DNA of 32,000 nucleotides. Source: Coprobacillaceae bacterium (GTDB taxonomy: Bacteria > Bacillota_I > Bacilli_A > Erysipelotrichales > Coprobacillaceae). Under the pieces are notes generated by a model that saw only the letters and a program-made list of their open reading frames with translations, was not told the DNA's origin and ran no database searches. The DNA lies in assembly GCA_963675915.1 (NCBI GenBank), contig OY780959.1, positions 360,001 to 392,000 on the forward strand, in the 5' to 3' direction. Below are positions 1-32,000 of the stretch, one piece after another (within the stretch, counting starts at the first letter, position 1; every line of letters begins with the position of its first letter). The position numbers were made by a program, and so were the translations under genes.

Positions 1-2
1 AC

Positions 3-434
3 TTTGGATTCTTTGTGGAACTCGACAATACCGTTGACGGTTTGGTTCATGTTACTGATATGACTGATGATTTCTATACTTATGATGAAATCAAACTGCG
101 TTATCTGGGTCGGAGAACCGGTAATGTCTTCTCAATGGGACAGAAAGTCAAAGTCAGATTGAAATCAGCATCCAAGCTGGAAAAGAAAATCGACTTTGAA
201 ATTGTGTCCAAAGGTAAAAACGGTAATGGTCGTCCTAAAAAACACAGCAAATACAAGAAAAACCGCAAAGGCGACAAACCAGAAGATCGTCGCCCATACA
301 AAGCAGATGGCAAACGACCTGGCAAACCTGGGGGTAAACGACCAAGCAAACCCGGTGGCAAGCGACCTGACAAATCTTCAGGTGAAGGTTATAAAAAGCA
401 TAAAAAGAAACATTCAAGAAAACCTAGTCAATAA
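3..434 (+). CDS. rnr: Ribonuclease R, 3' portion only (S1 RNA-binding domain plus basic Lys/Gly/Pro-rich tail); the 5' end is outside the window
   Basis: The frame is open from the window edge (FGFFVELDNTVDGLVHVTDMTDDFYTYDE...). This resembles the RNase R S1-domain pattern GFFV..L....GLVHVS.L.DDyY. A KRPGKPGG-type basic tail follows. The rnr-smpB-ssrA synteny is as known from Bacillus. Confidence 0.8.
   Translation, partial: FGFFVELDNTVDGLVHVTDMTDDFYTYDEIKLRYLGRRTGNVFSMGQKVKVRLKSASKLEKKIDFEIVSKGKNGNGRPKKHSKYKKNRKGDKPEDRRPYKADGKRPGKPGGKRPSKPGGKRPDKSSGEGYKKHKKKHSRKPSQ
309..380 (+). repeat. Three imperfect 24-nt tandem units inside the rnr tail, encoding GKRPGKPG / GKRPSKPG / GKRPDKSS
   Basis: Direct reading: ggcaaacgacctggcaaacctggg / ggtaaacgaccaagcaaacccggt / ggcaagcgacctgacaaatcttca. 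Confidence 0.8.
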
Positions 435-494
435 CTTGACAAATATCAGATATGTATTATCATAATATAAGCACATAAAAAGGAGGTGATATGC

Positions 495-941
495 ATGAAG
501 GTAATTTCGAACAATAAAAAAGCGTACCATGATTATTTTATCCTGGATACCTATGAAGCCGGAATCGAACTCAAAGGGACTGAAATCAAGTCAATCCGTC
601 TGGGTAATGTCAATTTGAAAGACAGTTATGTCCGGATTAAAAACGGTGAAGTTCAAATCGTGAACATGCATATCTCACCTTATTCTATGGGCAATATCTT
701 CAATCACGAACCGACAAGAACTCGCAAGTTGTTGCTTCATAAAAAAGAGATTCTTAAAATCGAAAACAAGCTTAAAGAAGGGGGACTGACCATAGTTCCT
801 ACCAAGCTGTATTTCGGTAATTCTTCCAAAGCAAAATTGGAGATTGGAATCGCCAAAGGTAAGAAGCTTTACGACAAGCGTCAAGACTTGAAAGCCCGTG
901 ATGCCAAACGAGAAATCGAAAAGGCGATGAAGAATTATTAA
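495..941 (+). CDS. smpB: SsrA-binding protein SmpB
   Basis: [35 protein letters not shown]... is a typical SmpB sequence. GGAGG at 482-486 lies 8 nt upstream of the ATG at 495, so the track start at 486 (GTG) is less likely. The tmRNA gene is immediately downstream. Confidence 0.95.
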
Positions 942-944
942 CAC

Positions 945-1293
945 GGGGGTGTCCTGGATTCGACAGGGGCCTGTTTGACCTTAGTTGCAGCCGTCGGCAT
1001 ACGTTAAGTGCACCAAAAAATATCTGGAAACAGACAACAAACTTTTGCTTTCGCATAGTCAATAACGACTGAAAGCGCCATTATCTGATGTGCCTATCGT
1101 CATTTAATCGGCCACATACTCAATAGGATAAGGATTGCCGATGCTCGAGCGGTGATCACGAAAATCCCAGAGCTCGCTAGGCGAAAAATTGTCATTTGTT
1201 TGTAACCTAGTTAAATCTTCTCGAATGACTAAGCTGTAGACGCTTTGGAGGAACGGTCTTTGGACGGGGGTTCGATTCCCCCCACCTCCACCA
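945..1293 (+). ncRNA. ssrA: tmRNA (transfer-messenger RNA)
   Basis: The 5' end GGGGGTGTCCTGGATTCGACAGGGG and the 3' end GGACGGGGGTTCGATTCCCCCCACCTCCACCA fit tmRNA. The acceptor stem GGGGGTG/CACCTCC includes the G3:U pair, followed by ACCA. The internal tag frame ends ...GNRQQTFAFA-TAG (1026-1058). Confidence 0.9.
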
Positions 1294-1303
1294 AATGCGA
1301 AAT

Positions 1304-1326
1304 AACGCCTTTATAAAGGCGTTTTA
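1304..1326 (+). terminator. Rho-independent terminator downstream of ssrA
   Basis: The palindrome aacgcctt-tata-aaggcgtt is followed by tt. Confidence 0.55.
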
Positions 1327-1555
1327 GATATCAAAGACTCTATGTAACTCTATTTGTGAGACACATGGAGTTTTTTTGTTATTAGCATATATTGGGGTTG
1401 TGGAGAATATTTTCGAATAAAGGGATTAGTACTTTAATTTATTTAATAAAATATATTCTACTGTACTTACTTTCAATTTAAATTAGACAAACTGATAAAA
1501 GTAACTGATTATGGTAAATCAACGTAATTTGAGTATTACAATATAGATTTTATCT

Positions 1556-2340
1556 TTACCCCCTATTCTCGATAAGAGTAGCCCCGATGCTTTTGTTTTT
1601 GCAGTCCGTGACTTTGTTGTCTCGGCCACTGCAGCTGTAGTGGGCATAGTAGGTGCCATCACGATTTCTGGATATTTTTCCGCTCACATATGAATGACCA
1701 CATTCACCACAAAATAATTTACCGGTCAGCAGGTAAAAGTGGCACCCATTACGCCGTGGTTTGATTTTGGCATACATCATTGATTGGACCAGATTCCATG
1801 TATCTTATCTGATGATCCTTGGAAGAGCATTTTCGATCCGGACAATTACTTTGTCGTCCTTATATTGGTGATTGCCTTTTTTCTTGCTTTTGCGCTTTTT
1901 CCAGATATAGCAACCACGATATTTTTCATTTCGGAGAATATCATAAATGCTGTTTTGGCTGAAGTTCTTTCCACGCTTGCTCTTATAACCTTTTTCGTTA
2001 AGTGTCTTGGCGATCAGTGTATATCCGCAGCCTTGGCAATACAACTCAAAAACTAACTTGATGCTTTGGGCTTCGATTTCATTGATCTCGTATTTTTGAT
2101 TAACAATATTGAATCCGAGTGGAGCGGTACCACCATTGGAGATTGCTTTTAGGGCATTCTCGTTCATTCCTTTACGGACTTCCCGGGCAAGGTTTATGGA
2201 ATAATATTCATTAATACCTTCCTGTACCGCTTTGAGAATAACAGCTTCTGGCGCGCCATTGAGTTTCTCCAGTACCGAGATCAGACGTACACCGTTATCA
2301 CGTGGGGCGACAATGACACTGAGCTCGAAGCCAATGAAAT
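1556..2340 (-). pseudogene. Large serine recombinase remnant: N-terminally truncated, internally frameshifted and C-terminally short
   Basis: The minus frame 2340->1805 reads ...GVRLISVLEKLNGAPEAVILKAVQEGINEYYSINLAREVRKGMNE... (end of the resolvase domain) and continues into the recombinase domain. A stop at 1805 and a frame change precede the zinc-ribbon segment YLLTGKLFCGECGHSY (1556-1780). About 70 N-terminal residues with the catalytic Ser are absent (stop upstream at about 2343). The protein ends soon after the zinc ribbon. Confidence 0.8.
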
Positions 2341-2346
2341 TGTGTC

Positions 2347-2799
2347 ATGCTTCATGCAACAGTTCAGCTCCAACTTTGTTCAAGGTGTGTTCGCCTGGAC
2401 CTGAATGTCTTGAACGAAACTAGCGCTCTGGATGATCCAGTTGTTGAAAAAACGGCTGTCACAGAGGCAAAGCCGATGACCGTCACAATTACGGCTTACA
2501 CAGTCAAAAAAGGCTACACGCTAAGCTCAATCGCCACAAGGTATAAGACTACAGTTGCCACTCTAGTAAAGTGGAACAAAATTAAAGATCCTAACAAAAT
2601 CTATGTTGGCCAAAAATTGATTTTAGTCGGTGGCACAGGCGCTTCGTCAGCATCTTCAGACAAAGTATACCTAGTCAAAAGCGGTGATACCTTGTCTGGA
2701 ATTGCGAAGAAGCTGGGTAAGACAGTTGATTACTTGGTGAAGAAAAACGGGATCAAGAACCGGAACCTGATCTATCCCGTACAAAAAGTTAAGTACTAG
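2347..2799 (+). CDS. Protein with two LysM repeats; probably the surviving 3' part of a phage or cell-wall hydrolase gene
   Basis: Two LysM-like units are present: [43 protein letters not shown] and [41 protein letters not shown]. No catalytic domain is seen. The 5' region abuts the recombinase remnant. Confidence 0.6.
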
Positions 2800-2801
2800 C
2801 C

Positions 2802-3014
2802 ATGGGCGCGTTCAATTACTTTTATACCGGGGATAAAGTCAAAGTCAAAAACGATTGTGCGGATATTCTCAATAACAGATTGCCGGACCTCTTGAAGGCA
2901 TCGACATTCACGGTCATGTATTTCGAGAGAGTACACGGTGAAGCGTGTTATCTGCTTGAATCATTCAACGGAGGCCGTTATTGCTTCCACCAATCGGTAT
3001 TAGAAAGAGCCTAG
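2802..3014 (+). CDS. Hypothetical 70-aa protein
   Basis: The ORF starts 3 nt after the preceding stop and ends inside a terminator hairpin. No motif was recognised. Confidence 0.4.
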   Translation: MGAFNYFYTGDKVKVKNDCADILNNRLPDLLKASTFTVMYFERVHGEACYLLESFNGGRYCFHQSVLERA

Positions 3015-3035
3015 GGTAAAACCTAGGCCTTTTTG
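3009..3035. terminator. Hairpin terminator shared by convergent ORFs
   Basis: gcctagg-gtaaaa-cctaggc is followed by cttttt on the + strand. Both convergent stop codons lie within the stem. Confidence 0.6.
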
Positions 3036-3439
3036 TGTTTATTTTGGTTTCCTTCAAAACTAATAATATATTCGAACTGCGATTTTTCATTAATTTCAAT
3101 TTCGAATTCAAATTCTTGTGAATAATTGTCACCAAAAATATTATAATAATTAAATATTAGGACGTATTTACCAACATCTTTACTCGTTGTTTTTTGTGAA
3201 ATAAATGTTAATTTAATTGAATCGTTTGAGTTAATTGAAATTGGTTGTGCATTGTGTATCATTTGTCCTGTTTGATATCTAATACCAATTCTAAGGTTTA
3301 CAGCTGGACCATTTCCGCTATTCGAGACTGTCAAAGGATAATTAAAGAAACTTGCTGGTGTAATTATTAACCGGTTATCTTTAGTATACTCAACTTTTTT
3401 GCCTAAAATGTCTCTTGCTTTTCTTAAATCATCTGGCAA
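3023..3439 (-). CDS. Hypothetical protein, possibly 5'-truncated by the IS66 insertion
   Basis: The track start is a TTG. The same frame stays open upstream (LLDGSFDIRYD-) right to the IS end at 3473. No family was recognised. Confidence 0.45.
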   Translation of the reverse strand: MPDDLRKARDILGKKVEYTKDNRLIITPASFFNYPLTVSNSGNGPAVNLRIGIRYQTGQMIHNAQPISINSNDSIKLTFISQKTTSKDVGKYVLIFNYYNIFGDNYSQEFEFEIEINEKSQFEYIISFEGNQNKHKKA

Positions 3440-3519
3440 ATCGTAACGTATATCAAAACTGCCATCTAAAAGGTATGCGTCAAATAGAGCGGTGGTAGGT
3501 TGTCGAGGTCATTGATGGT

Positions 3520-3882
3520 ATGATTATCACATCGAATTGGAGGTGTGATGATTTGAATTATTCTGATGATCAGTGGCAGGTGATATTTACTGAGGCTGCC
3601 AATAGTGATCTGACCATTAAAAAATGGTGTTTGGCTAACGATGTTTCGTACAATGCTTTTTGCTACCACAAGTATTCTAAGCCATATTTGAATCGCTCAA
3701 GAGATGAAGTTAAGGATTCTGGATTTACTACAGCTCTTGTCAGGCTGGATATTGTTGATTGCAACAGTAAAGTTGTTTCCAAGGGGTTCGATGTCAATAT
3801 TGGCAAGGCTACTATTTCGGTTGACGACTCGACAGACTTGGAAACTCTGGCTAAACTGATAGGTATGATCAATGAAGCTTAG
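3520..3882 (+). CDS. tnpA: IS66 accessory protein TnpA (orf1)
   Basis: This is the first small ORF of the IS. It overlaps tnpB by 11 nt. An alternative TTG start at 3553 lies behind GGAGG (3540-3544). Confidence 0.75.
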   Translation: MIITSNWRCDDLNYSDDQWQVIFTEAANSDLTIKKWCLANDVSYNAFCYHKYSKPYLNRSRDEVKDSGFTTALVRLDIVDCNSKVVSKGFDVNIGKATISVDDSTDLETLAKLIGMINEA

Positions 3883-4231
3883 GTTTGAAGACTTCGACAA
3901 TATCTATTTGGTTCCTGGGGCAACTGATCTTAGGAAAAGCTACGCCGGGTTAAGCGCGATTGTATCCCACAGCCTGTATCTTGACCCCACCGCCAATAAC
4001 CTGTACATCTTTTGCAACAGATCCAAGAAAAGCATCAAGATGCTGGAGTTCGACAAGAACGGATTTGTCATCCACTCCAAGAAGCTGCTTAATAAAGATA
4101 AGTTCTTCTGGCCCAAGGGTGATGAAGATATCACTTCAATGGTTGTTGACATCCGTCAGTTGAGTTGGTTGCTTGATGGATTGGCAATTGAACAGAAAAG
4201 GGCATTCAAGGACATTTCAGTAATGATATAG
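3872..4231 (+). CDS. tnpB: IS66 accessory protein TnpB (orf2)
   Basis: The roughly 119-aa protein starting ...IYLVPGATDLRKSYAGLSAIV... fits the IS66 Orf2 pattern (DMRKSfdGL) and the expected position. Confidence 0.85.
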   Translation: MKLRFEDFDNIYLVPGATDLRKSYAGLSAIVSHSLYLDPTANNLYIFCNRSKKSIKMLEFDKNGFVIHSKKLLNKDKFFWPKGDEDITSMVVDIRQLSWLLDGLAIEQKRAFKDISVMI

Positions 4232-4378
4232 CCCCTACGCATAAGATTAATTCACATTTTTTTGTGGGTTTATCTTTTGCCTTTTGAAGTTATTCACATC
4301 TTTTATAAATTGCCGTGAAATCAAGACTTTCAGGGCTTTTTATGCTACAATGCCACTAGTGGAAAGAGGTGGATTCAA

Positions 4379-6163
4379 GTGATCAAATTGATGGAAGATA
4401 TGACAAAAGAAGAACTTATCGAAGCGTTCAAACAACGTGAACAGGAACTCTATGCCAAAATCGAATCCGACCGTATTTCAAAAGAAAAACTTATTAAAGA
4501 AAAGAAGAATTTATCTGCCGATAATAAGAAATTGACTTCCGATATTGATAAAATGGCAGCTGAAATCAAAGAACGCAAACTTGAACTACAACAGAAAAAC
4601 GAATACATCAAATTATTGGAAAACGCCCGCTACAGCTCCCAACGCAACAATATTAAGGAATATAACCAAGGTCCTGATCTGTTTAGTCTAATCGGTGTTG
4701 ATTTTGATAATGCTACTGAAACCGAAGAATTCGAAACTACGGAAATCAAAGGTTACAAAAGAAAAGTTAGAATCCCCAAAGAAAAACATATCAATTATGA
4801 CCATCTCAAAACCAATATAATTACAGAAGAAACTCCTGATGGTTTCGACGTTTGCGATCTTTGTGGTACAACTATGACAATCAAAAAATACGATGAAAGA
4901 AAAGAACTTGTCTATACACCCGCCAAAGTTGAATTGAATATTTACCGTACACCGGTATACGAATGTGTTGCTTGTCAGGAACACAACTTGGAAGGTAAAT
5001 CATCGTACAAGAAAGTTCCTGGAAGACAACCGGTTATCAAGGGAAGCATTGCATCGCCATCACTGATTGCAACTATAATGGACATGAAATATTTAAAGGG
5101 TTTGCCACTGGCTGCTCAGGAAAAACGTTTCCTTGAAAATGACATCGTCATCCCTAGACAGAATATGGCCAACTGGATGATCAAGGCATCGGTTCATCTT
5201 AACCTGTTGTTTGAGTGCATGCACAAAGACTTGTTGTCCATGGAAGTGATCCACTGCGATGAAACCACCACCCAGGTTCTAAAGGAAGAAGGCAAAGAAC
5301 CTCAAAGCAACTCTTACATGTGGGTGTTCAGAAGTAACCAGTATGATGCTCCGATTATCTTGTATCGTTATGATCCAACTCGCTCAAAAAAGGTTGTTGA
5401 GGACTTTATCGGTGATTACTCCAATCATATGGTTACCGATGCTTATATTGCTTACGAGTCATTGGATAATGTCACCAATTGCTTCTGCCATGTCCATGCT
5501 TTCCGCTATTTCCGTGAAGCCTTGGATGTACTGCCAAAAGGCAGCAATAAAAACCAAAGTTACGAATACAAATGCTATCGCTATTACAAAAAAGTATTCG
5601 AAGCAAAAAACAAAATTGAACAGGCTGCTAAGGGAAAATATCCAAAGAACCGGGATAAATATTTTCAATATATTCATAAGGGTCGAAAAGATGTCGTAAA
5701 GCCGATCTACGATAAGTTTTTAGCGTACCTTAAAGAAATAATCCTGTTGCCCGAAGTTAATATGAAACCAACCTTGCTTAAGGCAATCAAATATCTGATG
5801 AACCACGAAAAGGAATTCAGCGAGGTATTTAATAACCCGAAAGTTCCATTCGACAATTCAAGCACGGAGCGAGCTATCAGACCGTTTGTCGTATCAAGGA
5901 ATCGATGTAAATTCTATACAAGCCCCAAAGGAGCGCAAGCCGCAGCGATAATCTATTCGATACTGTTGAGCGCCCAGGAAAACAAGCTGTCACCGTACAT
6001 GTACATGACGTACGTACTGGAACGTCTTCCGGGAATCGATCCTACTGATGAAGAAGAAATTAGAAAACTACTACCCTACAATAAGGAACTGCCAAGATAT
6101 CTGCGTCAATTGACAGCGAAGGAAATCAAAGAACTAAAAAAAGGAATCCCAAGACGGAAATAA
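4379..6163 (+). CDS. tnpC: IS66-family DDE transposase TnpC
   Basis: It has an N-terminal coiled coil, a zinc finger (CDLCG...CVACQ) and DDE-region motifs HCDETTTQVL, VTDAYIAYESL and NSSTERAIRPF. The GTG start lies behind GAAAGAGGTGG. Confidence 0.9.
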   Translation: MIKLMEDMTKEELIEAFKQREQELYAKIESDRISKEKLIKEKKNLSADNKKLTSDIDKMAAEIKERKLELQQKNEYIKLLENARYSSQRNNIKEYNQGPDLFSLIGVDFDNATETEEFETTEIKGYKRKVRIPKEKHINYDHLKTNIITEETPDGFDVCDLCGTTMTIKKYDERKELVYTPAKVELNIYRTPVYECVACQEHNLEGKSSYKKVPGRQPVIKGSIASPSLIATIMDMKYLKGLPLAAQEKRFLENDIVIPRQNMANWMIKASVHLNLLFECMHKDLLSMEVIHCDETTTQVLKEEGKEPQSNSYMWVFRSNQYDAPIILYRYDPTRSKKVVEDFIGDYSNHMVTDAYIAYESLDNVTNCFCHVHAFRYFREALDVLPKGSNKNQSYEYKCYRYYKKVFEAKNKIEQAAKGKYPKNRDKYFQYIHKGRKDVVKPIYDKFLAYLKEIILLPEVNMKPTLLKAIKYLMNHEKEFSEVFNNPKVPFDNSSTERAIRPFVVSRNRCKFYTSPKGAQAAAIIYSILLSAQENKLSPYMYMTYVLERLPGIDPTDEEEIRKLLPYNKELPRYLRQLTAKEIKELKKGIPRRK

Positions 6164-6292
6164 ACTGTCCCTGGATTCCTTTTCACTTACCCTCGAATAT
6201 TCTCCCACCGCTCTATTTGACGCATACGATATAAATACTAGAACAAAATTCACATAATTGTAACATTACATATGTGTTATTATTCTCATATA

Positions 6293-6301
6293 TGATATAA
6301 T
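6293..6301 (+). promoter_or_regulatory. Candidate extended -10 promoter element (TGaTATAAT) upstream of the mcrB-like gene
   Basis: TGATATAAT lies about 130 nt upstream of the ATG at 6431. Only a weak -35 (TGTGTT) is seen. Confidence 0.3.
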
Positions 6302-6430
6302 CTACTTATCATGTAAGGATTATGTGACATTTTGGGTTTGAAGAAGCGAAGAATGTAATATTATTTATGTATTGTAATCTTGTTTTTCCGTCACTGAGTC
6401 ATTGATAGATTATCAAAGGGGATTTTCAAA

Positions 6431-8725
6431 ATGAAAATATATTTAGGGAAGTTTAGCAGCAAGTATCCTGAACAAGTAAAACATAGATTCTATGCTGCTG
6501 GAGTTGAAGGAAACAAATGGTATGGTGATGTCAAAGTCGGAGACTATGTTTTTGTCGGATATTCAGGCAAAATCATTGAATTGTGGCAGGCGAGAGAATA
6601 TGGGAAGTTTAAAAACAGTATAAACCCCAAAGATGACAATGTCTTGTTGTTTGATTTGGTCAAAAAATATGATGATATAAGCTTGATAAATGACTTTGCA
6701 AGATATAAGTATTTCAAACATGACTTGAATCTTGTAAATAAAATCTCTAAAAGCGTTACTGGATTGGGGTTTATTCCCATTAACACTTCAGAGAGTTGCC
6801 CGATGCCTGAAGACATTGATTTCAAGGCTGGTTTAGTAGATATCTACATATCCTTGAAAGAATTGGAAGTGGATTATAAAGAAGGTGACATTATCGTTAC
6901 GATAGATAATGAAACTTATATGAATATTGAAAGTATCAATCGGTTTAGAGATGGGCAATTTGTTTTGTATGAAGAGTTAAATAAATTATATGAAGAAAAA
7001 TGTGCGGATGATAAGAAATATTCGTTGAGTGAATTGCGATATTTTGCTGAGCAAGATAATGCGCCTAAAAAGCGTAACTATTTGGATTCTTTAATTGAAG
7101 AATTACATAAGAATGGATTCATGAAAGTATTCAGTATCGTAAGCTTGTATGACAATGTACTTGTCGGAAGAAAGAAAACATTTGTTGGAAAATCCAAACC
7201 AAAAGCTGGAGAATCTGTTATTGAAGAGACGGTTGATGATTCTGATAGTGATGACGAACAATATAATTTACAGGCAAGTTTGCTAAATTTTAATCCGAAC
7301 CTAATTTTATATGGACCTCCGGGAACGGGTAAAACATTTGCGACAAGAAAAATAATTGATAACTTTGAAAAGAAGTACAACAATAATGGTGGCAGCTACA
7401 AACAAGCAGACAAAGAAAATAGGGTTAAATCGGTAACTTTCCATCAGTCGTATTCCTATGAGGAATTTATTGAAGGAATCAGACCGGAATTAGGTGTGGA
7501 TTCTTCGAATGTTGGTTATAAGCTTGAAAATGGATTATTTAAAGAATTGTGCATCAATGCGGAGAAGGAATTTTTGAAAAATATTAACAATGTTGATTAT
7601 GTTGATATGATTCATTCCGAAAGCAAAATATGGAAGATGTCGCTAGGTGAGCGAAAGTCGAATACCTTGTTCAATGAATGCATTAGAGTCAATGATATTG
7701 CGATTGGCTGGTTGAATGATCAAGATTTGACAGATATGGATCAACAAGAGATCCTGGATGCTTTAGGGGATAGTAGCATTTTCGGTGATAAACCAACCCA
7801 AAATGCAAATACTATCTATTCATTTGTAAATGAGATGACAATTGGCGATATTGTCCTGGTTTATGATAGCCAGCAGACGACAAGGATGATAGGGGTTATC
7901 AAATCTGAATACCGATACGATCAAAAATATGAGGTTAGACACCGAAGAAGTGTGGAATGGTTCAAAGATTTAGACTATCCAATCAATATTCATAAATATA
8001 ATGGATACAAAAACTTATCTTTGAAGACTATTTATCCACTAACTAGAATTAGCATTTCCGACATAATCGAAATAGTGACTCAAAACAGCAATTCTCAAGC
8101 GAGTATGGAAGATAAAAAAGTTATCAAGCCTTACTATATGATTATTGATGAAATAAACCGAGGGAACATCGCCAAGATATTCGGAGAGTTAATTACTCTT
8201 GTTGAACAAGATAAGAGGGGAAATTATAAGAGTCTATTGCCCTATTCTAAGAAGGATTTTACTGTACCTAGCAATTTGTATATCATTGGTACCATGAATA
8301 CTGCCGACCGATCGATAGCCGCTATTGATACGGCGCTTAGAAGAAGGTTTACGTTTGTTGAAATCGAACCGGATTCATCAATTTTGTCACTGCAAGGTAA
8401 CGCGATAATTAACGATAAAGTTGATTTGGCGAAATTGCTTGATTCATTGAATGAACGAATCATCAACAACTATGATCGAGATCATCGGATTGGTCATGCC
8501 TATTTCATGGGTATTGAAACCTTGAATAATCTTTTCCAAACATGGTACTACAAAATCCTACCGCTATTGAGTGAATATTTCTACAATGATATCGAAGCGT
8601 TGCAGTCGATAGTTGGCAAGGATTTTTATGATGATAATGGCAATGTAAAATATCTGGACATATCTGATGATCAGCAAGGTGGTTCAGAGTTTGAGCAAAG
8701 TTTGATTAATATCTACCGGGTGTAG
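6431..8725 (+). CDS. mcrB: McrB-family AAA+ GTPase (type IV restriction motor subunit) with an extra N-terminal region and a roughly 175-aa insertion inside the AAA+ module
   Basis: Motifs seen are Walker A GPPGTGKT, FHQSYSYEEFIEGIRP, Walker B/McrB signature MIIDEINRGNIAKIFGELITLVEQDKRG, IIGTMNTADRS and ALRRRFTFVE. An mcrC-like gene follows 3 nt downstream. Confidence 0.9.
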   Translation: MKIYLGKFSSKYPEQVKHRFYAAGVEGNKWYGDVKVGDYVFVGYSGKIIELWQAREYGKFKNSINPKDDNVLLFDLVKKYDDISLINDFARYKYFKHDLNLVNKISKSVTGLGFIPINTSESCPMPEDIDFKAGLVDIYISLKELEVDYKEGDIIVTIDNETYMNIESINRFRDGQFVLYEELNKLYEEKCADDKKYSLSELRYFAEQDNAPKKRNYLDSLIEELHKNGFMKVFSIVSLYDNVLVGRKKTFVGKSKPKAGESVIEETVDDSDSDDEQYNLQASLLNFNPNLILYGPPGTGKTFATRKIIDNFEKKYNNNGGSYKQADKENRVKSVTFHQSYSYEEFIEGIRPELGVDSSNVGYKLENGLFKELCINAEKEFLKNINNVDYVDMIHSESKIWKMSLGERKSNTLFNECIRVNDIAIGWLNDQDLTDMDQQEILDALGDSSIFGDKPTQNANTIYSFVNEMTIGDIVLVYDSQQTTRMIGVIKSEYRYDQKYEVRHRRSVEWFKDLDYPINIHKYNGYKNLSLKTIYPLTRISISDIIEIVTQNSNSQASMEDKKVIKPYYMIIDEINRGNIAKIFGELITLVEQDKRGNYKSLLPYSKKDFTVPSNLYIIGTMNTADRSIAAIDTALRRRFTFVEIEPDSSILSLQGNAIINDKVDLAKLLDSLNERIINNYDRDHRIGHAYFMGIETLNNLFQTWYYKILPLLSEYFYNDIEALQSIVGKDFYDDNGNVKYLDISDDQQGGSEFEQSLINIYRV

Positions 8726-8728
8726 ACA

Positions 8729-9997
8729 ATGATTTCAAATGGTGTTGTCACAATCTTTGAGGATAAACAAAAAAAGCTGAATCTTTCTACTCAGCAATTC
8801 AATGATATCAACGAGATGAAAACAATTGTTGGTGAAGGAAATATTATTTTACAACATGACGGCAATCTGTTGGTAAGAGGGTATATTGGATTTGTCCAAG
8901 TGAATCAAACAAGGTTGCTAGTATATCCAAAAATATCAAATAGACTTGACGATGAAATGGAAAAGAAGCGGTCATTGCATATTTTCATTAGAATGCTTGC
9001 CTTTACAGGATTTGATAGTGTTAAAAAGACGCTTGATTCGCTAATGATGGATAAGTATCAAGGAGATATCCTCGAAATATTCATCGGCCTGTTTGTAGAT
9101 GAACTGGCACTGCAATTTAGTCGCGACATGAATCGTGGTTATAATAATATATTAGAAAATCAGTCATTTATCAAAGGAAAAGTTGATTTCCCAGAAACGG
9201 TAAAACGCAATAGTTTCCGCCGGCATATCCATACCGTCCGCTATGATCAGTTTACCGAAAATATTCTCATCAATCGTATTTTTAAATCGGTTATCATCAA
9301 TTTGAGCAAAGTAACAAAAATAAACAAGAACAAGATTGGCTTGAAGAAATTGATGCTTTGGCTGGAAGATGTTGATCAAATTAATTTGGATGATCAAATC
9401 TGGGATAGAGTGGTATTCAATCGTAATAGCAAAAACTACGAACCATCGTATAACTTGGCAAAAATGTTTTACTATAATTCAAGCCCCAACCTGAATCAGG
9501 GGGCTGATCTTGTGTTTAGTTTTCTTGTACCTGCGAATCAGCTTTTTGAGATGTACCTATACAAGACTTTATTACCGGGATTTACAAAAGACCAAGTGGT
9601 AAATTACCAAGGTCCAATGAAATATCTGGCTAGAAATTCAACTGAAAATATTTTCAGGTTGCGACCGGATATCACAATAACCAGAGATCACAAAGTAGAA
9701 CATCTTATTGACGCAAAATACAAGGACATCAGTTGTGATTATGGTAAACTCAAGATTTCCCAAAGTGATATTTATCAAATGCTTGCCTACAGCGTTCGAT
9801 ATCAGTGCAATAATGTTATGCTGGTATATCCAAAGTTTCTTGATGATGACAATGAACAGATATTGGTGGATCAACTAATGATCTCAAATTATGAAAAGAA
9901 TATTGTCATAAAGATTATCAAGATAGATTTGGAAATTGATCCTTATTTATTACTCCAAAGGTTGAAACTAGAAATATGCGAGTCTGATAATTTATGA
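8729..9997 (+). CDS. mcrC: McrC-family PD-(D/E)xK nuclease subunit
   Basis: RPDITI...HLIDAKYK is a nuclease motif and LFEMYLYKTLL is a McrC-like segment. The gene lies directly after the McrB-like gene. Confidence 0.85.
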   Translation: MISNGVVTIFEDKQKKLNLSTQQFNDINEMKTIVGEGNIILQHDGNLLVRGYIGFVQVNQTRLLVYPKISNRLDDEMEKKRSLHIFIRMLAFTGFDSVKKTLDSLMMDKYQGDILEIFIGLFVDELALQFSRDMNRGYNNILENQSFIKGKVDFPETVKRNSFRRHIHTVRYDQFTENILINRIFKSVIINLSKVTKINKNKIGLKKLMLWLEDVDQINLDDQIWDRVVFNRNSKNYEPSYNLAKMFYYNSSPNLNQGADLVFSFLVPANQLFEMYLYKTLLPGFTKDQVVNYQGPMKYLARNSTENIFRLRPDITITRDHKVEHLIDAKYKDISCDYGKLKISQSDIYQMLAYSVRYQCNNVMLVYPKFLDDDNEQILVDQLMISNYEKNIVIKIIKIDLEIDPYLLLQRLKLEICESDNL

Positions 9998-10022
9998 TAA
10001 CGAAACAGCACAGGAGGAGATT

Positions 10023-11228
10023 ATGTTAGGAGCGATAATAGGTGATATTGTTGGGAGCCCATATGAATTTGACTGTAATAATATCAAGATCAAGGATTTC
10101 CCTCTATTTTCTGAAGTATCGAGGTTTACCGATGATTCAATTATGACTATTGCGGTTGCCCAGGCAGTAATCAACGGTTATGGCTCAAAAGAAAAGACGA
10201 AATCCGAAGCTATAAAATCAATGCAAGCATTAGGGCGGAAATATCCCAATGCAGGATACGGGACTAATTTCATTAACTGGATCTATGAGGATAATCCTAA
10301 GCCCTATAATAGTTATGGGAACGGTTCGGCTATGAGAGTCTCGGCAGTTGCCTGGATTTACAATAATCTCAAAGAGGTAGAAGAATTCGCTGAGGTTACT
10401 GCTGCAGTGTCGCATGACCATCCGGAAGGAATAAAAGGGGCAAAAGCAACTGCTGCAGCAATTTTCCTTGCCAGACAGGGTGCAAATAAGAGTTATATAC
10501 AAAAGCATATAACGAATACATATCACTATAATTTGGACCTCAGCTGTGAAGAAATTCGTCGATATTATCGGCATGTTGAATCATGTCAGGAAACGGTGCC
10601 TGAAGCAATCATTGCTTTTCTTGAAGGAAATAGTTTTGAGGATGTGATAAGGCTGGCGGTATCTTTAGGGGGAGACAGCGATACATTGACGGCGATTGCA
10701 GCAAGTATTGCAGAAGCATATTACCATGTCCCTGAAGAAATCAAAAGAAAATCCTGTTCCATTTTGGATGAATATTTGAAAACTTTACTTGTGTCGTTTG
10801 ATGTGTTCCGAAGTAATATTATTGAAAGACGAAAAAAGATATTTGATGATTTGATGTCAAGTAAACCATACTTTGATAAGGAGAGTAAAACGCAATGGAC
10901 TGAAGCAAATCGGGACGGCAATCAAGTTCGATTTGCGTACACTGTGTATGGTAAAGAAGTTGAATTGCTGCAGCGCTTTGCTCAAAGTGGAGATTTTACT
11001 GATTTTGATTACCATGATACCTTGGACAATTTTGGCTTGAGTATGGACTTGGATCTATACCAGAGAGCAGCTGAAAATTCTTGCCCTCTATTGTTAAGGG
11101 CAATGCTTACAAGTATCGTTCGTCAAGAAAGATTCAATGATGGACTGATTGCTAGAGCGATAGAAACTGGAACTATAAGCGCTATTTTGGATTCCTATAG
11201 CAAACAACTTAATTCGGAGTGTTTGTAA
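10023..11228 (+). CDS. ADP-ribosylglycohydrolase (ARH/DraG family) fused to an unassigned C-terminal domain of about 120 aa
   Basis: ARH hallmarks are GAIIGDIVGSPYEF, FTDDSIMT, YGNGSAMRVSAVAW, HDHPEGIKGA and LGGDSDTLTAIAASIAEA. AGGAGGA at 10012-10018 precedes the start, 25 nt after the mcrC stop. Confidence 0.85.
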   Translation: MLGAIIGDIVGSPYEFDCNNIKIKDFPLFSEVSRFTDDSIMTIAVAQAVINGYGSKEKTKSEAIKSMQALGRKYPNAGYGTNFINWIYEDNPKPYNSYGNGSAMRVSAVAWIYNNLKEVEEFAEVTAAVSHDHPEGIKGAKATAAAIFLARQGANKSYIQKHITNTYHYNLDLSCEEIRRYYRHVESCQETVPEAIIAFLEGNSFEDVIRLAVSLGGDSDTLTAIAASIAEAYYHVPEEIKRKSCSILDEYLKTLLVSFDVFRSNIIERRKKIFDDLMSSKPYFDKESKTQWTEANRDGNQVRFAYTVYGKEVELLQRFAQSGDFTDFDYHDTLDNFGLSMDLDLYQRAAENSCPLLLRAMLTSIVRQERFNDGLIARAIETGTISAILDSYSKQLNSECL

Positions 11229-11298
11229 ATAGGGTTCGATGTTACAAAAATAAAGAGATTCGTAAAATTTACATATTCTAATATAGGAGGATAAGAAA

Positions 11299-12243
11299 AT
11301 GGAAAGAAATTCAAAAAAATCGGAAAAAAGCATTAAGGATACCCTAAAGAAAGCAGCTAAAAATACAGGAGATGTTGCATCAGGGGTGTTAGGAAAAGCG
11401 AAAGATACTGCTGTTAATTCCACAAACACAGTGCTAAACGTGGTTGATGTAAATGGTAATGGAGAAATAGATATTGAGGATTTTATTATATTAGGGCTGA
11501 AAACTCCTGGTATAAGTGTGAATCGAAATGACTTTTTGCAAAGAGAACTAATGAAAAATTTCCCTCAAGAAACAATAGATGATGCAATATCACATAATCC
11601 AGCTCACGCAAATATACCATCGGAATATATTGATAAGATTGCTGGTGAAGTAATAAAATTCGAAAGAAATTGTGTATCAGGAATCTCAACGGCGCTAGGA
11701 ATTCCGGGTGGAGTGGCCATGGTAGCTACAATTCCAGCTGACCTTGTTCAATATTATGGATATATGCTTAGAGCTGCTCAAAAACTTTTATATCTATATG
11801 GCTTCCCTGAAATAGATACTACTGAAAAAAGTAATAAGATTGATTCTGAGACTATGAATATTTTGATTCTTAGTCTAGGGGTTATGTATGGAGTTCACGG
11901 AGCTAATAATGCTTTAAAAGCAGTTGCAAAAGCATTGGGAAGTGGTGTTGAAAAAAAATTGCTAAAAACCGCACTGACGAAAGGTACCATATATCCTATT
12001 GTCAAGAGCGTCTCAAAATGGTTTGGGGTTAATATGACCAAGCAAGTATATGCCGGTTTCTTTAAAAAGGCAATTCCTGTTGTAGGAGGAGTGATAGGTG
12101 GAGGAATCACCTATTTATCATTTAAACCGTGCTGTGATAAACTACAGAAATCCTTACAAGACACATTGTTAAGCAATCCAAGCCATCACTCTAGCGATGA
12201 TGAAAACATTATTTATGATGCTTTTGAGGTTATTGAAGATTAG
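11299..12243 (+). CDS. EcsC-family protein with an N-terminal EF-hand/dockerin-like calcium-binding loop
   Basis: The central region ISTALGIPGGVAMVATIPADLVQYYGYMLRAAQKLLYLYGFPE resembles the EcsC family. The loop DVNGNGEIDIED fits DxNxNGxIxxxD. The RBS AGGAGG lies at 11285-11290. Confidence 0.7.
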   Translation: MERNSKKSEKSIKDTLKKAAKNTGDVASGVLGKAKDTAVNSTNTVLNVVDVNGNGEIDIEDFIILGLKTPGISVNRNDFLQRELMKNFPQETIDDAISHNPAHANIPSEYIDKIAGEVIKFERNCVSGISTALGIPGGVAMVATIPADLVQYYGYMLRAAQKLLYLYGFPEIDTTEKSNKIDSETMNILILSLGVMYGVHGANNALKAVAKALGSGVEKKLLKTALTKGTIYPIVKSVSKWFGVNMTKQVYAGFFKKAIPVVGGVIGGGITYLSFKPCCDKLQKSLQDTLLSNPSHHSSDDENIIYDAFEVIED

Positions 12244-12603
12244 AAAATCAAGTTATCATGTTTTGTGTGTTACAAAGATAAACTATTGTGATCGACAAAT
12301 TTTGCGGGATTGTTTATTTAGGCTTTTATATAAATCTATGAAATCAAGTAACTGATTCTGCGAAGTTGATATGAATTAATAATTCAGAGGTTAACTGTAG
12401 CTAGCCATTTTATTTGATGCCATCTAACCATAATCTAGTCATAATAAATAAAGGTCAATTCCAAATAATTTGATGAATTTTTCTTCAAATTGCTTGAGAT
12501 TGACCTTTTGCTTTGTTATTTTATTGGTAATAAATCTAGAGAAAGAAAAAATGAGAGACGCCACCACCAAGCAGTTTCTCTCATTTGCCATATAGACAAG
12601 AAT

Positions 12604-13158
12604 ATGATAACGTATCACGGAGTAAAAATCAATAATAAATTGATGAAGATTGATTCGCGGGCCAAACTCCAGGCCTATTATAATGAATTGGTTTCCAATA
12701 TCAATCGTTTTTCCTTGAGTTGCGCTGGTGACTGCCAGGGCAATTTCATAATTCATGGTTATTATAACCGAAGGGTGAAACTGCCTTTTGGCTTTTTTAA
12801 TTTGAGAATAATGCGGCTAAGATGTAAGGATTGTGGCAGAACCCACGCAATTCTTCTTTCATGTTTGGTTCCATATTCAAGTATCCCGTTGGCTGTTCAA
12901 GTTGAGATTTCCATACATAAAAATAATCAGAAACTATTAAAAGCCATTCTTGATCGAAATCCCTATATGTCTGAGTGTGAAATTTATAATGTTGTGAGCA
13001 GGTATATCAATGTTTGGCAGCAACGTTTGATGTCGTTGAGAATTGAATCAAATGATATTAACCAACTTGTTGAAAGTTGTTTTTCAAATTATTTGATGCA
13101 GTTCATGCAATGTAGAAATACCATAAATATCCTGTATACCATCAACCACATAGGATGA
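12604..13158 (+). CDS. Zinc-ribbon protein of the transposon (DUF6431-like pattern); start uncertain
   Basis: CAGDCQGNFIIHGYYNRRV...LRCKDCGRTHAILLSCLVPYS gives a CxxC...HG / CxxC..TH pattern. The track ORF starts at 12490 inside the transposon end. The first in-frame ATG is at 12604 and has no clear RBS. Confidence 0.55.
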   Translation: MITYHGVKINNKLMKIDSRAKLQAYYNELVSNINRFSLSCAGDCQGNFIIHGYYNRRVKLPFGFFNLRIMRLRCKDCGRTHAILLSCLVPYSSIPLAVQVEISIHKNNQKLLKAILDRNPYMSECEIYNVVSRYINVWQQRLMSLRIESNDINQLVESCFSNYLMQFMQCRNTINILYTINHIG

Positions 13159-13206
13159 GTTAAATAATCGATTCTATTAGTATATAGTGGGTGACGGAGG
13201 TATTAT

Positions 13207-14454
13207 ATGGATAAAAAAGAACAAGAATACGTAGCGTTGATGCGCCATCGGATCATTCATGACATCATTACCGGAAATTATGATGCTGCATGGTCTAAGA
13301 ATCAGGCGATTACGGAAGCTACCAAGAAAGTCTATAAGAGTTTCGACAACCGTGATTTCACTGTCTCAAGCAGTACCATCTCCAGATGGATTGCTGCTTA
13401 CGAAGAAAAAGGCTTCGATGGATTGATTCCTCAAAAGCGGAGTGATTGTGGCAAGTCAAGAAGACTGGATGATGACATCGTTGAAACAATCAAATATTAT
13501 AAGACAACCTATCCTAGATTGCCGGCAACTGTAATATACGGCAAGTTGATTGAGAAAGGAATCATCAAGAAAACTGATGTTTCCCTATCAACCGTTAACC
13601 GATGTGTCAATCAGATAAAGTCGGAATTGCGGCTTTCAAACAAGAAAGACATGCGTCGCTACGAAGTGCCCCATATCAATATGAACTGGGCTGGCGACAG
13701 TTCGGTCGGCCCTTACATAACCATTAATGGCAAGAAGAACCGGACATACATGATTGCCCTGATCGATGATGCTTCAAGGATGATCGTCCATCTTGATTTG
13801 TATTTGAATGACAACACAGTCAATTTGATGGATACCATGAAAAGTGCGGTAACAAAATATGGAGTTCCTGAGATGTTCAGGTTTGACAACGGCTCCAATT
13901 ATCGAAATCACCAGATCAAGATGATTGCAGCAAGGATTAATTCAACCATTAGCTACTGCAAACCGTACTCGCCGGAAGGAAAATCAAAAATTGAGCGGGT
14001 GTTTCGGACGATCAAAGATCAGTTCTTCGCCCAAATAAACATAAAAGATTACACAAACAATCTAGAAGGTTTGAAGCAGGATTTAAGCCAGTTCATCAAT
14101 GATTACAACAACAAGGTGCATTCGTCTTTGAATGGATTGACACCTCATCAACGTTTTTTTCAGGAAAGCAACCTTATCAAAAGGCTTGATGATGACTTTA
14201 TCGACAACACTTTCCTGTTCGAAGTAGAGCGGTCTGTCAGTACTGATTCGGTAATCAAAATAGATAATCGGGAATACGAGATTGATTATATCTATTCTGG
14301 TGAAAGGCATATGTTCCGATATACTCCGGACTTGGAAAACGTCTATATAGTCAACAAGAATACCGGCGAACTGGAACGGATTCACCTACTTGATAAAAAC
14401 GCCAATTCAAAAGTAAAACGAGTGCAGCCAAAATTATGCGGAGGAGAAGATTAA
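13207..14454 (+). CDS. DDE transposase (rve/integrase core with Mu-transposase-like C-terminal barrel)
   Basis: An N-terminal HTH is present (SSSTISRWIAAYEEKGFDGL). The candidate D, D, E triad is NWAGDSSV, FRFDNGSNYRN and PEGKSKIERVFRTIK. The C-terminal VIKIDNREYEI...FRYTPDLENVYIV is Mu-like. The RBS is GGAGG. Confidence 0.85.
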   Translation: MDKKEQEYVALMRHRIIHDIITGNYDAAWSKNQAITEATKKVYKSFDNRDFTVSSSTISRWIAAYEEKGFDGLIPQKRSDCGKSRRLDDDIVETIKYYKTTYPRLPATVIYGKLIEKGIIKKTDVSLSTVNRCVNQIKSELRLSNKKDMRRYEVPHINMNWAGDSSVGPYITINGKKNRTYMIALIDDASRMIVHLDLYLNDNTVNLMDTMKSAVTKYGVPEMFRFDNGSNYRNHQIKMIAARINSTISYCKPYSPEGKSKIERVFRTIKDQFFAQINIKDYTNNLEGLKQDLSQFINDYNNKVHSSLNGLTPHQRFFQESNLIKRLDDDFIDNTFLFEVERSVSTDSVIKIDNREYEIDYIYSGERHMFRYTPDLENVYIVNKNTGELERIHLLDKNANSKVKRVQPKLCGGED

Positions 14455-15257
14455 TGGAAAAATATTGGACCAGATATGGATTGGAATTCAATCCGTTTAT
14501 CAAGAACTCAAAGAATTTATTTATTGAAACAAGTGAATACCAGGAATTGAAAGTACGCCTTAACAGCCTTTTTGAAATCAAGGGTTTCGGACTAATAGTC
14601 GGTGAACCCGGCCATGGCAAAACAACCATGATCAGAAACTATATCAAAACACTCCCCAAATCAGCTTACAAGATAATTTATTTGTCAATGTCGACCCTTA
14701 CAGTCAAGGAGTTCTATATGCAACTAGCTGAGTCGCTGGATCTGACTCCTCGGTATCGAAAGAATGATCTGTTCAGGGAGATCCAATCAGCCATAAACCA
14801 GTTGATTTACGAAAAAAGGATTACCCCGGTGTTTATCTTTGATGAATGTAATTACATGAATAACGCCATTCTTAATGATTTGAAGATGATCTTCAATTTT
14901 GATATGGATTCCAAGGATCATGCTGTAGTCTTGATGGTCGGATTGCCGACAATAACAAGGAACCTGAAATTAACCGCTCATGAACCATTGCGCCAGCGAA
15001 TGATTATCAATTACAAACTTGAGCCATTGAACAAGAGTGAAAGTCTTGCTTATATCAAAGACAAGCTCCAAGGCGGAAAAACAATTCAAGAAGTGTTCAA
15101 TGATAATGCAATTGAGGCAATCATCAATGCATCCAACGGCACCTGTCGGGTTATTGATCGGATATGTGACCGGGCAATGTTTATCGGAGCAATCAGAAAA
15201 ATCGAAGTAATTGATTCCGATTTAATCCTAGAAACAATCGAAGAGGTAGTAATTTGA
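14454..15257 (+). CDS. AAA+ ATPase transposition helper (ExeA/TniB/MuB-like)
   Basis: YGLEFNPF...LIVGEPGHGKTT (Walker A) and VFIFDECN (Walker B) are present. The ATG overlaps the transposase stop (TAATG). GGAGGAG lies upstream. Confidence 0.8.
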   Translation: MEKYWTRYGLEFNPFIKNSKNLFIETSEYQELKVRLNSLFEIKGFGLIVGEPGHGKTTMIRNYIKTLPKSAYKIIYLSMSTLTVKEFYMQLAESLDLTPRYRKNDLFREIQSAINQLIYEKRITPVFIFDECNYMNNAILNDLKMIFNFDMDSKDHAVVLMVGLPTITRNLKLTAHEPLRQRMIINYKLEPLNKSESLAYIKDKLQGGKTIQEVFNDNAIEAIINASNGTCRVIDRICDRAMFIGAIRKIEVIDSDLILETIEEVVI

Positions 15258-15562
15258 TAATCGAATACTTCTGCAACTATGATGAAAAAACATGGGCCAA
15301 CGAGATAGTAATAGTCTCACAAAACCCAGATAAGTGTGAATTCCAGCTAAGATATGACGGAAATGAAATCGAAGTGATAGTAGGTAAATCAGCCAAAGGG
15401 AACTGGATTTGCATCCCGTTGATGAAGCTGGGACTGGAACTATCATATTTCAAAGACAAATTTTGGAACAAGTCAGCTCTATTGCGCGAGATAGATCCAA
15501 TCAGCAGCGAAGCAATATCACAAGCAATCTACAAAATAAACGAGTCAGGGATAATCGTCTAA
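15254..15562 (+). CDS. Small transposon-encoded hypothetical protein (102 aa)
   Basis: The TTG start overlaps the ATPase stop by 4 nt and the ORF lies inside the transposon ends. No motif was recognised. Confidence 0.45.
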   Translation: MIIEYFCNYDEKTWANEIVIVSQNPDKCEFQLRYDGNEIEVIVGKSAKGNWICIPLMKLGLELSYFKDKFWNKSALLREIDPISSEAISQAIYKINESGIIV

Positions 15563-15794
15563 AAAGGCGATTATTTTCTTTTTCCTCTAAAACATCATTT
15601 CAAATAAACTGAATATTCCATTCGATTAATTTGAAGAGCATCAAAAAAGGACCAAAAGAAGGCCCATATAATTTGAAGAATCATCCATCAAATAAATTGA
15701 CTAGCTACAGTTAACTAATTACCAAATTAAGGTTCAAAATTTATCTAAATAGAAGTGCTAATCCAAATAAGAATGTGCAGACGCCAAATTATTG

Positions 15795-15825
15795 TCCAGT
15801 GTGAGTAAATCGCTCACACTGGACG
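15795..15825 (+). other. Perfect 12-bp stem-loop (gtccagtgtgag-taaatcg-ctcacactggac) just outside the transposon right end
   Basis: Direct reading. No strong T-run follows (ggattta). It could be a terminator or processing site of the pre-insertion ecsC-like transcript. Confidence 0.35.
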
Positions 15826-15987
15826 GATTTATGAGATAATGTGATTATGCTGTTTGCGTTTATTAACTAAAATTATTGGATTAATCAATATTTTAAGATA
15901 GGGTCCAAGAAAACTAATAAATGAATCTTGTGTAAAGCCAGTATAAGACATTTACATTAGGATATTACTAAAAAGGGGAACGGAAGT

Positions 15988-16875
15988 ATGATGGAAAGAA
16001 TTAAAGAGAAATATTCAAAACGTAACTTAATGATGATTGCAGTACTAATAGTTGTAGCGTTATTGTCGATTTTTGTTTTTGCAAATATTGCAACATCACC
16101 TAGCATTAATGCGGGAACGATACAATCATTGGATGATAAAAAAGTAGTTGTGATGAGTCTTGCCGCAGTAACGGCGGCATCATCAACGGCTTTAACGTTA
16201 ATTCCAGGAGATGTTGCAATGCCGATAGCTAATCAAATTGCGGAATTAAGCACTTATTTCATTGTTATATTATGTGCGATTTTATTGGAAAAAACGCTAA
16301 TTACAGCGGTCGGTTATGTATCATTTACTTTCATTATTCCATTTGCTTGTGCTTTGGGAATTTCATATTTGTTCGTGAATAAAGGAGTATTAAAGGTTTT
16401 TGCAATAAAACTAGCTATATTAGGAATTGTTCTTTCTGCCGCAATTCCGATTAGTGTGCATGTAAGTGACATAATATACTCTACTTATCAAGAATCGATA
16501 GAACAAACAGTTGAAACTGTAGAACTTAACAATGAATATATTGATGAAACGAAGAAAGACCTTTCTGCAAATGATAAAAACTGGATCGAGAATATCGGAG
16601 ATTATTTATCCAATATTACTTCTAAAATAGGAATTGGCATATCTGCAATAACTGATAAGGCGGAAAATACACTTAGTACATTGCTAGATACAATTGCTGT
16701 TTTAATTATTACATCTTGTGTTATTCCAATAGTAATATTAATGATTTTTGCATGGATAATTAAAATCCTGTTTGGGTTTAATATCAATGGCGCAAAACCA
16801 AATGATTATCAACGAATCGCACAAAAGTTGCGAAAAAAAGGAAATTCATCTGGTGTTTCAAATGAAATCCAATAA
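15988..16875 (+). CDS. Polytopic membrane protein, unknown family
   Basis: Several long hydrophobic segments flank a central acidic soluble loop (STYQESIEQTVETVELNNEYIDETKKD). The RBS GGGGAACGGAAG lies upstream and a terminator lies downstream. Confidence 0.6.
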   Translation: MMERIKEKYSKRNLMMIAVLIVVALLSIFVFANIATSPSINAGTIQSLDDKKVVVMSLAAVTAASSTALTLIPGDVAMPIANQIAELSTYFIVILCAILLEKTLITAVGYVSFTFIIPFACALGISYLFVNKGVLKVFAIKLAILGIVLSAAIPISVHVSDIIYSTYQESIEQTVETVELNNEYIDETKKDLSANDKNWIENIGDYLSNITSKIGIGISAITDKAENTLSTLLDTIAVLIITSCVIPIVILMIFAWIIKILFGFNINGAKPNDYQRIAQKLRKKGNSSGVSNEIQ

Positions 16876-17002
16876 TACAGCTAGATAAAATTCACGTTTA
16901 ATTGCCTACAGGTATTGTTCTTATAAGGTGGTTTTGTGAGTATAAATCTTAGATTTAAGTTGCAGCATGTCATATCATAGAAGTGCTACGGTTTAATCTG
17001 TC

Positions 17003-17030
17003 AGACCCCATTCTAGATGGGGTCTTTATT
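17003..17030 (+). terminator. Rho-independent terminator
   Basis: agaccccat-tctag-atggggtct is followed by ttatt. Confidence 0.65.
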
Positions 17031-17124
17031 ATTGAGGTTCTTCATCTAACTATATTGTATGCGTCAAATAGAGCGGTGGGAGAATATTTAATGGTATGCA
17101 AAAAGGAATCCGGGGGACAGTTTG

Positions 17125-18906
17125 TTACCGTCTTGGGATTCCTTTTTTGAGGCCCTTGATCTCCTTCGTGGTCAATTGACGCAGGTATGTTGGCAGTTCC
17201 TTATTGTAGGGTAGTAGTTTCCTGATTTCATCTTCATCACTAGAATCTATTCCCGGCAGCCTTTCCAGTACGTACTCCATGTACATGTACGGTGACAGCT
17301 TGTTTTCCTGGGCGCTTAACAGTATCGAATAGATTATCGCTGCGGCTTGCGCTCCTTTGGGGCTTGTATAGAATTTACATCGATTCCTTGATACGACAAA
17401 CGGTCGTATAGCCCGTTCCGTGCTTGAATTGTCGAATGGAACTTTCGGGTTATTAAATACCTCGCTGAATTCCTTTTCGTGGTTCATCAGATATTTGATT
17501 GCCTTAAGCAAGGTTGGTTTCATATTAACTTCGGGCAACAGGATTATTTCTTTAAGGTACGCTAAAAACTTATCGTAGATCGGCTTTACGACATCTTTTC
17601 GACCCTTATGAATATATTGAAAATATTTATCCCGGTTCTTTGGATATTTTCCCTTAGCAGCCTGTTCAATTTTGTTTTTTGCTTCGAATACTTTTTTGTA
17701 ATAGCGATAGCAAGTGTATTCGTAACTTTGATTTTTATCGGTGCCTTTTGGCAGTACATCCAAGGCTTCCCGGAAATAGCGAAAGGCATGAACGTGGCAA
17801 AAACAGTTGGTGACATTATCAAGCGACTCGTAAGCACCATAGGCGTCTGTTACCAGATAGTGGGAGTAATCACCGATGAAGTCTTCAACAACCCGTTTTG
17901 AACGACTAGGATCATAACGGTACAAGATAATTGGTTCGTCATACTGATTGCTCCGTAGAACCCAAAGATATGATTTGCTTTGCGCTGGTTTGCCGTCTTC
18001 CTTTAGAACCTGGGTGGTGGTTTCATCGCAGTGGATCACTTCCATGGACAACAAGTCTTTGTGCATGCACTCAAACAACAGGTTAAGATGAACCGATGCC
18101 TTGATCATCCAGTTGGCCATATTCTGTCTAGGGATGACGATGTCATTTTCAAGGAAACGTTTTTCCTGAGCAGCCAGTGGCAAACCCTTTAAATATTTCA
18201 TGTCCATTATAGTTGCAATCAGTGATGGCGATGCAATGCTTCCCTTGATAACCGGTTGTCTTCCAGGAACTTTCTTGTACGATGATTTACCTTCCAAGTT
18301 GTGTTCCTGACAAGCAACACATTCGTATACCGGTGTACGGTAAATATTCAATTCAACTTTGGCGGGTGTATAGACAAGTTCTTTTCTTTCATCGTATTTT
18401 TTGATTGTCATAGTTGTACCACAAAGATCGCAAACGTCGAAACCATCAGGAGTTTCTTCTGTAATTATATTGGTTTTGAGATGGTCATAATTGATATGTT
18501 TTTCTTTGGGGATTCTAACTTTTCTTTTGTAACCTTTGATTTCCGTAGTTTCGAATTCTTCGGTTTCAGTAGCATTATCAAAATCAACACCGATTAGACT
18601 AAACAGATCAGGACCTTGGTTATATTCCTTAATATTGTTGCGTTGGGAGCTGTAGCGGGCGTTTTCCAATAATTTGATGTATTCGTTTTTCTGTTGTAGT
18701 TCAAGTTTGCGTTCTTTGATTTCAGCTGCCATTTTATCAATATCGGAAGTCAATTTCTTATTATCGGCAGATAAATTCTTCTTTTCTTTAATAAGTTTTT
18801 CTTTTGAAATACGGTCGGATTCGATTTTGGCATAGAGTTCCTGTTCACGTTGTTTGAACGCTTCGATAAGTTCTTCTTTTGTCATATCTTCCATCAATTT
18901 GATCAC
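17125..18906 (-). CDS. tnpC: IS66-family DDE transposase TnpC (copy B; diverges from copy A in blocks in its C-terminal half)
   Basis: The first roughly 303 aa are identical to copy A. Clustered substitutions follow (for example DGKPAQSKSYLWVL against EGKEPQSNSYMWVF). Confidence 0.9.
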   Translation of the reverse strand: MIKLMEDMTKEELIEAFKQREQELYAKIESDRISKEKLIKEKKNLSADNKKLTSDIDKMAAEIKERKLELQQKNEYIKLLENARYSSQRNNIKEYNQGPDLFSLIGVDFDNATETEEFETTEIKGYKRKVRIPKEKHINYDHLKTNIITEETPDGFDVCDLCGTTMTIKKYDERKELVYTPAKVELNIYRTPVYECVACQEHNLEGKSSYKKVPGRQPVIKGSIASPSLIATIMDMKYLKGLPLAAQEKRFLENDIVIPRQNMANWMIKASVHLNLLFECMHKDLLSMEVIHCDETTTQVLKEDGKPAQSKSYLWVLRSNQYDEPIILYRYDPSRSKRVVEDFIGDYSHYLVTDAYGAYESLDNVTNCFCHVHAFRYFREALDVLPKGTDKNQSYEYTCYRYYKKVFEAKNKIEQAAKGKYPKNRDKYFQYIHKGRKDVVKPIYDKFLAYLKEIILLPEVNMKPTLLKAIKYLMNHEKEFSEVFNNPKVPFDNSSTERAIRPFVVSRNRCKFYTSPKGAQAAAIIYSILLSAQENKLSPYMYMEYVLERLPGIDSSDEDEIRKLLPYNKELPTYLRQLTTKEIKGLKKGIPRR

Positions 18907-19053
18907 TTGAATCCACCTCTTTCCACTAGTGGCATTGTAGCATAAAAAGCCCTGAAAGTCTTGATTTCACGGCAATTTATAAAAGATGTGAATAACTTCA
19001 AAAGGCAAAAGATAAACCCACAAAAAAATGTGAATTAATCTTATGCGTAGGGG

Positions 19054-19413
19054 CTATATCATTACTGAAATGTCCTTGAATGCCCTTTTCTGTTCAATTG
19101 CCAATCCATCAAGCAACCAACTCAACTGACGGATGTCAACAACCATTGAAGTGATATCTTCATCACCCTTGGGCCAGAAGAACTTATCTTTATTAAGCAG
19201 CTTCTTGGAGTGGATGACAAATCCGTTCTTGTCGAACTCCAGCATCTTGATGCTTTTCTTGGATCTGTTGCAAAAGATGTACAGGTTATTGGCGGTGGGG
19301 TCAAGATACAGGCTGTGGGATACAATCGCGCTTAACCCGGCGTAGCTTTTCCTAAGATCAGTTGCCCCAGGAACCAAATAGATATTGTCGAAGTCTTCAA
19401 ACCTAAGCTTCAT
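19054..19413 (-). CDS. tnpB: IS66 TnpB (copy B)
   Basis: The protein is identical to that of copy A. Confidence 0.85.
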   Translation of the reverse strand: MKLRFEDFDNIYLVPGATDLRKSYAGLSAIVSHSLYLDPTANNLYIFCNRSKKSIKMLEFDKNGFVIHSKKLLNKDKFFWPKGDEDITSMVVDIRQLSWLLDGLAIEQKRAFKDISVMI

Positions 19414-19765
19414 TGATCATACCTATCAGTTTAGCCAGAGTTTCCAAGTCTGTCGAGTCGTCAACCGAAATAGTAGCCTTGCCAATATTGACATCGAACC
19501 CCTTGGAAACAACTTTACTGTTGCAATCAACAATATCCAGCCTGACAAGAGCTGTAGTAAATCCAGAATCCTTAACTTCATCTCTTGAGCGATTCAAATA
19601 TGGCTTAGAATACTTGTGGTAGCAAAAAGCATTGTACGAAACATCGTTAGCCAAACACCATTTTTTAATGGTCAGATCACTATTGGCAGCCTCAGTAAAT
19701 ATCACCTGCCACTGATCATCAGAATAATTAAAATCATCACACCTCCAATTCGATGTGATAATCAT
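19403..19765 (-). CDS. tnpA: IS66 TnpA (copy B)
   Basis: It differs from copy A by one residue (DDFNY against DDLNY). Confidence 0.75.
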   Translation of the reverse strand: MIITSNWRCDDFNYSDDQWQVIFTEAANSDLTIKKWCLANDVSYNAFCYHKYSKPYLNRSRDEVKDSGFTTALVRLDIVDCNSKVVSKGFDVNIGKATISVDDSTDLETLAKLIGMINEA

Positions 19766-19833
19766 ACCATCAATGACCTCGACAACCTACCACCGCTCTA
19801 TTTGACGCATACGGTAGAACTCCAGGATGCTGT

Positions 19834-19863
19834 CAAAAAAAGAGTGTAATATTACACTCTTTT
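19834..19863 (-). terminator. Rho-independent terminator, probably for metK
   Basis: The palindrome agagtgtaat/attacactct is followed by a run of 7 T when read on the minus strand. It lies about 140 nt downstream of the metK stop. Confidence 0.6.
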
Positions 19864-20001
19864 AATTCGTGAACAAGGTGGCTCTACTCCGCCGGGATAT
19901 TCAGCAGAATTCATTGAACGGTTTTAGATAGCCGTTTTTTAATTGTTAAGATGCTCTTTTGTCACGTAGTGATCATTTGCCATGATCAATGGATTGGATT
20001 T

Positions 20002-21177
20002 TCAACCTTGGCTTAAATATGGCACTTTATCTGTTTTTTCCCAGGGAAGATCCAAGTCATCTCTTCCAAAGTGACCGTAAGTTGAAACCTGGCGGTAGAT
20101 CGGCCGCCGCAAATCTAAATCCTGAATAAATGCAGCCGGACGAAGATCAAAATGCTTATTAATTAATTTTTCTATTTTCGCCTCTGCAATTTTATTTGTT
20201 CCAAATGTATGGACCGCGATAGAGACTGGATGGGATACCCCAATCACGTATGAAATTTGAATTTCACACCTGTCCGCCAAACCGGCAGCCACAACATTTT
20301 TGGCAACATACCTGGCAGCATATGATGCGGAGCGGTCAACTTTAGTCGGATCTTTTCCGGAAAACGAACCGCCACCATGGCGGGCATAACCGCCGTAGGT
20401 ATCAACCATGATTTTTTTGCCTGTCAAGCCGGTATCACCTTGCGGCCCACCGATGACAAATCTACCGGCGGCATTGATATAATATTTTGTCTTATCATCA
20501 AGCAGATGATTGGGAATTACTTTTTTGATAGCTTTATCAATTATATCGCGCTCAATTATTTCGTGGCTAATGGTATCAGAATGTTGACAAGCAACTACGA
20601 CAGCCTCAACCCGAATTACCTTTTGATCCAGGTATTCGACTGTTATCTGGGTCTTTCCATCCGGTCGCAGATATTCTAATTCACCTGATTTACGCAAATC
20701 AGCTAGTTTTTTTGCCAATTTATGGGCTAACGTGATGGGCAGGGGCATCAACTCGGGGGTTTCATTGCAGGCATATCCATACATAATTCCCTGATCGCCA
20801 GCGCCTATTTGATCCAGTACATCACTAGACCCCGCTCTGCTTTCAAGTGAAGTGCTGACTCCAGAGTCGATATCAGCGGATTGCTTGTCAATTCCGGTCA
20901 ATACGGAACAAGAATTGGCATCAAAGCCATATTCACCGGATGTATAACCAATTTCCCTGACAATGTTTCGGACGATTTGAGGAATATCTATATTACATTT
21001 TGTTGTAATCTGACCAGTAACCAGAACCAATCCCGTGCTGATGCAAATATCGCAGGCAACCCGTCCCTGCGGGTCCCTTTCCAAGATCGCATCCAAAATA
21101 CCATCGGAAATCTGATCACAGATTTTATCTGGATGTCCTTCTGTCACAGATTCAGAAGTAAAGAACCATTTTTTCAT
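20002..21177 (-). CDS. metK: S-adenosylmethionine synthetase
   Basis: [37 protein letters not shown] and [19 protein letters not shown] are canonical MetK motifs. The RBS is AAGGAG. Confidence 0.97.
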
Positions 21178-21642
21178 ATATTAACTCCTTTCTAGATTTA
21201 TTGATTTTAAGAGCAAACATGGTTATTAGACAATAACCATAATATTGCATTCAAAAAGAATAAAAAACCGATCTTAAAAAGTTCGGTATTTTCATTTTTG
21301 CACGTGAGATGTCACTGGCAAGTGCTCCCGAGCCCAAATAATTATTTCATAGACAAATTGTAACATGATTTTAGCAAATTTGATATAACGGGCATGAATT
21401 TTAATTGTAATCAATCAGGGACCGTTTAAGTGGAAAAACTCGGAATACCCAAGGATTCTATGTGAACAGTGATTGTTTGGATATTCTAAATATACGCTAT
21501 AAAGTGGGTAGCGGGCTCCCCATAAAAAAACATACCAGGAAAACAAGCCTTTATATGTTATTCTCTTCGGCTAATTAGGGGTGTTTCATTTTTAGAATTT
21601 GATCGTTGCTACTGATCCAGGGAAATTGTTAAAATGAGGATA

Positions 21643-21671
21643 TTGAAAAAGTACCATTAAATTGGTAAAAT
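21643..21671 (+). promoter_or_regulatory. Candidate sigma-A-type promoter (TTGAAA-17 nt-TAAAAT) feeding the conserved lipoprotein leader
   Basis: Direct reading. It lies about 30 nt upstream of the conserved leader block that starts at 21703. Confidence 0.4.
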
Positions 21672-21702
21672 TATATTATAAAATCACGTGAATTTATTTA
21701 CA

Positions 21703-21779
21703 GTGGAGACTATGAGACAAAAGATTATGTGGACGCTTTTCTTTTGTTTAGTCAGTAGCGTAACCTGCCTTTGGCAGGT
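21703..21779 (+). repeat. Conserved leader block, copy 1, interrupted by the IS; it continues at 23825-23885
   Basis: The block aligns with 28772-28848: GGAGACTATGA.ACA.AAGATTA....GACGCTTTTCT..TGTT.A.TCAGTAGC.TAACCTGCC....GCAGGT. Confidence 0.75.
21763..21779. repeat. Left copy of the 17-bp direct repeat ACCTGCCTTTGGCAGGT flanking the IS (putative target-site duplication)
   Basis: An identical 17-mer lies at 23808-23824, immediately outside the two IS ends. Confidence 0.75.
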
Positions 21780-21974
21780 CAATGGAGTCAACTTAAGGAA
21801 TTTTTTCCTAGTTGGCTCTTTTTATATCTAAAAGCATCTTCAATATCAATCTCTGTCGCTTAATACAAGCCTAGTTTAAATCATCTCATGAAAAAAAGCG
21901 CATAATCCCCCATGGAATTTTAGCGTTTTAAAAAAAATTTTGATATTAGTGTTATAATGATTGTGTATTCTTGA

Positions 21975-23462
21975 CTACGGGGCAACCGTTCTCATGACGC
22001 CTTTGATGGTTTGAAGTTTTGGAAAGTTTCGCCCATCAAGCGAGAAACGATAGTAGAATCCACTGGGAACTACTCTGCCCCAACGTTGACTGTGCCTGTT
22101 CTTGCGAACGGGCACTTTTATTGTTTGGGCCACGGCAACTAATTGCTTAATTCTTTTTCGCATCAGTGTTTTCTTATGGCTGTAGAAAGGATAGAGTAGA
22201 TTGTTTTCCATCAGCAGGTTATGAAGTTGTTTAATGTTGACCCGGTATTGGATATTCTCGTCATCATTTTTATTGAAAGTTGCCTCACTATTATGCCGGT
22301 GTCGGTGCTGTCCTGGGTTCCGGCTAAGATACATGTCAATCTCTTTCCTGATAACTCCCAGGATATTGTAAAGCACGATTTTACCATAGATGCAGCATTG
22401 TGATACGGTATCGGATTCGCTAATGTGACGCTCCAGTTCCATATCGGTTTTTAGCGTTTTATATGCCACCTCAATATCCCAACGTTTCGCATAAAGTTCG
22501 ATGATATCCGCGTGGCTGAACTCCTTTTTTGACAAACTGGTAAAGTATGTTATATCAGATTCAACGATTTCACCGAATTTATTAGTGTATCCATAAGTGA
22601 ATTTGACTACTCTGATTTTCACCTTGGGGTTATCTTCTCTGATTTTAAGGGCCTCAGGAGAGAAACGGAATCTTTTCCGCCATAGTCGGTCAACGTCAAC
22701 CTCGATCCACTCATCATTTGAAGTCATTTCGCTTACTTGCTTCTTGAATAAGTTGGACTTGGCACGGATGCAATAATCAAATCCCAAGTGCTCAAGATGG
22801 CTAATAAGCTCGACTGAGCCATAGTAGCGATCAGCAAGATAAATCACTTTCTTGCCACCAAACAGATTACCACAACGATAAAGGTGTTGGAAGGCAAGCG
22901 GAATTTCAGAGTAAGGGGCAGGTCTCATCATGAAATCCAAAAAGATGCCGTTAGTGACATCATATAGCCCGGCTGATTTGGATAGAACTTTCTTAACATC
23001 GAAAATATCTTTGACGTACTGGTTTTTCCAAAAGTCGAAGTTATAAATATTGTGGATGCTATAGGGAATTTCTAGAAAAGTCCCATCTTCAGCTAAAAGA
23101 GTATACCCTTTATATGTCTTAGGCAGCTTGCTTTGATAGAACTCCTTGGCAAACTCTTTAAATAAATATCTGAATACTGAAGGATTGAGTTTTTTGATGT
23201 CAACATTAAGAGCTTGCTTGGTAATCCTTTTTTCCAAACGGTTGGTGAAGCAAAAATACTTGGTCAAATCAGTGTTGGTGTTCTTGGAATTTCTAAAAAC
23301 AAAGTAGAGAATGACATCCCTGAAAGTCATAATCCGATTGCGAGTGAAATCAGAACTCCTGATTCGGGACAAAGCGCAAGTGGTATCGGAAGACAAGACA
23401 TCCGCGAAAGAATTGAAGAAATCAGACATCTGATTTGTCTTAACTACATTATTCATCGTCAT
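21975..23462 (-). CDS. IS4-superfamily DDE transposase, main body
   Basis: LLAEDGTFLEIP (D), IYLADRYYGS (D) and YAKRWDIEVAYKTLK (Y-2-R-3-E-6-K signature) are present. The track ORF runs up to 23642, but that upstream part overlaps the more plausible N-terminal ORF in another frame. Confidence 0.8.
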   Translation of the reverse strand: MTMNNVVKTNQMSDFFNSFADVLSSDTTCALSRIRSSDFTRNRIMTFRDVILYFVFRNSKNTNTDLTKYFCFTNRLEKRITKQALNVDIKKLNPSVFRYLFKEFAKEFYQSKLPKTYKGYTLLAEDGTFLEIPYSIHNIYNFDFWKNQYVKDIFDVKKVLSKSAGLYDVTNGIFLDFMMRPAPYSEIPLAFQHLYRCGNLFGGKKVIYLADRYYGSVELISHLEHLGFDYCIRAKSNLFKKQVSEMTSNDEWIEVDVDRLWRKRFRFSPEALKIREDNPKVKIRVVKFTYGYTNKFGEIVESDITYFTSLSKKEFSHADIIELYAKRWDIEVAYKTLKTDMELERHISESDTVSQCCIYGKIVLYNILGVIRKEIDMYLSRNPGQHRHRHNSEATFNKNDDENIQYRVNIKQLHNLLMENNLLYPFYSHKKTLMRKRIKQLVAVAQTIKVPVRKNRHSQRWGRVVPSGFYYRFSLDGRNFPKLQTIKGVMRTVAP

Positions 23463-23646
23463 ATACCAACCTTGGTTTCTTTTTAGCGAAGGCCGCTTTA
23501 AGATAAGGAACACTCTCCCCGTCGACAAGACCGAAATTAATAAGAACGCGGTGTTTAGACACACCATTTTCCCGATAAGACTCAACAAGTGCACAAAAAT
23601 AGGTATTATCTTTACCTTTATTGTTTTTAACAGCTCTGACAAACAT
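23449..23646 (-). CDS. N-terminal segment of the same transposase, in a different reading frame
   Basis: MFVRAVKNNKGKDNTYFCALVESYRENGVSKHRVLINFG resembles the conserved N-terminus I associate with IS1634-type transposases. It is offset by +1 from the main ORF. Confidence 0.6.
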   Translation of the reverse strand: MFVRAVKNNKGKDNTYFCALVESYRENGVSKHRVLINFGLVDGESVPYLKAAFAKKKPRLVYDDE

Positions 23647-23807
23647 AATATCGCCTCTTTTCTTAACTACATTATACCACTATAATGACTAATTATAGGA
23701 AAATATAAACTATAGTCTTAACTACAAATCAAAATCAAATAGCATACAGTTGACAAAAGCGACAAAAAAAGAGCCGACTTAAGAAATTTCTTAAGTTGAC
23801 TCCATTG

Positions 23808-23824
23808 ACCTGCCTTTGGCAGGT
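23808..23824. repeat. Right copy of the 17-bp direct repeat ACCTGCCTTTGGCAGGT
   Basis: See 21763-21779. Confidence 0.75.
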
Positions 23825-23885
23825 TTTTGTTTATTATTTGAAGTTGTCTACTTTAAAGACAGTATCAGACAGGAGGAGTGTTTTT

Positions 23886-24575
23886 ATGAAAAGAAGTCCT
23901 TTATTAGTGATAGTACTGGCATTGATCTTAACCGGTTGTTTCCGAACTGGTCCCAATGAATTTGATGAAGAAGTTTATAGTTACGATATTTCCACACCAG
24001 AGCCGATGAAAGAAATTGAATTCCAGGATGAAGGATTTAAGAACTACATCAAGGAATATTTGCAGTTGGATGATGTGATCTACTGGAAGGATGTAGCCAA
24101 TATTCGAGAAATGTATTTTTACTCCATCCTTGAATTTGATGAATCAATACAAATTCAATCGTTGATAGATCTAAAGTGGTTTATTAATCTGGAAATGCTG
24201 GTAATAGATGAGGATGATCCTGTTAAATGTAACTTAAGTGATTTGAGTGGCTGCTCCAATTTGTGGGAGGTATACTTGTCCAATTCACAGATAACAGGTG
24301 ATCTTAGCGACATAAGTGAATTGACTAATATCAGCTGTCTGCTATTGGAGAATACTGATATCACGGGAGATCTAAGTGATTTAAGGAAGCTTAAAAATCT
24401 TCATCGTTTAAATTTGAGTAATACAAATATCACCGGAGACATCTGCAATTTAATTGGCTTAGGGATGTTTGATGAATTATATTTGGTAAATACCGATGTG
24501 TATGATAGTTCCAATTGTTTGGGGGAATTGATTGAATTTGCCGACTCTGATTTTAGTGGAACACAAATTGAATGA
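23886..24575 (+). CDS. Leucine-rich-repeat lipoprotein (paralog 1)
   Basis: The ATG at 23886 follows AGGAGGAG. The signal peptide has the lipobox LTGC. Repeats are of the type ITGDLSDISELTNISCLLLENTD / ITGDLSDLRKLKNLHRLNLSNTN. Confidence 0.8.
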   Translation: MKRSPLLVIVLALILTGCFRTGPNEFDEEVYSYDISTPEPMKEIEFQDEGFKNYIKEYLQLDDVIYWKDVANIREMYFYSILEFDESIQIQSLIDLKWFINLEMLVIDEDDPVKCNLSDLSGCSNLWEVYLSNSQITGDLSDISELTNISCLLLENTDITGDLSDLRKLKNLHRLNLSNTNITGDICNLIGLGMFDELYLVNTDVYDSSNCLGELIEFADSDFSGTQIE

Positions 24576-24951
24576 TTTGAAAGGGTAAAGCTTTTTTTGG
24601 TCCTTTTACAAGTTTTATAATCAACTGAATTGTTGGCCAGATAAGTATCTATTGAGAATGCCAAGACATGAATAAGGTTAGAAATATTGCTTTTGCTTAT
24701 TTCTAAGCAAAATATCCCACCTTAATTCGACTCATAATATTAAAATTTGATAATTATTATACAAATATTCAAGATTTGATTTTGGTAAAATCTTATTAAG
24801 TGATACAATAGTGTTATAAGATAAATATTTGCAAGATAATTTGAATATTAGGGTTGGCGGGCATAATAATATGAGATCCGCATTAAATATTTGCGGATTG
24901 CCTGATTTGTTCCACCAATCCAATATGGATTAAATAGAGGAGGAAAAGGCA

Positions 24952-26331
24952 GTGAATAGAGATTATATTTACCAAGGCTACACCAGGACCTTATGCCATA
25001 TCTGCAAGAAACCGATTGATGGCAAAATTGTCTATAATAAAGAAGGCGTCTATATTCTAAAAAGCTGTCCGGAACACGGCGAATCGATGGTGTTGCTCGA
25101 AGAAGACTACCAATATCATCTCAGCAAACAGCGTTTCGACAAACCGGGAACTATAAGCAGTACTCAAACAGTGCTGGACAAGGGGTGTCCTTTCGATTGT
25201 GGTCTTTGCCCGTCCCATGATCAACATACTTGTATCGGCCTGATTGAAGTGACAACAAGGTGCAACCTGGGCTGTCCGACCTGTTATGCCCACAGTGGTG
25301 AGGGGAAAGACTTGGATATGGAGACCATTGGCAAGATGATGGACTTTTATATCGAGTCAGAAAACGGCCGGGCCGAAATCCTGCAAGTCAGCGGTGGTGA
25401 GCCGACCTTGCATCCTCAAGTTTTGGATATCATTCAAATGGCAAAAGACAAAGGGATTCATTATGTCATGCTCAATACCAATGGGCTCCGGATAGCTGAA
25501 GACATTACTTTTGCCAAGGCCTTAGGCAAATTTAGAGGCGGTTTTGAAGTATACCTTCAATTCGACGGTCTTGATGATGAAGTATATCAAAAACTTCGGG
25601 GTCGCAAACTAGTCGAAATTAAAAAGAAAGCTATTTTTAACCTGATGAAATTCAATGTTCCAGTAACTCTGGTATGTACAGTTGACAAAGGTGTCAACGA
25701 TGAGTTGCTTGGCGAAGTCCTTGCATATGGCATGGACAATGAATGCGTTCGTGGAGTTAACTTCCAGCCGGTCAGATTCTTTGGCAGAGTCGATTTCGAT
25801 CGTTGGCAAGAAAGAATCACCTTGTCAGGAATCCTTAACCGGATTGAACACCAGACCGAAGAAATGATTGGAAAAGATGCCTTCATTCCGCTTCCTTGTA
25901 ATGTTGAACGGGTGGCGATCTCATATCTGTTCAAGGACAAGAGTGGATTCATCCCAATCTTCAGTGACCGGGATGTCAGTCGATACAAGGATTACATCAG
26001 AAATACGTTTATGTTCAGTATGGAAGAAACGATGAAAGATCTCGAAGCAGCCGGGGAATCGATCATTCAATGTAGCTGTTGCGACATTATCGGGGACATC
26101 AAACGTTTTTTAAAACCGGCAATGTTGTTTAAATCCAAAGAGAAACGAATGGAATTCATCGATAAGAATGTCTTTAGAATCAGTGTAAGTGCCTTTGTTG
26201 ACATCTACGATTTTGACATGAAATCAGTCCAGAAAGAATGCGTTCATGTGATCACTCCGGATCTGAAGCGAATTCCGTTTTCAGCCTATAATATGATTCA
26301 TAGAGACAAATACGAAAAGTTCTACGAGTGA
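24952..26331 (+). CDS. Radical SAM enzyme with additional N-terminal metal-binding Cys motifs (COG1964 / tetraether-synthase-like pattern)
   Basis: The N-terminal CHIC...CPEHG is followed by GCPFDCGLCPSHDQHTC and then the radical SAM motif CNLGCPTCYA and SGGEPTLH. The GTG start follows GGAGGA. Confidence 0.8.
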   Translation: MNRDYIYQGYTRTLCHICKKPIDGKIVYNKEGVYILKSCPEHGESMVLLEEDYQYHLSKQRFDKPGTISSTQTVLDKGCPFDCGLCPSHDQHTCIGLIEVTTRCNLGCPTCYAHSGEGKDLDMETIGKMMDFYIESENGRAEILQVSGGEPTLHPQVLDIIQMAKDKGIHYVMLNTNGLRIAEDITFAKALGKFRGGFEVYLQFDGLDDEVYQKLRGRKLVEIKKKAIFNLMKFNVPVTLVCTVDKGVNDELLGEVLAYGMDNECVRGVNFQPVRFFGRVDFDRWQERITLSGILNRIEHQTEEMIGKDAFIPLPCNVERVAISYLFKDKSGFIPIFSDRDVSRYKDYIRNTFMFSMEETMKDLEAAGESIIQCSCCDIIGDIKRFLKPAMLFKSKEKRMEFIDKNVFRISVSAFVDIYDFDMKSVQKECVHVITPDLKRIPFSAYNMIHRDKYEKFYE

Positions 26332-26368
26332 GACAGATATAACATTTCCATAAGAAGGAAGGTGGCAA

Positions 26369-26968
26369 TTGGTGGCAATAACTTATGAGCTTATCATGAC
26401 AGGAATTATCGCAATAAGCATAGCTGGGCTCGTTGCTGCGATAATCGGGGATTTCTTTATGTACGATCAAAGCGAAGAAATCAAGACCGAGAAAAAGTCG
26501 ATTGTAGCAACTGGCAGCATGTTCATGTTCTATTTTATTTATCTGCTCTTTGTCATCAACAAATGGGGAATGATTGAAATAGAAAATGAGATGTTGAAGT
26601 CGGTATTGTTGACGGCCGGGACTTTGATGATTTCAACTGGTAGTGCAATCAATATTATCGCCAGGCTGCAGTTAAAAAGCAGCTGGGCCAATCATATCCG
26701 CATTTATGAAGATCAGAAGCTTTTGGATACCGGGACGTACGGAATTGTCAGACATCCTCTATACGCTTCGTTGATGCTGATGTTTTTTGGCGGGGCTATC
26801 GCATATGCCAACTGGTTAAGTGCTACGCTTACCGCACTGGTTTTCATTCCCTTCATGTATTACCGGGCAAAACAGGAAGAAGTGATGCTTGAAGTAGAGT
26901 TTGATGAGTACAAGCATTATAAAAAGACGACCGGGATGTTTTTTCCAAAGTTTAGACGATTGAAATAG
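26369..26968 (+). CDS. ICMT/PEMT-family membrane methyltransferase
   Basis: It is a multi-TM protein with GTYGIVRHPLYASLMLMFFGG, a motif typical of isoprenylcysteine carboxyl methyltransferase-like proteins. Confidence 0.7.
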   Translation: MVAITYELIMTGIIAISIAGLVAAIIGDFFMYDQSEEIKTEKKSIVATGSMFMFYFIYLLFVINKWGMIEIENEMLKSVLLTAGTLMISTGSAINIIARLQLKSSWANHIRIYEDQKLLDTGTYGIVRHPLYASLMLMFFGGAIAYANWLSATLTALVFIPFMYYRAKQEEVMLEVEFDEYKHYKKTTGMFFPKFRRLK

Positions 26969-27005
26969 GGCAATTTGTCCTGATTGTTCACTGGAGGTGA
27001 ATTGA

Positions 27006-27464
27006 ATGGCGAAATATAAAGTTGTAAGCATTTCAAAGAATGGCTTTGCTTTTTGCAGATACACCGTCGCCCTTTTGATCTGGAGTTCCTTGATTTTTCA
27101 GATTAAAGAACTCATGATCATCGTATTTATAATATTGGCTTCTTCTGCGATTTTAACTGTCAAACGGGCGCCGCTGGTGTGGCTGTACACTGTCACAATT
27201 GACAAGTTGTTCCCATCAAAAAGAGAAATTGTCAATGAAAAAGGCATGCGTTTTGCCCATACCCTGGGAACCACATTGGCAGCCATTGCTATCTTGTTTC
27301 TGTTTTTCATCAACGAAAAAGTCGGCTGGGGAGTAGTCTTCCTCTTTGCAGTGCTCAAGAGCTTCAGTGCTTTAGGCTATTGTTCTGGTTTGAAACTGTA
27401 TAATTGTCTGAACAATGGTCAGTGCTGTAGATTCAAAGGCCAGGAGAAAAATAAAAATGCTTGA
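27006..27464 (+). CDS. Small integral membrane protein with a C-terminal Cys-rich tail (possibly DUF4395-like)
   Basis: Four hydrophobic segments are present, plus RFAHTLG and the C-terminal GYCSGLKLYNCLNNGQCC. The family call is from memory only. Confidence 0.5.
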   Translation: MAKYKVVSISKNGFAFCRYTVALLIWSSLIFQIKELMIIVFIILASSAILTVKRAPLVWLYTVTIDKLFPSKREIVNEKGMRFAHTLGTTLAAIAILFLFFINEKVGWGVVFLFAVLKSFSALGYCSGLKLYNCLNNGQCCRFKGQEKNKNA

Positions 27465-28194
27465 TGAACATATCAAATTGGATGGCTTTGGGATTATGCC
27501 GAAGTTTTTTGGGATCTCGACCTACTCTATCTTGGTTGGACTAGGATTGATTGTCGGATTGATATATTATTTGGTTGATGCCAAAAAAAGACAGGCTCAT
27601 AACGAACATGCCATCGAAATTGTCGGAGCTGCATTATTATTTGGTTTCATTGGGGCCAAGGTCCCTTTGATTCTTGAAGGTTTGCCCCTGGAGAATATCA
27701 TTTTTGGCAAATCCATTGTTGGAGCATTGCTCGGGGGGATGCTGGGCGTGATTGTCATCAAAAGAATCAGAGGCATAAAAGCCCGGATGGGAAATATCAT
27801 TGCTCCCGCCATTGCCCTAGGCATGGCCATTGGGCGTTTGGGCTGTTTTTTCAATGGCTGCTGTTATGGCAAACCGGCTTCCTGGGGAGTCGATTTTGGC
27901 GATGGGATTTTAAGGTATCCGACCCAACTATTTGAAGTGGCTTTTCATCTTATTGCCTTTGTGATACTACATAATCTGAAAAATCGTGTGAAACGACCCG
28001 GTATTCTATTTCAGTACTATGTTTTGGCATATCTGGTATTCCGTTTCTTAATTGAATTTATCCGAGAAAACAAAGTCATAATGTTTAATCTTACCGTCTA
28101 TCAGTTGTTGTGTTTAGGGGGGATATTACTAATATCCTTAAGATTGATTTTAAGTGAAAGGAAAGTTGAAAATGAAAGAAAACAAGCAGGATGA
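27457..28194 (+). CDS. Lgt-family (prolipoprotein diacylglyceryl transferase-like) membrane protein, divergent paralog type
   Basis: IGRLGCFFNGCCYGKP and RYPTQLFEVAFH match Lgt family motifs. The ATG at 27457 follows AGGAGA and overlaps the preceding gene by 8 nt. Confidence 0.75.
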   Translation: MLDEHIKLDGFGIMPKFFGISTYSILVGLGLIVGLIYYLVDAKKRQAHNEHAIEIVGAALLFGFIGAKVPLILEGLPLENIIFGKSIVGALLGGMLGVIVIKRIRGIKARMGNIIAPAIALGMAIGRLGCFFNGCCYGKPASWGVDFGDGILRYPTQLFEVAFHLIAFVILHNLKNRVKRPGILFQYYVLAYLVFRFLIEFIRENKVIMFNLTVYQLLCLGGILLISLRLILSERKVENERKQAG

Positions 28195-28495
28195 ACAAGA
28201 TTTGAAAAAACCTGATAATCAAGGCGAGAAGAAACCGGGGATAGCTCGCTATTGTCTGATTGGCTGGATTGGTTCAGCTGCAATAATTAGTGGACTTATG
28301 CTTGCTACTGGCAATGGTTTTAATATGGCACCGATGGTTTTATTGTTTTCGGGAATTCTCTGGATTCCTATCACCCTGATTGCGGGAAGTATCAACAAAA
28401 AACGAGGTCGCAAGGCAGGATTAACGTTCATAGCTATTGGGGTCTTGATTACCTTATTCACTGTCGGAGGTTGTTTTGGCTCAATTATCAGCTAA
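28172..28495 (+). CDS. Small membrane protein (about 107 aa, 3 predicted TM segments)
   Basis: It overlaps the Lgt-like gene by 23 nt. A charged N-terminus is followed by hydrophobic segments. A GTG at 28154 is an alternative start. Confidence 0.55.
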   Translation: MKENKQDEQDLKKPDNQGEKKPGIARYCLIGWIGSAAIISGLMLATGNGFNMAPMVLLFSGILWIPITLIAGSINKKRGRKAGLTFIAIGVLITLFTVGGCFGSIIS

Positions 28496-28771
28496 TGCTT
28501 AATTGTCACAATTGTATCCAACTCTTTTTATGACTCTATTTTGAGGCGGTTAAAGTATTTTGGTTGTACAAGTTATTGCTATATCTTGAATATGACAACG
28601 TGACTGTTACTGCAATAGCTTTGAGTCAAATCCATTCACTAATGATGGTTAATACTACTACTTCCGGTTCGGCTTTGTAGAGATATTGTAAGTACCGGCG
28701 AATAGAGCGAGATTGAAGGAAGAATGTAAAATTGTAATAATCAAACTATAAGATAGAACTAATCAATAATG

Positions 28772-28909
28772 ATGGAGACTATGATACAGAAGATTACCTT
28801 GACGCTTTTCTGCTGTTGACTCAGTAGCATAACCTGCCAAGTGCAGGTTTTTGTTTTCTACTTAAAGTTGTGTTTTTGAAGAACATTAAAAGGAATGAGG
28901 AGTGTTGAA
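28772..28909 (+). repeat. Conserved leader block, copy 2 (intact), including a terminator-like hairpin aacctgcc-aagt-gcaggtt plus T-run
   Basis: It aligns with 21703-21779 plus 23825-23885. The hairpin lies at 28831-28849 and is followed by TTTTGTTTT. Confidence 0.75.
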
Positions 28910-30124
28910 ATGAAAAGAATGGTTGCATTGCTTACTATTTTGACTTTGGTATTGAGTGGCTGTCGCTCCGGATCTGAGGACGCAGCAGGCGAAAGAATTA
29001 TGAATTATTTTGAGGAACATTATGGCGAGGGGTATTCAATCGGAGAAGTCAATTACAACTACTTGAAAGGTTGTTATGACACCAATGTAAAATCAGCTGA
29101 ATTTGAAGCGGATTTTGCGCAAGCCGCCGAAAATTTGCCTGATAATCTCCGGGTTGATGATTCGCGATTTGTCATCGAAGCCATGCTTTGTGGGGATGAG
29201 ATATATATTGAGAAGCGGTTGAAAGTGGAAATTGTAGATCATGATGATAGCGTGGCTCTTGAAGAAAGCCGGGCTGTGCCTCGGGAAATTCGAAACATAA
29301 TTATTGAGCCGTTGAATGACAAATACGATCTTGATGTCTGGTCAATTGTCTATACCGATATTAATGGTCTCTTTGAACTATCCAGTGATTCCTATTTCAG
29401 TGAATTGCTCCGCTCGGATCTATTCGATGAGATTGAATTCAAAGATGCGGGATTTGAAAGATTCACAAGGGAATTTCTAGACCTGAACGATGATCCGGTT
29501 TTACGAAAAGACATTATTCGGGTTGATGATTTGGATGCATTTATTCTGCTGCAACAGGATCCTTCAATCAATATTGAATCTTTGGAAGACATAAAATGGT
29601 TCTCCAATCTGGAATGCGTTCTAATATTCGATCTCCCAGTTTCGGTTGATTTAAGTTATTTTAGCGATATGGAAAAACTGGATTATATCATCATTACTAA
29701 TGTTGCATCGCTTACCGGCGATTTAAGCGACTTGAGTGGATTAAGGAAATTGGAGTCCCTTGAAATCTCAGGGGAAGGGATAACCGGGAATCTAGGCAGT
29801 CTTGGGGAAATTGATAACCTTTCAAGCATCATCATATCCAATGCCCCAATTACCGGGGACCTTAGCGACATCGGGGGATTAGATTCCATTGGAGTCCTTA
29901 AGCTAAGGAATACCGAGATTACCGGGGATATCAGTTTTTTAAGCAGATACAAATCCCTTCAAGATATAGACTTGTCGAATACACAAGTTGGTGGCGATAT
30001 CTGCAGTCTAAAAGATCTTCATGAACTGACGGATTTGTATCTAGCCAACACCGATGTTTATGGCGATTCCGACTGCCTGGATGATTTGACCGACTACGAT
30101 TACAGTGGTTCTCAGATCAAGTGA
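28910..30124 (+). CDS. Leucine-rich-repeat lipoprotein (paralog 2)
   Basis: The ATG at 28910 follows GAGGAG. The lipobox is LSGC. The C-terminal LRRs (LTGDLSDLSGLRKLESLEISGEG, ITGDLSDIGGLDSIGVLKLRNTE ...) are collinear with paralog 1. Confidence 0.8.
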   Translation: MKRMVALLTILTLVLSGCRSGSEDAAGERIMNYFEEHYGEGYSIGEVNYNYLKGCYDTNVKSAEFEADFAQAAENLPDNLRVDDSRFVIEAMLCGDEIYIEKRLKVEIVDHDDSVALEESRAVPREIRNIIIEPLNDKYDLDVWSIVYTDINGLFELSSDSYFSELLRSDLFDEIEFKDAGFERFTREFLDLNDDPVLRKDIIRVDDLDAFILLQQDPSINIESLEDIKWFSNLECVLIFDLPVSVDLSYFSDMEKLDYIIITNVASLTGDLSDLSGLRKLESLEISGEGITGNLGSLGEIDNLSSIIISNAPITGDLSDIGGLDSIGVLKLRNTEITGDISFLSRYKSLQDIDLSNTQVGGDICSLKDLHELTDLYLANTDVYGDSDCLDDLTDYDYSGSQIK

Positions 30125-30254
30125 TTATATTATTTATTTTCTAGAGATATCGGTCGTAGTGAAGGACTTATCTTAAGTGGAATTTACACAATCAGTCCCT
30201 CACCTGTTTTATCATGATACATTTAATTTATTACACTGCAGTTAATTTATTATA

Positions 30255-30282
30255 TTGAATTTTTTTTATAATTAGGTATAAT
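30255..30282 (+). promoter_or_regulatory. Candidate sigma-A promoter (TTGAAT-16 nt-TATAAT) for the ferredoxin gene
   Basis: Direct reading. It lies about 30 nt upstream of the ferredoxin start codon. Confidence 0.5.
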
Positions 30283-30311
30283 TAAGCCATAAAAATGAAA
30301 GGAGAAAATTT

Positions 30312-30488
30312 ATGCATAAAATTGATTCTGAAGCTTGTCAGTTCTGTGGTGCTTGCAAAAGCGCATGTCCGCTTGAAGCAATAAGTAACCCAGAAGGTAC
30401 GATTTACTATGAAATCGACCCTGAGAAGTGTATTGATTGTGGGGCCTGTGAATCTGAGTGTGGTTTCGACGCTATTATTGTCGAGTAG
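30312..30488 (+). CDS. 2x[4Fe-4S] ferredoxin (58 aa), absent from the ORF track because it is below the size cut-off
   Basis: The translation is MHKIDSEACQFCGACKSACPLEAISNPEGTIYYEIDPEKCIDCGACESECGFDAIIVE. It contains two CxxCxxCxxxCP-type motifs. The RBS is AAAGGAGAA. Confidence 0.85.
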   Translation: MHKIDSEACQFCGACKSACPLEAISNPEGTIYYEIDPEKCIDCGACESECGFDAIIVE

Positions 30489-30521
30489 TACCTGCTTGTT
30501 TGGATTTACAAAGTGAAATTG

Positions 30522-30554
30522 AAAAGTCGGATATGACATTTTTATCCGGCTTTT
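30522..30554 (+). terminator. Rho-independent terminator after the ferredoxin gene
   Basis: aaaagtcggata-tgacatttt-tatccggctttt. Confidence 0.6.
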
Positions 30555-30907
30555 CACAGCGGCGATTAACGCCGTTAAGCATCATCAGGTTTATCTTATG
30601 AATAAATTTTTATAATACCGGACTAGTAGGGATACTGGTCTTTTTTTACTTGCTTGGAGAAGTTTCAAGCTAATCACGGGAGAGGAGATATCGGTGGTTG
30701 AATTGATAATGCAGGTGATAAAGATAATAATGTTACAGGAGTACCATATCTTAAAAATGCTTTGGTGAAAAAAGTCCATTTTAACAGATAAAATTGGCCT
30801 TGTTAGTAAAAATTTAACATAAATCAAAACATTAGTATGATATAATGAAACAAAGAGATATGATTAGTATTGATGCGATTTGGCAAATTTAAGATGAGGT
30901 GATAATC

Positions 30908-32000
30908 ATGAATAACCGTCAAATGCAGAATAGTTGTAATATACTTCTTGGTAAAATCATTTCTTTAAGGGAGGAAATCCTCCAAGAAGGACTGGAAACC
31001 TCCAAGATCTGGAGACCGGAAATAGAAAGACCTTTGTTTATCCCCAGTGCCGTAAATCTGGCATTTTACTTGGCCTTAAGACGCCGGGATATCAGTGATA
31101 TCCAGGCCTCATTAGCCCCACTGGGACTTTCGTCACTAGGAAGACTAGAATCAAAAACAATCAATAATATCGATGCCGTGATTGCCAGTTTAAGCAAACT
31201 TTGTGAGGTAAGCGAATATGACACCAAGGAAGCTTACAAACACGATTTCTATCAAATGGGAGAGTGGTTGCTTAACCGGAATACCAGGCGAATCTTCGGG
31301 GAAATATCCGATGGAAGATCGACCAGAATCATGGTAACTATTCCCGCCGAAGCCGGAAATAAATATAAGCTGGTTTATGAGCTGATATCCAGGGGGATGA
31401 ACGTTGCCAGAATCAATACTGCCCATGACAATGAAGAAGTCTGGGCCAATATGATCAAGAATGTTAGAAAGGCGGAAAAGGAACTAAACAAAGTCTGCAA
31501 AGTGCAAATGGACATTGCCGGACCGAAAGCGCGAATCAACCGCTTGATGACCACAGTTAAAAATGCGACAGTCAAGATCGGAGATACCTTCTGCATAACC
31601 GATAAGATCAGATGCAGCGATGACTATAAAACCGCCATCGTGCTTGTGTGCAGTTTACCTGAAGTCATTCCTTGTTTGAAAGTTGGAGAATCCGTGTCAG
31701 TTGATGATGGCATGGTTGAAGGGGTTATTGAATCAGTCACTGATCTCGGGGTCATGGTCAGAGTCACCAAACTGCTCAAGCCTCAAGGAGTCAAATTGAG
31801 AGTCGAAAAAGGTTTGAACTTCCCTAAATCAGACCTCGATATTGACATAATTACCGACAAGGATCGCCAAAGTCTTGATTTTGTCTGTGAAAATGCGGAT
31901 ATAATCGGGCTCTCATTTGTAAGAGATGGCAAAGATATCAAAATCCTTCAGGATGAAATTGCTAAAAGAGTTGGCAGTGAAAAAGCCAAGAATATCCCGA
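30908..32000 (+). CDS. Pyruvate-kinase-like protein with an N-terminal extension of about 150 aa; the 3' end is outside the window
   Basis: The ATG follows GAGGTG and the frame is open to the window end. TRIMVTIPAEAGNKYKLVYELISRGMNVARINTAHD and MDIAGPKAR parallel the PK motifs TKIVCTIGP...GMNVARLNFSHG and LDTKGPEIR. The ORF is not in the track because no stop lies in the window. Confidence 0.65.
   Translation, partial: MNNRQMQNSCNILLGKIISLREEILQEGLETSKIWRPEIERPLFIPSAVNLAFYLALRRRDISDIQASLAPLGLSSLGRLESKTINNIDAVIASLSKLCEVSEYDTKEAYKHDFYQMGEWLLNRNTRRIFGEISDGRSTRIMVTIPAEAGNKYKLVYELISRGMNVARINTAHDNEEVWANMIKNVRKAEKELNKVCKVQMDIAGPKARINRLMTTVKNATVKIGDTFCITDKIRCSDDYKTAIVLVCSLPEVIPCLKVGESVSVDDGMVEGVIESVTDLGVMVRVTKLLKPQGVKLRVEKGLNFPKSDLDIDIITDKDRQSLDFVCENADIIGLSFVRDGKDIKILQDEIAKRVGSEKAKNIP

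Follow-up and report, generated by a model that had tools for sequence, protein, structure and literature searches.

An McrBC restriction locus with a facultatively linked ADP-ribosylhydrolase gene and an adjoining EcsC-like gene in an IS-rich tmRNA island

Introduction

Canonical McrBC, as represented by the enzyme of Escherichia coli K-12 and by Thermococcus gammatolerans McrB (PDB 6UT3), is encoded by adjacent mcrB and mcrC genes in that order and comprises an AAA+ GTPase with Walker A, Walker B and NxxD motifs, a separate reader domain for modified bases, and a McrC with DUF2357 and a PD-(D/E)xK nuclease. A census of McrBC systems reports that insertions into the McrB GTPase are frequent and includes EVE/YTH-McrB fusions, in which a PUA/EVE-superfamily specificity domain is joined to the GTPase; ADP-ribose, macro domains and EcsC are unmentioned among its McrBC-associated genes (Bell et al. 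2024, eLife RP94800).

Hydrolases acting on ADP-ribose have been described in other defence settings. Iyer et al. 2022 (Viruses 14:1977, PMC9503650, section 3.8) delineated ARG-centric host systems that have no coupled transferase and are predicted, from computation only, to counter viral ADP-ribosyltransferases, their partners being alarmone-type HD phosphatases, vWA/SseB chaperones, Macro domains and effectors of the restriction-endonuclease type, in some cases together with helicases. DarHTG pairs an ARH-like antitoxin, DarG3, with a UvrD-like helicase (Nucleic Acids Res 2026, PMC13069673). Here we compare with these systems a gene string from a Coprobacillaceae bacterium, located in a 32,000-nucleotide stretch of contig OY780959.1; the whole of this stretch is referred to as the window.

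A McrBC locus with two additional genes

The four genes of the string form an operon-like layout on the + strand: mcrB (gene 1, 6431-8725, 764 aa), mcrC (gene 2, 8729-9997, 422 aa), an ARH-DUF6508 gene (gene 3, 10023-11228, 401 aa) and an EcsC-like gene (gene 4, 11299-12243, 314 aa), separated by 3, 25 and 70 nt. A preliminary description of the locus had reported this arrangement, together with strong ribosome-binding sites before genes 3 and 4 and an absence of terminators between the genes, and all three observations were reproduced. The open reading frames coincide exactly, strong Shine-Dalgarno sequences precede the ATG of gene 3 (ACAGGAGGAGATT) and of gene 4 (TATAGGAGGATAAGAAA), and a consensus scan of the + strand found no terminator-like site in the intergenic regions of the string, placing one within gene 4 (12093-12115) and the rest more than 500 nt downstream. 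The consensus scan and a reading of the sequence also gave a sigma-70-like promoter candidate 5' of mcrB (TTCTCA-18-TATCAT, 6283-6312, +) with an extended -10-like TGATATAAT nearby; this candidate is purely a pattern match, of a kind no more numerous in the region than in shuffled sequence. Weak promoter-like matches lie just 5' of gene 3 (9962-9991) and gene 4 (11241-11268), so these genes may be transcribed separately.

Genes 1 and 2 encode an authentic McrBC, a type IV restriction enzyme of the modification-dependent kind, and the initial assignment is borne out by Pfam, NCBIfam, solved-structure matches and motifs. McrB consists of an N-terminal DUF8426 domain followed by an AAA+ GTPase (Pfam AAA_5; NCBIfam McrB, 4e-44; Pfam DUF8426 and McrB_lid in precomputed annotation), it matches the solved McrB GTPases 6UT3 (6e-67) and 6HZ4 (4e-43), and its homologues form more than 100 clusters at 44-69% identity across Firmicutes. 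Its motifs, all on the + strand, are Walker A GPPGTGKT (aa 295, 7313-7336), the FHQSYSYEEFIEG signature (7439-7477), Walker B MIIDEINRGN (aa 570, 8138-8167), the NxxD motif NTADRS (8297-8314) and RRRF (8339-8350). McrC is covered over the whole Pfam McrBC model (PF10117, 2e-65), matches NCBIfam McrC (2e-29) and is, as judged from a motif search that located the RPD (9662-9676, +) and IDAKYK (aa 327, 9707-9724, +) parts of the signature, a PD-(D/E)xK nuclease.

Inserted within the GTPase (7592-8116, +) is an EVE/YTH-like domain, recognised from an AlphaFold2 model (pLDDT 87.9) whose top Foldseek matches in the PDB were all YTH/EVE proteins or the modification-dependent endonuclease VcaM4I (E ~1e-3, probability 1.0, TM 0.41-0.49). 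The PDC-S02 models of PADLOC match the same stretch, and the insert is the probable reader of modified bases. The locus shares with canonical McrBC its gene order, a motif-bearing GTPase with a separate reader domain and the DUF2357-nuclease architecture of McrC; however, its reader lies inside the GTPase, whereas that of E. coli is the N-terminal DUF3578, and it differs from canonical systems in its additional N-terminal DUF8426 and in the ADP-ribosylhydrolase gene after McrC.

Gene 3 encodes an ARH3-like ADP-ribosylhydrolase with intact metal-binding and catalytic residues. The compact, ARH3-like ARH domain (10023-10802, +; Pfam ADP_ribosyl_GH PF03747, 1e-33) contains GDIVGSPYE (10041-10067), TDDS (aa 36, 10128-10139) and GGDSDT (aa 216, 10668-10685), all on the + strand, and residues D8, E15, D37, D38, D218, D220 and T221 are invariant across 22 homologues, in agreement with the earlier suggestion that the residues expected for activity are kept; every McrB, McrC and ARH motif quoted at that stage is found in the translations. 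The closest solved relatives are ARH3 (1e-16), Lmo0067, MJ1187 and DraG, and NCBIfam returns weak matches to DraG (8e-10) and Tri1 (1e-8) that fall far under the equivalog cut-offs. The DraG/DraT and Tri1/Tre1 pairs, which reverse arginine ADP-ribosylation, belong to the same superfamily and share the conserved metal-binding acidic residues, but the window has no nitrogenase or type VI secretion context and its ARH is by sequence nearest to ARH3 among solved relatives. The C-terminal DUF6508 domain (aa 279-396, 10857-11210, +; Pfam PF20118, 9e-12) is modelled as small and mostly helical (AlphaFold2, pLDDT 88.4), with no solved structural relative and no Foldseek PDB match at E <1. In other proteins DUF6508 is found joined to ARH, to ARH plus HD_4 or to Macro, and it also occurs as a stand-alone protein immediately behind McrC.

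No ADP-ribosyltransferase or sirtuin was detected when the four genes and 10 further window ORFs were scanned against Pfam. The likeness to DarTG/DarHTG consists in an ARH-fold hydrolase in a defence operon and in one ARH-DUF6508 lineage that comes after a NERD-UvrD helicase; the DarTG models of PADLOC do not match the ARH. Since these scans revealed neither DarT (DUF4433) nor another transferase toxin, the gene 3 ARH is not regarded as an antitoxin to a neighbouring toxin. The earlier proposal that self-ADP-ribosylation switches the restriction complex on and off requires a transferase gene, and none was detected in the locus.

ADP-ribose genes downstream of McrC

Within the clade of the window's McrB (62-81% identical), an ARH gene directly follows McrC in three of seven contexts, namely the window, L113-117 (21-nt gap) and L202 (136-nt gap), and the other four contexts have neither an ARH nor an EcsC-like gene. 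The ARH proteins of L113 and L202 are just 22-25% identical to that of the window, and the flanks of these two loci differ; such low identity in one post-McrC slot points to non-orthologous replacement between two ARH subfamilies. In an independent sample of 79 McrB loci from viral contigs, which is small and in which some loci are mutually related, ARH, Macro or DUF6508 genes occupy 6 of 115 proximal downstream slots but account for just 2 of the 636 other genes within 8 kb (Fisher test: odds ratio 17, p = 2.5e-4). McrC is followed by a stand-alone DUF6508 in L123, by a Macro protein in L127 and L161, by an ARH in L194, and by a 244-aa gene, a Macro protein and ARH-SseB, in that order, in L185; McrB-McrC lies upstream of a run ordered exactly as Macro, vWA-like and ARH in L012, and of a Macro protein and an ARH, with other genes of no identified family between, in L065. 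The link extends to at least four lineages of McrB, with spacings of -7 to 31 nt and a single case of 136 nt.

The slot itself is heterogeneous, holding RhuM, ResIII, M78, WYL, HNH, Vsr, RES and others. Most McrBC loci, close relatives included, carry other genes there, and in the largest McrB cluster only 4 of 42 members have ADP-ribose genes. The McrBC-ARH link is non-random yet facultative and modular. Our literature search found no paper describing such a pairing, just as the preliminary description had known of no McrBC variant with an ARH. The recurrence of the hydrolase beside McrBC, which it proposed to look for, is seen for ARH genes as a family, by the clade count and the enrichment, but not for ARH-DUF6508 itself, which has McrBC in 0 of 11 other contexts. 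The explanation that we favour, with moderate confidence, is that McrBC is joined in this locus by an optional ADP-ribose eraser directed against phage ADP-ribosyltransferases, and that the EcsC-like gene is unrelated.

The contexts of ARH-DUF6508 bear on the strongest alternative, in which McrBC, ARH-DUF6508 and the EcsC-like gene accumulated independently of one another in an IS-rich tmRNA island, their close packing results from the compaction of cargo there, and the hydrolase has a housekeeping or general protective role unrelated to McrBC. The three are much more commonly found separately, and the variability of the post-McrC slot and the IS66, IS21 and IS4 elements around the genes fit such an accumulation. 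Several of the 11 contexts are housekeeping regions, in Streptobacillus among other taxa (after Era, beside EngB/Lon/ClpX, or beside HtpG), and in Peptacetobacter the gene lies directly after smpB-tmRNA, which suggests that the tmRNA region itself is a usual home for it. In L090-L096 the ARH gene stays constant, but the position upstream is empty or taken by a NERD helicase or by glycosyltransferase genes, a variability that resembles an insertion hotspot rather than a partnership, and close ARH-only relatives have McrBC in only 2 of 80 loci. Against mere co-location stand the presence behind orthologous McrBC of two ARH subfamilies that are not orthologous to each other yet share one slot, an enrichment in the proximal downstream same-strand slots relative to the rest of the same islands, the recurrence in separate McrB lineages, and the consistently short gaps. 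We regard this alternative as less likely, though a serious contender.

Gene 4 most likely represents a stand-alone single-gene unit that came to lie beside McrBC-ARH in the IS-rich tmRNA island. It has no Pfam match but is matched over nearly its full length by the PADLOC model PDLC04989 (PDC-S30, 3e-96), a single-gene defence candidate of which we found mention only in two genome reports. The homologues of gene 4, named 'EcsC family protein' in public sources, form more than 100 clusters at 70-79% identity. The expanded four-gene system first suggested, in which McrB, McrC, ARH and the EcsC-like protein would be obligate or co-evolved partners, draws on the operon-like layout and on L202, a locus of the same McrB clade that holds all four families and is the sole further co-occurrence. 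However, in L202 the order differs, with the EcsC-like gene directly upstream of mcrB across a 183-nt gap, its product is 36% identical to gene 4 (E 4e-50) and the ARH is non-orthologous; if EcsC-like genes are common in defence islands, one chance repeat in about 80 neighbour genes is unsurprising. The sister locus L113 has no EcsC-like gene, four of the seven clade contexts have neither extra gene, and PDC-S30, which abuts McrBC-ARH in the window, is elsewhere solitary: about 21 further loci, representing at least 11 different contexts, carry a homologue but no McrBC or ARH, and the copies in L106-L112 and L205-L218 are monocistronic. Gene 4 also has a lower GC3 (0.248) than genes 1-3 (0.34-0.36), and it is set off from gene 3 by 70 nt that include a promoter-like site. 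Together with the single-gene modelling by PADLOC, these observations make a fixed four-gene system improbable.

A possible role for the hydrolase

Under the favoured explanation of a facultative ADP-ribose eraser, the hydrolase would be co-expressed with McrBC and would strip ADP-ribose placed on host macromolecules by an invader's transferase. Candidate enzymes are of the phage Alt, ModA or ModB type, injected or made early, and would come from phages with modified DNA of the sort that McrBC attacks; the restriction complex itself, other host proteins or nucleic acids may be the modified targets. Removal of the ADP-ribose would allow restriction and host functions to persist through infection. 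DUF6508 would stand where vWA/SseB chaperone or substrate-binding domains stand in related ARG-centric systems, and it probably selects the hydrolase's target. Among the mechanisms initially proposed, reversal of phage-imposed ADP-ribosylation fits best, and its general form was predicted by Iyer et al. 2022. Members of this hydrolase family are also found alone or behind other nuclease-type defence candidates: the two nearest homologues of gene 3 (65% identity) lie 27-54 nt downstream of PDC-S26 and PDC-S11, both nuclease candidates in PADLOC, and another lineage follows a NERD-UvrD helicase.

The window resembles the ARG-centric systems in the tight linkage of an ARH/ARG to a restriction-endonuclease-fold effector with no coupled transferase or sirtuin, and the partners listed for those systems all appear among the loci of the window ARH's relatives. 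It differs from them in having DUF6508 in place of a WYL/Nudix regulator, phosphatase or recognised chaperone, and in that its effector is a full McrBC, GTPase motor included, which PMC9503650 nowhere mentions. The lineages given there include actinobacteria, planctomycetes and proteobacteria, whereas the relatives found here are mainly Clostridia and other Firmicutes.

Phages are known to bear orphan antitoxin-like ADP-ribose hydrolases against DarTG. This precedent favours the least probable account, in which ARH-DUF6508 is counter-defence or immunity cargo that shields its mobile carrier or cell from the ADP-ribosylating weapons of others (DarT/CmdT-type defence toxins, or Tre1-like interbacterial toxins met by Tri1-like immunity) and the neighbouring nuclease is irrelevant; the weak Tri1 match, the ARH core in Porphyromonas and Bacteroides phages, jumbo-phage contigs and Clostridium botulinum plasmids, a 65%-identical homologue in the surroundings of a conjugative element that includes type IV secretion genes, with a polymorphic toxin/SUKH immunity cassette nearby, and fusions to the alarmone-type HD_4 hydrolase, which fit removal of toxic nucleotide products, are all in its favour, but it leaves unexplained the positional preference right after McrC and other nuclease-type defence genes, the toxin beside the conjugative-element homologue is a nuclease (Tox-GHH) and no transferase, and many contexts lie in housekeeping parts of the chromosome that contain no mobile-element genes.

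Genomic surroundings

The string had been placed in an IS-bounded segment of a tmRNA-linked island, and this setting is confirmed. smpB (486-941, +) lies directly before the tmRNA gene that anchors the island (945-1293, +; Rfam RF00023, 135 bits), and the window ORF scan found a serine-recombinase fragment at 1805-2167 (-). A 2.7-kb inverted repeat corresponds to two IS66-family elements with the terminal inverted repeat GTATGCGTCAAATAGAGCGGTGG: a left copy (3473-6227, +), with tnpA, tnpB and tnpC ORFs at 3520-6163, and an inverted right copy (17057-19812, -) that is 97% identical to it. No 8-bp target-site duplication was found for the pair under a composite-transposon, independent-insertion or inversion model. 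The segment between the copies (6228-17056) holds the four genes, an IS21-like element that comes after gene 4, and a 295-aa ORF. IS66, IS21 and IS4 elements lie all around the gene string.

A McrBC pair followed by ARH-DUF6508 and EcsC-like genes

The string consists of four plus-strand open reading frames, mcrB (6431-8725, 764 aa), mcrC (8729-9997, 422 aa), a gene for an ADP-ribosylglycohydrolase (ARH) fused to DUF6508 (10023-11228, 401 aa) and an EcsC-like gene (11299-12243, 314 aa), placed as in the preliminary description and separated by the same gaps of 3, 25 and 70 nt; every motif quoted there was also found in the sequence. Strong ribosome-binding sites were seen ahead of the ARH-DUF6508 and EcsC-like genes and, again in agreement with that description, a plus-strand consensus scan returned no terminator-like hairpin between the four genes. 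Because weak promoter-like consensus matches immediately precede the ARH-DUF6508 and EcsC-like genes, a single transcript for the string is plausible at most. Each of the four proteins is a singleton in its own 90% cluster. The four-gene observation is confirmed, and the interpretation attached to it is partly supported.

As judged from sequence motifs and a structure model, the first two genes encode a McrBC system, with GTPase motifs, a nuclease subunit directly after mcrB and a predicted base reader. McrB carries Walker A (GPPGTGKT), the FHQSYSYEEFIEG signature, Walker B (MIIDEINRGN), the NxxD motif NTADRS and RRRF. It matches Pfam AAA_5, the solved McrB GTPases 6UT3 (6e-67) and 6HZ4 (4e-43), and the NCBIfam McrB model at 4e-44, which is below the equivalog cut-off. 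Its homologues form a well-populated Firmicutes clade of 760-790 aa proteins with Pfam DUF8426 and McrB_lid. The GTPase is split by an inserted domain of 175 residues (aa 388-562; 7592-8116), modelled at pLDDT 88, whose best PDB matches are all YTH, EVE or the modification-dependent endonuclease VcaM4I (probability 1.0, E about 1e-3, TM 0.41-0.49); the insertion is thus a predicted modified-base reader at the level of fold. The same stretch is matched by PADLOC PDC-S02 models, and specificity insertions of this sort in McrB are already known from the McrBC census (PMC11090510). McrC matches PF10117 (DUF2357/McrBC) at 2e-65 over profile positions 3-318 of 318 and retains the PD-(D/E)xK nuclease motifs RPD and IDAKYK.

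Two further observations concern McrB. Plasmid-borne homologues from Klebsiella, Bacillus and Exiguobacterium (~39% identity) align unbroken across the region that includes the insertion. DUF8426 (PF28530; aa 1-270, 6431-7240), assigned from precomputed hits only, is kept across the clade and missing from plasmid and viral McrB relatives, and may be a second DNA-binding module.

The compact ARH domain of the third protein matches PF03747 at 1e-33 (117.7 bits against a cut-off of 26.2), and its nearest solved relative is ARH3 (1e-16). Across 22 aligned homologues the metal-binding acidic residues are all invariant, including D37, D38, D218 and D220, as is T221, and the conserved residues align with the ARH3 motifs TDD and GGDTDT. 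The fused DUF6508 (PF20118) is small and mostly helical (pLDDT 88); a structure search with the model found no PDB relative, the model is unlike the described TY-chaperone fold, and a literature search found no mention of the domain. Since DUF6508 occurs in varied fusions, with ARH, with ARH plus HD_4 or with Macro, and also alone after McrC, we regard it as a candidate docking or target-selection module.

ADP-ribose-related genes are enriched directly behind McrC

Neighbourhoods were surveyed from homologues of the genes in other genomes, phages and plasmids (L numbers denote these loci). The McrB clade occupies seven genomic contexts, the window included. Its closest member (69% identity; L113-L117) belongs to a McrB-McrC pair followed by a 21 nt gap, an ARH of 347 aa, two unknown genes and PDDEXK_4, HD_4 and GIY-YIG genes; as the L113 ARH is only 22% identical to that of the window, it belongs to another subfamily. 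McrB-McrC-ARH is found again in L202 (66% identity), with flanks unlike those of L113 and an ARH 73% identical to the one there. ARH therefore stands directly behind McrC in three of the seven clade contexts and was acquired there at least twice independently. Elsewhere in the clade, McrC is followed by HNH_2 (L118), by unknown, CBS and acetyltransferase genes (L200), by WYL (L120), or by a gene resembling T4 endonuclease IV, then a WYL regulator and Wadjet-like DUF2397, DUF2398 and SbcC-like genes (L203, 3742-10749), the two WYL-bearing loci being without ARH. L113 is a dense defence island: immediately 5' of its McrBC-ARH genes lies a complete pPIWI_RE Argonaute-type module (259-7758) of a WYL regulator, a pPIWI_RE nuclease, a 1045-aa protein with a weak pPIWI_RE_Z match and pPIWI_RE itself.

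A search of viral contigs supplied 80 more distant McrB loci, 79 with recognizable McrB, in which neighbours were called by HMM searches with Pfam confirmation. Behind McrB and McrC, individual loci hold a stand-alone DUF6508 gene after a 31 nt gap (L123), a Macro protein at -7 and 25 nt (L127 and L161), a 244-aa gene followed by a Macro protein and an ARH-SseB fusion (L185), or an ARH (L194); a DUF6508-Macro fusion lies 4 kb upstream in L137, and a DUF6508 gene lies upstream on the opposite strand in L152. Counting ARH, Macro and DUF6508 genes, we found six in 115 downstream same-strand slots (+1 to +3) versus two among the remaining 636 genes inside 8 kb; by Fisher's test this gives an odds ratio of 17 (p = 2.5e-4, for a small sample of loci that are not fully independent). 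The same-strand positions just behind McrC are thus enriched in ADP-ribose-related genes. The McrBs that carry the association fall into at least four lineages, and within the largest McrB cluster it is seen in only 4 of 42 members.

Together, these findings support a modular and optional pairing between McrBC and an ADP-ribose eraser, that is, an ARH or Macro gene behind McrC. The recurrence of ARH beside McrBC, on which the preliminary description had staked its proposal, stands for three of seven clade contexts, with ADP-ribose-related genes behind McrC in at least four McrB lineages; it is a minority association, and it does not extend to the 11 other contexts in which ARH-DUF6508 was found, where homologues of McrB, McrC or the EcsC-like protein number zero.

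The main competing account, which we rate as credible but less likely, is that the units are simply co-located in an island, so that the region would be an ordinary McrBC in a mobile island. The proximal-slot enrichment speaks for the pairing; co-location draws on two other results. First, the slot after McrC is variable: a Pfam census of 41 loci placed RhuM there in three, Macro, ResIII and M78 in two each, and RES, DUF6508, WYL, HNH_2, Vsr and type I R subunit domains in one each. Second, ARH-DUF6508 genes occur in housekeeping contexts. The two closest homologues of the window protein (65% identity) do not adjoin McrBC; one lies 27 nt after a PDDEXK_4 gene and ahead of Macro and vWA-like proteins (L001), the other 54 nt after a DUF4268 gene in a conjugative-element context (L002-L007), and the genes 5' of them are the PADLOC nuclease-type single-gene candidates PDC-S26 (3e-79) and PDC-S11 (8e-155). 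Most of the other contexts lie in ordinary chromosomal surroundings: behind Era in Streptobacillus, next to EngB, Lon, ClpX and trigger factor, behind an acetyltransferase gene, next to HtpG, or, in Peptacetobacter sp. (L053, 4943-7315), in a row of smpB, tmRNA (5516-5865) and ARH-DUF6508 (6050-7315). In the lineage of L090-L096 the ARH gene is constant, and the slot upstream is either empty or occupied by a NERD-UvrD helicase or by GtrA and glycosyltransferase genes. The Peptacetobacter relative is anchored directly at tmRNA, the same anchor as in the window, in another genus.

The four genes do not form a fixed system

The preliminary description had read the string as an expanded McrBC of four genes, and a full four-gene system of this kind now appears improbable. 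The EcsC-like gene is adjacent in two of the seven clade contexts, and L202 is the only locus besides the window to unite all four families. There, a 279-aa protein 36% identical to the window EcsC-like protein (E 4e-50) lies 183 nt 5' of mcrB, so the genes stand in a different order, and the ARH is not an orthologue. The other five clade contexts lack the full set, as does each locus retrieved with the ARH-DUF6508 or EcsC-like proteins. With neighbourhood surveys from each of the four genes showing no conserved co-occurrence, we rejected a fixed four-gene arrangement.

The EcsC-like gene itself has a GC3 of 0.25, well below the 0.34-0.36 of the other three. Its product matches the PADLOC single-gene candidate PDC-S30 at 3e-96 and has no Pfam match, that to EcsC (PF12787) being absent at E 0.01; a few homologues (73-78% identical) carry a precomputed PF12787 match, and the label 'EcsC family protein' is given by public sources to over 100 clusters of homologues (70-79% identity). 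Homologues at 66-74% identity stand alone, one between acetyltransferase and HicB genes and one beside RecJ and RelA, and 14 viral-contig loci with genes of this family held no McrB, McrC, ARH, Macro or DUF6508 within 8 kb. Homologues also conserve a weak EF-hand-like stretch (DxNxNGxID) close to the N-terminus.

Relatives of the hydrolase outside McrBC loci

A profile search of genome contigs with the full ARH alignment returned almost exclusively ARH-only relatives, a metagenome search with DUF6508 returned 12 loci, and viral profile searches returned one locus for the second ARH subfamily and two for DUF6508. Among 80 genome loci of ARH-only relatives (50-60% identity), McrBC was present in only two (L012 and L065), there directly upstream on the same strand. 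A run of Macro, vWA-like protein and ARH is conserved in many Clostridia, in 23-30 of the 78 loci that could be scored (for example L058 8208-10798 and L012 8197-10807), and the three genes also lie together in L001 (10001-13436); its Macro protein is ~340 aa with a C-terminal HTH-like region, its vWA-like protein ~217 aa, and both genes are missing from the window.

Two candidates arising from this run were discarded. The ~217-aa gene was dropped as a DarT-like toxin on account of its vWA MIDAS motif DRSGSMSG, found despite the lack of a Pfam hit. The C-terminal domain of the Macro protein was dropped as a McrBC-specific docking domain since it also matched 495-851-aa proteins beside McrB (E 1e-4 to 1e-7); by eye its sequence resembles a generic helix-turn-helix, and Pfam is blank on the 633-aa proteins.

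ARH-only relatives 48-50% identical to the window ARH domain also occur in temperate phages, beside an integrase and a small regulator (as in Porphyromonas phage phage005b, L222, 4771-5783), and on large Clostridium botulinum plasmids (pRSJ19_2, L221, 7001-7816); the family is therefore also borne by mobile elements. That the hydrolase instead serves mobile elements in counter-defence or immunity, independently of McrBC, seems to us most improbable; this presence of the ARH core in phages and plasmids speaks for such a role, and the enrichment behind McrC against it.

A possible role for the ADP-ribose eraser

Early in infection, phages such as T4 inject ADP-ribosyltransferases or synthesize them, and phages with modified DNA, the targets of McrBC, are typical carriers of such enzymes (T4 Alt, ModA and ModB). 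In the mechanism that seems most likely to us, ARH-DUF6508 would be co-expressed with McrBC and would remove ADP-ribose placed on host targets by phage transferases, the restriction complex itself possibly being one of these targets. We tentatively propose, as a possible reading, that some McrBC systems, spread over at least four McrB lineages, have taken up an optional eraser. This would be an ARH or Macro protein, in many cases joined to DUF6508 or substituted by it, with DUF6508 serving for docking or target selection; the eraser would either shield the restriction complex from inactivation by phage ADP-ribosyltransferases or clear nucleic acid of ADP-ribose and so let McrBC act.

Pfam searches of the four genes and 10 further open reading frames of the window returned no ADP-ribosyltransferase or sirtuin family match, a scan in which frames without a Pfam match (for example 3023-3439) could still hide one, and neither Pfam nor PADLOC matched DarT/DUF4433 in any gene of the string. 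Because no transferase gene was found at the locus, the suggestion that the complex is switched on and off by its own ADP-ribosylation is unlikely. The hydrolase as antitoxin of a DarTG-like pair was ruled out on the same ground, no transferase or sirtuin being detectable; in contrast to DarTG and DarHTG, the string lacks a DarT toxin beside the hydrolase. By analogy, the hydrolase might also act on ADP-ribosylated nucleic acid, since an ARH-like antitoxin, DarG3, has been reported (PMC13069673).

Host countermeasures to phage ADP-ribosyltransferases exist as computational predictions only: ARG-centric host systems are predicted to counter these enzymes, with nucleases acting as a back-up defence (Iyer et al. 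2022, PMC9503650, section 3.8). The window shares with them an ARH without a detected coupled transferase or sirtuin, and a tightly coupled, variable REase-fold partner: McrC, 25 nt upstream, in the window, and PDDEXK_4 or DUF4268 genes ahead of the closest ARH-DUF6508 homologues. It differs in lacking the Nudix-HTH or WYL-HTH regulator found in about 42% of those systems and the phosphatase (rhodanese-phosphatase, calcineurin-like, HD or HAD) found in about 55%; relatives of the hydrolase do have phosphatases, as ARH-HD_4-DUF6508 fusions and the HD_4 gene of L113. For the peptide-binding chaperones (vWA, SseB and TY-Chap) the comparison is less clear-cut: the window has none of them, yet DUF6508 occupies the equivalent fused position. 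Chaperone-type partners appear in relatives as the vWA-like gene and the ARH-SseB fusion. Overall, the network seen here, of transferase-less ARH, HD_4 fusions, vWA, SseB, Macro and REase-fold genes with or without helicases, matches the ARG-centric prediction.

McrB and McrC are nowhere mentioned in that study (PMC9503650), and the McrBC census (PMC11090510) does not mention ADP-ribose, macro domains or EcsC. A literature search for McrBC together with ADP-ribosylglycohydrolase found only an unrelated joint mention, and no description of the McrBC-eraser pairing came to light. The pairing adds to the published census an accessory class not listed there and links DUF6508 to ADP-ribose hydrolases (ARH, Macro, ARH with HD) and to nuclease-type defence genes. 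With an eraser placed operon-like behind an enzyme against modified-DNA phages, a compact, clonable three-gene construct could show whether bacteria protect their own defences by removing ADP-ribosylation that phages impose. If the proposal is true, this would be the first concrete and testable example of an anti-anti-restriction enzyme built into a restriction operon, and DUF6508 would gain a function.

The IS-bounded segment and other repeats

The string was described as lying in a tmRNA-linked, IS-bounded segment, and this setting matches what we see. smpB and tmRNA lie at 486-1293, and two inverted IS66 copies, 97% identical (3473-6227 and 17057-19812), flank the string. The 10.8 kb between them hold McrBC, the ARH and EcsC-like genes, a 295-aa open reading frame and an IS21-like element after the EcsC-like gene (istA and istB, 13207-15257), of which a 222-aa frame with a DUF6431 match just 5' (12490-13158) may be part; metK lies on the far side of the second IS66 copy, and the window also contains a serine-recombinase fragment. 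No 8-bp target-site duplications at the IS66 copies fit composite-transposon, independent-insertion or inversion models, so a composite IS66 transposon carrying the block is no more than a possibility. No direct repeat of the tmRNA 3' end (at least 16 nt) was found that could serve as an att-like boundary of the island.

Further along, a 45-nt inverted repeat (21762-21806 and 23781-23825) flanks an IS4-type transposase gene (21975-23642) and probably delimits that IS element. An 88-nt direct repeat, 74% identical between its copies (23808-23895 and 28832-28919) and containing a hairpin and a ribosome-binding site, lies ahead of two leucine-rich-repeat protein genes.

Follow-up and report, generated by a model that had tools for sequence, protein, structure and literature searches.

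[quoted passage not shown]

McrBC is the textbook modification-dependent restriction system. [quoted passage not shown] The window analyzed is a 32 000-nt stretch from a Coprobacillaceae bacterium (GCA_963675915.1, OY780959.1:360001–392000), and nucleotide positions below are counted from its first letter.

The mcrB-like open reading frame (ORF) has the ribosome-binding site AAGGGG 8 nt upstream, and its stop codon is separated from mcrC by a gap of only 3 nt. McrC is complete (Pfam McrBC PF10117, E 2e-65, profile positions 3–318 of 318), has a DUF2357-type N-terminal region and carries the nuclease motif PD...D-A-K at aa 313–331, of the PD-(D/E)xK type. Judged from its sequence, the region 6431–9997 is a two-gene McrBC anti-phage restriction system with motor and nuclease motifs intact. 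A scan of the operon surroundings for promoters and terminators gave scores no better than those of shuffled sequence. The features are as follows.

6431–8725, + strand: mcrB-like gene, 764 aa plus stop (phmmer matches to TgMcrB and EcMcrB; NCBIfam PRK11331)
6431–6832, + strand: predicted N-terminal EVE-like (PUA-superfamily) domain, aa 1–134; AF2 pLDDT >90, VIA Z 7.6–9.1
6833–7180, + strand: predicted middle domain, aa 135–250; four strands then four helices, pLDDT 79–96 per 10-residue block
7181–7261, + strand: predicted disordered acidic linker, aa 251–277 (27 aa), including DDSDSDDE; pLDDT 30–42
7262–7606, + strand: AAA+ GTPase, part 1, with Walker A, the FHQSYSYEEFIEG block and helix 2 with the hairpin region; aligns with TgMcrB 12–109 and EcMcrB 191–269
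7607–8125, + strand: inserted domain, predicted EVE/YTH-like, DUF8426 (PF28530), aa 393–565; these are the residues missing from insert-less relatives, whose alignment sets the boundaries
8126–8725, + strand: AAA+ GTPase, part 2, with Walker B, NxxD, RRRF and the lid domain; aligns with TgMcrB 161–368 and EcMcrB 272–461
8729–9997, + strand: mcrC, 422 aa; Pfam PF10117, nuclease motif

In a phmmer search of PDB sequences, the McrB-like ORF matched TgMcrB (6ut3, E 6e-67) and EcMcrB (6hz4, E 4e-43). The NCBIfam McrB model PRK11331 also matched (4e-44), with a score of 150.9 bits that does not reach the equivalog cut-off of 637 bits; we therefore treat the ORF as a McrB family member and not as an equivalog of EcMcrB. 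Walker A is GPPGTGKT at aa 295–302 (Lys301; nt 7313–7336) and Walker B is DEINR at aa 573–577 (Asp573; nt 8147–8161). The McrB signature NxxD is present as MNTAD at aa 622–626 (nt 8297–8308), aligning with the same block of the Tg and Ec proteins, and is followed by an RRRF motif at aa 637–640. Assignment to the CoCoNuT branch was rejected: the signature is NxxD and not NxD, and a long coiled coil is absent from the modeled segments aa 1–290 and 380–565. In precomputed annotation, the family PF28529 is missing from a homolog covering aa 13–575 and present in one covering aa 239–764, and therefore probably lies, in this protein, within aa 576–764.

The motif spacing is much as the initial annotation had it. 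Lys301 and Asp573, said to be ∼270 residues apart, measure 272, and the EcMcrB spacing, given as about 70–80, measures 72; the extra segment, placed at aa ∼385–560 (7583–8110), is bracketed by phmmer alignments to two solved McrBs. In the alignments to PDB chains, residue 380 of the query pairs with EcMcrB 269 and residue 566 with EcMcrB 272, with aa 381–565 (185 residues) replacing two EcMcrB residues; TgMcrB has ∼50 residues at the site (query 385 = chain 109, query 563 = chain 161), compared to 178 here. The published numbering of the corresponding TgMcrB residues is Lys221/Asp356 (PMC7680126). The insert leaves the AAA+ core at the end of helix 2 and returns to it at the Walker B strand. 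The notion that the long spacing is an artifact, whether of misreading a normal spacing, of gene fusion or of misassembly, is refuted by these residue-level alignments and by the recurrence of the same topology in >100 independent cluster representatives; that the ORF is single and uninterrupted in a complete, one-contig genome likewise leaves it a chance close to nil.

What fold does the insert adopt? An AF2 model of aa 380–565, built on an alignment of 40 homologs, has a pLDDT of 84 and a pTM of 0.81, and the top Foldseek matches of this model are MJECL36, YTHDF2, VcaM4I and PH1033. VIA-align gave Z 10.0 to VcaM4I (126 residues, 3.7 Å) and to MJECL36 (117 residues, 3.1 Å), 9.8 to PH1033 and 9.4–9.6 to YTHDF2/YTHDC2, with 114–126 residues aligned at 3.0–3.7 Å for PH1033, VcaM4I and MJECL36 together. 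An unbiased scan of 48 161 PDB chains returned 19 matches with Z ≥5 before a drop to ≤4.6; all are EVE/YTH/ASCH readers except a DrmA segment (7s9w, Z 6.3), and they include VcaM4I (a 5hmC/5mC enzyme), THYN1 in complex with 5mC DNA, and the N-terminal domains of the Thermococcus gammatolerans and S. marinus McrBs. The model, Foldseek and the scan thus agree in predicting the PUA/EVE/ASCH-like fold that had been suspected for this segment.

The sequence databases place the insert less directly. The Pfam EVE (PF01878), YTH and ASCH HMMs gave no match to the insert or to the N-terminal domain at E up to 1, and we therefore describe the insert as EVE-like in fold without filing it in Pfam EVE; for the same reason, the reader assignment of both domains draws on predicted structure and on sequence links to uncharacterized families. 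Searches of Pfam-A (in a copy lacking PF28530), NCBIfam and PHROGs left the insert, the N-terminal domain and the middle domain without a family. Precomputed annotation does assign PF28530 to the insert, and its nearest ESM Atlas clusters are DUF8426 (Pfam 38.1). The insert is also matched, at 1e-13, by the N-terminal domain of the PADLOC defense candidate PDC-S02; alignments to the PDC-S02 profiles (308–346 positions) mostly cover positions ∼4–125, with two reaching ∼173–182. The idea that PDC-S02 is a split half of McrB was rejected, as only the reader domain is in common. Across 187 diverse copies of the insert the conserved residues are W401, W427, Y494, W510 (100%) and Y535, along with K402, S404, G472–D473 and R506, and the aromatics among them would fit a retained aromatic pocket.

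The region upstream of the motor was modeled by AF2 as aa 1–290 (pLDDT 85). [quoted passage not shown] Against a tool background of 7–8 the VIA Z values stand out only modestly, but the top-ranking matches are all from one superfamily and extend over the entire domain. The initial annotation had seen a second small barrel in the first 60 residues: the predicted EVE-like fold bears out the barrel, and the size is corrected to a full domain of ∼134 residues. Of the spacer it had drawn across aa 120–290, the acidic stretch DDSDSDDE does stand at aa 269–276, while the greater part is a predicted folded domain (aa 135–250, pLDDT >90). For this middle domain, no covering PDB match exceeded Z 3.4 and the ESM Atlas yielded no usable lead; it occurs together with the N-terminal domain in 37 close homologs and in 11 representative clusters.

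The two EVE-like domains could have arisen by internal duplication, a possibility that we rejected: BLASTP between them gives E 2.7 and hhalign a probability of 12%, the latter aligning only the common GD-hydrophobic strand motif. By this comparison, the two are not recent duplicates. Within the close family, identity is 61–62% for both reader-like domains, 70–72% for the motor and only 16% for the acidic linker, a difference from the linker that indicates constraint on both readers. Lacking a detectable sequence relation, the domains need not share a ligand class, and just one of them (DUF8426 or the N-terminal domain) might be an active reader, with the other (in the former case the N-terminal domain together with the middle domain) serving, for example, oligomerization or RNA or protein binding; the EVEs of PcdA, which serve cell-division localization and not restriction (10.1101/2023.09.03.556088), lend this some plausibility. 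We consider it improbable: the two domains are equally conserved, and relatives that lack the insert (described below) keep the N-terminal pair of domains, which suggests that the pair suffices for some function. The reading of both domains as readers is supported in that they match the same EVE/YTH/ASCH families and are equally conserved.

How widespread is this architecture? A phmmer search of 1.84 billion cluster representatives (50%-identity clusters; E ≤0.001), with the insert as the only query, found 1171 relatives. In 121 of the best 150 the domain follows Walker A and precedes Walker B, with NxxD usually further on. In another seven of the best 150 the domain is upstream of Walker A: six are McrB-type GTPases with a Walker spacing of 79–81, AAA_5 being uninterrupted in the four that were scanned with Pfam, and the seventh (P0175) is a fusion to an FtsK-type translocase. 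One more of the best 150 (P0053) is fused to a PLD nuclease. Since its relatives are found N-terminal to uninterrupted McrB GTPases, fused to a PLD nuclease or an FtsK-type translocase, or as the N terminus of PDC-S02, the insert appears to behave as a mobile specificity module. Pfam annotation of 56 diverse insert-bearing McrBs showed that a few also have EVE, MrcB_N, SRA or DUF7225. N-terminal lengths in insert-bearing McrBs are very different, with Walker A starting anywhere from residue 13 to residue 890 among the best relatives. Conservation of the insert across McrBs with such different N-termini could equally mean a constant, non-specific role.

The suggestion that this would be an unusual specificity architecture is not supported: the domain is present in 1171 clusters, most of the best-scoring of which share the topology, it is cataloged as DUF8426, and insertions of this kind have been noted by Bell et al. 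2024 (PMC11090510). Nor are two readers on one McrB unusual, as PcdA has two tandem N-terminal EVEs. The protein belongs to a known, widespread McrB subfamily, and its layout is real but common. At the level of the host, the gene is accessory. The insert domain has one copy in the source genome (complete, single contig); with a single-sequence query it went undetected in 40 relatives sharing the genus, family or order, and was detected in 5 of 398 further genomes of a phylum sample. A related-locus search of genome contigs returned a single distant locus.

Natural relatives without the insert bear on its role. Searching with the C-terminal half of the motor (aa 566–764; 90%-identity clusters), we found ten clusters of 463–598 residues whose annotation lacks PF28530 (P0192–P0196, P0198, P0201, P0203, P0205 and P0226) and which are 60–66% identical overall to the McrB-like protein of 6431–8725. 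Seven are full-length, with the EVE-like domain at the N terminus, the middle domain, the linker and the motor all in place; the other three are shorter at the N terminus; and all GTPase motifs are kept in all ten. The gap is clean and in frame in 10 of 10, nine lacking exactly aa 393–565 (with the junction ...KYID/KPYY...) and P0226 having different boundaries. The Walker spacing in these relatives, counted from the first Walker A glycine, is 106 or 96, as compared to 278 here.

Trees of the motor core, with insert columns removed, were rooted on McrBs with uninterrupted GTPases, a rooting that assumes the chosen outgroup. In both FastTree (96 rows) and an IQ-TREE mixture model (38 rows), the insert-less sequences nest inside the insert-bearing clade at two places. 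AU tests, run with quick searches on groups that were defined by the trait, though the FastTree had been viewed before testing, reject the grouping of all insert-bearing rows together (p 0.019) and also a tree in which the insert-less rows form one clade (p 0.009). The simplest reading of these sequence comparisons is at least two secondary, precise losses of the insert. We found no earlier description, in the papers searched, of insert-less close relatives nested in insert-bearing lineages. The two-place nesting implies that the insert is a dispensable accessory as far as keeping an intact motor gene is concerned, and with this dispensability an accessory specificity module fits better than an integral motor part; as such a module the insert is most likely a second reader.

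The same evidence bears on a different view, namely that the embedded EVE fold is not a specificity reader but a constant structural or regulatory part, with target choice made only in the variable N-terminal modules. As such it might act as a non-specific DNA clamp for translocation, an inter-hexamer or McrC contact, or a sensor of free modified nucleotide. Retention of the insert across a large clade with widely differing N-termini would then be expected, allosteric control would be well served by its place next to the Walker B strand, and a PUA-like domain is reported to bind free m6-dAMP in another defense system (10.64898/2026.01.15.699771). Yet clean loss has occurred at least twice in close relatives with every motor motif kept, so the insert is not needed for persistence of the motor, and the same domain family is found where readers classically are, ahead of McrB GTPases at the N terminus and in the PLD nuclease fusion. 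The strongly conserved aromatics also suggest a ligand pocket, though a free-nucleotide ligand would fit them too. We regard a constant role of this kind as unlikely.

We therefore favor, with a probability of roughly 70%, a motor with two independent PUA-superfamily reader modules, one N-terminal and one embedded in the GTPase. By this scheme, McrB hexamers would form around the finger domain of McrC, both reader modules would bind flipped-out modified bases in incoming DNA, McrC-stimulated GTP hydrolysis would drive translocation, and the PD-(D/E)xK domain of McrC would cut. Two short connections next to the Walker B strand would fix the embedded reader in place on the surface of the ring, and the N-terminal reader would be carried on a long tether. 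Both ends of the insert, like the linker to the N-terminal modules, are expected to join the parallel sheet at its N-terminal edge, and both readers would consequently be on the same side of the ring. Where on the hexamer the insert sits, and whether this placement is compatible with DNA access, we infer solely from this parallel-sheet topology. The two readers may divide the labor between them. For EVE relatives the modification read is 5mC or 5hmC; for YTH relatives it is 6mA. Because the two short connections attach the embedded reader to helix 2 and to the Walker B strand without any intervening segment, it might in addition serve as an allosteric switch, linking the capture of a modified base to hydrolysis of GTP, and could show where DNA runs along the outer face of the McrB ring. 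We offer this idea tentatively and think it doubtful; if it were true, the insert-less relatives would be constitutive or differently gated motors.

McrC plugs the central McrB pore, and the flexible N-terminal domains give only weak density (PMC7680126). A reader fixed to the motor would be a rigid point of DNA contact, and the structure of such a complex could settle the route that DNA takes around McrB–McrC. The matched natural variants with and without the insert should permit a clean comparison of what the embedded domain contributes to specificity, affinity or gating, in a large subfamily whose hallmark domain is still a DUF. As a discovery the present case is modest, the layout being widespread and noted in the literature; the useful addition is the insert-less relatives. 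Bell et al. 2024 (Bell, Makarova, Wolf & Koonin, eLife; PMC11090510) stated in one sentence that the GTPase domains [quoted passage not shown], a class that includes the protein of 6431–8725, and gave no fold, site or family for the insertions, deferring the NxxD branches to a later publication. In the literature searched we found no paper giving the fold or site of McrB GTPase insertions, and in the McrB literature searched no experimental work on a DUF8426-bearing McrB. Beyond Bell et al., one lineage now has the (predicted) fold, site, Pfam identity (DUF8426) and secondary losses of its insert documented.

Among characterized systems, the nearest is TgMcrBC, a YTH-McrB (6ut3/6ut5 for the motor, 6p0g for the N-terminal domain). 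It provides the best solved-structure sequence match and shares the NxxD GTPase, the McrC partner and a PUA-superfamily reader (YTH in TgMcrB). Its N-terminal domain superposes on both of the reader-like domains described here (Z 6.3 on the N-terminal domain, 6.9 on the insert); unlike the present protein, TgMcrB has a single reader, at the N terminus. VcaM4I (EVE plus HNH; 6yex) provides, in its EVE domain, one of the closest structural matches to both the embedded and the N-terminal domains (Z 10.0 and 8.6, respectively), but VcaM4I-type enzymes and PDC-S02 are single-chain reader-nucleases that lack a motor, and have only the reader domain in common with our protein. Classical EVE-McrB fusions (Bell, Wolf & Koonin 2020; PMC7641849) join an EVE-type reader to a McrB GTPase, as is the case here, and the tandem EVEs of Staphylococcus aureus PcdA are a precedent for two such domains on one McrB-family protein. 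In those fusions and in PcdA, however, all of the EVEs precede the motor, whereas in the protein encoded at 6431–8725 one of the two EVE-like domains interrupts it.

The mcrBC genes and their neighbours lie on a 10.8 kb segment enclosed between two inverted IS66-family copies, which stand in opposite orientation and are 97% complementary across 2699 nt. This segment looks like a composite transposon, a reading that agrees with the absence of the mcrB gene, identified by its inserted DUF8426 domain, from relatives. Features are listed by window position.

3473-6246, IS66-family copy (TnpB_IS66 and DDE_Tnp_IS66 genes)
6833-7180, middle domain of McrB (aa 135-250), following the EVE-like N-terminal domain and preceding the acidic linker
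10023-11228, same strand as mcrC, ADP-ribosylglycohydrolase-DUF6508 fusion gene
11299-12243, next after the fusion gene, ORF without a Pfam match
12490-15562, cluster encoding a DUF6431 protein, an HTH-domain-containing integrase of the rve type, an AAA_22/TniB-like ATPase and a DUF6618 protein
17038-19812, IS66-family copy (TnpB_IS66 and DDE_Tnp_IS66 genes)
21762-21806, 23781-23825, 23808-23895 and 28832-28919, a recurring hairpin-containing element whose core is ACCTGCCTTTGGCAGGT

Within the enclosed segment, the fusion gene begins 25 nt after mcrC, and the integrase/ATPase cluster has the appearance of a transposon nested in that segment. The hairpin-containing element recurs upstream of genes; its copies form one inverted pair and one direct pair of 88 nt, the latter with 74% identity.

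The middle domain of McrB is confidently predicted to fold and co-travels with the N-terminal EVE-like domain among homologues; its structural matches all scored Z 3.4 or below, and no sequence family was found for it. The DUF8426 domain also occurs outside McrB, in two proteins retrieved by phmmer with the McrB insert: on the C-terminal side of a PLD/NgoFVII-like nuclease in P0053 (355 aa), and on the N-terminal side of an FtsK/SpoIIIE translocase that carries a gamma domain in P0175 (718 aa). Both are candidates for additional modification-dependent systems.

Follow-up and report, generated by a model that had tools for sequence, protein, structure and literature searches.

A conserved five-gene membrane cassette that combines a Tes-family radical SAM enzyme, an Lgt-like transferase and a small protein with a lipobox-like cysteine motif

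In eukaryotic CaaX processing, a Cys near the C-terminus is lipidated, the tail behind it is removed and the carboxyl group is methylated by ICMT. In Escherichia coli, Lgt (PDB 5AZB), part of the Lgt-Lsp-Lnt pathway, requires H103, N146 and E151 for activity; its signature motif (GRxGNFxNxExxG) faces outward, and positions in this signature together with H103 of the HGGL motif are responsible for selecting PG and for binding the lipobox peptide (PMC4728403). The archaeal tetraether lipid synthase Tes/GDGT-MAS (MJ0619, PDB 7TOL), a radical SAM enzyme with a strictly conserved Y459, couples lipid tails and binds bacterial phospholipids, and the bacterial membrane-spanning lipid synthase Mss of Thermotoga and Thermoanaerobacter is described in the literature as a radical SAM enzyme that acts on bacterial acyl chains with a Tes-like structure and mechanism. 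TrsS, finally, is a radical SAM (seleno)protein (NCBIfam NF045646), credited to Haft & Tolstoy 2025 in a passage of PMC13188914. Here we compare with these systems a group of five genes from a Coprobacillaceae bacterium, located in a window of 32,000 nucleotides (assembly GCA_963675915.1, contig OY780959.1, positions 360,001 to 392,000) to which all coordinates below refer.

Gene order and distribution of the cassette

The cassette consists of five ORFs on the + strand (24952-28495). The chosen starts give spacings of 37, 37, -8 and -23 nt, which are the figures on which the first-pass annotation had based its proposal of a single transcription unit. Pfam and NCBIfam assigned the products, in gene order, to Zn_ribbon_HMPTM plus Radical_SAM, ICMT/PEMT, DUF4395, LGT and, for the fifth, no family, in agreement with that annotation. 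No enzyme of the cassette reaches an NCBIfam equivalog cutoff. The annotation's description of the pathway as undescribed also holds, as neither the searched literature nor NCBIfam gave an account of the cassette. The AT-rich intergenic region upstream (24576-24951, + strand, 376 nt) contains a GGAGG Shine-Dalgarno sequence 8 nt 5' of the GTG start at 24952 and sigma-70-like sites that are consensus matches only (20 promoter-type matches compared to 12.6 +/- 4.0 in shuffles), for example TTGGTA-16-TACAAT with a TG extension at 24782-24809. No riboswitch was found upstream by Rfam, and no convincing terminator within the block, the overall terminator scan not exceeding shuffle expectation. A ferredoxin gene lies near the cassette in this organism.

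Among loci with a radical SAM gene at least 50% identical to this one and at least 2 kb of downstream sequence, the ICMT-like, DUF4395 and LGT genes follow in the same order and on the same strand in 65 of 65, and an equivalent of the fifth gene, by position and motif, stands directly after the LGT gene in 55 of 58 non-redundant loci. Five more loci, reached via other cassette genes, show the same arrangement up to the ends of their contigs, and the linkage also holds when starting from LGT or DUF4395 genes, while the flanks are unrelated between loci. This arrangement is far more than chance, and the conserved order and strand support the reading of the five genes as a single transcription-unit-like cassette. 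By source label the hosts are mostly Bacillota, including one cultured Alkalibaculum isolate, next to MAGs with CPR and DPANN labels. Only 9 loci have a type-I ABC exporter gene immediately downstream, and most lack one. The leucine-rich repeat (LRR) lipoproteins flanking the cassette, which had been put forward as its candidate substrates, are not supported as such: they carry ordinary N-terminal lipoboxes of their own (LTGC and LSGC), flank the cassette only here and in a 97%-identical sister strain, and neither they nor any other recurrent neighbour appear at about 60 other loci.

The radical SAM enzyme, the methyltransferase and the DUF4395 protein

The first gene (24952-26331, + strand, GTG start) encodes a 459-residue radical SAM enzyme of the Tes/GDGT-MAS family (PF23545 and PF04055), of which residues 10-456 match PDB 7TOL with E=1.8e-73. 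Both proteins possess an identical rubredoxin-like CX2CX20CX2H motif (C15, C18, C39 and H42, in C15xxC18...C39PEH42G), an N-terminal auxiliary-cluster motif of the Cys3-His [4Fe-4S] type (C79, C83, C86 and a His, in GC79PFDC83GLC86PSHDQHTC94) and the radical SAM motif C104X3C108X2C111, and the cassette enzyme has the architecture of GDGT-MAS over its full length, with three of its four metal sites. All radical SAM motifs quoted earlier are thus present, and the enzyme profiles to the proposed COG1964-type/Tes family rather than to an unrelated one. Conversely, C438, M439 and Y459 of GDGT-MAS align to V412, S413 and V433, and the cassette enzymes have a C-terminal Cys set of their own (C316 and C430 invariant, C376 at 90% in the orthologue alignment). 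The NCBIfam Tes model, aligned mainly over residues 11-319, gives 305 bits compared to a cutoff of 450. TrsS is the best-matching curated model for all 31 cassette enzymes tested and aligns end-to-end with this one (residues 11-452, 359 bits), yet its cutoff of 490 is reached by none of the 31 (best E=1.3e-114), and no in-frame UGA was seen in the cassette gene. The three GDGT-MAS residues are missing and the scores reach neither the Tes nor the TrsS cutoff; C-C coupling of lipid tails by the cassette enzyme is an analogy only. The cassette further differs from Tes/GDGT-MAS in its mostly Bacillota hosts and in the protein-lipidation-type genes beside it, and from Mss, for which no cassette with Lgt-like, ICMT-like or DUF4395 genes is reported in the searched literature.

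The second gene (26369-26968, + strand) encodes a 199-residue integral-membrane SAM-dependent methyltransferase of the ICMT/PEMT superfamily, scoring 35.5 bits with PF04191 and 34.8 bits with PF04140, both over cutoff. Its C-terminal half aligns to Ma-ICMT (4A2N, E=6e-11), the SAM-binding motifs of which it retains, and the RHPLY and EE motifs are invariant in 70 orthologues. The earlier ICMT-like assignment is hereby sustained; with NF040696 the protein scores 64 bits, under the cutoff of 160. The third product is a 152-residue DUF4395 membrane protein (27006-27464, + strand; PF14340, 55.6 bits) with a predicted architecture of twice a short strand plus two TM helices, followed by a C-terminal helix and tail (AF2 model, pLDDT 90.6). 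Residues C17, H85, C126, C134 and C140 are invariant and C141 is near-invariant (68 and 23 orthologues), all on the K/R-rich face, which is presumably cytoplasmic by the positive-inside rule. Neither sequence comparison nor Foldseek found a PDB relative (best E=1.5).

The Lgt-like transferase and its candidate acceptor

The fourth gene (27457-28194, + strand, from an ATG in an ORF that opens at 27415) overlaps the DUF4395 gene by 8 nt and encodes a non-canonical Lgt-family transferase of 245 residues (PF01790, 122 bits). Its AF2 model (pLDDT 85.6) has E. coli Lgt 5AZB as sole Foldseek match (TM 0.69, probability 1.00), with the same fold and seven-TM topology, but the protein scores only 73 bits with TIGR00544 (cutoff 118.9) and far under all other Lgt equivalog models, fitting the divergent Lgt-like call of the first-pass annotation. 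Mapping of conservation on the 5AZB alignment, with sets of 60 and 36 orthologues, revealed that the equivalents of R143, G154, Y235, R239 and E243 and the RxPTQxxE motif (RxPxQxxE being shared with E. coli Lgt) are kept in 95-100% of the 60. The signature, in contrast, reads G126-R127-L-G129-C130-FFN-G134-C135-C136-Y137-G138; GRxGCxxxGCCxG is invariant and H103 lacks an equivalent in 60/60 orthologues, HGGL being replaced by VGAL here and by (V/T/I)GGL as family pattern, and the head domain is short. As these positions serve PG selection and lipobox-peptide binding in E. coli Lgt, the changes argue for an altered donor and acceptor specificity, and the replacement of the PG-recognition residues N146, N149 and E151 by Cys, Gly and Cys would fit a non-standard donor lipid. 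Since H103, N146 and E151 are missing, transferase activity is not assured. A CCC-type signature was present in 89 of the best 150 Lgt-family representatives, so this clade may extend beyond the cassette, and a single database sequence (P0324) is a natural fusion of a CCC-type LGT domain with a Tes-family radical SAM domain.

The fifth gene (28172-28495, + strand, from an ATG in an ORF that opens at 28154) overlaps the Lgt-like gene by 23 nt and encodes a three-TM protein of 107 residues, as in the source's own gene call, without known family. Its C-terminal module (28397-28492, + strand) comprises KKRGRK, a 17-residue hydrophobic helix, TVGG-C101 and the tail FGSIIS, the Cys codon lying at 28472-28474. 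In the 55 of 58 loci with an equivalent, the protein likewise ends in a K/R cluster, a TM helix, [LVI][FL]G[AGS]C and a hypervariable tail of 1-16 residues without conserved features, with Gly at position -2 in 52/55 and A/G/S at -1 in 44/55. Of 275 ORFs directly behind the LGT gene, 50 have the strict Cys motif, compared to 1 of 4217 other ORFs of the same loci. Two or three tandem copies follow the LGT gene in seven loci (L042, L048, L050, L056, L082, L088 and L097), L056 and L095 have an extra copy inside the cassette, and one L056 paralogue runs past the Cys into a Cys-rich domain of 115 residues, as in a real lipoprotein.

With its K/R residues, TM helix, small residues and Cys, this C-terminus looks like the lipobox of a lipoprotein signal peptide. 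The positive-inside rule would place the Cys on the same, outer side as the signature motif of the Lgt-like protein, which is predicted to face outward as in E. coli. The Lgt pathway differs in that the cassette motif lies at the C-terminus of a dedicated small protein, has Gly at -2, and is followed by a hydrophobic tail, not a polar one as in ordinary lipoproteins, so the Cys may sit inside the bilayer and may be a ligand or catalytic thiol instead of an acceptor. A near-C-terminal Cys with a co-encoded lipid transferase and ICMT-family methyltransferase also recalls CaaX processing, which however uses a prenyltransferase rather than an Lgt-type enzyme, a Rce1/Ste24-type protease absent from the cassette, and a CaaX tail unlike the one here; moreover, the cassette Cys is predicted to face outward, whereas ICMT sites are cytoplasmic, and the methyltransferase falls below the isoprenylcysteine equivalog cutoff.

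Possible functions of the cassette

We tentatively favour, at a probability of about 0.4, a dedicated system that lipidates the co-encoded small protein with a tailored lipid. For its chemical steps, their order and their sidedness we infer the following. At the outer membrane face, the Lgt-family enzyme would take a diacylglyceryl-type lipid from a phospholipid and transfer it to the invariant Cys, which, like a lipobox Cys, follows a cytoplasmic K/R cluster and a single TM helix. The radical SAM enzyme, at the cytoplasmic face, would alter the hydrocarbon tails of this lipid via H-abstraction, in the manner of C-C coupling by Tes and Mss, and the ICMT/PEMT-family enzyme would add a methyl group either to the head group of the lipid or to the carboxylate of the Cys once this is lipidated. 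The Cys5-His site of the DUF4395 protein would most likely bind a metal or Fe-S centre, and the protein itself would most likely serve the soluble radical SAM enzyme as docking site or electron donor.

What the data show directly is the order of the genes, their conservation, their families and motifs, and a single domain fusion. In favour of lipidation speak the strict 65/65 linkage, the Cys motif in 55/58 loci, the tandem copies, the Lgt fold with its altered signature, the P0324 fusion, the GDGT-MAS architecture and the SAM-binding motifs of Ma-ICMT. Since the methyltransferase and radical SAM sites would be cytoplasmic and the Cys outside, lipidation needs lipid flipping, and only 9 loci have an exporter gene beside them. 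Also against lipidation count the missing Lgt residues, the hydrophobic tail, the missing C438, M439 and Y459, the frequency of CCC-type signatures among the best 150 Lgt-family representatives and the restriction of the fusion to a single sequence.

The cassette might instead make or remodel only a membrane lipid, such as diacylglycerol lipids that are cross-linked, macrocyclic or membrane-spanning and carry a methylated head group. The substrates of the Lgt-like protein would then be lipids or a small thiol instead of a protein, and the small protein would be a structural or regulatory subunit. The lipid-tail coupling and phospholipid binding of GDGT-MAS, the proposal in the literature of bacterial Tes homologues as lipid enzymes, the lipid head groups used by PEMT and LmtA-type methyltransferases, the CPR- and DPANN-labelled hosts and the replaced PG-recognition residues are all consistent with this; as it leaves unexplained both an invariant Cys in a hypervariable small protein, at the position and side of an Lgt acceptor, and the build-up of paralogues with variable tails, we find it rather unlikely.

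Those same paralogues would suit a RiPP-like lipopeptide factory, in which the small proteins are precursors with the K/R-TM-GxC part as leader, and signal peptidase II or another protease frees, after lipidation, a short lipidated peptide of the Cys plus 1-16 residues, which the ICMT-like enzyme may methyl-esterify and which may be exported. The conserved 'leader' before a hypervariable tail, the seven loci with tandem copies and the nine with an adjacent exporter point in this direction, as does position -1, signal peptidase II preferring A/G/S there. The cassette has no protease gene, however, tails shrink to a single residue without conserved features, most loci miss the exporter, and the carboxylate that ICMT-type enzymes methylate belongs to the lipid-bearing Cys and not to a distal residue, which makes such a factory doubtful.

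It is quite improbable that the DUF4395 Cys5-His, Lgt-like CxxxxCC and small-protein GxC sites form a trans-membrane metal-binding or thiol-redox relay for the radical SAM enzyme without lipid transfer: Cys conservation of 94-100% in all three membrane proteins, the need of a radical SAM enzyme for an electron source and the nearby ferredoxin gene would agree with a relay, but similarity to DsbB, VKOR, CcdA or other known relays is absent, the phospholipid-binding arginines and Lgt cavity fold are kept, the cysteines lie on opposite membrane faces, and the methyltransferase is left without a role. Least probable of all is that the Lgt-like gene is the general prolipoprotein diacylglyceryl transferase of the organism with unrelated or accessory neighbours, as, despite its Pfam LGT score, the Lgt name in some public annotations and the classical LRR lipoproteins that this organism clearly makes, it falls short of every Lgt equivalog model, misses the residues required in E. 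coli, is tied to the radical SAM cassette in 65/65 loci and fused to such a domain in P0324, and is named just 'family protein' by PGAP in some orthologues.

If the cassette indeed lipidates its own small protein, the five genes would form a self-contained membrane module that ultimately yields the small membrane protein in lipid-modified form, or a peptide released from it. The C-terminal lipobox-like motif of the fifth protein, overlooked in the first-pass annotation, is new, and because of its invariant Cys the small protein is the best substrate candidate.

Composition, conservation and genomic setting of the cassette

The cassette comprises five plus-strand genes, encoding a radical SAM protein (24952-26331, 459 aa, GTG start), an ICMT/PEMT-type methyltransferase (26369-26968, 199 aa), a DUF4395 protein (27006-27464, 152 aa), an Lgt-like protein (27457-28194, 245 aa) and a small membrane protein (28172-28495, 107 aa, as in the source gene call). 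With the ORF starts chosen here, the spacings of 37, 37, -8 and -23 nt claimed in the first-pass annotation were reproduced, and profile searches confirmed the proposed families, namely Zn_ribbon_HMPTM plus Radical_SAM, ICMT/PEMT, DUF4395 and LGT; the small fifth protein gave no family match in these searches. No cassette component reached an NCBIfam equivalog cutoff, and NCBIfam release 20 holds no dedicated model for any of the five proteins. The GTG at 24952 has a GGAGG ribosome-binding site 8 nt upstream, and a 376-nt AT-rich spacer with promoter-like matches precedes the radical SAM gene. At Rfam gathering thresholds the tmRNA was the sole match in the whole window, with no riboswitch or RNA leader for the cassette. 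A small hairpin at 24874-24900 (GATCCGCA-loop-TGCGGAT) lies in the 5' leader, some 50 nt ahead of the GTG of the radical SAM gene, and matches no Rfam family; the region as a whole is 96% identical in a sister strain. A known defence system was considered and rejected, as PADLOC gave the cassette just a generic viperin-type radical SAM match.

Relatives of the radical SAM protein number in the thousands; the closest 120 are 53-74% identical, with source labels that include Clostridia, Coriobacteriia, a Desulfobulbaceae MAG, Candidatus Falkowbacteria and archaeal MAGs. The closest named relatives are Clostridia MAGs. Context look-ups found the identical five-gene order beside wholly different neighbours, and also in one Desulfobulbaceae MAG and one Woesearchaeota-labelled MAG. 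A single-protein genome scan yielded two close loci and an alignment-based metagenome scan 80 more, which were used for the counts; HMMs built from five cassettes were run against every ORF of every locus. The cluster proved to be conserved: the ICMT, DUF4395 and LGT genes are present in order and on the same strand in 65/65 loci whose sequence extends for 2 kb or more beyond the radical SAM gene. Moreover, searches begun from the Lgt-like or the DUF4395 protein led back to the same cassette, at loci that include those of a 97%-identical sister strain, of the cultured Alkalibaculum sp. M08DMB (GCA_009362815.1) and of a Chlorobiales-labelled MAG.

Clustering of about 1,000 flanking ORFs returned only the small protein and an ABC exporter as recurrent neighbours. 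The latter is of type I, follows the small-protein gene directly in 9 of about 60 loci and may act as a flippase or exporter of the cassette product; one example, at 9520-11412 of the cassette locus L045, is 630 aa long with ABC_membrane and ABC_tran domains. The LRR lipoproteins put forward earlier as candidate substrates found no support in this comparison, because their genes flank the cassette only in the window organism and its sister strain and the proteins have ordinary N-terminal lipoboxes (LTGC, LSGC). In these same two strains the cassette region is bracketed by metK (SAM synthetase, 20002-21177, minus strand) and a gene for a 58-aa 2x[4Fe-4S] ferredoxin (30312-30488, plus strand), neither being a conserved neighbour at other loci. 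MetK supplies the cofactor of a radical SAM enzyme, and the ferredoxin is a possible electron donor to one; the Rfam search at gathering thresholds gave no SAM riboswitch ahead of metK. An IS4-type DDE transposase gene (21975-23642, minus strand), which separates metK from the first LRR lipoprotein gene, is absent at the same site in the sister strain, and is thus a recent insertion immediately upstream of the gene adjoining the cassette.

Elsewhere in the window, smpB (486-941) directly precedes the tmRNA gene (945-1293, tag peptide GNRQQTFAFA). The DNA beyond, with a recombinase fragment (1805-2167, minus strand), a LysM protein gene (2347-2799) and then insertion sequences, resembles an island that entered at the tmRNA locus. 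An inverted IS66 pair (3473-6171 and 17114-19812, 2699 nt, 97% complementary) surrounds 10.9 kb containing McrB/McrC-like genes (6431-9997), an ADP-ribosylglycohydrolase+DUF6508 gene (10023-11228) and an IS21-like pair (13207-15257). The whole segment (3473-19812) resembles a composite transposon with defence genes; the sister strain has its ADP-ribosylglycohydrolase/DUF6508 gene at another place, some 10 kb downstream from the cassette.

The radical SAM enzyme and its membrane partners

The window radical SAM enzyme matches the archaeal GDGT-MAS (7TOL) over residues 10-456 (E=1.8e-73) and has in common with it the rubredoxin CX2CX20CX2H motif, the N-terminal [4Fe-4S] Cys3+His motif and the CX3CX2C motif. 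The residues concerned are C15/C18/C39/H42, C79/C83/C86 with H89/H92, and C104/C108/C111, and all motif cysteines are invariant in 31 cassette radical SAM sequences. The C-terminal domain differs: C438 and M439 of the GDGT-MAS C-terminal cluster region, and Y459, which is strictly conserved among archaeal homologues, are replaced by V412, S413 and V433, and the cassette family keeps C316, C376 and C430 instead. The window enzyme scores 304.9 bits with the Tes model NF045702 (cutoff 450), its best stretch being limited to residues 11-319, and 359 bits with the TrsS model NF045646 (cutoff 490). Since none of the 31 cassette orthologues reaches either cutoff (best E=6.4e-107 for Tes and 1.3e-114 for TrsS), these enzymes form a sister clade, so far without a name, to Tes and TrsS. 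The earlier assignment to a Tes-type family stands as regards full-length homology and shared metal motifs. By analogy with Tes, which joins lipid tails through Csp3-Csp3 coupling, the substrate of the cassette enzyme may be a lipid tail. One cassette-type radical SAM homologue, P0035 (585 aa), had been suspected to be a fusion and was rejected as such, as it contains only a low-complexity insertion; these ~125 G/D/N/S-rich residues sit right behind the CX3CX2C motif, an odd site for a radical SAM core.

The methyltransferase is recognised by both PF04191 (35.5 bits, cutoff 25) and PF04140 (34.8 bits, cutoff 24), and aligns with the SAM-binding half (residues 97-192) of Ma-ICMT (4A2N, E=6e-11). 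Its RHPLY and EE motifs are invariant, and its score with the isoprenylcysteine O-methyltransferase model NF040696 is 64.1 bits against a cutoff of 160. The DUF4395 protein scores 55.6 bits with PF14340 (cutoff 24.5), and its counterparts in the cassette loci L001 and L002 are above this cutoff too. Its AF2 model (pLDDT 90.6) is a confident one and consists of two repeats, each of a strand plus a pair of TM helices, and then a C-terminal helix. No relative was detected in the PDB, either with Foldseek or by sequence, where the search gave no match at E<=10. C17, H85, C126, C134 and C140 are invariant and C141 nearly so, all of them in K/R-rich segments that are presumably cytoplasmic. This location suggests a metal or Fe-S site, which would be turned toward the soluble radical SAM enzyme.

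An atypical Lgt-like protein and a C-terminal cysteine motif

The Lgt-like protein scores 122 bits with PF01790, and the sole PDB match of its AF2 model (pLDDT 85.6) is E. coli Lgt (5AZB; TM 0.69, probability 1.00). In the alignment of the two, R127, G138, Y192, R196 and E200 correspond to R143, G154, Y235, R239 and E243 of E. coli Lgt, and these equivalents are kept, together with RxPTQxxE, in 95-100% of 60 orthologues; R143 and R239 have catalytic and phosphate-binding roles in Lgt. The signature motif is altered, in contrast to G142RLGNFINGELWG154 of E. coli: it is invariantly G-R-x-G-C-x-x-x-G-C-C-x-G across the 60 orthologues, N146 being replaced by C130, N149 by G134 and E151 by C135 or C136 (59-60 of 60). 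H103 of the E. coli HGGL motif is V, T or I, and His in 0/60. The signature motif of the E. coli enzyme recognises phosphatidylglycerol, with E151 touching PG in the first binding site; HGGL has been proposed to bind the lipobox peptide, and the active site is on the periplasmic side (PMC4728403). The loop charge distribution predicts the same orientation for the Lgt-like enzyme. The Cys-type signature is not rare: of the 150 best Lgt relatives, taken as 50%-cluster representatives, 89 have it.

Direct cooperation between the Lgt-like and radical SAM activities is supported by a natural fusion, the 671-aa homologue P0324, in which a Cys-type LGT domain (residues 5-219, GRLGCLHAGCCFG) is joined to a Zn_ribbon_HMPTM + Radical_SAM enzyme with 31% identity to the window enzyme over 448 residues. 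The topology of this fusion fits, as the Lgt C-terminus is cytoplasmic. Its N-terminal auxiliary-cluster motif appears degenerate (KCCSGPAHKTC).

The divergence of the fifth protein precludes a family HMM; nevertheless, the ORF that follows LGT nearly always encodes a membrane protein of 56-148 residues. In 55 of 58 non-redundant loci it ends in a module composed of a K/R cluster, a hydrophobic helix of ~17-20 residues, the motif [LVI][FL]G[AGS]C and a tail, which in these 55 loci is hydrophobic, hypervariable and 1-16 residues long. The window version reads KKRGRK-AGLTFIAIGVLITLFTVGG-C101-FGSIIS, with the Cys at residue 101 of 107. Gly occupies position -2 in 52/55 and A, G or S position -1 in 44/55, while position -3 is mostly Phe. 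Among 275 ORFs located shortly after the LGT gene, 50 carry a strict form of the motif, versus 1 of 4217 other ORFs at the same loci. According to the positive-inside rule, the K/R cluster is predicted to be cytoplasmic and the Cys to lie near the outer face.

This geometry is that of a lipoprotein signal peptide, but located at the end of the protein. Compared to the lipobox consensus [LVI][ASTVI][GAS]C, the K/R cluster, helix and Cys are present, whereas Gly at -2 and the frequent Phe at -3 depart from it; the motif presumably fits the looser PROSITE-type lipobox pattern rather than the classical consensus. The small protein does not have the layout of a lipoprotein precursor, in which a mature domain follows an N-terminal signal peptide lipobox, and no precedent for this arrangement was found in the literature searched.

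Several loci have additional small-protein genes. In seven of them (L042, L048, L050, L056, L082, L088 and L097) the LGT gene is followed by a tandem array of two or three, and in L056 and L095 one more copy lies within the cassette. The extra copies of L056 are at 2608-2946, 4864-5544 and 5816-6040, one of them between the radical SAM and ICMT genes. The 4864-5544 paralogue carries a 115-residue Cys-rich domain beyond the motif Cys, as in a true lipoprotein. In L095 one copy is without Cys (VVGSFMFL), and a second, between the ICMT and DUF4395 genes, retains it. In L002 (6127-6504) and L087 (9209-9607), an extra membrane protein of ~125-132 aa, of no known family and without the Cys motif, is encoded after the LGT gene and ahead of the small protein that bears the motif; in L002 a DUF2207_C membrane protein comes next.

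Proposed function and significance

The best-supported model, with a probability of roughly 0.4, is that the cassette is a dedicated lipidation module. The Lgt-like enzyme would move a diacylglyceryl-type lipid onto the invariant Cys of the small protein at the outer face. Tailoring of the lipid or the lipidated Cys at the cytoplasmic face would fall to the radical SAM enzyme of the Tes family and the methyltransferase of the ICMT/PEMT family, and the DUF4395 protein would anchor or feed the radical SAM enzyme. Several observations weaken this model: the Lgt-like enzyme lacks H103, N146 and E151, the tail behind the small-protein Cys is hydrophobic, the proposed steps take place on opposite sides of the membrane, and the fusion is known from one sequence only.

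The alternative to be weighed first is a pathway acting on lipids only, with the small protein as a subunit, which we consider rather doubtful. A RiPP-like lipopeptide factory, in which the conserved TM-GxC part is the leader and the variable tail follows it, seems decidedly unlikely, and a thiol or metal relay, the many conserved cysteines included, very improbable. Least probable of all is a plain housekeeping Lgt; the protein scores 73.3 bits against the TIGR00544 cutoff of 118.9 and falls far below those of the other Lgt equivalog models.

A far-reaching form of the lipidation model, which we regard as unlikely, is that a private Lgt paralogue puts a radical-SAM-tailored lipid on the C-terminal Cys motif of dedicated small membrane proteins. 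This would constitute a new type of protein lipidation with a cross-linked, macrocyclic or membrane-spanning, methylated lipid, giving either a protein stitched covalently across the bilayer or secreted lipopeptides with hypervariable tails. If true, Tes-type lipid chemistry would for the first time be tied to protein lipidation, and bacteria would have a functional counterpart of CaaX processing. There is a genuine possibility that the cassette does something more unusual than protein lipidation combined with lipid tailoring.

The cassette was not described in the literature searched (DUF4395, COG1964, Tes with Lgt, Lgt paralogues, C-terminal lipobox), and while its parts all belong to known families, the system as a whole appears undescribed. 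Bacterial Tes homologues are invoked for brGDGTs and other membrane-spanning lipids, which serve as palaeoclimate proxies. To our knowledge these homologues are mostly uncharacterised, a recognised open question; the fixed partner set of the cassette clade makes its function directly testable, and its presence in the cultured Alkalibaculum strain makes experiments feasible. The cassette moreover provides a first functional context for DUF4395 and for a prokaryotic ICMT-family enzyme. The prevailing view of Lgt is that of an antibiotic target with one essential, housekeeping function; if a large clade with the Cys motif had a substrate of its own, the roles of the Lgt family would be wider, and the automatic annotation of genes as 'lgt' would be affected.
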